Part shown: one piece after another, positions 1-32,000 of the stretch
Numbering within the stretch: the first letter of the stretch is position 1
How the letters are laid out: each line of letters starts with the position of its first letter
Assembly (NCBI RefSeq): GCF_003231495.1
Contig: NZ_PQWO01000004.1
Location: 60,001 to 92,000 of the forward strand
From: Acaryochloris thomasi RCC1774
Lineage (GTDB): Bacteria; Cyanobacteriota; Cyanobacteriia; Thermosynechococcales; Thermosynechococcaceae
Direction of reading: 5' to 3'
Length of the DNA: 32,000 nucleotides
The notes under the pieces: model-generated
The model's input: only the letters and a program-made list of their open reading frames with translations
What the model was told of the DNA's origin: nothing
The model's database searches: none
Made by a program: the position numbers and the translations under genes

Positions 1-18
1 TCAAACTTAGTAAACATC

Positions 19-645
19 CTAAGCCGCCTTCACTGTGGCAACACCCATCATCGCCTCTGGCGTTAGCAAGCCTGTCAACTGCTCTTCACTCATGCCTTCG
101 GTCCCGGCTGGACGCATGGGGAGAACCCACCAACGAATCTGAGCGCTGCTGTCCCAGACCTTGACCTGAACTGAATCATCAAGCTGGACGCCAAATTCAG
201 ATAAGACCACGCGGGGTTCTCGCACCACCCGCGCTCGAAACGTCGGATCTTTAAACCAGTAGGGCGGCAGTCCCAGCGTTGGCCAGGGATAGCAGGAGCA
301 GAGGGTGCAGACAATCACGTTGTGGACTTCGGGGGTATTTTCGACAATCCGCATGTGTTCGCCTTCCGCACCTGACATCCCCTCGGGGAAGTCCATTCTT
401 TCACAGGCGGCATTGCAGTCCTGGAGCAAGAGTTCTTTGAACTCTGGATCGACCCAGGCTTTAGCGACGATTTTGGCTCCGTTGAATGGTCCCATCTCGG
501 TTTCAAAGTAGCCGAGAATATTATTGACGGTTTCGCCGGTAATGATGCCTTTTTCAATCAGCAGAGATTCGAGGGCTTTCACTTTGGCGGCGCTAACAGT
601 TTCACGGTCAGCCCCATGCTTGAATTCTGGATAGTTGCTGGGCAT
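19..645 (-). CDS. nthA: nitrile hydratase alpha subunit, cobalt-type
   Basis: 208-aa ORF with the metal-claw motif VCTLCSCYPW (CTLCSC with Thr is the Co-type; the Fe-type has CSLCSC). AAGGAG Shine-Dalgarno lies 6 nt before the ATG at 645, directly after the nthB stop. Confidence 0.9.
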   Translation of the reverse strand: MPSNYPEFKHGADRETVSAAKVKALESLLIEKGIITGETVNNILGYFETEMGPFNGAKIVAKAWVDPEFKELLLQDCNAACERMDFPEGMSGAEGEHMRIVENTPEVHNVIVCTLCSCYPWPTLGLPPYWFKDPTFRARVVREPRVVLSEFGVQLDDSVQVKVWDSSAQIRWWVLPMRPAGTEGMSEEQLTGLLTPEAMMGVATVKAA

Positions 646-656
646 GTGATTCTCCT

Positions 657-1403
657 TTAAGCGGCTTCGACGTAGGCTTCAAAGATGTCGTTGTAGTAAA
701 CGACATTGGGTTCAGTCACGGACTCGTCCCACAAGTCTTCGGCATGGAAGACCAGACTATAGACCGGCATGGGAGTACCAATCCCGTCTGCGGTTGGGAA
801 AAAGTAGGTAAAGGCACCTTCGTAAACTTTGACCACTTCGGCAGTGTGACCTTTGAGATTCCCTGGCAGGCGACTGTGTTCACCGGGAGCAACGTTTTTG
901 ATCCGCACTTTGTCGCCGACGCTGAATTTTGGGGGAGCGGGTTGCGATCGCATCGGTGAATCGCCTTCGCGCAGGTACTTCTCAACTTGGGTATCAATCG
1001 CGGCATCGCCGCCGCTGGGTAAAGGGGCTTCTGCTTTAGCACTGTCTGCTAGAATTTCAGCCGTGCGGGCATCGAGTTCTTCTTGAGTGATGTAGCCCTC
1101 TTCCACAAAAAAGCCAGAAATGCCGCCCAGCCACTTTTCGTAGTAGCGCAGCCGAAAATATTCAAAGGGATGTATTCCCTCAGCTCCCATACGCAGATGG
1201 CCCCAGGTCCAAAAACTCTTGAACTGGGTCGGGACTTGATCAATTTTGTAGTCGGGGCGTGAGGAGTTTAGATGGTTACTGAGGGCCATCATGGCGGTGT
1301 GAATGCCAAAGATGCGCTTCTCCCAGGGTTCAACGAAGACCTCTAGTTCGGGGGTGATCGGGTCTAGCCCTTCTAGTCCGCCGAGATTGTGCTGTAGTTT
1401 CAT
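657..1403 (-). CDS. nthB: nitrile hydratase beta subunit
   Basis: 248-aa ORF. The N-terminus MKLQHNLGGLEGLDPI matches the beta-subunit pattern (xxHDLGG). It sits immediately upstream of the alpha subunit, the beta-alpha order typical of Co-type enzymes. Confidence 0.85.
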   Translation of the reverse strand: MKLQHNLGGLEGLDPITPELEVFVEPWEKRIFGIHTAMMALSNHLNSSRPDYKIDQVPTQFKSFWTWGHLRMGAEGIHPFEYFRLRYYEKWLGGISGFFVEEGYITQEELDARTAEILADSAKAEAPLPSGGDAAIDTQVEKYLREGDSPMRSQPAPPKFSVGDKVRIKNVAPGEHSRLPGNLKGHTAEVVKVYEGAFTYFFPTADGIGTPMPVYSLVFHAEDLWDESVTEPNVVYYNDIFEAYVEAA

Positions 1404-1469
1404 GGTTCTGCCTTGTTCTCAGTCAAAGAGTGTATGGATTCATGTGGAAATGGCGAGATGTTTTGCACT

Positions 1470-1500
1470 GGCCCCCCTAGCCCCCCAACCCTGGGGGGAA
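1470..1500. repeat. G/C-tract hairpin repeat, copy A (inverted orientation)
   Basis: GGCCCCCCTAGCCCCCCAACCCTGGGGGGAA. CCCCCC(1481-1486)/GGGGGG(1493-1498) form a 6-bp stem around a 6-nt loop. Related to copies B, C and D. Confidence 0.8.
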
Positions 1501-1675
1501 TGAATATTGAATTTGGATCTGCGTTTTACAGGGCTAGCCTTTGTGGACTTCGGGGGTGTTTGTATCTGTCGTGATCTCTCAGCCTTCATTGCGTTTGAGG
1601 AGATGAAGTTTCTACTGATTGTGAGCAAAGAGCTTAGAGACAGGATTTTATGGATGACCCTAAACGTGCGCTGCT

Positions 1676-1706
1676 CTCCCCCCAGAATTGGGGGGCCGGG
1701 GGGGCC
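1676..1706. repeat. G/C-tract hairpin repeat, copy B
   Basis: CTCCCCCCAGAATTGGGGGGCCGGGGGGGCC, near-identical to copy D. Stem CCCCCC(1678-1683)/GGGGGG(1690-1695), loop AGAATT. Confidence 0.85.
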
Positions 1707-1785
1707 AATGCAGGGTTGCACAAATTCCATCAATAGCTGCATGTACACGGTAGGAAAAAGAATCAGTTGTGTGTCTCTTCAATGC

Positions 1786-2766
1786 TCAGACGTGGGCATA
1801 AGTCTGAGCAAAGCAGTCTTGAAAACTTGCCCGGAGTTCTGCTTCATCTAAATTCCTGCCAATAAAAACCAGCTCGTTTTTACGAGTTTCTCCCGATCTC
1901 CAGGGCTGACCGGGCCTGCCATCTAAGGTCATGTGGACGCCCTGAAAGACAAATCGCCGCTCGGCATTATCGATGTCGAGAATGCCTTTCATTCGGAAAA
2001 TGTCTTGCCCCTTGGCCTGGATAAGCTGATTAAGCCAGCGGTTGAGTTTGTCGCTGTCTACGGTCCCGATCTCTGTGATCGCAACGGAATAGACCGATTC
2101 ATCGTGTTCGTGGGCCTCTTCGTCTAGAAACTCTGGGTCAATACTAAGGGCGTTCTTGAGATCAAAGGCTTGCACGCCCAGAATGCTATCTAAAGGAATA
2201 TCGCAGTTTTGGGTGCGCTGAAGGGTTGCGATCGCATTCATCCCCCTAACCTTCGACTCTAATTCTCCCAGTGCCTCAGCGGAAACCAGATCCGTCTTAT
2301 TGAGCAAAATCACATCGGCAAACGCGATCTGCTCCTGGGCTTCACTGCTATCCCAATGTTTGCCAATATGCTTAGCGTCGACGACCGTGACCACGGCATC
2401 TAGCTGTGTTTTCCGCAGCATCACTTCATCCACAAAGAAGGACTGAATCACGGGAGCGGGATCGGCCAGTCCCGTTGTTTCAATCACGAAGTGATCAAAG
2501 CGATCGCATCTCGTCATCAGGTCACTAATCAGGCGAATTAGATCGCCGCGAACGGTGCAGCAAATGCAGCCGTTGTTCATCTCTAAAATTTCTTCGTCAG
2601 CATTGAGGACCAGTTGATGATCAATCCCCACCTCGCCAAACTCATTGACAATCACGGCAATCTTCTTATCGTGCTCTTCGGTCAGAATCCGATTGAGCAG
2701 CGTGGTTTTGCCTGCGCCTAGATAGCCGGTGAGAATGGTGACCGGAATCTTTTGAATCATGACCAT
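1786..2766 (-). CDS. COG0523 (CobW/HypB/UreG-type) GTPase metallochaperone, paralog 1
   Basis: Walker [16 protein letters not shown], CxCC metal motif [10 protein letters not shown], acidic/His patch [10 protein letters not shown], CobW_C-like C-terminus. Sits between the Ni/Co permease and the nitrile hydratase genes. Confidence 0.85.
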
Positions 2767-2827
2767 CGGTTAAATCTCTCACTTTCTCTAAGGTGTCGGT
2801 CCATCGGCTGTTGGGATGTCTTTAGGG

Positions 2828-3328
2828 CTACGTGGGTTGGCGAGAGGTGGTCATCGCTTTGCCCCACGCCTCTGATAGGTAGCCAAAAATAGCGCCAAGA
2901 ATCATCGCTGCGATCGCAATTATCACGGGGTTATTCGGGGGGGCTGCCGTCACAGCCAACCCGGTCACGGCGACAGTCCCCACCGTCTGGGAAAAGCCCC
3001 ACACAATTGCAGGTGTAATGCCGTGGGTAAAAGGTAGCTTGGAAGCCTGCACCATCGCTGCGCTACCGATGCCCACACAAATGGCGGCAATCAGGGGACT
3101 TTCTCCGATCAGGTCAATCGCCAAGAGAGACAGGGCCGCAATGATAATGCCGGTGATATTGCAGGCAATCGATTTAATAAACCCCTGGACACCGCCGCCC
3201 ACAATGAAGAATGAGGCCCAGGCCGTAAACGTGACCCACACGGGCACAGGGATCACGGTGGCTGTAAGAAAGACATCAACGCCGCCAAGGACACCAATGC
3301 TGATCGTTAAGGCTTCTGACTGTTGCAT
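2828..3328 (-). CDS. small polytopic membrane protein, DUF1097-like
   Basis: I start it at MQQSEAL (ATG 3326-3328), which has a GAGGA SD 7 nt upstream. The longer track ORF (to 3490) would overlap hupE. About 5 hydrophobic helices. The family call is from memory of the YcdZ-like pattern and is uncertain. Confidence 0.5.
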   Translation of the reverse strand: MQQSEALTISIGVLGGVDVFLTATVIPVPVWVTFTAWASFFIVGGGVQGFIKSIACNITGIIIAALSLLAIDLIGESPLIAAICVGIGSAAMVQASKLPFTHGITPAIVWGFSQTVGTVAVTGLAVTAAPPNNPVIIAIAAMILGAIFGYLSEAWGKAMTTSRQPT

Positions 3329-3371
3329 AGGGGGTTCCTCTCTTGATGGGTGTTCTCCGATATCGGTACCG

Positions 3372-4055
3372 CTATCCCAAAAGGGCAGACGAGAGGAACG
3401 TCGCCCCGACACCACAAATGGCAAAACCGGCAAACCGCAGCGGCAGTTCGGGCATTTGATGACGTTTAAGAATTGCCCGACCGACGGCACTCATGCCCAG
3501 TGAGATCACCAGTTGAATCACGGTAAATCCCGTCAGATAAGCCACCATTGGCATCATGTCAGCGCCCACAATCGCTTCCCCGTAGGCATAGCCGTGGAAG
3601 ATACCTGCGATCGCACCTAACCCAGCCACTAGCTTCCAGTTTGGGCTCTTTCTCAGGGCCAACAGCACGCCAAACAGCAGGACTGATGCTGAAATAAAGA
3701 ACTCAGGAGCGGGTAAGTCCAGACTTTGCAAATGAATCCCTGTCCCCGCTAGACCTGCAATCACAAAAGCAACGGGAATCATAATCCCTTGGCGACTCAG
3801 GGCCGCTAATAGACCGGCTGCGATCACAAACACAAAGTGGTCCAAACCAATCACTGGGTGAGCAACACCCGACATAAAGCCCTCGAAGAAATTAGACGGC
3901 AGCTGTCCACCGAGGGGATGGTGGGCTAAGGCCGCAGGAGCCAGCGTCAACAGTCCTAGTCCAGCAAGTGCGATCGCACCTAGGGGACGAACCCATGGGG
4001 AAAATCTAGACCTCGTCTGATTGAAAACGATGAATGGCAAATTCAGCATCAGCAT
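3372..4055 (-). CDS. hupE: HupE/UreJ-family Ni/Co permease
   Basis: Signal peptide ending ALAHHPLGG, the signature HPVIGLDHFVFVIAAG, and multiple TM helices. This family is implicated in Ni or Co uptake. Confidence 0.8.
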   Translation of the reverse strand: MLMLNLPFIVFNQTRSRFSPWVRPLGAIALAGLGLLTLAPAALAHHPLGGQLPSNFFEGFMSGVAHPVIGLDHFVFVIAAGLLAALSRQGIMIPVAFVIAGLAGTGIHLQSLDLPAPEFFISASVLLFGVLLALRKSPNWKLVAGLGAIAGIFHGYAYGEAIVGADMMPMVAYLTGFTVIQLVISLGMSAVGRAILKRHQMPELPLRFAGFAICGVGATFLSSALLG

Positions 4056-4116
4056 TTCCTAGCGTAATCGGGATATTGACTTGGGAGTATTGAATAGATT
4101 GTCGTTTTGAAATCTT

Positions 4117-4148
4117 GGCCCCCCGCCCCCTCAATTCTGGGGGGAGAG
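4117..4148. repeat. G/C-tract hairpin repeat, copy C (inverted orientation)
   Basis: GGCCCCCCGCCCCCTCAATTCTGGGGGGAGAG. Its reverse complement, CTCTCCCCCCAGAATTGAGGGGGCGGGGGGCC, matches copies B and D. Confidence 0.85.
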
Positions 4149-4364
4149 AATATATACATTTTGCGGCTCAAGTAGAATGCTGCATTTGGGACCTTTGCTT
4201 AGAACGTTTGCAGACTCACCGCCCGCTCTCCTGAAGGCACCGAACGACTTTCCCAGCTTGCAGCGTAGAGCGTTAATTCAGAGAACCAATGCAGAACTGA
4301 ATCCTACACAAGCGGTTTAGATGAACGAGAGAATCCACGAATAATTTGCTCTAAGATGTTGCGA

Positions 4365-4395
4365 CCCTCCCCCCAGAATTGGGGGGCCGGGGGGG
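4365..4395. repeat. G/C-tract hairpin repeat, copy D
   Basis: CCCTCCCCCCAGAATTGGGGGGCCGGGGGGG. Stem 4369-4374/4381-4386. Confidence 0.85.
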
Positions 4396-4455
4396 AATGC
4401 AGAGCCGCCATGTATTTTATACAGCGAACCTATACATAGATTCTCAAACAGCGAT

Positions 4456-4899
4456 CTACCACTTTTTATAGGGCAAAAACTTGCCGCACATGGTGACTTG
4501 GACGCGATCTCCCTTTGGATCAGACACCTTATCAACCTCAATCGAAAAATCAATCGCGCTCATAATTCCGTCGCCAAACTTCTCGTGGATCACGGCTTTT
4601 ACAGGAACGCCATAGACCTGCATAATTTCGTAGAACCGATACACTAACGGATCGGTGGGAATTAAAGGATCAAGCCCACCCTTCATCGGGGGAACCGTCA
4701 GCGGTTCTGCCATCTCAGGTGGTAAACCCAACGTTTCCACAATCTTGCCCGCTTCTTCTTCAGAGGCACTGGCCTGACGATAGATCACTGAAGCAATCCA
4801 GGTTTCATCGCAGCCGACGACCTTCTCTAGGTCTTCAAAAGAAATACCCTTTGCTTTCTTCGCCGCTAAGAGCTTTTCAGTAATTTCGGCAGTCGTCAT
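4456..4899 (-). CDS. cynS: cyanase (cyanate hydratase)
   Basis: 147-aa ORF with full-length resemblance to CynS: N-terminal helix-turn-helix-like part, and C-terminal MSAIDF...[23 protein letters not shown] overlap with cynD. Confidence 0.92.
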
Positions 4900-5819
4900 A
4901 GTAAATCGTCCTTTGACGTATCAGTATTTGAGGAACGGTCTTTAGCCTGAATGCGAGACTGCTCGACATAGCGAGTCTCTCGATAGAGGTGGGCCTCCAT
5001 TTCGGTTCTCAGGCCATCGTAGGCAGGATGATGTTCGACCGAGTTGCGATCGCGCGGTCTCGGGAACGGCACATCCAAAATCTGGGCAATCTTAGCGGCA
5101 GGGCCACGGGTCATCATCACGATCTTGTCCGAGAGCAACAGTGCCTCATCAATACTGTGGGTAATCATGATCACCGTCTTGCGGTGCTGCTCCCAAATGC
5201 GCTCAATCTCTTCCTGCAGGTAGCCCCGCGTCAGGGCATCCAGTGCTCCAAAGGGTTCATCCATCAGCAACACCTTAGGGTTGATCGCTAGCGCCCGCGC
5301 AATCCCGACCCGCTGCCGCATTCCACCCGACAGCTCATGGGGATATTTACGTTCGGCTCCTATCAGATCGACGAGTTCAATATTCTCGCTCACAATTTGC
5401 TTAATGCGGGCCTTTGACAGCTTCGGATAGACTGTTTCAACCGCAAACCCAATATTGCCAGCCACCGTCATCCAGGGCATCAGAGCATAGTTCTGGAAGA
5501 CCATTCCCCGATCTGGCCCTGGCCCTGTAACGGGCTGGTTATCCATTGTCACCGTGCCGGTCGTCGCCTCACTCAGCCCGCCGATGATGTTGAGCAGCGT
5601 CGATTTTCCGCAGCCTGAGGGGCCAATGATCGTGACAAAGGTATTGTGCTCAATATCGAGACTCACCTCATCAATCGCCACAAAGTCGGGCGAACTCTGC
5701 CGATTGAACATCCCCCGTTTGCCGGGAAAGACCTTGGAGACCTGACTGAGGCTCAACTGAATGCCTGTAGGGGCTTCCATCGCAGGCGCTTGGGGATCAG
5801 AAATAGTGTGCATGATCAT
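4896..5819 (-). CDS. cynD: cyanate/nitrate-type ABC transporter ATP-binding protein
   Basis: Walker [10 protein letters not shown], signature LSGGMRQRV, Walker B LLMDEPF. 4-nt overlaps with both cynB and cynS. Confidence 0.8.
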
Positions 5820-6661
5820 GACCGGCCAAAGGAGACTAGTTTTTCAAGATAGGCAAAGATTTGGTCCAGAATCAGCCCCACCATGCCGATGATGAAAATA
5901 GCGACCAAAATGTTAGGGATGTACAGGTTATTCCACTCATTCCAGATGAAGTAGCCCAGGCCGGTGCCCAGCAGCATTTCTGCCGCCACAATCACCAGCC
6001 AAGCAATCCCCATACTGATGCGTAGCCCAGAGATAATATTGGGCAGTGCGGCTGGAATAATCACCTTGAAAATTGTGCGGAGTCGGGATGCCCCTAAGGT
6101 TTTAGAAACGTTGAGATAGTCATCGCTGACGTTAGCAACCCCAAAAGCGGTATTAACAAGTGTGGGCCAGATGCTGCTAATCATAATGATGAACACCCCC
6201 GTCTTCTCTGAATCACGGAAGATATAGAGACCGAGGGGCAGCCAAGCCAGAGGAGAGATGGGCTTCAAGAGCTGAACGTAGGGATTGAAGGCTTTGAAGG
6301 CAACTTTAGACATGCCAATCAGAATGCCTAGAGGAACCGCAACCAACGAGGCGGCGATATAACCGATCGCAACTCGCCTTAAGCTAATCAGCAAATTCCA
6401 GCCAATTCCCAAGTCGTTGGGACCGTTATCGAAGAAGGGATTGGTCGTCCACCACCACAGTTCCTCAATCGTTTTAGAGGCAGTGGGCATCCCCTTTGCA
6501 AACCATTTGGCATTTGCTCCCACCTCCCAGAACAGCAGGAACAGTCCCAGCGATAACAGAAAGACGAGCGCCGCCTTTATATTCTCATTGAGCTGAAAAG
6601 AAGATTTAGAAGAAGATGAGCTAGAAAGACTTGAGCTTGCGGCCATAGAGAACCTCGGCAA
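5816..6661 (-). CDS. cynB: cyanate/nitrate-type ABC transporter permease
   Basis: Polytopic NrtB/CmpB-like permease in the cynA-B-D-S order. The start may be the second Met (6646). Confidence 0.8.
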   Translation of the reverse strand: MPRFSMAASSSLSSSSSSKSSFQLNENIKAALVFLLSLGLFLLFWEVGANAKWFAKGMPTASKTIEELWWWTTNPFFDNGPNDLGIGWNLLISLRRVAIGYIAASLVAVPLGILIGMSKVAFKAFNPYVQLLKPISPLAWLPLGLYIFRDSEKTGVFIIMISSIWPTLVNTAFGVANVSDDYLNVSKTLGASRLRTIFKVIIPAALPNIISGLRISMGIAWLVIVAAEMLLGTGLGYFIWNEWNNLYIPNILVAIFIIGMVGLILDQIFAYLEKLVSFGRS

Positions 6662-6699
6662 CTATGTACAATGTGGTGCTTGCTTATACGCCGTATTTT

Positions 6700-8337
6700 C
6701 TATACACCATACTTATCGATCTGATCCTGGATGTACTGGCTTGGGTCGGCTGGATCAAAATCATCAAAGGCCAGTTTTTCTGTCTTATAGATTTCCTCCG
6801 GCGGCGATTGACCTAGCTCGGTCGCGAGTTCGCGGGCAAGGTCCGTCAGGAAAATATCTTGACCCACCTCGTCATATTTACCTTCTATCGCTGTCTTCGC
6901 CTTGCCGTCTCCCTGCAGATCCCAGCGGACAAGCTGCGATGAGATCCAGTTGGCGAAACTCTGCCAGGGATAGGGATCAAACCCAATCCGGTCCGGAACT
7001 TCCAGCCTATTGCCGTTGCCGTCATCAAAATTGCCCGTCAGCACCGCCTCGACCACTTCAGTTGGCTGGTTGAGGAAAGCCCGCTCCGAGATCGCTTTGG
7101 CAATCTCGGGGCGGTTTGCGGGATCGCTCGCATATCCGGCAGCTTCGATGATCGACTTATTTAAGGCTCGGAAGGTGTTGGGGTTCGCATCAATCCACTG
7201 ATCACTGGCAGCAAAGGCGCAGCAAGGGTGATTGGGCCACAAATCCTTCGTTAGCTTGTGAATGAAACCCACTTCCTCGAAGACTGCCCGTTGATTAAAT
7301 GGATCAGGCATCAGATAGGCATCAATATCTCCCGACACTATCTGGGCAATGCTATCCGGCGGCGGTACTGGACGAATTTTGACGTCTACGTCGGGATCAA
7401 GACCACCCGTCGCTAGGTAGTATCTCAGCAGCAGATTGTGCATCGAATAGGGGAACGGAACCCCCATCACAAACCCCTTGAAGTCAGCAGGGCCGTTGAC
7501 TTTACCCTTGTGGCGGTTGGCGACAGTGATTGCCTGACCGTTGATGTTCTCAATACTGGCAAGCTTTACCCCAAAGGAGGCCGATCCTAAGCCCAAGGTC
7601 ATGGCAATCGGCATGGGGGCGAGCATGTGGTAAGCGTCAAGTTCACCTGCGATCGCAGAGTCTCTGACCGCACCCCAACTGGGCATCTTCACCACTTCGG
7701 CATTGAGGCCATACTTCTTATAGAATCCCAGCGGCTCCGACATAATAATCGGTGTCGCGCAGGTAATCGGGATAAACCCAATCTTCAAATCTGTCTTCTC
7801 TAGATTCTCTGGAACGTCTGCCGAATCACCTGGGGCCGTGGGCGCATCGGAACCGCCAGGAGTACAGCTAGCCAGTGAGACCAAAGCTGCCCCCACAGCA
7901 ACATTCCTGAGAAACTCTCGCCGAGTCACGCTACTAATGCGTTGAGCATCGCTGAAGAACCGACCCGCTTGCGGTCCAAACGCAGCCGCAAAAGCCTGAT
8001 CTAAGCCACCGGCAAGCTTAATCAGATCATTAACAAGGCGCTCTCGCTTTGGGTCGCCCTTAGAAACCGTTTTTAGAAAAAGCTGCTTTCTCAACTCCGT
8101 TTGACTGAGCGTGTCAGCAAGGTCAAAACTATCGGGTTTGTATAGCCCCATCTTGATCAGGTCGTCCACCATATCGACCGGATCACTGGGCAGCGTCTCC
8201 ATGTACTGCCAATGATCTCGACTCATGTGAGAACCGCCGCAGATTGCACAGAGCAATTCCAGTTCACTGAGATTACCGCGCTGGGAAGTTAGGTTATCCC
8301 ACTGCTGCGAGGGACCGTTAAATGAAGCTACCGCCAT
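6700..8337 (-). CDS. cynA: NrtA/CmpA/CynA-type substrate-binding lipoprotein with an unusual 136-aa N-terminal extension
   Basis: The periplasmic-binding domain starts after an internal twin-arginine motif plus lipobox (V137-TRREFLRNVAVGAALVSLASC). The frame stays open 136 codons upstream to the ATG at 8337. An alternative GTG start lies at 7927-7929. Confidence 0.75.
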   Translation of the reverse strand: MAVASFNGPSQQWDNLTSQRGNLSELELLCAICGGSHMSRDHWQYMETLPSDPVDMVDDLIKMGLYKPDSFDLADTLSQTELRKQLFLKTVSKGDPKRERLVNDLIKLAGGLDQAFAAAFGPQAGRFFSDAQRISSVTRREFLRNVAVGAALVSLASCTPGGSDAPTAPGDSADVPENLEKTDLKIGFIPITCATPIIMSEPLGFYKKYGLNAEVVKMPSWGAVRDSAIAGELDAYHMLAPMPIAMTLGLGSASFGVKLASIENINGQAITVANRHKGKVNGPADFKGFVMGVPFPYSMHNLLLRYYLATGGLDPDVDVKIRPVPPPDSIAQIVSGDIDAYLMPDPFNQRAVFEEVGFIHKLTKDLWPNHPCCAFAASDQWIDANPNTFRALNKSIIEAAGYASDPANRPEIAKAISERAFLNQPTEVVEAVLTGNFDDGNGNRLEVPDRIGFDPYPWQSFANWISSQLVRWDLQGDGKAKTAIEGKYDEVGQDIFLTDLARELATELGQSPPEEIYKTEKLAFDDFDPADPSQYIQDQIDKYGV

Positions 8338-8368
8338 AACTGTTACGGATATTCCTATATTTGAATTA

Positions 8369-8410
8369 ATTAGACCTTAAGATTCAGGATCGTTTTGTAT
8401 TATTTGATAC
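8369..8410 (-). promoter_or_regulatory. candidate NtcA-activated promoter of the cyn operon
   Basis: GTATTATTTGATAC (8397-8410) is a GTA-N8-TAC site. On the minus strand it is followed by 22 nt and then TCTAAT (8374-8369), about 30 nt before the ATG at 8337. Confidence 0.45.
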
Positions 8411-9000
8411 GGGCCTGACGCATATCAAAAATCAGAAGAGAGCAGAAAGATATACGGGCAAAAACTAGAAAGCCCCAAATATTTTCCTTTGGAAGAATTT
8501 CTTTTTGTAACTCAGCGTGCATAGATTGCTAAGGGTCTTGCATAAAAGTGCTAAGCCTGCGTTATGCTTCGTGACAGACAGTTACAGCCCCTCGCTTCAG
8601 GTAACTTAAAGCTAACCATACAAGGAAATATTGAACTGCAGTCATGTTGATGTACTTCAGCCCAAATATCTATTCAAATAGTATTTAAAAGACAGCTTTC
8701 TTTCAGAAGGTCTAATTCTCTTGAAAGCTAAAACATTCTTTCAGGTAAAGCTAAAATTCTGAAGAAAACTACTCACTGCTTTTGCTACTTGCTAACGATT
8801 TTGTAGAGAGAAGCAATTTTTCTACTCTGCTTCTGAATAAAGGCTACCAGCTACTCTACTCCCAGGACATTGGACGATCTATGGCAGGCATAGGATTTTC
8901 TTTTGATCTGTCTGGGAATACTCATAAAGGTATTGCCGTCTAAATCTGGATCAACACTCATTCAGGGTTCGGTTCAGGCAGCAGGCTCTACTCACTTTGG

Positions 9001-9759
9001 TCATTCATGCTGACAGCTATCGATCTCTTGCCGCCAAGCCTGAGGAGAGACGCCATGGATCTGACGAAATTGACGATTGAAGTAGCCTGCATCGGTATAG
9101 CCTGTATCTGCCGCCACCTTTTTGATCGGTTCTTTTGTCTTGGACAGCAGTTCGCGGGCTTGGGTCATGCGGCGTTCAATAATCCATTGCTTAACGGAGC
9201 GGCCCGTCTGACTATTGACGAGGCTCGTGAGATAGGCCGGAGAGTAGCCCACCACATCCGCGATATCTCGGAGCTGAATGGGCTGTTGGTAATGTGCTTC
9301 TATGAATTGGAACACAGAGCTGAGTTGCGGACAGTCTGGGAAAATGCTGGTTGGTGGTTCAGTCTCGTCTGATGGCGGATGTAGATCGGAGTGGCGCTGA
9401 AGGCGGGTTGCGATCGCATCAATAAACACCCCCACCGTACAGGGCTTCGTCAAATAATCATCGGCTCCCAAATTCATTCCCACCCGCAGATCGGGCATTG
9501 TCGCCTTCGCCGTCAAAAAAATAAAAGGAATGCTCGCCGTATCAGACCCCTGACGCAGCGTTGAAAGCACCTGATAGCCATCCATATCTGGCATCATAAT
9601 GTCGCACACCACTAAATCGGGATGGTGTGTTTGCGCCAACTCAACCCCTTCGGACCCACAGCTTGCCCCCACAGCACCAAAGCCCTCAAAGGATAAACTG
9701 CTCAGAAACACGCTGCGGGTTTGGGCTTCATCCTCAATAATGAGAACTGTTTGGGACAT
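9001..9759 (-). CDS. response regulator, receiver domain plus AraC-type HTH output
   Basis: REC motifs (LIIEDE, DLVVCDIMMPDMDG, LTAK). The C-terminal AraC signature is GYSPAYLTSLV...GYTDAGYFNRQFRQIHGVSP. Confidence 0.85.
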   Translation of the reverse strand: MSQTVLIIEDEAQTRSVFLSSLSFEGFGAVGASCGSEGVELAQTHHPDLVVCDIMMPDMDGYQVLSTLRQGSDTASIPFIFLTAKATMPDLRVGMNLGADDYLTKPCTVGVFIDAIATRLQRHSDLHPPSDETEPPTSIFPDCPQLSSVFQFIEAHYQQPIQLRDIADVVGYSPAYLTSLVNSQTGRSVKQWIIERRMTQARELLSKTKEPIKKVAADTGYTDAGYFNRQFRQIHGVSPQAWRQEIDSCQHE

Positions 9760-9863
9760 TGCTCAAGCTTTGATAGAACTGATGGCCGGACTGTGCGAGC
9801 TTTGCGATTTTTCCGAAGGCTATAACCGTCAGTTAACCGTTTTATGAGGGGCGCTTTGGTGTA

Positions 9864-11072
9864 ATGGATAACAGTTTGACGACGGGTCAACCCACGGCAA
9901 AAGTGCTAGAAACGCTGCGGCGACAGAATGAGCTGATTCTCAATTCTGTGGGTGAGGGTATCTATGGCCTAGATCTCGACGGAAATGCTACCTTCGTCAA
10001 TCCCGCTGCTGCTGAGATGATTGGTACAGCCGTGAGCGATTTGATTGGCAAGTCCATGCACCAGGTGTTGCATCACTCCCATGCTGACGGACGCCACTAT
10101 CCTCGTGAGACTTGCCCGATCTATGCCGCATTCAAGGATGGCGCAGTTCACCGCGTCACTGATGAAGTGTTTTGGCGTCAGGATGGAACGGCTTTCCCAG
10201 TGGAATATCTGAGTACGCCCATGCGTGATGAACAAGGGCAGCTTGTGGGAGCTGTTGTCACGTTTCGGGATATCTCGAAACGCAAGTGGGCTGAGGCAAT
10301 TCTGCAGCAAACCAATGAGGCGCTAGAGCTGAAGGTGCAGGAGCGGACAGCGGAGTTGATACAGGCTAATCAGCAGCTTCAGGAGTTGAGTGAGTTGCGA
10401 TCGCGTTTTGTCTCGATGGTCTGTCACGAGTTCCGCAACCCGCTTAATAACATTGCCCTCTCTGTTTCATCAATGGAGCGCTATGAGCAGCAGCTCTCTG
10501 AAGATCAGAAGCGAGAGTATCTGCAGGCGATTGTCGCCAATACAGATCGGATGACGGCGATGATTGACGACATCTTGGTGATTGGGAAAATTGAAGCGGA
10601 CCAGTTAGCGATTAGACCCGCCACCCTTGATATTGTTCAGTTTTGTCAGGCGTTGCTCAAAGAGCTGCAGTTGACTGCACCTAAGCATGAGTTGGTATGG
10701 GTTTGCGATCGCACCCATTTAGAGATGGGGGTCGATGAACAACTGTTGCGATCGGTCTTAGTCAATATTTTGCACAATGCGATTCGCTACTCGCCGCAGG
10801 GGGGACAGATTGAACTGAAGCTGGTTCAAGAGCCACAGGCAATCACGTTTCACATCACCGATCACGGACTCGGCATTCCCGACGCGGATCAGTCTCTTCT
10901 CTTTGAACCCTTCCATCGCGGTAAAAACGTCAGCAACATTCCTGGCACAGGACTAGGGTTGAGTATCGTAAAGCAATTTGTTGTGCTATTGAACGGCACT
11001 GTTGCCTTTGAAAGCACCTTAGGAGTGGGAACAAGCTTTATCATTCGCTTGCCAGCCATTGCTGTACGTTGA
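9864..11072 (+). CDS. PAS-domain sensor histidine kinase
   Basis: PAS region, coiled-coil, H-box CHEFRNPLN, and an HATPase with N, G1 and G2 boxes (ILHNAIRYS, DHGLGIP, GTGLGLSIV). Divergent from the regulator. Confidence 0.85.
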   Translation: MDNSLTTGQPTAKVLETLRRQNELILNSVGEGIYGLDLDGNATFVNPAAAEMIGTAVSDLIGKSMHQVLHHSHADGRHYPRETCPIYAAFKDGAVHRVTDEVFWRQDGTAFPVEYLSTPMRDEQGQLVGAVVTFRDISKRKWAEAILQQTNEALELKVQERTAELIQANQQLQELSELRSRFVSMVCHEFRNPLNNIALSVSSMERYEQQLSEDQKREYLQAIVANTDRMTAMIDDILVIGKIEADQLAIRPATLDIVQFCQALLKELQLTAPKHELVWVCDRTHLEMGVDEQLLRSVLVNILHNAIRYSPQGGQIELKLVQEPQAITFHITDHGLGIPDADQSLLFEPFHRGKNVSNIPGTGLGLSIVKQFVVLLNGTVAFESTLGVGTSFIIRLPAIAVR

Positions 11073-11249
11073 AAATCTGTATTGCACAGACGACTTACTC
11101 CAGCCACCAACATTGATCTAGACTATGCTGTGCGTATAGCAGTCGAGCGGCTGGTTAAGACAGTGGGCCTCTAACCCATACGGGTTTCAGCCGAGAAGAT
11201 GTCCTAACAAATACCTCTCTTGCTATAGAGACAGATTGCGTGCACCGTA

Positions 11250-11822
11250 ATGACCTTTGTCGCTCCTCAACACCTGACGCTAGATGACTTTCTTGGGCTT
11301 CCAGACCTGGAACAGTCTCCGACATGGGAATATGTTGCAGGGGAGGCAATTCAGAAACCGATGCCCAAGGTTCGACATTCGCTGCTGCAAAAGCGACTGC
11401 TGACTAAGTTAGATAGCGCAGGAGAGAACTATCTGGCTCTGCCTGAGCTACGTTGCACATTTGGAGATCGCTCCGTTGTCCCGGATATTGTCGTAGTATC
11501 TTTAGACCAATTTGACCTCAATGATTTGGGTGAACCGGAAGATAACTTTACTCAGGCTCCAGATTGGGCCATAGAGGTGCTTTCACCGGATCAAAATGCG
11601 AATCGGGTGATCGATAATCTGCTGTATTGCCTCCGTCATGGTGGTCAGCTTGGTTGGTTGATTGATCCCGATGATTATTCTGTGTTGGTATTAACACCTG
11701 GTCAGGAGTTAGAAATTTATCGGGGTACTCAGCAGATTCCGGTGCTCGGTGGCGTGACGTTGCAGCTTACAGCAGAGGAAATATTTGGCTGGCTGAAACT
11801 CAAACACATCAGCTCAGGTTAA
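11250..11822 (+). CDS. Uma2 (DUF820) family endonuclease-like protein
   Basis: Typical Uma2 pattern: LTLDDFLGLPD...WEYVAGEAIQKPMP...PDIVVV...APDWAIEVLSP. Confidence 0.8.
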   Translation: MTFVAPQHLTLDDFLGLPDLEQSPTWEYVAGEAIQKPMPKVRHSLLQKRLLTKLDSAGENYLALPELRCTFGDRSVVPDIVVVSLDQFDLNDLGEPEDNFTQAPDWAIEVLSPDQNANRVIDNLLYCLRHGGQLGWLIDPDDYSVLVLTPGQELEIYRGTQQIPVLGGVTLQLTAEEIFGWLKLKHISSG

Positions 11823-11846
11823 CGCTAGCCCTTAAGGATACCGACC

Positions 11847-13127
11847 ATGATCTGGAATCGGCGAAATTTCCTCATTGCTGCAGGGTTAGGATCCGCCGCC
11901 TCTACCATTACAGCTAATCAGACACTCGCTCAGCCTTCACAGGCAGAGAAAGAGGTAGCGCTAGAAAATTTGAAGGATTGGGACCAGGTCCGCGATTTCT
12001 TTAACCTTGATCCAGACTACATTCATTTGGCTGGATTACTGATCGCCTCTAACCCGGCCAATGTTCAAGCTGCGATTGAATCCCATCGCACGGGTCTGGA
12101 CAATAATCCAACCCACTACCTTTCCGACCACAGGCGAAATCTAGAGGCTGAGGTGCGGCAGAGTGCGGCCAACTATCTTGGTGTTCAACCGGATGAAATT
12201 GCGTTAACTGACAGCACGACGATGGGGACTGGACTGGTCATTAACGGGCTGGCGATTCGTCCTGATCAGGAAATGCTGACGACTGAGTTTGATTACTACT
12301 CGACCCATGCCTCGCTGCGCTATAAAGCTGATCGCACTGGGGCCGCAGTACGAGAGATTCCGCTCTATCAAGATATCCAAAACGTCTCTGAGGATGAAAT
12401 GGTGGAGACGTTGGTGGGGGCGATTCGGCCCAACACCCGACTGGTGACGGCAACCTGGGTGCATTCTAATACGGGCCTTAAGGTTCCGATTGCACAAATC
12501 AGTGAACGGTTGAAGGCGGTCAATGCCAATCGAGACGAGGAGGATCGCGTTTTGTTTTTTGTGGATGGTGTGCATGGTCTGGGGGTGGAGGAATGCGATT
12601 TGAGTGAGATCGATTGCGACTTTTTTGTGGCGGGAACCCACAAGTGGATGTTTGCGCCCCGAGGGTCGGGCTTCATTTGGGGCAATCCGAGATCTCAGAA
12701 GGCGGTGACGCCGACGATTCCGACGTTTAGTAGAGGTGCGGGTTGGGGTGGATGGATGACGCCGGGTGGGTTCAAGCCGTTTGAGCACCAGTGGGCGATG
12801 GTTCAGGCGTTTGCGTTTCATGAGCAGATTGGACAGAAGCGCGTTAGGAAGCGGCTGCATCGGTTCAGCGAACAGATGAAAAAGGGGTTGGCGAAAATGG
12901 AGCATGTGACGCTCTATACGCCAGTTGATCAGGATGTTTCAGCGGCTATTGTTTGTTTTGATGTAGATGGGTCGTCTCCACAACAGGTTGTCGATGGTTT
13001 GAGAGAGCAGAATATTATTGCTAGTACAACTCCCTATGCGACATCCTATGCTCGGGTGTCGCTTGGGATTTATAACACTTCGGAAGAAATTGAAAGGACT
13101 TTGAGGGCAATTCGTGAGCTCGCTTGA
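11847..13127 (+). CDS. class-V aminotransferase-fold PLP enzyme with a Tat signal peptide
   Basis: N-terminus MIWNRRNFLIAAGLGSAAS...LAQP has a twin-arginine motif. The PLP-lysine context is VAGTHKWMFAPRGSG. Resembles the isopenicillin-N-epimerase / cysteine-desulfurase-like fold. Confidence 0.75.
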   Translation: MIWNRRNFLIAAGLGSAASTITANQTLAQPSQAEKEVALENLKDWDQVRDFFNLDPDYIHLAGLLIASNPANVQAAIESHRTGLDNNPTHYLSDHRRNLEAEVRQSAANYLGVQPDEIALTDSTTMGTGLVINGLAIRPDQEMLTTEFDYYSTHASLRYKADRTGAAVREIPLYQDIQNVSEDEMVETLVGAIRPNTRLVTATWVHSNTGLKVPIAQISERLKAVNANRDEEDRVLFFVDGVHGLGVEECDLSEIDCDFFVAGTHKWMFAPRGSGFIWGNPRSQKAVTPTIPTFSRGAGWGGWMTPGGFKPFEHQWAMVQAFAFHEQIGQKRVRKRLHRFSEQMKKGLAKMEHVTLYTPVDQDVSAAIVCFDVDGSSPQQVVDGLREQNIIASTTPYATSYARVSLGIYNTSEEIERTLRAIRELA

Positions 13128-13442
13128 TGTTCCCTTGGACGTCTTAATTTGCCTGATAACACTCTAGGGAAAGGCAAAAGAAAAGCGTCTTTAATGCTTT
13201 TCAAGCATAGCTTTCAGGAGATATAGGTTGAGTTTCCGTGTCGGCAAATTTCCGTACTGCCGATCCGTAGGGAGAGGTGCTAGTGTAGAGCTGGCTGGCT
13301 TGTGGAGAGAAGCAGGCTCCTTGGCAAATTTGTGTTAGGAGGAAGTTTGCCTCCTAAGCATAGTTAGACTTCGAGTTCCGGCATGCTCGTTTTGTCTTTG
13401 TTGAGGGAATCCTACTAAAAATGATAGATCTTGATCCTAGTC

Positions 13443-13988
13443 ATGCTTGATTTAACTAAAGAGCAATCGGTAAGTGCCATTGAGCAGAATATTTCTGCCA
13501 CTGAATCTCAGATATCTCACTTAACGTTAAGGCTTGAAAAAGCTAAGGAGGAAGTACAAGAGTGGGTTGAAGCAAATGCTGCTCTTTCGCAATCGGCAAC
13601 AGAAGCAAGAGCTGAAACTCAATCGATGGGTCGAGGTCTTGGAGGTGCGATACTAGGTTCTAAATATAGAGCTGCAAGCAGGAGAACTGCTGCATCAATC
13701 AACGCTGGAATTGCCCGAGATGTCGCAAGCAAGAGAGCACAGATTAAAGAAGGCAAACGGATTGCACAAGCGATAGCAAAAGATATTAAGTCTCAAATTA
13801 GTCAACTCAAAGCTGATTTAAAGTGTTTAAAATCGCAGAAAAAAGAACTTTCATCAAAGAAAAAAGAGACTAAGCAGTCTGTGCAATCTCTTAATCTATT
13901 ACAGAAACTTCACGAGGTGTATGAGTTAGGTCTATTGACTGAGGGGGAATACGAAGAAAAACGCCAAAAGCTAGTAGAGAAAATATAG
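13443..13988 (+). CDS. coiled-coil protein with a C-terminal SHOCT-like motif
   Basis: Starts at the ATG at 13443 (the track uses an upstream TTG). Long Lys/Glu/Gln/Ala coiled-coil. The C-terminus LLQKLHEVYELGLLTEGEYEEKRQKLVEKI resembles a SHOCT domain. Lies in an AT-rich islet. Confidence 0.55.
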   Translation: MLDLTKEQSVSAIEQNISATESQISHLTLRLEKAKEEVQEWVEANAALSQSATEARAETQSMGRGLGGAILGSKYRAASRRTAASINAGIARDVASKRAQIKEGKRIAQAIAKDIKSQISQLKADLKCLKSQKKELSSKKKETKQSVQSLNLLQKLHEVYELGLLTEGEYEEKRQKLVEKI

Positions 13989-14183
13989 TTTAATTGTCTT
14001 CATTCAAAATAATTGCTGAGGGTGATGTAACCTTTTTTATGCAATTACTATGGTATAAATTTTTTCCGGTGTTCTCCTGCGGGTCCAACCAGCCAATGCA
14101 GCGGGACGCTCGAAACACCTTACTGTTCAACGTTTTAAATTAACTCTCGCGCTCCCGATGGGGTGGCCGTTAGGCAGCTTTCG

Positions 14184-14639
14184 ATGGCAATACAGCTCCG
14201 CGACGCAACGACAGACGACCGCGATACCATTATCGCTTTCGATCAGATCGCTCAATCCGATTCACAACGGATTAACTTTGTTGATCGCATACTCGGTTCG
14301 GAACTCTGCCTGGTTGCGGAACGCAACGGACAAGTCATCGCATACGGCGTTCTGGAATACACATTTTTCGACAACGGGTTTATTTCCATGATCTACGTGG
14401 CTTCTCCTGAACGTCGTCTCGGTGTGGGCAGCGCTCTCGTCGAAGCCCTGGCCGATCGCTGCAAGACCCCAAAGGTGTTCACGTCCACCAACCAGTCAAA
14501 TGTGCCGATGCAGCGGCTACTTGAGCGTTATGGTTTCGCGCCAAGCGGTATCATTCACAACCTTGACCCTAGAGATCCGGAACTGGTGTACGTTTTGGAT
14601 CGGCAAATAGAAAGATTGGGACCAGGTCCTGAACGGTGA
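14184..14639 (+). CDS. GNAT-family N-acetyltransferase
   Basis: MAIQLRDATTDD start. Acetyl-CoA motif region RRLGVGSALVEAL. C-terminal NVPMQRLLERYGF. Confidence 0.75.
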   Translation: MAIQLRDATTDDRDTIIAFDQIAQSDSQRINFVDRILGSELCLVAERNGQVIAYGVLEYTFFDNGFISMIYVASPERRLGVGSALVEALADRCKTPKVFTSTNQSNVPMQRLLERYGFAPSGIIHNLDPRDPELVYVLDRQIERLGPGPER

Positions 14640-14667
14640 CTGCCGGACTTGGCTTAACCCCGCAATC

Positions 14668-14733
14668 GAGCGGACAGGGGACAGCGTAGGTTTTCGAGTG
14701 AGTCATCAGTCTTCCGCCTGTCCCCTGCCGCTC
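14668..14733. terminator. long imperfect hairpin between convergent genes (bidirectional terminator-like)
   Basis: GAGCGGACAGGGGACAG (14668-14684) pairs with CTGTCCCCTGCCGCTC (14718-14733), leaving one bulged A. No T-run follows. It lies between the GNAT stop (14639) and the Uma2 pseudogene stop (14744). Confidence 0.35.
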
Positions 14734-14743
14734 ATCGCCATCG

Positions 14744-15520
14744 TTAGCCCATTTTCAACCAACTAAAGATTGAGCTAGCCGTAAGAGTCAGTTCTAGACT
14801 CGGAAGAACGGGAATAACTCGATCACCACGACATAATGCTGGCTGTTGCTGAGGCTGTAAACCTACATTCCGCAGGTAGTACACTTTTCTAGAAGCAATA
14901 TTAGAGAAGGGTTACAGGGCCTGTCAAAAATCGGCTCTGTTCTATCAATCCAGGTTGCATCACCTGAAAAAACAGATCACAGACTCTCTAGAAGCCAGAT
15001 TCGGAAAAGCAATACAGGTTAATCGGCCACCTGTCTCTCAACGCTCTGAGGGAGGTATTCTTGAATTTCGGGCTAAGGCTCAAAGCCTTTACTGGGAAAG
15101 GCTTACAAGAATTCACTAACCTGCGGAATGTAGGTGTAAAAACAAAATATTGAGATCATCTGAATCGATAAACCAACCAACGCGACTACTATTCTCCAGG
15201 CAATAAAGAATATTGTCTAACACTTGATTGGGTCGCTGTTCAAGGGACAGAATTTCAATGATCCAATCTGGCGATCGATTAAAGTTATCGGGAACATTAC
15301 CGTCTGAAGTGAATGATATATGCTCCCACTGAAAACTGACATATCCGGGAAAACCGATCTCGCTCCAAAACCGCATCTCAATTCTGGAAAAGCATAAGCA
15401 ACTTTCGTATTTTACAGAGACTTGATTGATAATCGCGCAGAGTTTTCTCTTTACCCAACATACTGGACGCTTTAACTTTATGCTCATGCCCCTGATGGTT
15501 GATCCGTTAGACTTATCCAA
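14744..15520 (-). pseudogene. Uma2-family gene, 5'-truncated and split by a MITE insertion
   Basis: The upstream part reads ...PDWIIEILS...VGWFIDSDDLNILF. It is interrupted, then resumes at 14860 as LQPQQQPALCRGDRVIPVLPSLELTLTASSIFSWLKMG*. The joined text is colinear, residue for residue, with the intact Uma2 at 11250-11822. Confidence 0.65.
14861..15136. mobile_element. 276-bp MITE (family B) with 17-bp perfect terminal inverted repeats
   Basis: ACCTACATTCCGCAGGT (14861-14877) versus ACCTGCGGAATGTAGGT (15119-15135). Flanked by TAA direct repeats (14858-14860 and 15137-15139). No ORF inside. Confidence 0.7.
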
Positions 15521-15560
15521 TTTTCGTGTATCTTGATTGAGCTGAGAGCAGCGCTAGAAG

Positions 15561-15836
15561 ATGCAGTTTGAGTGGGATCCTCAAAAAGCGATAATTAATT
15601 TTCAGAAGCATGGTGTTTCATTTCGGGAAGCCTCAACTGTCTTCCAAGACACACTGTCGATGACTTACCCTGACCAAGACCACTCCACTGGAGAAAGTCG
15701 CTACGTTATGATCGGCTTATCCCGCTACGGTCAGTTACTGGTGATAGCTCACACAGAGCGGGCGAATCGTATACGTATCATTAGTGCCCGGAGGGCAACC
15801 CGTAATGAGCAAAGATTCTATGAAGAAGACGACTGA
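15561..15836 (+). CDS. brnT: BrnT-family (DUF497) ribonuclease toxin
   Basis: MQFEWDPQKAIINFQKHGVSFREASTVF...RIISARRATRNE is the characteristic DUF497 pattern. Confidence 0.8.
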   Translation: MQFEWDPQKAIINFQKHGVSFREASTVFQDTLSMTYPDQDHSTGESRYVMIGLSRYGQLLVIAHTERANRIRIISARRATRNEQRFYEEDD

Positions 15837-16041
15837 GAATGAGCTAGAGAATGATTTACGTCCCGAGTACAACTTTGCTCAGATGTCAGGAGGTGTAAGA
15901 GGCAAGTATGCTGACCGCTGCCAGTCTGAGACAAATATAGTTGTATTAGAGCCAGATGTGGCTCAGGCTTTCCCAACGGAGGCATCGGTCAATGAAGCGT
16001 TACGTCTTTTGATACAAGTTGCCCAGCGTCAACAAGCCTAA
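15805..16041 (+). CDS. putative cognate antitoxin (BrnA-like)
   Basis: Overlaps the brnT 3' end. Has the LRPEYNFAQMSGGVRGKYA motif common in small antitoxins paired with DUF497. The start is ambiguous (15805 or 15820). Confidence 0.55.
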   Translation: MSKDSMKKTTENELENDLRPEYNFAQMSGGVRGKYADRCQSETNIVVLEPDVAQAFPTEASVNEALRLLIQVAQRQQA

Positions 16042-16126
16042 CAACACAATACATACGGGTACTCGGCGAACACTTCTACTACTTCTTTTTATTTTTAGCC
16101 CTTGCTCGCACCAGCTATTGTCATCG

Positions 16127-16372
16127 TTATACCTTTCTCTGTTGGCTTTCGCTCTCGTTAGATTCCCTGATATCTTGCAGATAATGCGGGCTGTCGAATT
16201 CAGCCTTCAAACTCGCTGTAATCTCTGTATCCCAATCAGGATCATCGGGTGCAATACAGGGCTTGGAAGGGCGACCTGAGAATTCCTCATATAATATTTG
16301 AGCTTGAGGAGTCCCTTTCAACATCCAAAGTAAATCAGTAATTTGCTGGGTTGTCAGCTCAGATAGGTTCAT
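16127..16372 (-). CDS. hypothetical small protein
   Basis: 81 aa from the ATG at 16372 (MNLSELTTQQITDLL...). No family recognised. Confidence 0.35.
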   Translation of the reverse strand: MNLSELTTQQITDLLWMLKGTPQAQILYEEFSGRPSKPCIAPDDPDWDTEITASLKAEFDSPHYLQDIRESNESESQQRKV

Positions 16373-16466
16373 TTGACGATTCACTAACACTCTCCCTTTT
16401 CGTCAAGAAGATCATCAACCCACGTTTTAATTTTTCAAGGTGGCATCACACCGATCAGTTTTGCCA

Positions 16467-17522
16467 TTATCCAAAACCTTTTGATGGTGTGTCCATACAC
16501 CAAATCATCAACTGTCCATCCATTCCGCCACCCACTAAATAATGCCCCAAAGGATGCCACGCAAGACAGGCCACTCCGGCACTCAACCCCTTAAGCGTTT
16601 GATTCACCTTCTTAGCCCCCTTCCAAAGTAAAACCCGCTGATCCTCTCCCCCAGACGCTAAAAGCTGAGTCTGTGGCTGAAATGCGATCGCATTCACAAA
16701 ACCCTGATGCTCCGTTAGCACATGACTATTCCAGTTGCCGCCCTCACGCCGCCAAACGGTAATCCCATCCACACAGGCCGCAGCTAACAGAGCCGCACCG
16801 TCAGCCCAAGTAATGTGACTCACTTTGCCCGGAAACCCCTGCATCAACCAAGGTGGTGGCTTCTCCCACGCCAACACCGAAAGCGTGCGATCCAGATTGC
16901 CCGACGCTAAATACTGACCATCCGCTGACCATCGACAGGTTAGACTCGCCCCCGGTACCTCAAACAACAGCAGCGGCATCTCTGGTGTCTGTAGATCCCA
17001 AATCTTGACGCCACCGTGACCGCTCACAGCCAAATATTCCCCAGCCGGATGCCAAGCTAAATCCAATACCGACGAGGACTCAAACTCCAGCGTAGCCGTT
17101 TGCTTTTGGTGCTGCAGATCCCAGATTTGGACCTGGCGATGGGTTGCGATCGCAACCCTCTCCTCCACCGGATGCCAAGCTAAGTGATCAATCCAAACCG
17201 ACGGATAAACCTGCTCAAGTACAAGCTTCGGAACATCCTGCAAAACATCCCACACCCATACCTTGCCCGCCTGTCCCCCCACTGCAAGAAACTGGCTGTT
17301 CGCCGAGAACCCAAGGCAGTCACAGGAAAAGTCACCTGCCGTCAGCAAATCCAGCCTAACTCTCTGCGGACTTTCGGCCTCTTTCCACAGCACGGCTTCC
17401 CCTGCCGCTGAGATGGCTGCTAGATATTTGCCGTTGCTCGACCAGATAACCCCTCGCACATAATCAGATAACTGGTCTTGGGCTTGCTTTCTAAACGTGA
17501 TCAATGCACTCACACCAAACAA
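16467..17522 (-). CDS. WD40-repeat protein
   Basis: Repeated ...GH...V..LAW(H/S)P.G..LA.GG.D..V.(I/L)W blades. Its start overlaps the stop of the upstream COG0523 gene by 13 nt. Confidence 0.8.
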   Translation of the reverse strand: MFGVSALITFRKQAQDQLSDYVRGVIWSSNGKYLAAISAAGEAVLWKEAESPQRVRLDLLTAGDFSCDCLGFSANSQFLAVGGQAGKVWVWDVLQDVPKLVLEQVYPSVWIDHLAWHPVEERVAIATHRQVQIWDLQHQKQTATLEFESSSVLDLAWHPAGEYLAVSGHGGVKIWDLQTPEMPLLLFEVPGASLTCRWSADGQYLASGNLDRTLSVLAWEKPPPWLMQGFPGKVSHITWADGAALLAAACVDGITVWRREGGNWNSHVLTEHQGFVNAIAFQPQTQLLASGGEDQRVLLWKGAKKVNQTLKGLSAGVACLAWHPLGHYLVGGGMDGQLMIWCMDTPSKGFG

Positions 17523-18469
17523 GCTTTAAACGAATCCTGGAGGTTCATTTCATCCAAGTCTCGGCCAATAAACACCATCTCATTCTTGCGTGTTTCTGTT
17601 GGTTTCCAATTGCGATCGGGAGCACCATCAAAGATCATGTGGACGCCTTGAAATACAAACCGCTGCTCCTCGTTCTCCACGTTGAGAATCCCCTTCATCC
17701 GAAAGATATTGGGACCGTGGGTTTCTAACAGATTCGTCATCCAAGTATTGAGCTTATCTAGATTTACCGCCCCCGCTTCTACAATGGAGCGAGAATACAC
17801 AGAATCATCATGCTCATGAGCATCCTCGCCCAAAAACTCTGGGTCAATCTCTAGCGCCCGCTTCAGGTCAAAGGCCTTCACTCCTAAAACTGAATCCATG
17901 CCAATCTCGCAGTGCTGCGTATGGTGAATTTTGACCAGTGCATTCATGGCCCGCATTTTTTGTTCGAGTTCCTTCAGCTTATCTGGTTCAACCAGATCGG
18001 TCTTATTGAGTAAAATTACATCCGCGAAGGCGATTTGCTCCTGCACCTCTTCGCTATCCCAGTGCGCTTCAACATGCTGAGCATCTACCACCGTGACGAC
18101 TGCATCTAAATCAAGCTGGGCTTGAATCTCTTCATCCACAAAGAACGTCTGGATGACGGGAGCTGGATCGGCGAGTCCAGTGGTCTCAATCACGAGGTGG
18201 TCAAACTGATCGCGGCGGCGCATGAGGTTGCCGATAATCCGAATTAGGTCTCCTCGTACCGTGCAGCAGATACAGCCATTATTCATTTCAAAGATTTCTT
18301 CATCAGCATCGATCACAAGCTGATTATCAATGCCCACTTCACCAAACTCATTGACGATCACAGCTACTTTCTTGCCATGCTCGTGGGTCAGAATTCGATT
18401 GAGAAGCGTCGTCTTTCCGGCACCTAGATAGCCCGTCAGTACGGTAACGGGAACGGCTGAACTAACCAT
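17510..18469 (-). CDS. COG0523 GTPase metallochaperone, paralog 2
   Basis: Same motifs as 1786-2766 ([29 protein letters not shown]). By eye roughly two thirds or more of residues are identical to paralog 1. Confidence 0.85.
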   Translation of the reverse strand: MVSSAVPVTVLTGYLGAGKTTLLNRILTHEHGKKVAVIVNEFGEVGIDNQLVIDADEEIFEMNNGCICCTVRGDLIRIIGNLMRRRDQFDHLVIETTGLADPAPVIQTFFVDEEIQAQLDLDAVVTVVDAQHVEAHWDSEEVQEQIAFADVILLNKTDLVEPDKLKELEQKMRAMNALVKIHHTQHCEIGMDSVLGVKAFDLKRALEIDPEFLGEDAHEHDDSVYSRSIVEAGAVNLDKLNTWMTNLLETHGPNIFRMKGILNVENEEQRFVFQGVHMIFDGAPDRNWKPTETRKNEMVFIGRDLDEMNLQDSFKACLV

Positions 18470-18517
18470 AGAAAACTAAATCCTGAGAGGTTGAAAAGGA
18501 ACGAACAAAAGGGCCGC

Positions 18518-18781
18518 TTACTGTGCAGACGATGGGAGAGCTGCAGCAACAGCGTCATAATCGACCTCTGCTGCTGACTGATGGATTTTATAAGTCTGGG
18601 TGGGTTGGGTCATCACGGAAATGACGGTTTCCGCTGGAGGGCAGTCCGGTTCATGACAGCGTAGTTGACTAATAGAGATCGGCACATCGTCACCGAGACT
18701 TAGCAGGTCGTTGACCCACCGTTTGATCTGTTGAATATGCTCTACAGGTGGTGCTGTAGAGCGCCTTTCAAATAGGTTCAT
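18518..18781 (-). CDS. small conserved-looking protein with a CHEPDCPP motif
   Basis: 87 aa, first gene of the COG0523-WD40 operon. Has two Cys spaced as C-x4-C. Family not recognised. Confidence 0.5.
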   Translation of the reverse strand: MNLFERRSTAPPVEHIQQIKRWVNDLLSLGDDVPISISQLRCHEPDCPPAETVISVMTQPTQTYKIHQSAAEVDYDAVAAALPSSAQ

Positions 18782-19064
18782 CGGTTACCCCTCCATTCCT
18801 CTTCGGTAGAGCCAAATGAATTGAGTCGTAACGACTGCTGCTGAAGCTTAGTATTCATGGCTGGGGGATTGGTCTTTGTAGCAACTGATACGATTGAGGC
18901 CATCGCAGCCTATTCTGCCTAGCTTGGTGGAGAGAAGTTGCGATGCCTCAGGGCCTGCCTTCGGCAATCGCGCATCGTCACAACGGATCAGCTGGAGTGA
19001 ACATCCAGGACAATGATTCATGCCAGAAGTCTGTTGAACCTCCTACGCTAGACTAAGAGGAGTT

Positions 19065-19868
19065 TTGCCGGAGAGTCCTGCAGTGGTTCGCCTTGATGCC
19101 AATCCATCTCAAGCTGTATGCGAGGACGTTACTGATTCCCTTCAGCAGCTCCCCAAAAACTTATATAGCGATGAGCCGCCTTTGGAAACTGACTTTCACC
19201 GTGACCAGATTGACCTGTTGCTCCGACTGTTGAAATATTGGTGGCGCGACCGTCCTGACTTCTATATTTCTGGTAATCTCACGGTCTACTACAACGAACA
19301 GCAGCTCAAGTCACGGGACTTTCGTGGTCCCGATGTTTTTGTCGTATTGGGCGCAGAGAAAAAAGACCGCCGCAGTTGGGCGATCTGGGAAGAAGGCGGC
19401 AAGTACCCCAACGTCGTGATTGAACTCCTGTCTGACTCCACTGCAACTGTTGATCGCGGTAAAAAGAAAGAGCTGTATCAAGATGTGTGGCGCGTCCCAG
19501 AATACTACTGGTTTCATCCCCAAACAATGGAGTTCGCAGGGTTTCGTCTGATGGGGGGCACCTATATTGAGATTGAACCCGCTGATGGCAAACTGCAGAG
19601 TGAGCAATTGGGGCTAGCACTGGGTATTTATGAACAACAGCTCCGTTGGTTTACCAAAGATGGAGCATTAGTTCCTCTGCCTGAGGATGCTGAGCAACAG
19701 CGGGCTGACCAAGAACGGCTGCGAGCAGATCAGGAACAGCAGCGGGCTGATCAAGAACGGCAACGGGCTGACCAAGAACGGCTGCGAGCAGACCAAGAAC
19801 GAGAGAAGAGAAAGCAGTTAGAAGATTATTTGCGATCGCAAAATATAGACCCCGATCAGCTTCCTTAA
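19065..19868 (+). CDS. Uma2 (DUF820) family protein with a C-terminal charged repeat tail
   Basis: Uma2 core (PDVFVVLG...YPNVVIELLSDST) followed by RADQE heptad repeats. The track start is a TTG, so the true start is uncertain. Confidence 0.75.
   Translation: MPESPAVVRLDANPSQAVCEDVTDSLQQLPKNLYSDEPPLETDFHRDQIDLLLRLLKYWWRDRPDFYISGNLTVYYNEQQLKSRDFRGPDVFVVLGAEKKDRRSWAIWEEGGKYPNVVIELLSDSTATVDRGKKKELYQDVWRVPEYYWFHPQTMEFAGFRLMGGTYIEIEPADGKLQSEQLGLALGIYEQQLRWFTKDGALVPLPEDAEQQRADQERLRADQEQQRADQERQRADQERLRADQEREKRKQLEDYLRSQNIDPDQLP
19701..19805 (+). repeat. 5 x 21-bp in-frame tandem repeat
   Basis: cgggctgaccaagaacggctg / cgagcagatcaggaacagcag / cgggctgatcaagaacggcaa / cgggctgaccaagaacggctg / cgagcagaccaagaacgagag. 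Encodes RADQE(R/Q)(L/Q) heptads. Confidence 0.85.
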
Positions 19869-20994
19869 ATCCAGCCCTTCAACGTCGCCTGATAAACACC
19901 CTGATAGCGATTTTTAGCATCAAGCTTAACCAAGCTGTTGTTGACGTGAAACTTGACTGTGCTTTCGCTGATGTGGAGGTGTTGGGCAATGTTGCGATCG
20001 CGATAGCCCTGGGCCAACAACACCATAATTTCTTGTTCACGTTCCGACGGCATGGGGCTGTCCTGATCCCCTTCTCCTTTCTGACTACCGGCATAGGGCA
20101 ACCTGAGGGAGAACTGCAGCATCCGTTCCTGCACACCTGTTTGAGCGTCTAGGACTCCGCCTAAGCGATCAGCGAGGAACTGGAGTTCACCAAAATCAAC
20201 CCTTTCCATCTTCTTAATTGACGGCGCTGGGTCGGTGGGCAGTTCAATGATTGCCTCTAGCGAAATCGCTTGCTCTTCATAGGTCAACCGACAATATTCG
20301 CAGTGCAGTTGCGCTAGGCGTTCCGCCGTCTGAAGGTAAAGATGAACGATAGAAGCCGACAGGGATTGCTCTGTGCCGACAAGCACCAGTCGTGTAGAGG
20401 TCAAAATGGCAGCGAGTTGATCCGATAATGGAGGCCGAGGCGGTTGGCGCTGCACCTCTTGCTGGATCTGCTGGCTTTGCAACGCGGCATCAATAGCAAT
20501 GGTCGTTGTCATACACAACACCTGCAGCACTTCTAGAAACTCGGGCGCTAGCGTCTCTTGACTAAAGGTTGCCAGAACGCCAATAGCGCCTCGCTCCGTC
20601 ATGAGTGGATAACCCGCAAAGCCTTGAATTTTATTTGCGATCGCCCAGTCTCGATCTTTAACCCAAGCCTCGTCCGCCAAATGATTACTGAGAAAGGGCA
20701 CACAGTTTTGGGCGATCTTCCCAACCTTGTATGCCCCCATCGGTACCTTCGCAAAGGAGCCATCAAGGTGCGTGTATAAGCCCGCAGAAGCAACAAGTCG
20801 TAAGCTGCTTCGGTCTGATTCCACGAGCCAGATGCGAGCAAAAATACAGTTAAAGTTCTCAACAAGCGCTTTGGTAATCTGAGCGGCAATGGGTTCCGGT
20901 TCCAGGCAGCCTGAGATCTGCTGCACAAGTCGATTAATGCGCTGCAGATCTCGCAGCAGCAGCGTCGGATTCAGGAGGGCCGAAACCGACCCCA

Positions 20995-20995
<1 letters not shown>
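19865..20995 (-). CDS. GAF-domain plus LuxR-type HTH transcriptional regulator
   Basis: N-terminal GAF-like region. C-terminus SEREQEIMVLLAQGYRDRNIAQHLHISESTVKFHVNNSLVKL is a LuxR/FixJ HTH. Its ATG shares the A of the FNR stop (TAATG). Confidence 0.8.
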
Positions 20996-21891
<896 letters not shown>

Positions 21892-22149
21892 CTAATATCA
21901 GGGCTGCAAATCAGTACCTATCACATGCGACGAAATCAACATGCAGCGTACGTTTCAATTGACTTAAGCCTACTCTCGACTCCCATGGACCACTGTTGCG
22001 ATTACGACAGTTTCCAACAATATTTAGATTCAACATGGGGCAGAGAGGATTGATCTCTGCTCAAAGCAGTCCCCTGCGGCAGCTCTAAAAAAATATACTG
22101 GGAGAGAGGCGAGATCATTCACGGATGAGGAACGCAAGCGATCTGCATT

Positions 22150-25100
22150 ATGGATAAAGTCTCTCAAACGGCTGTCTCAATGTTTGTTGCATCCGGTTTG
22201 TTGCTGTGCCCAGATGTTACTTTCGTTCTTCCGGCCGCGCAGGCTCAGGAGATCCAATCTGTTGATTTGTTGTTAGAAGAGGGCGATCTCCACTTGCAGA
22301 AGGGCCAGCTTTTCAAAGCATTAACCGCCTACGAACAGGCTTCTCTTCAACTGCGCAATCAAGCCGAGAAAGCCCAAACGCTGATTAAGACTGCAAAAAT
22401 TCACAGTGGCCTTTTACAAGAATCGCAGGCGTTAGAGACAGCACTGCAGGCATTGGCGATCTACGAAACCCTCTCAGATCCGTTGGGTAAAGCAGAGGCG
22501 CTCACTGAGGTCGGGGATGCCTATCTCGACCTTGAACACAATCAAAAAGCTTTAGAGATCTTGCAGCAGGCGCTCACAATTCTGCAGCGAGAAAAACGGC
22601 CCACTCAACGAATCCGTCAGGGATTAGCCGAGACTCTCAACGATCTCGGTCGCGTTCATCGCAATCTAGAGCAGTATCCCCAGGCCAATCGGTTTTTTAA
22701 GCAATCCCTCGCCCTACATCGACGGATGGGCAATCAATTTGAAGTGGGTCGTCTGAAGGGTGCCATTGGCGGCACGTACGTGCTTCAAGGCCAGCGAACC
22801 CAGGCGGTCCCCTCTCTGAAAATGGCCCAGCAGACGCTTGCTCAAGTGTTAGCTGACAGCCAACGCAGCGGGAACCGTACGCTGGAGGCCCAGACAATTT
22901 ATCACATGGGTCTCAACGCTCTTCTGGAAGGACAGCAGGGCTTAGAGCAGTTTGAGCAAGCGATCGCACTTTTTCGAGACCTCAACTATCGGGTTCGAGA
23001 AGCCGATGCCCTTTCGACTCTCGGCATTTATCACCAGATTCGAGGTCAGTTTGTTCAGCAGCTTCAATACGAGCAACAGGCCCAAGCGATTTTTCAAACC
23101 ACAGGTGAACCGATCTACACCAACAACAGTTTGTCCACAGTCGGGCAGACCCTAAAACGACTGGGACGATACCCCGAAGCCATCAAGACTTACGAACAGG
23201 TCCTGGTCAACTATCGCAAATTGGGGCAGTCGTCTCCCCAACGAGATCGCTATCCGCTTCAGGTCAAGATGTCTCAGGTTCTTGCTAGGCTCGGTGCCGC
23301 ACAAGCGAAACTGGGTCAGTACTCACAAGCAATTAAAACCCTTGAGGGCAGACTGAGTCCCTATACAGTGGTTCTCAAGTCGAATAGTCTCTCGTTTTCT
23401 GATCGAAAGCAGATGGTCAACCTTCTGCAGCAGCTAGGGGACGCCCATAATCAGATTGATCAGTACCCGCAAGCGCTCACTTATCTCAATCAGGCTTTAA
23501 AGCTCTCGCAGCCTCTGCAGGACCCTCTGGCCAGCACAGCCATTTACTCTAGCCTCGGGAACGTCTATGCTCGCCTAGGCCAGAATGACAAATCTCTAGA
23601 TTTATACAGGCAAGCGCTTCAGCTATATCAACAGGCCCTAACGCAGACCGCAGAACAACTCGGGCACAATCCATCAGAGGTGGGGCAGCAATCCTCCGGT
23701 AGCAGCACCGGCCAAAATCTTCTGAGAATGGTTCAACCCACTGGCAACAACGATTTAAAGGCACTCGCGTTGTCAACGCTGGGAGCAGAATATGCGGAGC
23801 AAGGGCAGCCGAGTCAGGCTCTACAGACCTATCAGCAGGCTTTAGGGCTGTATCGGAGGGCAGGCGATCGCCCCCAAGAGAGTTTAACGCTAACTAGCAT
23901 CGGCCTTCTGCATCTCGGCCAGAAACGATATCCGCAAGCAATAGAAAGCTTTCAGCAGAAGCTAGCGCTGTCTCGGTCACTGGACAATCGGTCTGATACC
24001 GCTCGAACGCTGAGTCTGATCGGAGACATTCATTACCAACAAAAGCGGTATGCTCAAGCAGAGCCAATGCTCCGGGAAGCTGCTGATCTGTGGGACAGCC
24101 TACAGCCCGGACTCAGCGATCAGGATCGGGTCACGCAGCGGGATTCGATCGTCAGTACGTTTGATGCTTTGCAGCAAACGCTAATTGCCCGAGATCAGCC
24201 GAAAGCTGCCTTAGAGATTTCAGAACGAGGCCGAGCCAGAGCGTTTGTCGAACTCCTGGCGTCGCGTTCAGCGAAGGTTGCCAAGCGTCAGCAACCCGTC
24301 GAGCCTCTAACGATCAAACAAATTCAGCAGGTTGCCCAAGATCAGCAGGCAACGCTCGTCGAATATTCGATTGTGGACGGACAGATTTTTATCTGGGTGG
24401 TTCAGCCCACGGGTGCTATCCATCTCGTACGGGTGGATCGCCTCAGTGGGTCTTTAGAGAAGTTGATCCGCAATAGTCGCACAGCAATTGGCGCTCGCGG
24501 ACGCGGACAGATCGCGGTGGTACCAACCTCTAAAGGACAGTCTGATCAGTCACAAAAATCACTGCAAGAGCTGCACCGGCTTTTGATTGCGCCTGTTGCG
24601 CAGTATCTGCCGACAGATCCCGAGGAGCGTGTTATTTTCATCCCCGAGGGAGAACTATTTCTGGCTCCTTTCGCAGCGTTTCAAGATCGCCAAGGGCAGG
24701 CTCTATTACAACAGCATACTGTGGTTACGGCTCCCTCAATTCAGGTCCTGACGCTGACGCGTCAGCAACAGCAGCGGCTCACCGCTGGGGGAGAGGCACT
24801 AATTGTGGGCAATCCGACGATGCCTCGTTTAGCCGGTCAGTCAGCGCCGCTTTTGCCTTTACCTGGAGCAGAGAAAGAAGCGATCGCAATTGCAAAAATG
24901 CTCAACACTCAAGCGATCACAGGCTCCCAAGCCACAAAGACTAAGATCGCTCAGCAGATGCCGAAGGCCCGCCTGATTCACTTCGCCACCCACGGTTTGC
25001 TGGACAATATACAAGGTTCAAACGATGTACAAAATTTAGAGATACCGGGTGCGATCGCACTAGCTCCTGACAACACAGGGGAAGCTACGGATGGTTTCTT

Positions 25101-25425
25101 AACGGCCAGCGACATTGGTGAAATGGAGCTAACTGCAGACTTGGTGGTGCTGAGTGCCTGCGACACTGGAGGAGGCAGAATCACCGGGGACGGGGTGATT
25201 GGCCTATCTCGCTCTTTCCTCTCATCAGGCGTGCCCAGTGTAGTGGTGTCGCTATGGAAGGTGCCCGACGAATCTACTGCACTGCTAATGACGACGTTCT
25301 ATCAAGAGCTGCAGCGGGGTGCTGATAAAGCCCAAGCTCTGCGACAGGCGATGTTAACCACAAAACAGAAGTATCCTAACCCCCTAGATTGGGCGGCCTT
25401 TACCCTCATCGGAGAAGCAGAGTGA
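22150..25425 (+). CDS. secreted TPR-repeat / CHAT-domain (caspase-like) protein
   Basis: N-terminal Sec-type signal (...VLPAAQAQE), about 700 aa of TPR-like repeats, and a C-terminal CHAT domain with His (IHFATHG) and Cys (VLSACDTG) dyad motifs. Confidence 0.85.
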   Translation: MDKVSQTAVSMFVASGLLLCPDVTFVLPAAQAQEIQSVDLLLEEGDLHLQKGQLFKALTAYEQASLQLRNQAEKAQTLIKTAKIHSGLLQESQALETALQALAIYETLSDPLGKAEALTEVGDAYLDLEHNQKALEILQQALTILQREKRPTQRIRQGLAETLNDLGRVHRNLEQYPQANRFFKQSLALHRRMGNQFEVGRLKGAIGGTYVLQGQRTQAVPSLKMAQQTLAQVLADSQRSGNRTLEAQTIYHMGLNALLEGQQGLEQFEQAIALFRDLNYRVREADALSTLGIYHQIRGQFVQQLQYEQQAQAIFQTTGEPIYTNNSLSTVGQTLKRLGRYPEAIKTYEQVLVNYRKLGQSSPQRDRYPLQVKMSQVLARLGAAQAKLGQYSQAIKTLEGRLSPYTVVLKSNSLSFSDRKQMVNLLQQLGDAHNQIDQYPQALTYLNQALKLSQPLQDPLASTAIYSSLGNVYARLGQNDKSLDLYRQALQLYQQALTQTAEQLGHNPSEVGQQSSGSSTGQNLLRMVQPTGNNDLKALALSTLGAEYAEQGQPSQALQTYQQALGLYRRAGDRPQESLTLTSIGLLHLGQKRYPQAIESFQQKLALSRSLDNRSDTARTLSLIGDIHYQQKRYAQAEPMLREAADLWDSLQPGLSDQDRVTQRDSIVSTFDALQQTLIARDQPKAALEISERGRARAFVELLASRSAKVAKRQQPVEPLTIKQIQQVAQDQQATLVEYSIVDGQIFIWVVQPTGAIHLVRVDRLSGSLEKLIRNSRTAIGARGRGQIAVVPTSKGQSDQSQKSLQELHRLLIAPVAQYLPTDPEERVIFIPEGELFLAPFAAFQDRQGQALLQQHTVVTAPSIQVLTLTRQQQQRLTAGGEALIVGNPTMPRLAGQSAPLLPLPGAEKEAIAIAKMLNTQAITGSQATKTKIAQQMPKARLIHFATHGLLDNIQGSNDVQNLEIPGAIALAPDNTGEATDGFLTASDIGEMELTADLVVLSACDTGGGRITGDGVIGLSRSFLSSGVPSVVVSLWKVPDESTALLMTTFYQELQRGADKAQALRQAMLTTKQKYPNPLDWAAFTLIGEAE

Positions 25426-25466
25426 TAGGCTATTTCCTAACAGGCAAAAAGGTTCCATCGAAAAAA

Positions 25467-25931
25467 ATGCATAAAAATCACCTCACATCATTGCTATTAG
25501 TTTCGATGTTGCTTCCTTTCAATATTTCTGCGAGAGCAGCAGAGATCCATCAAGCCGTGAGTCAGCAGTGTGTGCTGCAGATAGAAGCGACTGAGAAAAG
25601 GCTTCTAGAGGTCTCAACTCTCAATCTTGTAGAAGCGGGTACGGACAAATATTCAGATTCTGAACCCGGTCGGCCTGTATACGCAACTCACTCTGTCTAC
25701 TTCACTCTCGAAAAGGAAGGAGGAGAAAATCTCATGAATTCTCCGGTCTTGATGAAAAGTCTTTCGACGGCTCTGTTCGCGCAATGCAATACAGCAGGAT
25801 CCGTCGTTTTTGGATTTAATAAATCCGACTGGTCCGAAACTTTCGGGAAAATGACAGATGGCACCATACAGAAGTTCGATTGCGCTGAAGATCCAACCCA
25901 GATCACTTGGGGGACGCAACCCTGTCTTTAG
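25467..25931 (+). CDS. secreted hypothetical protein with 4 Cys
   Basis: Starts at the ATG at 25467 (MHKNHLTSLLLVSMLLPFNISARAAE signal peptide), 41 nt after the CHAT stop. The upstream extension in the track overlaps the CHAT gene. Confidence 0.5.
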   Translation: MHKNHLTSLLLVSMLLPFNISARAAEIHQAVSQQCVLQIEATEKRLLEVSTLNLVEAGTDKYSDSEPGRPVYATHSVYFTLEKEGGENLMNSPVLMKSLSTALFAQCNTAGSVVFGFNKSDWSETFGKMTDGTIQKFDCAEDPTQITWGTQPCL

Positions 25932-26080
25932 GTGAACTGTAAACCAACTGACAGCTAGACGACAGTATCCTAATCAGCCTTTATTCTCACTTGGCCAGCA
26001 AGGTAATAGGCTGCTATTGCAATAGGCACCAAAAGCTTATCAAATTTGCTCTAAAACTTTAATCGATAGGTACTTATACG

Positions 26081-26440
26081 TTGACCGAACCTGACTGGCT
26101 AGCTCGCTGCATCGAATATTTCTCAAATGAGACTGACGAATTAGTGGGGGAGTTTAACCTACCTCAAGTTGAACTACGGGATTTGCAGAAGCTGTGGAAC
26201 TTGCCGTTAGATGAACCAATAGTTGGTGGTTTCGAAATTACGGAAGCGCAAGCACAATTCTTTCGAGACTTAGCCAGTATTGATTTTGATTTCACGAAAT
26301 ACAGTTTCATTCTGGATGCCTACACAACTGACTGGGAGGCGACGAGACGCGCCGGAGGCTACATGGGCCTTTTCCCACCACCTCGAACGTTGCTTGCTTT
26401 TCCTGATGCCCAGCGAGTAATGCTAGAAGCTGAGGGATAA
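26081..26440 (+). CDS. hypothetical protein (TTG start)
   Basis: 119 aa. The pattern IEYFSNETDELVGEFNLP...DEPIVGGFEITEAQ...KYSFILDAY weakly recalls small immunity-like proteins. Unverified. Confidence 0.4.
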   Translation: MTEPDWLARCIEYFSNETDELVGEFNLPQVELRDLQKLWNLPLDEPIVGGFEITEAQAQFFRDLASIDFDFTKYSFILDAYTTDWEATRRAGGYMGLFPPPRTLLAFPDAQRVMLEAEG

Positions 26441-26457
26441 AACTAGCGAAGGCTGTA

Positions 26458-26635
26458 TAGAACCCATTTGAGATCTTTTCTTAACGTTCAAGGGCTTCAG
26501 GCGTCCCGTTTTAGATAGCCCTGCAATCATAAAGGACTACGAAATAAAAAAATGCATGTATCCTACCATCTACATCATGCAAACAACGCAGCTATAGAGC
26601 TTGTAACTACAGCATTAGATGCCAAATAGGTTCTA
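26458..26635. mobile_element. 178-bp MITE derived from the IS at 29165-30101
   Basis: The left end TAGAACCCATTTGAGATCTT and right end AAATAGGTTCTA match the IS termini. The first ~45 bp resemble the IS left end. Flanked by TA/TA. Confidence 0.65.
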
Positions 26636-26827
26636 TAACCTTTGCACATAGTATACTTTTGCAAATGCAATGCTGTACAAATGCTGAAGAGTTTTACATG
26701 CACCACTTATTTTCTGCTAAGCCAGCTTAAACTAAGCGCGGCAGCAAATCAGTAATTAGCTGAGGAGTGCAAGGATCGAGGAGCATTCCAGGCACATTAA
26801 CGAAACTAAGCTTAGTCTTTGTTTTTG

Positions 26828-26920
26828 CCTACATTCCGCAGGCAAGAGAATTCTGTGAAACCCTTGCCAATGAAAGCTTTAAGCCTGGTCTGAGCAAAAT
26901 TATTTTCCCACCCTAAGAGA
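26828..26920. mobile_element. solo end fragment of MITE family B
   Basis: CCTACATTCCGCAGG (26828-26842) plus about 80 bp that align with the inner side of the 15135 end of the MITE at 14861-15136. No partner TIR is nearby. Confidence 0.55.
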
Positions 26921-27120
26921 CAAGCTCTTGTGCCATAGATCCGCCCACAATGACTTTCTATTCTTGCGTCTGGCCAATCATCGATCCGCTACGTCATCCA
27001 ACTTAAATCGAGTTGACAGAAAAACAAATAGTACGAACTAAGCTTTGTAGCTTTATTCTAGAACTACTTACTTATCGTGTTACGAGGGCAGGTGCGTATA
27101 GCAACAACTAAAATCTATTT

Positions 27121-28395
27121 TTAGACAGCTTGACAATCATTTTTATCAGTATTTGTCAGCCACACTTCTACCTGAAAATATTCATGCCCTCCTTCCTCTC
27201 CACTTTCAACACTTATATTCTCATCAACTCTAAATTCTGTTGAGATATCATTTTCTATATTAGTCTTTTGCTCTACCTCCTCTATATAATTTCCCATTGA
27301 GTCTTCCAATTCATCAATGACTTTCTTTGCATATTCTTTATCTTTACTATTTGTATAAAGACGAATTAGATTCTCGCAAGAACTACCATTAGAGCCTTTG
27401 AAACCCACTTTCGGAATCAATAAATCATTCTTGAAGCTCAAATCCGCGCCTTCCCCTTTAGTAAAGTAGCGATGCAAATGCTTGTAAAATTTATCATTTA
27501 ATTTTTCGCTTAAATATTTAAATGTACTTGAAGACGCAAGCTCATCATCATGATAAAAAATCAAAAACACTTTCTTCTTGAAAGTAGCGACAATTGTTTG
27601 CCTAGCTAGTTCATTCTTTAAGTCAGAATCTTGATCATCACCCTGGCTTTTACTATCCGGATTAAGTAAACTTATCAACAACAAGTACAAGAAGTTATTA
27701 TGTATTAATTCGTAGCTTTCATCAGAAAATTTAAAATCTTCGGATTCACCTAAATATGCTAAAACTGAATCCAGTTCATCTTTATTGTTATTTCGAAGAT
27801 GATTAAGTAGCTTGTCAAGGTATTTTGCAGTTCTTTCATGAACTTCAACCACCAAGTCAGCATCTTCAATAAATGAGTGAATTTCGATCAATCTTTGCTC
27901 AAAATTATAACGATATAGAACATTATCATTTTTATCAAAGTTATCACTATTTAGGAAGTTATTTATCTCATTTTTACTTGTCTTCCTGATCGCTCTTCCT
28001 GTTCTATTTATTATTCTTCCTGTAATATCATAGTTCAACAAAAGATTCTGAAAATGGCTATAATAATTATTGTCTGGGATCTCTCCACCAAGTCCAAACG
28101 CGGCCAAACTATTATCAAGCGCTAAAAGCGCAATATCTCTCTCTGTACTATCATTACGAAGAGATTCAATTAAATCTGTCACAACCTCTGTAGTTCTAAA
28201 CCTACTTTCAATAATATCCATTCTCTCTGATATTTCATGCGATATAAATGCATTGTAAAGTCCTAAGATCGCAACTGCAGCTGTTGAGATAGCCGCAAAA
28301 CCAGAAGCAAAATGGTTAAAATTCCGAAGAAATTTTTTAGTAAATAAAGTTCTTTTTTTCTTGGGGTTAGAGACTTTTTCTTTAAGTAAATTCAT
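27121..28395 (-). CDS. membrane-anchored orphan protein in the AT-rich island
   Basis: 424 aa. Basic N-terminus, one TM helix (FASGFAAISTAAVAILGLYNAF), then an Asn/Asp/Glu/Lys-rich body with no motif I recognise. A long ORF in very AT-rich DNA is unlikely to arise by chance. Confidence 0.65.
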   Translation of the reverse strand: MNLLKEKVSNPKKKRTLFTKKFLRNFNHFASGFAAISTAAVAILGLYNAFISHEISERMDIIESRFRTTEVVTDLIESLRNDSTERDIALLALDNSLAAFGLGGEIPDNNYYSHFQNLLLNYDITGRIINRTGRAIRKTSKNEINNFLNSDNFDKNDNVLYRYNFEQRLIEIHSFIEDADLVVEVHERTAKYLDKLLNHLRNNNKDELDSVLAYLGESEDFKFSDESYELIHNNFLYLLLISLLNPDSKSQGDDQDSDLKNELARQTIVATFKKKVFLIFYHDDELASSSTFKYLSEKLNDKFYKHLHRYFTKGEGADLSFKNDLLIPKVGFKGSNGSSCENLIRLYTNSKDKEYAKKVIDELEDSMGNYIEEVEQKTNIENDISTEFRVDENISVESGEEGGHEYFQVEVWLTNTDKNDCQAV

Positions 28396-28441
28396 AACAA
28401 ATACTCTAACTTAGACCATATGCAAAACGAAAACTTAATCC

Positions 28442-28471
28442 TATAAATGCATTCATTAGAATGCATTTATA
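28442..28471 (-). terminator. perfect 13-bp stem / 4-nt loop hairpin between the peptide gene and the orphan gene
   Basis: TATAAATGCATTC-ATTA-GAATGCATTTATA. On the minus strand it is followed by GGATTAAGTTTTCGTTTTGC (two T4 runs). Confidence 0.45.
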
Positions 28472-28482
28472 AAACCTTAAAA

Positions 28483-28635
28483 TCAATGGCAATGCTCAAT
28501 TCCATATGAATCATAATGGCATCCATATTCGTTAGTATCACCACTGTGAGAGAAACTATGCTCAGCTTTAAATAAGAAGACAAAAGAGAAGAAAGCCAGT
28601 ACTAAAACAATAGAATACAATCTAATAATTTTCAT
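28483..28635 (-). CDS. 50-aa exported His/Cys/Tyr-rich peptide (not in the ORF track)
   Basis: Hand translation gives MKIIRLYSIVLVLAFFSFVFLFKAEHSFSHSGDTNEYGCHYDSYGIEHCH*. GAGAGG SD lies 7 nt before the ATG at 28635. Signal-like N-terminus. A 51-codon open frame in stop-rich AT DNA. Confidence 0.5.
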   Translation of the reverse strand: MKIIRLYSIVLVLAFFSFVFLFKAEHSFSHSGDTNEYGCHYDSYGIEHCH

Positions 28636-29164
28636 GTCTTAACCTCTCAGCACCAACAAAAATTCAGCAAGAAACAAGAGTCTATAAAAAGTCTGCCTCT
28701 TTATTCCTTTACAATACATTCTTCGGGAATTTTATTAACTATCTACAGCTCTGCTGTCTAACTGTCAGAGAGTAAAGATTCCTTTACGCAAATAAAACGT
28801 AAACTTATACAAACTTTACTCCAGGAGAAGCAAATACGGCATTAGCAGAAATGGATATATAGTAAGAGTTCAGCGGAATCTGCAGAATTCAATCATTATC
28901 TATTGCTTTGATGCAGGATAAAATAGGGGATATTTTGCATTTGACAGAGAAATAAAAAACATTGAATTCTCGTTAGAAAGACTTGAAGCATTGAGTATCC
29001 TAATATGCAAAGTTGTGGTCTTTTGTTTTTGTCAAGATTCTTTAACAGCCTTTCTTCAATACTGAAACTAAGCACCCAGTGATAGCAACCCTAGTTGCCA
29101 GAAATTGATGCTGAAAACTGCATCCTCCAGAGCAAGCGATAGCCAAGTCTTAAAGCAACACTTA

Positions 29165-30101
29165 TAGAACCCATTTGATATCTTTTTGTATTTGGTTCAA
29201 GGTACTCAAAACTGTCCAACCAATACACCATGACGTATTCGAGCAGCCTCACCGACAAAGAATGGGAAATCGTTGAACCGCTGTTACTCCAGCTCTTACC
29301 TGCCAAGAAACAGACGCGCTCTTCCCACTGGACAAAGCGAGAGCTCTTTGATGGGATACTCTATCAACTCAAAAATGGTTGTAACTGGGCTGACCTCCCC
29401 AAAGACCTTCCCCCATACTCAGCGGTCTACTGGCACTACAAGCAGTGGCGAGCCGCAGGGGTGTTGGAGACGCTGATGAATGTTTTACATCGACACGTTC
29501 GCCAACAGGTTAAAAAAAGCCCAAATGGACGAGGTTAATCATCATTGATTCCCAAGCGGTGAAAAATACCTGTAATGCCAGTGTGACCTCGAAAGGCTTT
29601 TGTTTTTACAAAGCCACCAATGGCATTAAAAGACATCTAGCCGTTGATACCCTTTGCTTTCCTTTCTTTACGCACTGCACTGCGGCGAATATCTCGGATG
29701 ATGCAGGATTGATTGAGATGCTGGCACTCAATATCGACTATTTCAAGTCAAAACCCGTTAACATCCCGAAGATCACTATTTTGCTAGATCATGGCTATCA
29801 CATTGACCATTTGACAGCGGCGTTAGATAAAATTTATCCCCAGATCATGACGAAAATCAAGTTTGAGCTTTCAACAAAACCGTCTAAACAGGAGAAGGTC
29901 GCGCAAGGGAAATATGGCTTTGTTCTGGCTATCGCTCGGTGGGTGATTGAGCGCTCCAATGCTTGGATGGACAGATGCAAAAGTCTCACGAAGAACTTTG
30001 AGTGAACCTTGTCGAATGCGACAACCAAAATCAACCTTTGCTTCGTCAGGCTAATGATTAAGAGGCTTGCAGACTCTGCTTAAGATCTCAAATGGGTTCT
30101 A
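29165..30101 (+). mobile_element. IS5-family insertion sequence (IS427/IS1031-like), 937 bp
   Basis: Terminal inverted repeats TAGAACCCATTTGA(T/G)ATCTT at both ends. Flanking TA/TA (29163-29164 and 30102-30103). Two-ORF DDE transposase inside. Confidence 0.8.
29230..30005 (+). CDS. IS5-family DDE transposase, OrfA-OrfB joined by a predicted -1 frameshift
   Basis: OrfA (29230-29538) is DUF4096-like (LTDKEWEIVEPLL...YWHYKQW). The -1 frame is open from the A7 run (29512-29518) and reads KPKWTRLIIIDSQAVKN...ERSNAWM, ending at 30005. Confidence 0.8.
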
Positions 30102-30124
30102 TATTGAACTTTGTATATAATCTC

Positions 30125-30304
30125 TCATTTTTTGTGAGCTTTCCAGGTGCCGCCATAGACGTAGTGCGGGTTGTTCTGCCGCACAATTGACCAGCAGAGA
30201 TCGCAAACAAACTGCCACTGCCCTGACTCATCGAACTGCACACGATAAAGGGTGTTCGCGGATTTGCAGCAGCGATCGCAATCTTTCTCACGCTTCCGAC
30301 CCAT
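30125..30304 (-). CDS. 59-aa zinc-ribbon-like protein (missed by the ORF track)
   Basis: Hand translation gives MGRKREKDCDRCCKSANTLYRVQFDESGQWQFVCDLCWSIVRQNNPHYVYGGTWKAHKK*. Two CxxC pairs and a YGGTWKA ending that I recall from a widespread small-protein family. Contains a HIP1 site. Confidence 0.6.
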   Translation of the reverse strand: MGRKREKDCDRCCKSANTLYRVQFDESGQWQFVCDLCWSIVRQNNPHYVYGGTWKAHKK

Positions 30305-30330
30305 CTATGTATACGCCCCTATATACATAG
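30305..30330. promoter_or_regulatory. perfect 9-bp inverted repeat abutting the start codon of the zinc-ribbon gene
   Basis: CTATGTATA-cgccccta-TATACATAG. The arm at 30305-30313 directly abuts the start codon (CAT, 30302-30304 on the plus strand). Confidence 0.4.
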
Positions 30331-30356
30331 ATGCTACATCTAACCTTGCGTGCCCC

Positions 30357-30923
30357 TTACCGTGCAAACTCTTCTTGGAGAAGCTCTTTACCCTGATAAA
30401 TTGCGATTGATTTTGGCGTGACCCAATACTCATAGCCATTTTCTTTAATGTAGTAGCCGCTATCCGACAGTAAAGCGGGTAGCTCGGCCTCAGAGCCAGA
30501 AGGCAGATAGGTGCCGTGATACCGATAGCTACCGTTATCATCGCAAACGGTCACTTCATAGGACTCTGTATTGAGTGTCAAAAGGCTCTCCTGCTCGCCT
30601 GTACACTTACTTTTAGGTTCACTGGCTGCATCCGCCTGAGGTGGAGGTGAAGGGGCCGCATCAGAGCCGTCAGCCGCCGTTCCGATGGCTGTAGAGCCGG
30701 GTGCATTAGATTGAGGTGCAGACTGCTGTTTCGTAAGAGCAGGGCTGGGAGAGGCGGTGGTCACCGGTTGATTGCCGGAGTTGAGGGAGTCAAAATTGAC
30801 CTTGCCGCTGGGGGTGTAGGGCACATCTTCATAGGGCGGTTTGGCCGTGCAGCCCGATAGAATCAGATACGCGACTGTACCGCAGCAGCCTGCTTGCAAT
30901 ACTTTATACAGCGTTAAAAACAT
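30357..30923 (-). CDS. lipoprotein, hypothetical
   Basis: Signal peptide with lipobox LILSGC, a Pro/Ala/Ser-rich linker, and a C-terminal globular part. Confidence 0.6.
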   Translation of the reverse strand: MFLTLYKVLQAGCCGTVAYLILSGCTAKPPYEDVPYTPSGKVNFDSLNSGNQPVTTASPSPALTKQQSAPQSNAPGSTAIGTAADGSDAAPSPPPQADAASEPKSKCTGEQESLLTLNTESYEVTVCDDNGSYRYHGTYLPSGSEAELPALLSDSGYYIKENGYEYWVTPKSIAIYQGKELLQEEFAR

Positions 30924-30993
30924 CTTGTGATCAGGAATTTATTGTTAGTGTGCCCTGCAGCACCCTTTCACCTGACCTTCACCGCCCTCAAAA

Positions 30994-31809
30994 TCACAGA
31001 TCAAGAGAGACAAACCAGTCGATCATTCGCCGCGCAATACTGGCCTTAGACGGGATATCCGGTAGATTGCGCTTTGTGAACCAAGCCGCGTCCGCGATCT
31101 CGGCGGGTTCCGGCGTAATTTCACCGCTGACGTAGGTGGCCGTAAATCCAATCATGAGAGAGTTCGGGAACGGCCAAGGCTGCGACCCAAAGTAGCGAAT
31201 ATCCTTGATCTCAATGCCGACTTCTTCTCGTACTTCTCGAATCACCGTTTCCTCCAGCGACTCACCGGGTTCAACAAAGCCCGCCAGAATGCTGTAACGA
31301 CCGGCAGGGAATCGATGGGCACGGGCTAACAGTAAGGCCGGACCCCGAGCAATCAGCATAATCACCGCCGGAGACAGCCGAGGATAGAAGACTAGACTGC
31401 ACTTGGGGCAGCGTTTAGTGCGTTCGTGGGGTTGTTGAGTTGTTGGCGTTGCGCAGTGGCCGCAGTACTGATGGGTGCGGTCCCATTCTATGATTTGGTA
31501 GGCTCTGCCTGCGATCGCAAACGCTTCATCGCTCAACACCCCATAAAGTCGCCGTAGCCCCTCCACCTTCATCCCCTCAGGTAGCTTACCTTCAAGCGCT
31601 AGTTCAGCAGAGTAGCAGGGCCGTCCGTCCAGTTCTCCTAAAAACTGAGTGCGAACCGGCGTTAACTCTGGTAATGCTGAACCAGTGGGCAAAACAACGG
31701 ACTCACCCTGCGTTTGCAGCAGTAGCTCGCGTCCCATAAAAGCAAACCACAGAGCTGATTCTGAACGGTCTTGAGGCGATTCAACGCCGGGAACAAACGT
31801 TGATGGCAT
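30994..31809 (-). CDS. nudC: NADH pyrophosphatase (Nudix hydrolase NudC)
   Basis: Zinc ribbon CGHC...CPKC, Nudix box GFVEPGESLEETVIREVREEVGI, and the NudC signature SQPWPFPNS. I prefer the start MPSTF at 31809 (TGATG overlap with the upstream ORF stop) over the track start at 31869. Confidence 0.8.
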   Translation of the reverse strand: MPSTFVPGVESPQDRSESALWFAFMGRELLLQTQGESVVLPTGSALPELTPVRTQFLGELDGRPCYSAELALEGKLPEGMKVEGLRRLYGVLSDEAFAIAGRAYQIIEWDRTHQYCGHCATPTTQQPHERTKRCPKCSLVFYPRLSPAVIMLIARGPALLLARAHRFPAGRYSILAGFVEPGESLEETVIREVREEVGIEIKDIRYFGSQPWPFPNSLMIGFTATYVSGEITPEPAEIADAAWFTKRNLPDIPSKASIARRMIDWFVSLDL

Positions 31810-32000
31810 CACCGCTGGATTAATCGGGCCTGCTGGATCCACTGTGTTACCTCTCCCACCGTCGGACATAGCTCTCTTTTCTGTAGAAGAGCCACCTGCA
31901 AGCGCAGCAAATTTTTATGGAGCCTAGAGGCTGGCATCTGTGCGAGCTGCGCACAGGAGCTAACGCCCGCATGCAGCAGCAAGCCACAATACTGCATCCC
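31809..32000 (-). CDS. 3' end of a gene running off the window (DUF4332-like helix-hairpin-helix C-terminus?)
   Basis: The frame is open to the window edge. Its stop overlaps the nudC ATG. The family guess is weak. Confidence 0.3.
   Translation of the reverse strand, partial: GMQYCGLLLHAGVSSCAQLAQMPASRLHKNLLRLQVALLQKRELCPTVGEVTQWIQQARLIQR

Follow-up and report, generated by a model that had tools for sequence, protein, structure and literature searches.

The DNA considered here (the window) is a 32,000-nucleotide stretch of Acaryochloris thomasi RCC1774 (contig NZ_PQWO01000004.1, positions 60,001 to 92,000). By its list of open reading frames, nine co-oriented genes lie on the minus strand at 19-8337, and these, along with two more beyond the window's edge, make up a string of eleven genes in two modules, i.e., cynABDS and a nitrile hydratase (NHase) kit. 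With gene identities taken from Pfam and NCBIfam profile matches, as judged against family cut-offs, the string is a real gene cluster, far beyond chance. The nine genes of the initial annotation, its two 4-nt overlaps, and its two gaps of about 390 nt are all borne out by the open reading frames and these profiles, but the cluster runs on past nthA, where it had been taken to stop.

The cyanate module is headed by cynA (6700-8337), encoding an NMT1_2 substrate-binding lipoprotein (PF13379, 265 bits) with a Tat signal (TIGR01409) at residues 137-165. That signal lies behind a conserved 136-residue N-terminal extension, and full-length orthologues, 75-93% identical, are found in L027, L029, L084, and L088. 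There follow cynB (5816-6661; NrtB-type ABC permease; TIGR01183, 223 bits, cut-off 209), cynD (4896-5819; NrtC/D-type ABC ATPase; TIGR01184, 325 bits, cut-off 292), and cynS (4456-4899; cyanase; TIGR00673, 201 bits, cut-off 113; NF002773, 213 bits), with cynB and cynD overlapping at 5816-5819 and cynD and cynS at 4896-4899. Ahead of cynA stands an NtcA-type promoter (8369-8410, minus strand), that is, the perfect GTA-N8-TAC box GTATCAAATAATAC (8410-8397, 60-73 nt 5' of the cynA ATG), a 22-nt spacer, and the -10 region TCTAAT (8374-8369). Just three such perfect boxes occur in the 32-kb window, this one among them, and the sister genome L027 keeps both box and -10 region, which supports the NtcA control earlier suggested for the cyn operon. 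Further upstream on the same strand is a gene for a REC-AraC response regulator (9001-9759; Response_reg and HTH_18 domains), homologues of which (53-60% identity) adjoin cynA in L029, L084, and L088, making the protein a candidate regulator of cynABDS. The module resembles the cynABDS of Synechococcus elongatus PCC 7942 and marine Synechococcus in its A-B-D-S order, overlapping junctions, NrtB/NrtD-type subunits, cyanase, and upstream NtcA box. It differs from these in that seven more same-strand genes, the NHase kit, come after cynS, in the conserved extension of CynA before the Tat signal, and in having the REC-AraC regulator as a conserved upstream neighbour.

The kit begins, beyond a 400-nt gap (4056-4455), with hupE (3372-4055), a HupE/UreJ-family Ni/Co permease gene (PF04955, 135 bits) whose product bears the signature HPVIGLDH. 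Next is a DUF1097 membrane protein of 166 aa (2828-3328; PF06496, 101 bits), the open reading frame of which spans 2828-3490, with the true start, as judged from 23 orthologues, being MQQSEALT at 3328. Six helices are predicted for this protein, and its AF2 model (pLDDT 84.9) has no fold match in the PDB; it is present in 26 of 68 related loci at 78-93% identity, with an FGE-like gene found in its place in L027. A COG0523 G3E GTPase of 326 aa (1786-2766; cobW, 202 bits; CobW_C, 89 bits) is then separated by 382 nt (1404-1785) from nthB (657-1403; TIGR03888, 206.5 bits, cut-off 152; NHase_beta_N and NHase_beta_C domains), which is followed by nthA (19-645; TIGR01323, 296 bits, cut-off 250). One base past nthA begins an NhlE/P14K-type accessory gene (120 aa), its start codon at window bases 15-17 and hence only bases 1-17 in view, the remainder running past the edge to G000:C4:59655 (L009:11655-12017, minus strand; TIGR03889, 82.6 bits, cut-off 46). 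Last in the string is a DUF1348 gene (C4:59137-59634, i.e., L009:11137-11634, minus strand; PF07080, 217 bits).

Both large gaps hold dispersed repeats. The one between the COG0523 gene and nthB is mostly filled by an inverted pair (1464-1712) of a roughly 40-nt palindromic, REP-like repeat with G/C runs, its arms (1464-1499 and 1677-1712) being 86% complementary and its RNA fold having a z-score of -4.5; dozens of copies of the arm occur genome-wide, often as inverted pairs, and the corresponding gap in L027 is only 37 nt. A second REP-like pair, of the same G/C-run repeat and likewise with copies genome-wide, lies between cynS and hupE (4119-4394; arms 4119-4146 and 4367-4394, 93% complementary; z-score -2.85), and is kept in sister genome L027 while being absent from the Acaryochloris metagenome-assembled genomes compared. 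Promoters or processing sites could lie inside these two gaps; on the minus strand, terminator-like or sigma-70-like (promoter-like) sites were found in neither.

The NHase alpha subunit, NthA (VIVCTLCSCYPW), has the claw VCTLCSCY, which is the Co-type motif (the rule for reading such claws is quoted in PMC2770081), and its best PDB matches are all Co-type at 220-294 bits, with Fe-type enzymes at about 180 bits. The Co-type claw of the initial annotation is thereby upheld, and cobalt presumably is the metal in vivo. Gene order as well is beta-alpha-accessory, as is typical of Co-type NHases (PMC7193024). Looking downstream of nthA for an activator, as had been advised, indeed turns up the small beta-like accessory described above, found in 77 of 77 related loci. 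As that gene is present one base after nthA, the COG0523 protein is an addition to the Co-type activator rather than, as first supposed, its replacement.

Classical clusters, i.e., nhlBAE of Rhodococcus rhodochrous J1 with its NiCoT permease NhlF and that of Pseudomonas putida NRRL-18668 with P14K, are alike in the beta-alpha-accessory order, the CTLCSCY claw, the small self-subunit-swapping accessory (TIGR03889), and a dedicated cobalt importer nearby. Here, by contrast, nthB is preceded by the gene for an invariant COG0523 GTPase, HupE (CbiM/Q or CbtAB in other hosts) serves as importer in place of NiCoT, optional DUF1097, DUF1348, and Tat-FGE-like genes accompany the kit, and no amidase is found within the eleven-gene string. 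NthA also belongs to a separate clade, with 84 NthA from COG0523-linked clusters falling to one side of a branch (support 99.7) and classical Co-type enzymes, whose clusters are without COG0523, to the other. Fe-type NHases with Nha3, P44K, or P47K (Rhodococcus sp. N-771, P. chlororaphis B23) likewise have a CxCC COG0523 G3E GTPase in the operon, and in NHase operons such proteins presumably act on the alpha subunit. The Co-type motif and NhlE-type accessory are kept here, however, and the GTPase is one of 326 aa encoded upstream of beta-alpha, versus 44-47 kDa in those systems.

The COG0523 protein has intact motifs (Walker A GYLGAGKT, the CxCC motif GCICCT, ETTG, and NKTD) and matches the PDB structure of YjiA, 1NIJ, though it falls under every NCBIfam equivalog cut-off, the best match being the YjiA-like PRK11537 (247 bits versus 361). 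It is linked to nthBA in all 63 related loci with enough flank, in other genomes tightly spaced or overlapping, and pairwise distances among NthA or NthB correlate with those among the COG0523 proteins (r = 0.63-0.69). Two paralogues in the genome, one of them WD40-linked, are 70-71% identical to it, and a WD40 context, per Haas et al., marks the zinc-associated COG0523 subgroup 5; the protein resembles these paralogues rather than the subgroup 1/2 lineage of the same description, a further contrast with the Fe-type systems. As these two paralogues and the NHase-linked proteins share one unresolved polytomy, cobalt preference is not readable from sequence. Counting against a cobalt-chaperone role are this kinship, an identity of only 34% to the genome's CobW-like paralogue, the lack of COG0523 in classical Co-type clusters, and reviews by which Co-type NHases mature without such a protein (PMC9164220; PMC11672702). 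Since the protein nevertheless is always in this module, its role can be tested in model strains.

As to cobalt supply, HupE is a plausible dedicated importer, as initially suggested. HupE transports cobalt in Synechocystis (PMC7689651). The HupE here is 62% identical to the genome's own second HupE, the gene for which lies behind a cobalamin riboswitch (58.9 bits) and is followed by one for a CobW-like COG0523 protein (C6:137914-139675). That is, the same two families are paired there as importer and GTPase for a cobalt-requiring product, but with B12 riboswitch control and a His-rich insert in the COG0523 protein, unlike in the NHase-linked pair; the two GTPases are only 34% identical, and the NHase-linked pair is therefore not a simple duplicate. 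HupE is present in 27 of 55 related loci. A survey of importers found HupE at 33 loci, CbiM and/or CbiQ at four, and CbtA at one, with no locus holding both HupE and any of CbiM, CbiQ, or CbtA. Where the importer is replaced, PLSDB annotates CbtA and CbtB as such. CbtA and CbtB are, from their known B12-riboswitch regulation, presumably cobalt-specific. An importer slot that is interchangeable but mutually exclusive points to cobalt.

COG0523-nthB-nthA-accessory thus constitutes an invariant module, one hosted by many cyanobacteria, Gammaproteobacteria, Rhizobium, and Azospirillum, with the same architecture annotated on plasmids, i.e., PCC 7002 pAQ4, a Gloeocapsa PCC 7428 plasmid, Rhizobium pRL1, and Azospirillum p3. 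In Synechococcus (Picosynechococcus) sp. PCC 7002 the pAQ4 cluster (RS14360-RS14335), known from annotation and for which no functional study was found in the literature, runs GTP-binding protein, DUF1097, nthB, nthA, accessory, HupE; its NthA is 88% identical to that here, though the cluster lies beside an IS4 element, is without cyn genes, and has HupE downstream. The 'supercluster' of the initial annotation is not a fixed unit, since of 80 loci the majority have the NHase module by itself and only seven have cynS within 8 kb. Those seven nonetheless represent about six lineages and three arrangements, versus fewer than one junction expected by chance, and the cyn link, while absent from most loci, is real but occasional.

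A role in nitrogen scavenging, as had been proposed, fits with the induction by nitrogen depletion of nthA/nthB, cynS, and fmdA, at the level of mRNA and/or protein, in Arthrospira PCC 8005 (PMC4509649). The nthB-nthA-nthE of that organism (Arthrospira/Limnospira) is also a cyanobacterial Co-type NHase with accessory, but in the reports compared (PMC4509649, PMC8400943) no COG0523 or HupE gene is mentioned and the cluster is not beside cyn. A nitrogen-regulated NHase accordingly had been described for cyanobacteria, contrary to the initial annotation, while its claim of novelty stands for the COG0523/HupE link to NHase and the cyn-NHase fusion, on neither of which was a paper found. Perfect NtcA boxes occur within 350 nt upstream of 12 of 73 other NHase blocks, versus about three expected, with most blocks lacking one. 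The Gloeocapsa plasmid has a perfect box at -178. Amide-hydrolysing genes are present elsewhere in the genome, one of them, FmdA_AmdA-like, being 5.4 kb away.

The reading that we favour, and hold to be reasonably probable, is of two modules, cynABDS and a mobile Co-type NHase kit, which jointly scavenge nitrogen. Cyanate would be taken up and split into CO2 and NH3 by products of cynABDS, as expressed from the NtcA-type promoter. The kit, as a self-contained and horizontally mobile entity serving a distinct Co-type clade, would import Co2+ via HupE, with CbiM/Q or CbtAB doing the same job in other hosts. When GTP-bound, the COG0523 GTPase may then capture Co(II) at its CxCC site and pass it to the apo-alpha subunit, itself in complex with the NhlE-type accessory; once metallated and cysteine-oxidised, the alpha subunit would be swapped by that accessory into NthAB. 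The resulting holo-enzyme would hydrate a nitrile to an amide, from which amidases or formamidases encoded elsewhere could free NH3, with DUF1097 and DUF1348 as optional add-ons. Sitting behind cynS, the kit probably is expressed together with the nitrogen-starvation regulon or in parallel to it, such that the modules together would supply nitrogen from small C-N compounds. Both co-transcription of the string and the substrate of the NHase are here what we infer.

Alternatively, the modules may be merely neighbours, that is, a mobile NHase cassette beside cynABDS with its own promoters in the 400-nt and 382-nt gaps, co-orientation not being equivalent to co-regulation. This seems possible but rather unlikely. 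Those gaps, with their hairpin-forming REP-like pairs, do split the string into cyn, hupE-COG0523, and nthBA blocks, which counts against a single unit, as does the want of a perfect NtcA box at most NHase modules, and the module otherwise mostly stands alone, is plasmid-borne elsewhere (adjoining an IS4 transposase in pAQ4), and varies in content even within the genus (FGE-like gene in L027, DUF1097 here). Mere neighbourhood does not, however, readily account for the recurrence of the junction beyond chance, nor were promoter-like or terminator-like sites found on the coding strand of the gaps. Arthrospira nthAB, moreover, is nitrogen-regulated though not beside cyn; shared regulation therefore needs no shared transcript.

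With joint scavenging by two modules still the preferred reading, two doubts concern the metal. A zinc-type, subgroup-5-like chaperone function for the COG0523 protein, outside of NHase loading, with some other client or buffering zinc against mis-metallation of the Cys3 claw, is suggested by its 70-71% identity to non-NHase paralogues (one in a subgroup 5 WD40 context), by its YjiA-like best NCBIfam match, and by the preference of YjiA and YeiR for Zn(II), as reported in PMC7895991. We nevertheless think this improbable given the 63/63 linkage, the tight spacing or overlap in other genomes, and the co-inheritance of the module across phyla, and guarding against mis-metallation would in any case still be an NHase maturation function. 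Less probable again, and indeed hard to credit, is that the metal is not cobalt, with HupE instead importing nickel to serve other enzymes, or with iron being loaded by the COG0523 protein, Nha3-like, despite the Co-type motif. HupE/UreJ proteins were, it is true, initially linked to nickel enzymes, the genome has a UreG-like gene, and COG0523 activators have been known so far for Fe-type NHases only. Set against this are CTLCSCY and the NhlE-type accessory, the filling of the importer slot by CbtAB or CbiM in other hosts, and the cobalamin riboswitch that precedes the genome's HupE paralogue.

The initial annotation had proposed nine co-oriented minus-strand genes, i.e., cynA-cynB-cynD-cynS-hupE-DUF1097-COG0523-nthB-nthA, and both their positions and their identities stand upon comparison with a list of open reading frames (ORFs) and with Pfam and NCBIfam profiles, as do, by that same ORF list, the 4-nt overlaps at the cynB/cynD and cynD/cynS junctions. 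The nitrile hydratase (NHase) subunits exceed their NCBIfam equivalog cut-offs (NthA, TIGR01323, 296 bits vs. 249.85; NthB, TIGR03888, 206.5 bits vs. 152.2). Cyanase, CynD and CynB match TIGR00673, TIGR01184 and TIGR01183, respectively (NCBIfam), CynA is an NMT1_2 binding protein with a Tat signal (Pfam/NCBIfam), and the DUF1097 protein matches PF06496 (Pfam). The string does not end at nthA, as had been thought, but instead continues into flanking DNA (C4:48001-61000), where two more genes on the same strand bring the total to eleven. These are a nitrile hydratase accessory gene of 120 aa, its ATG at window bases 15-17 and thereby 1 nt past the nthA stop (TIGR03889, 82.6 bits vs. a cut-off of 46), and, 20 nt past that gene, DUF1348 (PF07080, 217 bits). 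Beyond DUF1348 the strand switches, the next genes being a plus-strand toxin-antitoxin pair. This is a real cluster, built from known parts.

An amidase had been described as missing from the cluster, and this holds for the full eleven-gene string, DNA past nthA included, as none is seen among profile matches to the window and its flank. The nearest gene that might serve, FmdA_AmdA-like, is found at a distance of 5.4 kb and on the opposite strand. Elsewhere the source genome, which is 5.9 Mb and 99% complete and of which the window covers G000:C4:60001-92000, encodes one true formamidase along with three amidase-signature genes. Past the string, at G000:C4:53249-58427 (5249-10427 of the flanking locus, L009), are found this FmdA_AmdA-like amidohydrolase, a SepF-domain fusion, an acyl-CoA-dehydrogenase-like flavoenzyme, an OsmC and a TetR/AcuR-like regulator; in one related locus (L029) the acyl-CoA-dehydrogenase-like gene and the second CynA paralogue likewise lie near the NHase module.

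That module, i.e., COG0523-nthB-nthA-accessory with its optional importer and add-ons, was followed in a one-genome-per-species scan that yielded 165 relatives, from which the best 80 loci were kept and all cluster proteins compared by tblastn, features being counted only over loci with enough flank. Among these best 80 of 165, COG0523 adjoins nthBA in 63 of 63 such loci and the accessory gene is present in 77 of 77; hupE is found in 27 of 55, DUF1097 in 26 of 68 and DUF1348 in 2 of 55, with fmdA-like genes flanking the module in 2 of the 80. Closer to the source genome, for which the nearest public relatives are metagenome-assembled genomes (MAGs) labelled Thermosynechococcaceae cyanobacterium, NthA is seen in 8 of 40 relatives at 87-94% identity, these coming from three genera within its family plus one further family. 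Hosts more broadly include dozens of cyanobacterial genera, Granulosicoccus and other Gammaproteobacteria, a Polyangiales MAG, and an Alphaproteobacterium. COG0523-nthBA-accessory is an invariant, widespread and mobile unit.

Plasmids carry it as well, as annotated in RefSeq. Synechococcus sp. PCC 7002 pAQ4 has the order GTP-binding protein-DUF1097-nthB-nthA-accessory-HupE, adjoining an IS4 transposase, and a plasmid of Gloeocapsa PCC 7428 has the same architecture flanked by two amidases. Rhizobium leguminosarum pRL1 has GTPase-DUF1097-nthBA-accessory-CbtB-CbtA, and Azospirillum brasilense p3 has GTPase-nthBA-accessory-ECF permease. Marine Gammaproteobacteria (L078-L080, which are Granulosicoccus, along with L093, L096, L097 and L101) possess the entire hupE-DUF1097-COG0523-nthBA-accessory module, their NthA being 69-81% identical and their sequences nesting among cyanobacterial ones on the COG0523 tree. 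The completeness of the module there, together with that nesting, indicates that the kit was transferred horizontally as a block. Pairwise distances correlate at r = 0.90 for NthA-NthB, 0.87 for NthA-accessory, 0.63 for NthA-COG0523, 0.69 for NthB-COG0523 and 0.79 for COG0523-HupE, values which fit co-inheritance plus some shuffling.

The alpha subunit had been read as possessing a Co-type claw, and the translated ORF indeed gives VCTLCSCYPW. By the published rule CTLCSCY, i.e., with Thr and Tyr, denotes Co-type and CSLCSCT denotes Fe-type (PMC2770081), and by that rule the predicted NthA/NthB here is Co-type. Across the clade the claw variants are 63 VCTLCSCY, 4 ICTLCSCY and 1 VCSLCSCY, and the best PDB relatives of NthA are all Co-type, at 220-294 bits, vs. 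~180 bits for Fe-type. The small beta-like TIGR03889 gene directly after nthA is an activator of the NhlE/P14K type. The initial annotation had COG0523 and HupE taking over the roles of the usual Co-type helpers. Of that proposal the replacement itself falls, since the TIGR03889 accessory is present too and, with both genes there, COG0523 is not a substitute for the Co-type activator; what stands is the occurrence of COG0523 in every locus, along with alternative cobalt importers.

Classical Co-type clusters from two plasmids, one of Acinetobacter and one of Rhodococcus, are without COG0523, unlike the clade studied here. In the NthA tree a branch with SH-aLRT support of 99.7 separates the 84 members of COG0523-linked clusters from four classical Co-type enzymes and seven divergent paralogues from second NHases. 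Such a second, divergent Co-type NHase is found ~3-9 kb upstream of nthA in many related loci (L032, L036, L039, L046, L065, L075 and others) and is absent from the window. Its NthA is ~53% identical, it has an accessory gene of its own, and its neighbors are a NitT/TauT-type ABC transporter, an isochorismatase-family hydrolase and an Lrp/AsnC regulator; the locus may be another nitrile/amide uptake-and-hydrolysis system.

What kind of GTPase accompanies these enzymes? The NHase-linked COG0523 protein is 326 aa, with cobW and CobW_C domains (Pfam), and its Walker A, CxCC (GCICCT), ETTG and NKTD motifs are intact in translation. It scores below all NCBIfam equivalog cut-offs (YjiA-like, 247 vs. 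361; ZigA, 204 vs. 600). That it is CobW, i.e., of subgroup 12, is rejected given a TIGR02475 score of 218.5 bits vs. 332.1 and no His-rich insert. Nor is it a duplicate of the riboswitch-linked CobW-like paralogue of the same genome, to which it is 34% identical, and again its score is below the CobW cut-off. The source genome encodes seven full-length COG0523 paralogues plus shorter cobW-domain matches, and two of the other paralogues are 70-71% identical to the NHase-linked protein. One of these two is the product of a second COG0523 gene in the window (17510-18469), 70% identical to the NHase-linked protein, and this gene overlaps the start of a WD40 gene (16467-17522). WD40, znuABC and HoxN are the context of the zinc-associated subgroup 5, which has many cyanobacterial members (Haas et al., PMC2770081).

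Nha3 is the COG0523 activator of Fe-type NHases, and the NHase-linked protein has in common with it a CxCC motif and intact G motifs. Nha3 belongs to subgroup 2, nested in subgroup 1, and was described as 'found clustered exclusively with' Fe-type NHase (Haas et al., PMC2770081); its partner is of the Fe-type, CSLCSCT, whereas that of COG0523 here is CTLCSCY, so that the exclusivity of Fe-type clustering does not extend to the present protein. None of the subgroups of Haas et al. is linked to Co-type NHase (PMC2770081). In the COG0523 tree, the NHase-linked proteins and the two 70-71% paralogues form one group, with a backbone that lacks resolution and with monophyly of the NHase-linked proteins possible. 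A search for Fe-type NHase clusters among the plasmid matches turned up Co-type or atypical ones only. Given the subgroup 5-like context and identity, the limits which Haas et al. place upon Nha3, and the COG0523 tree, the NHase-linked COG0523 may be read as having been recruited separately from Nha3.

In the loci examined, then, COG0523 is a constant companion of a defined, widespread clade of Co-type NHases, and the cobalt importer that comes with them is interchangeable. A stronger claim is that the clade as a whole, found in cyanobacteria, rhizobia, Azospirillum and marine Gammaproteobacteria, depends on a COG0523 GTPase besides its NhlE-type swap chaperone, and that this GTPase stems from the WD40/zinc-associated subgroup 5, the lineage of eukaryotic ZNG1, by a recruitment independent of that of the Fe-type activator Nha3. 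This we put forward tentatively, as a real possibility that falls somewhat short of probable. Co-type NHases have been said in reviews to have 'no requirement for a COG0523 metallochaperone' (PMC11672702), and the invariant linkage to COG0523 is at odds with that statement as a general rule.

If this holds, the GTPase would be the first COG0523 protein in bacteria to have a non-corrin cobalt enzyme as a defined client, and the statement that Co-type NHases need no GTPase would become limited to the model enzymes from actinobacteria and pseudomonads. Among the abundant bacterial COG0523 proteins, clients are almost never known, reviews naming them for no others than CobW and Nha3, the activator of Fe-type NHases (PMC11672702); a Co-type NHase that is linked to a GTPase in every locus examined is an obvious candidate. 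The system is found in tractable hosts (Synechococcus PCC 7002, on pAQ4, and Rhizobium leguminosarum) and might be used to ask how a G3E GTPase picks its metal and target, or why a Cys3 cobalt site would need GTP-driven loading under cobalt scarcity. In heterologous expression of NHases of the clade studied here, the COG0523 gene may also be a helper that has been missing. The full texts searched, which did not include one likely source, contain no description of COG0523 within a cluster for a Co-type NHase, nor of a cyn-NHase fusion.

As to the metal, HupE matches PF04955 at 135 bits and has HPVIGLDH in its first helix, where HPxxGxDH is the HupE/UreJ signature (PMC7689651). Of the loci compared, 33 have hupE in the importer slot, and this slot otherwise is seen to hold CbiM with CbiQ (L064, L085, L100), CbiQ (L058), or CbtA/B (L105 and Rhizobium); no locus in this comparison has hupE together with CbiM/CbiQ or CbtA/B. 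The source genome has exactly two HupE genes, their products 62% identical to each other, and the second (C6:137914-138582) sits behind a cobalamin riboswitch (RF00174, 58.9 bits). HupE supplies cobalt in Synechocystis (PMC7689651). From such context, i.e., the interchangeable importers, the riboswitch-controlled HupE paralogue, and cobalt supply by HupE in Synechocystis, cobalt is likely the metal of the NHase module. Given its linkage to a Co-type NHase, its 62% identity to the riboswitch-controlled paralogue and the use of CbiM/Q or CbtAB in its stead elsewhere, HupE itself may be selective for cobalt over nickel. That second hupE is followed by a CobW-like COG0523 gene with a His-rich insert (L106, G000:C6:137600-139675). 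Cyanobacterial cobW genes are not riboswitch-regulated according to Haas et al. 2009 (PMC2770081), in contrast to which the cobW-like gene here comes after a riboswitch-controlled hupE.

The cyn genes, in the order A-B-D-S, encode an NMT1-type binding protein, an NrtB/NrtD-type ABC permease and ATPase, and cyanase. CynABD is predicted to be a cyanate (and nitrite) transporter, an assignment by synteny with cynS only. Control by NtcA had been suggested, and a matching promoter pattern is present: on the coding strand, a perfect NtcA-type box, GTATCAAATAATAC, occupies 8410-8397 and is followed after 22 nt by TCTAAT as candidate -10, with the box ending 60 nt before the cynA ATG. The 32-kb window has three perfect GTA-N8-TAC boxes vs. 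2.5 expected, and a perfect box falling by chance within 100 nt of the cynA start is unlikely. The box and the -10 region are found as well in the sister genome (L027); no such box was found within 200 nt of cynA in the more distant L029, L084 or L088, and in the window none precedes hupE, COG0523 or nthB. Of 73 NHase blocks elsewhere, 12 are preceded by a perfect box at no more than 350 nt, with ~3 expected and several of the 12 closely related; the Gloeocapsa plasmid also has a perfect box, at -178.

The joining of cyn genes to the module recurs in related genomes, and does so in a minority of them. Over the best 80 of 165 relatives, 7 loci, representing about six lineages, have cynS no farther than 8 kb from the module, vs. 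a chance expectation of less than 1 locus (16-kb span, 5-Mb genome). The junction takes three forms: cynABDS-hupE-...-COG0523-nthBA-accessory, cynABDS-nthBA-accessory-COG0523-hupE (Pleurocapsa, L088), and a convergent arrangement (L084). In Arthrospira PCC 8005, nthA, nthB, cynS and fmdA increase upon nitrogen depletion as mRNA and/or protein (PMC4509649); the accessory gene is called nthE in a later Arthrospira paper (PMC8400943). A nitrogen-scavenging role for the cyn-NHase string thus is supported by NtcA boxes, by the recurrent junction, and by these Arthrospira data. In a minority of cyanobacteria the kit is joined to a putatively NtcA-controlled cyanate operon, and the recurrence of that joining suggests that for some cyanobacteria nitriles are, alongside cyanate, a scavenged source of nitrogen. 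The nitrile route would be cobalt-dependent and would lie outside of standard pictures of cyanobacterial nitrogen assimilation.

Upstream of cynA, the minus strand encodes a REC-AraC response regulator (9001-9759) and the plus strand, divergently, a PAS histidine kinase (9864-11072). Homologues of this REC-AraC regulator adjoin cynA in L029, L084 and L088, and the cyn operon may be its dedicated target. CynA itself has a 136-residue extension (residues 1-136, window 7927-8337) before its Tat signal and lipobox, a long cytoplasmic domain ahead of a Tat signal being unusual. Full-length matches that include the extension are seen at 75-93% identity in L027, L029, L084 and L088, and an orphan CynA paralogue 12 kb away (G000:C4:46052-47626) has it as well, being 60% identical over 535 aa.

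The string has two large gaps, COG0523-nthB (1404-1785, 382 nt) and cynS-hupE (4056-4455, 400 nt), and these are explained by pairs of a dispersed palindromic repeat. Each gap contains one inverted pair of a ~40-nt G/C-run palindrome (1464-1712 and 4119-4394, respectively), with the core CCCCCC-AATTCT-GGGGGG. The arms occur dozens of times genome-wide, often as inverted pairs 150-300 nt apart, and the interiors are unique. A MITE with a conserved interior is not supported, as only the ~40-nt arms recur, and the repeat behaves instead like a REP-type element. As RNA each pair would form a stem of ~30 bp (z = -2.85 for the cynS-hupE gap and -4.54 for COG0523-nthB). A riboswitch or sRNA in the gaps is rejected given that Rfam at permissive thresholds is empty for 1-10000, and simple scans of the coding strand found neither a sigma-70-like promoter nor an intrinsic terminator in either gap. 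In the sister genome, L027, the COG0523-nthB gap is only 37 nt and the cynS-hupE gap has the same repeat pair. The G/C-run repeat also yields spurious ORFs which read '...PPILGG...'.

DUF1097 is 87-93% identical across those cyanobacterial genera having it in the order DUF1097-COG0523 or COG0523-DUF1097. Its AlphaFold2 model has six helices (pLDDT 84.9), and Foldseek finds no fold relative in the PDB at E <= 0.001, thus lending no support to an AmiS/UreI-like amide channel. In 39 of 80 loci (e.g., L030:7070-8032) a gene encoding a Tat signal and an FGE-sulfatase domain (PF03781) is directly upstream of COG0523, and in the sister genome such an FGE-like gene (L027:6666-7583) occupies the slot that DUF1097 has here, so that module content varies within the genus. 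The FGE-like protein would be an exported enzyme of a cysteine-modifying type, found beside an NHase whose own cysteines become oxidized. Farther along the window, three genes of the Uma2 family (putative restriction endonuclease, PF05685) lie within 9 kb, at 11250-11822, 15116-15520 and 19065-19868, and a perfect GTA-N8-TAC box (18878-18891) has the second COG0523 gene on one side and a gene of this Uma2 trio on the other.

Follow-up and report, generated by a model that had tools for sequence, protein, structure and literature searches.

A mobile AT-rich cassette in Acaryochloris thomasi RCC1774 carries a divergent YHYH_alt-type peptide gene and the gene of an orphan membrane protein

Near 27 to 29 kb of the window (the whole stretch of 32,000 nt analysed here, positions 60,001 to 92,000 of contig NZ_PQWO01000004.1 of Acaryochloris thomasi RCC1774), two co-oriented minus-strand genes lie in a block that differs from its surroundings, raising the question of whether they constitute an undescribed two-component system and what their products might do. 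The initial annotation of this DNA had described the block as much more A+T-rich than the rest, and positions 27000-29000 indeed have a GC content of 0.31-0.34 versus ~0.50 elsewhere in the window, while the two-gene module itself has a GC of 0.323 and a GC3 of 0.27 versus a GC3 of 0.54 for host genes. HIP1 octamers, of which the window contains 23 copies (0.4 expected), had been described as missing from about 26.4 to 30.1 kb. These limits proved too narrow, because no HIP1 site occurs anywhere between 25058 and 30272. The block and the elements around it comprise the following features:

26456-30103 (no strand): composite-transposon-like frame of 3.65 kb at the junction of DUF7683 and a 59-aa ORF (26440 | 30125), its outer 22-nt ends (26456-26477 and 30082-30103) being 100% complementary
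26456-26637 (no strand): MITE of 182 bp, with ends that match those of the neighbouring IS
26818-26886 (no strand): fragment of a second, MITE-like repeat family, sharing 77% identity with window positions 15076-15146 over 71 nt
27106-28886 (minus): AT-rich cassette of 1.8 kb, the unit common to the window and to a second copy, L001 6923-8730 (blastn)
28636-28886 (minus): conserved non-coding leader or promoter region 5′ of the peptide gene, 71.8% identical to L001
29163-30103 (plus): IS5-family insertion sequence of 941 bp, with a transposase split over two frames
29230-29538 and 29559-30005: the transposase ORFs of this element, matching DUF4096 and DDE_Tnp_1, respectively

The MITE and the intact IS had previously been placed at 26458-26635 and 29165-30101. 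Both elements are real, and the IS5-family element is of intact length, but their coordinates are corrected here to 26456-26637 and 29163-30103. The fragment attributed to a second MITE family was confirmed as well, its other copy being located at 15076-15146. The cassette consists of passenger DNA between inverted terminal repeats from a single family of IS, as in composite transposons and mobile insertion cassettes. Because all four element ends abut TA or TATA, target duplications are uninformative on composite transposition.

In public data, the cassette was found once more, on a cyanobacterial contig (referred to as L001, positions 6923-8730), where it shares 79.9% nucleotide identity with the window copy over 1816 bp (blastn) and where the flanks are not syntenic. 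In L001 as well, the cassette is followed by the distal half of the 182-bp MITE (8723-8816, 86% identity), and it is again a trait of mobile insertion cassettes that the same passengers with the same MITE end recur at a different locus of a second host. Unlike in a composite transposon, however, only one end is kept in L001, next to the remnant of a different transposase; the host of L001 has a low HIP1 density. The GC and GC3 values, the HIP1 gap, the terminal-repeat frame and the non-syntenic second copy together bear out the earlier view of acquired DNA bounded by mobile elements, and the cassette is foreign DNA that was acquired horizontally. Within its ~250-nt leader (28636-28886), three blocks are well conserved between the two copies; no ORF of at least 30 aa was found in it, nor any Rfam match to the leader or anywhere in 26300-29300.

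Comparison of the window and L001 copies further revealed that both ORFs are real genes under purifying selection. The 424-aa gene has a dN/dS (omega) of 0.26, versus 0.8-1.2 in the off-frames. The 50-aa ORF, whose conservation in a related locus had been singled out earlier as a point to be checked, is conserved in L001 with a dN/dS of 0.28 overall and of 0.04 in the part encoding the mature tail. The peptide gene has the following parts:

28483-28635 (minus): gene of the 50-aa pre-peptide, of a divergent YHYH_alt type
28643-28648 (minus): Shine-Dalgarno sequence GAGAGG, 7 nt before the ATG, as read from the sequence
28549-28635 (minus): predicted Sec signal peptide, residues 1-29, with a hydrophobic core at residues 1-25
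28486-28548 (minus): predicted mature peptide HSGDTNEYGCHYDSYGIEHCH of 21 residues, in which 12/22 positions are invariant with respect to canonical family members

The ORF and its Shine-Dalgarno sequence (conserved in L001 as GAGAGAG) lie exactly where the initial annotation had put them, and the Sec-like N-terminus that it described corresponds to the hydrophobic residues 1-25. Cleavage of the signal is predicted between SFS and HSG, by homology with the A/HSGG sites of canonical peptides. That neither protein would match a nameable family turned out to apply to the 424-aa protein but not to the peptide, which matches the NCBIfam family NF033223 (YHYH_alt) with 19.8 bits (E 7e-4). This match covers positions 2-25 of the 25 in the profile, and the sibling in L001 (P0004) scores 19.0 bits. 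The score of the window peptide is below the curated cutoff of 30 bits, while six canonical peptides score 30.7-53.3. With a purpose-built HMM, made from 38 canonical YHYH_alt domains of which none stems from this cassette, the peptide nevertheless reached 32.6 bits (E 6e-9, positions 1-24), versus 6.2 bits for the next-best ORF of the window. The conserved H-S-G, T, G-C-H, D/N, G and H-C-H are kept across an alignment of ~24 residues, and the motif occupies residues 30-50, between the signal peptide and the stop codon. Because the signal peptide is followed by HSGDTNEYGCHYDSYGIEHCH and then by the stop, the peptide is to be regarded as a divergent YHYH_alt homologue, and the sequence comparisons establish its homology to the NF033223 family at that level. 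Further relatives of this particular variant were found neither by tblastn against phages and plasmids nor in viral contigs or two metagenome scans; a tblastn match to a phage 'tail component' was rejected as a chance HSGDTDEY...DSY string lacking the Cys/His motif. Searching PDB sequences with the peptide yielded noise only, and no solved structure was found for the YHYH_alt family.

Canonical YHYH_alt members, an example of a canonical peptide being HSGGTDSQGCHMDHKTGIRHCH, are solitary exported peptides of 41-45 aa, in which a motif of ~22 residues, H-S-G-x-T-x3-G-C-H-x-D/N-x3-G-x2-H-C-H, ends at the stop codon. This motif directly follows AxA-type sites, and in most stand-alone peptides the stop comes next. 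We collected 67 canonical loci, all from non-cyanobacterial organisms. A tally of their neighbours is headed by the families Cation_efflux and Trns_repr_metal, with the metal-context loci coming from few genera and partly from related plasmids. In Cupriavidus metallidurans, plasmid pMOL28 carries a canonical peptide (WP_225934912.1, RMET_RS33895) between cnrY and chrI; such a peptide lies directly 3′ of czcA in Ralstonia insidiosa pRI-1 (WP_151023078.1) and in plasmid PLAsvaD, near czcRS in Cupriavidus gilardii, and, in Acinetobacter, with an HMA-type P1B-ATPase on one side and a CsoR/RcnR repressor plus a CDF exporter on the other. At many other canonical loci, the adjacent genes have no such connection and encode, for instance, transketolase, cytochrome c peroxidase with SNase, or integrases. 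No experimental paper on the family, metal binding included, was found in the literature.

The window peptide shares with these canonical members the order of signal, motif and stop, the 12 invariant positions, and a location on accessory or mobile DNA. It differs from them, apart from its sub-cutoff score, by a one-residue deletion in the loop, by GD in place of GG and by Tyr-rich substitutions. Unlike them, moreover, it stems from a cyanobacterium, does not adjoin metal-efflux genes (no metal-resistance genes were found in or next to the cassette within the window), and is the only type that is followed by the gene of a 424-aa orphan membrane protein.

For the larger YHYH domain (Pfam PF14240, about 200 aa), a Zn site of His and Asp and a Zn-dependent hydrolase activity with a His triad and an Asp have been predicted (Iyer et al. 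2021, PMC7824862). The peptide follows the same D...G-H...H-x-H motif logic, to which NF033223 owes its name, and its predicted metal ligands would be similar. However, neither it nor P0004 matched PF14240 at E up to 10, and it is one tenth the size of that domain, therefore leaving no room for a hydrolase fold, so that the resemblance is at most one of motifs. Another point of reference is the niche in which many canonical peptides occur. CusF and CzcE are small periplasmic metal chaperones or buffers that are encoded in efflux operons, beside RND, CDF and P-type exporters, and that use His, Met and Cys ligands. Canonical YHYH_alt peptides are likewise small, exported and found in this genomic niche, but bear no sequence relationship to CusF or CzcE, and the window peptide, at ~21 aa when mature, would be far smaller.

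The second gene of the cassette was characterised with the following features:

27121-28395 (minus): gene of the 424-aa orphan, C1752_01579, a type-II membrane protein
28240-28314 (minus): single TM anchor, residues ~28-52 (Kyte-Doolittle hydropathy), with a predicted cytoplasmic N-terminus
27124-27612 (minus): C-terminal alpha/beta domain (alignments and a low-confidence AF2 model), residues 262-424, with conserved Cys 340 and 421, a pattern common to the relative P0005

The ORF and its one N-terminal TM helix, now assigned to residues ~28-52, agree with the earlier description. Residues 1-28 contain 9 K/R versus 1 D/E, while the ~370-aa part predicted to lie outside the cytoplasm has a net charge of -28 and is probably braced by a disulfide. 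Among 1.84 billion representatives, the family has three members only: the window protein, one orthologue and one marginal relative. No further relatives emerged from an exhaustive HMMER profile search, from an indexed search with a 3-sequence profile, from tblastn against phages and plasmids, or from viral contigs and two metagenome scans. As the initial annotation had surmised, no domain is recognisable in Pfam, NCBIfam, PADLOC, PHROGs or PDB sequences (where only noise was returned), and the 424-aa protein is an orphan in the strict sense. Neither protein of the cassette matched a PADLOC-DB defence model at E up to 10, and their PHROGs matches were noise; matches to CdiI_2, CsiE, SidA, SdpC and MNSV_P7B were likewise dismissed, being below the cutoffs and not reproduced in orthologues. 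AlphaFold2 models of the full protein (2 sequences, pLDDT 34.8) and of its C-terminal domain (3 sequences, pLDDT 41.5) were too poor for a fold search.

On balance, and at a probability of roughly 45%, we propose that the region is a mobile cassette with an accessory role in extracytoplasmic metal handling, with two real genes that provide a peptide and a membrane protein. This reading draws on the metal contexts of canonical family members, on the Zn site predicted for the larger YHYH domain and on the topology and acidity of the 424-aa protein. Against it count the sub-cutoff score and the loop deletion of the peptide, the many canonical loci with other kinds of neighbours, the absence of metal-resistance genes from the cassette and its surroundings in the window, and the fact that neither canonical peptides nor P0005 were seen with the respective partner. 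The horizontally acquired 1.8-kb passenger cassette within the MITE...IS frame would express a Sec-exported pre-peptide from its first gene, the mature part of which (~21 residues, HSGDTNEYGCHYDSYGIEHCH) may fold into a small knuckle that binds divalent metal in the periplasm or the thylakoid lumen. Likely ligands would be the N-terminal His, the Asp/Asn, the His of GCH and the terminal HCH, while the two Cys might be joined in a disulfide or provide further ligands. In this form, the peptide could buffer metal ions (Zn, Ni, Co or Cu), sense them or pass them on. The second gene would provide a single-pass, N-in/C-out membrane protein with a very acidic outer domain, which, residing in the same compartment, might for example tether or receive the metal-loaded peptide or cations; this is the weakest step of the proposal. 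What we infer, in short, is that the peptide is exported, that it is cleaved at the site given and that it binds metal, along with any interaction of the two products. Unlikely, in our estimate, is a more elaborate version, according to which the cassette would be a self-contained transposable two-component device for extracytoplasmic metal handling or signalling: the His/Cys/Tyr peptide of 21 residues, its N-terminal His freed by cleavage, would capture metal and dock on the strongly acidic, disulfide-braced ectodomain of the orphan, which would then be a dedicated receptor or chaperone and represent a new fold family.

Through its peptide, this cyanobacterial cassette becomes tied to a broad family of exported peptides of ~40 aa that has been named but never studied. 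If YHYH_alt peptides bind metals, they would be an overlooked component of well-studied metal-resistance systems (cnr, czc and P1B-ATPase loci), and if the docking version were true, the members beside these loci would form a group of periplasmic metallopeptides that has so far been missed. A test is within easy reach, since peptides of 21-22 residues can be made by synthesis. The 424-aa gene, in turn, stands out in that full-length bacterial genes under clear selection seldom have so few family members. Its place on a compact mobile cassette makes it well suited to structure determination and to studying how orphan genes travel. Neither point overturns anything alone, and with functional roles that are proposed from sequence, the value of these points would be modest.

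A quite possible alternative, clearly short of an even chance, is that the two genes are linked passengers, a peptide of the YHYH_alt type that stands alone like those of all other genomes and an unrelated envelope protein, which form no two-component system. The recurrent pair suggested by the initial annotation did not materialise: the check for co-occurrence recovered only the orthologous cassette in L001, and since this is one cassette seen twice, co-occurrence in 2/2 cases is not independent evidence. With the pairing confined to a single cassette lineage, the two genes may or may not work together. Canonical peptides occur singly: of the 67 loci, 42 non-redundant ones with a stand-alone peptide were inspected for partners, and no gene recurred consistently downstream. 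No relative of the 424-aa protein was found outside its three-member family, including beside canonical peptides; its remote relative P0005 has no peptide gene of this kind in the 300 bp upstream and 3.5 kb downstream that the available flanks cover, and viral and metagenome scans for the pair were empty. The intergenic region adds to this, being only 42% identical between the two copies and containing the following element in the window copy only:

28437-28476 (minus): terminator-like hairpin between the two genes, with an 18-bp stem and a T-rich tail (z = -4.6)

The strong hairpin that had been claimed as a part of the system is therefore real, but it is absent in L001 (z = +1.0) and was ruled out as a functional component. 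As it is terminator-like and separates the genes in the window copy, it also renders their co-transcription uncertain. Mere linkage fits less well, on the other hand, with two co-oriented genes that lie 87-125 bp apart, have been retained jointly at a dS of ~0.47 and are both under purifying selection, with cassette boundaries that are identical in both hosts, and with predictions that place both products in one and the same compartment outside the cytoplasm.

Among the three analogies that had been offered for the pair, the metal-binding peptide is thus the one that we favour, while toxin/immunity and precursor/processing are not favoured. That the peptide is a secreted bacteriocin-like toxin, and the 424-aa protein a membrane-anchored immunity protein protecting the producer, appears very unlikely. 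On this foreign, mobile DNA, the gene of a small exported peptide does adjoin that of a membrane protein, and residues 337-378 of the membrane protein weakly match CdiI_2 (PF18593; E 0.011), but the 16.9 bits of this match are below the 26.7-bit cutoff and the orthologue P0002 yields no family match, even at E up to 10. Moreover, homologous peptides occur alone in many genomes, and also inside metal-resistance operons, without an immunity-like partner; PADLOC gave no match, and the cassette appears to contain neither a dedicated exporter nor a double-glycine leader. More improbable still is a RiPP-type pair resembling chalkophores or bufferins, in which the 424-aa protein would process or modify the precursor. 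While a His/Cys-rich core does follow a leader and the large adjacent gene has no assigned function, that gene, the only neighbour of the peptide in the cassette, matches no MNIO/DUF692, radical SAM, YcaO or LanM-type domain, and no catalytic domain or motif was detected in its product with Pfam, NCBIfam or PDB sequences. Homologous peptides elsewhere lack maturase neighbours, most of the 424-aa protein is predicted to be extracytoplasmic, where ATP and cofactors would be out of reach, and the leader of the peptide corresponds to an ordinary Sec signal.

Both open reading frames of the AT-rich cassette were recovered with the coordinates, lengths and strand of the initial annotation, and the mobile elements said to bracket the block (a MITE, a fragment of a second family and an IS5-family element) all proved to be real:

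26456-26637, MITE of 182 bp
27121-28395, minus strand, ORF of the 424-aa protein (from the ORF reading)
28483-28635, minus strand, ORF of the 50-aa peptide (from the ORF reading)
29163-30103, IS5-family element of 941 bp, whose DUF4096 and DDE_Tnp_1 ORFs lie in two frames

The MITE and the IS5-family element have terminal repeats in common. Over 22 nt the outer ends of the pair (26456-26477 and 30082-30103) show 100% complementarity, which places the AT-rich block within a 3.65-kb frame resembling a composite transposon. The second, MITE-like family of short repeats has copies at 26818-26886 and 15076-15146 that are 77% identical over 71 nt. As had been claimed, the block is strongly A+T-rich, with a GC content of 0.31-0.34 over 27000-29000 versus ~0.50 elsewhere in the window, and GC at third positions is 0.27 in the two cassette genes versus 0.54 in the adjoining host genes. 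The window contains 23 copies of the HIP1 octamer (GCGATCGC) versus 0.4 expected; the claimed HIP1-free stretch was borne out by a window scan, which found no copy between 25058 and 30272. The two-gene cassette is real, foreign and framed by mobile elements. The 424-aa ORF product was identical to hypothetical protein C1752_01579 in a sequence search.

Directly right of the IS end lies a 59-aa ORF (30125-30304, minus strand) with zinc-ribbon-like CxxC...CxxC spacing which, together with a DUF7683 protein gene immediately left of the MITE (26081-26440), marks the junction at which the 3.65-kb frame may have been inserted. The region left of the MITE (22150-26440) also encodes a TPR-CHAT protein of 1091 aa (22150-25425), overlapped by a 180-aa ORF (25389-25931) that is hydrophobic at its N-terminus, and this neighbourhood may be that of a conflict system.

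Among 5.8 billion sequences, each cassette protein has exactly one close relative: P0002 (417 aa, 78% identical to the 424-aa protein) and P0004 (50 aa, 72% identical to the peptide), both encoded on a single 9.2-kb Logan contig, L001. On this contig there are cyanobacterial genes (CP12-CBS, FeThRed_A) and a single HIP1 site; its GC content of ~0.51 likewise dips to 0.31-0.34 over the cassette. Window positions 28886-27106 align with L001 6923-8730 as a discrete block (79.9% over 1816 bp), while the flanks are non-syntenic except for a 94-bp MITE end following the cassette in both. At a dS of ~0.47 between the copies, dN/dS was 0.26 for the 424-aa gene versus 0.8-1.2 in the off-frames, and 0.28 for the peptide gene (0.50 for the signal portion and 0.04 for the mature tail). 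These low ratios mark both genes as protein-coding and subject to selection. Conservation extends to a 250-nt non-coding leader (72%) but not to the spacer between the genes (42%). The strong hairpin noted initially does exist (18 bp, terminator-like, 28476-28437, z = -4.6), but is missing from the L001 copy and therefore does not stand as part of a system.

The peptide, previously considered unassignable to any nameable family, matched NCBIfam NF033223 'YHYH_alt' over profile positions 2-25 of 25 with 19.8 bits (E 7e-4), below the 30-bit cutoff; its L001 sibling scored 19.0 bits, and canonical peptides 30.7-53.3 bits. When its tail was searched against plasmids with tblastn, most matches were annotated 'YHYH domain-containing protein', the layout being signal peptide, AHSGGTDSQGCHMDHKTGIRHCH, stop; 12 of 22 positions are invariant between these peptides and that of the window (FSHSGDTNEYGCHYD-SYGIEHCH, stop). 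A genome-wide scan yielded 67 loci; the canonical products are pre-peptides of 41-45 aa, and HCH followed by a stop closes nearly all of them. A custom HMM of 38 non-redundant domains, all canonical and gathered with a scan pattern derived partly from an alignment containing the window peptide, scored the window ORF and its sibling at 32.6 bits (E 6e-9, all 24 positions) among 1296 six-frame segments, the next best reaching 6 bits. We conclude that the peptide is a true but divergent homologue of NF033223, a membership that automatic annotation would miss. By homology with the canonical junction between A and HSGG, cleavage between SFS and HSG would leave an N-terminal His exposed.

In some genomes the motif is instead the N-terminal part of a fusion with a larger secreted protein. 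At L037, L041, L073, L075 and L077 the 22-residue HSGGT..GCH..HCH motif forms such a module, for example in proteins ending in an excalibur-like DRDNDGIACE motif, in 332-aa and 366-aa proteins, and in a 189-aa protein with TM segments.

Canonical YHYH_alt genes of 40-45 aa were found within classic metal-resistance determinants at the following loci:

L002, 5953-6075
L003, 5938-6072
L004, about 5001-5069
L046, 4953-5078

On pMOL28 (L002) the peptide gene is flanked by cnrY (of cnrYXH-CBA) and chrI. Its counterparts on Ralstonia insidiosa pRI-1 and on plasmid PLAsvaD come immediately after a czcCBA-type RND pump (czcA) and face a cusF-type operon; on PLAsvaD the position carries the annotation of a 'mer' ORF. 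The Cupriavidus gilardii gene is located near czcRS, and the one in Acinetobacter has an HMA-domain P1B-ATPase on one side and, on the other, a divergent CsoR/RcnR repressor with a CDF exporter. Among 105 ORFs adjoining 28 non-redundant loci, the commonest families were Cation_efflux (4), Trns_repr_metal (3), MFS_1 (3), rve (3) and VTT (3); HAD/P-type ATPase, ChrB_C, MS channel, transposases and integrases were also represented. Because metal-type contexts recur while other canonical loci have unrelated neighbours, the link with metal efflux, seen in at least three genera and uncorrected for phylogeny, is suggestive and not universal. The settings in which the family occurs point to a role in extracytoplasmic metal handling. 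The larger YHYH domain is predicted to bind Zn via three His and one Asp (Iyer et al. 2021, PMC7824862); our literature search found no experimental paper on YHYH_alt-type peptides.

The 424-aa protein, for its part, had no significant match in Pfam, NCBIfam, PADLOC, PHROGs or PDB sequences, in line with the initial annotation, and is a true orphan. When 1.84 billion representatives were searched exhaustively with an HMMER profile, the only matches were P0002 and, marginally, P0005 (338 aa, E 1.9e-4); a three-sequence profile added no further relatives, and none emerged from phage, plasmid, viral-contig and metagenome scans. P0005 has in common with the 424-aa protein the N-terminal TM helix, an 'ERD(I/L)AL(L/I)AL' helix, and a C-terminal pattern in which a Cys immediately precedes an (I/V)R(L/Y)(Y/F) strand and E(V/I)W(L/F)xN...C lies at the very end of the chain. 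Since 9 K/R versus 1 D/E precede the single TM helix (~residues 28-52), an N-in/C-out topology is predicted, with an ectodomain of net charge -28 and two conserved Cys. AlphaFold2 models were poor (pLDDT 35 for the full protein, 41 for the C-terminal domain).

Whether the two genes work together was weighed on their co-occurrence, for which the orthologous L001 cassette was the sole instance. No YHYH-type peptide was present near P0005 in the available 215-300 bp upstream or 3.5 kb downstream, nor did the canonical loci have a consistent co-oriented membrane-anchored gene downstream. The main rival reading, judged less likely than not, is that the genes are co-carried without working together. 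Coupling is favoured by their proximity and shared orientation, by their being kept together under selection, by identical cassette boundaries in both hosts, and by products predicted to face one compartment. These points fit a functional pair but fall short of proof. Toxin/immunity and RiPP readings of the pair are poorly supported. The best explanation would be that the cassette is a mobile accessory unit for metal handling, to which we assign a probability of roughly 0.45.

Upstream of P0005, L007 (1-215) and L008 (1-300) differ wholly beyond ~60 nt from the start codon, the sequence being GC-rich on two contigs (L007, L011) and AT-rich on two others (L008, L012); because of this divergence, the P0005 gene is also taken to lie at a variable or rearranged junction. 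Downstream on L007 (2010-2540), there is a 176-aa gene of similar build, whose product combines a coiled coil and one TM helix with a small alpha/beta C-terminal part that contains Cys; a PDZ protein gene comes next. Elsewhere in the window, the genes of a WD40 beta-propeller protein (16467-17522) and a COG0523-type CobW/metallochaperone GTPase (17510-18469) overlap, and GC skew is strongly negative at 16501-17500. Further local GC dips to 0.40-0.44 (8501-9000, 13001-14000, 15001-15500) and a sharp GC-skew peak of +0.36 at 12501-13000 may mark other inserted or unusual segments.
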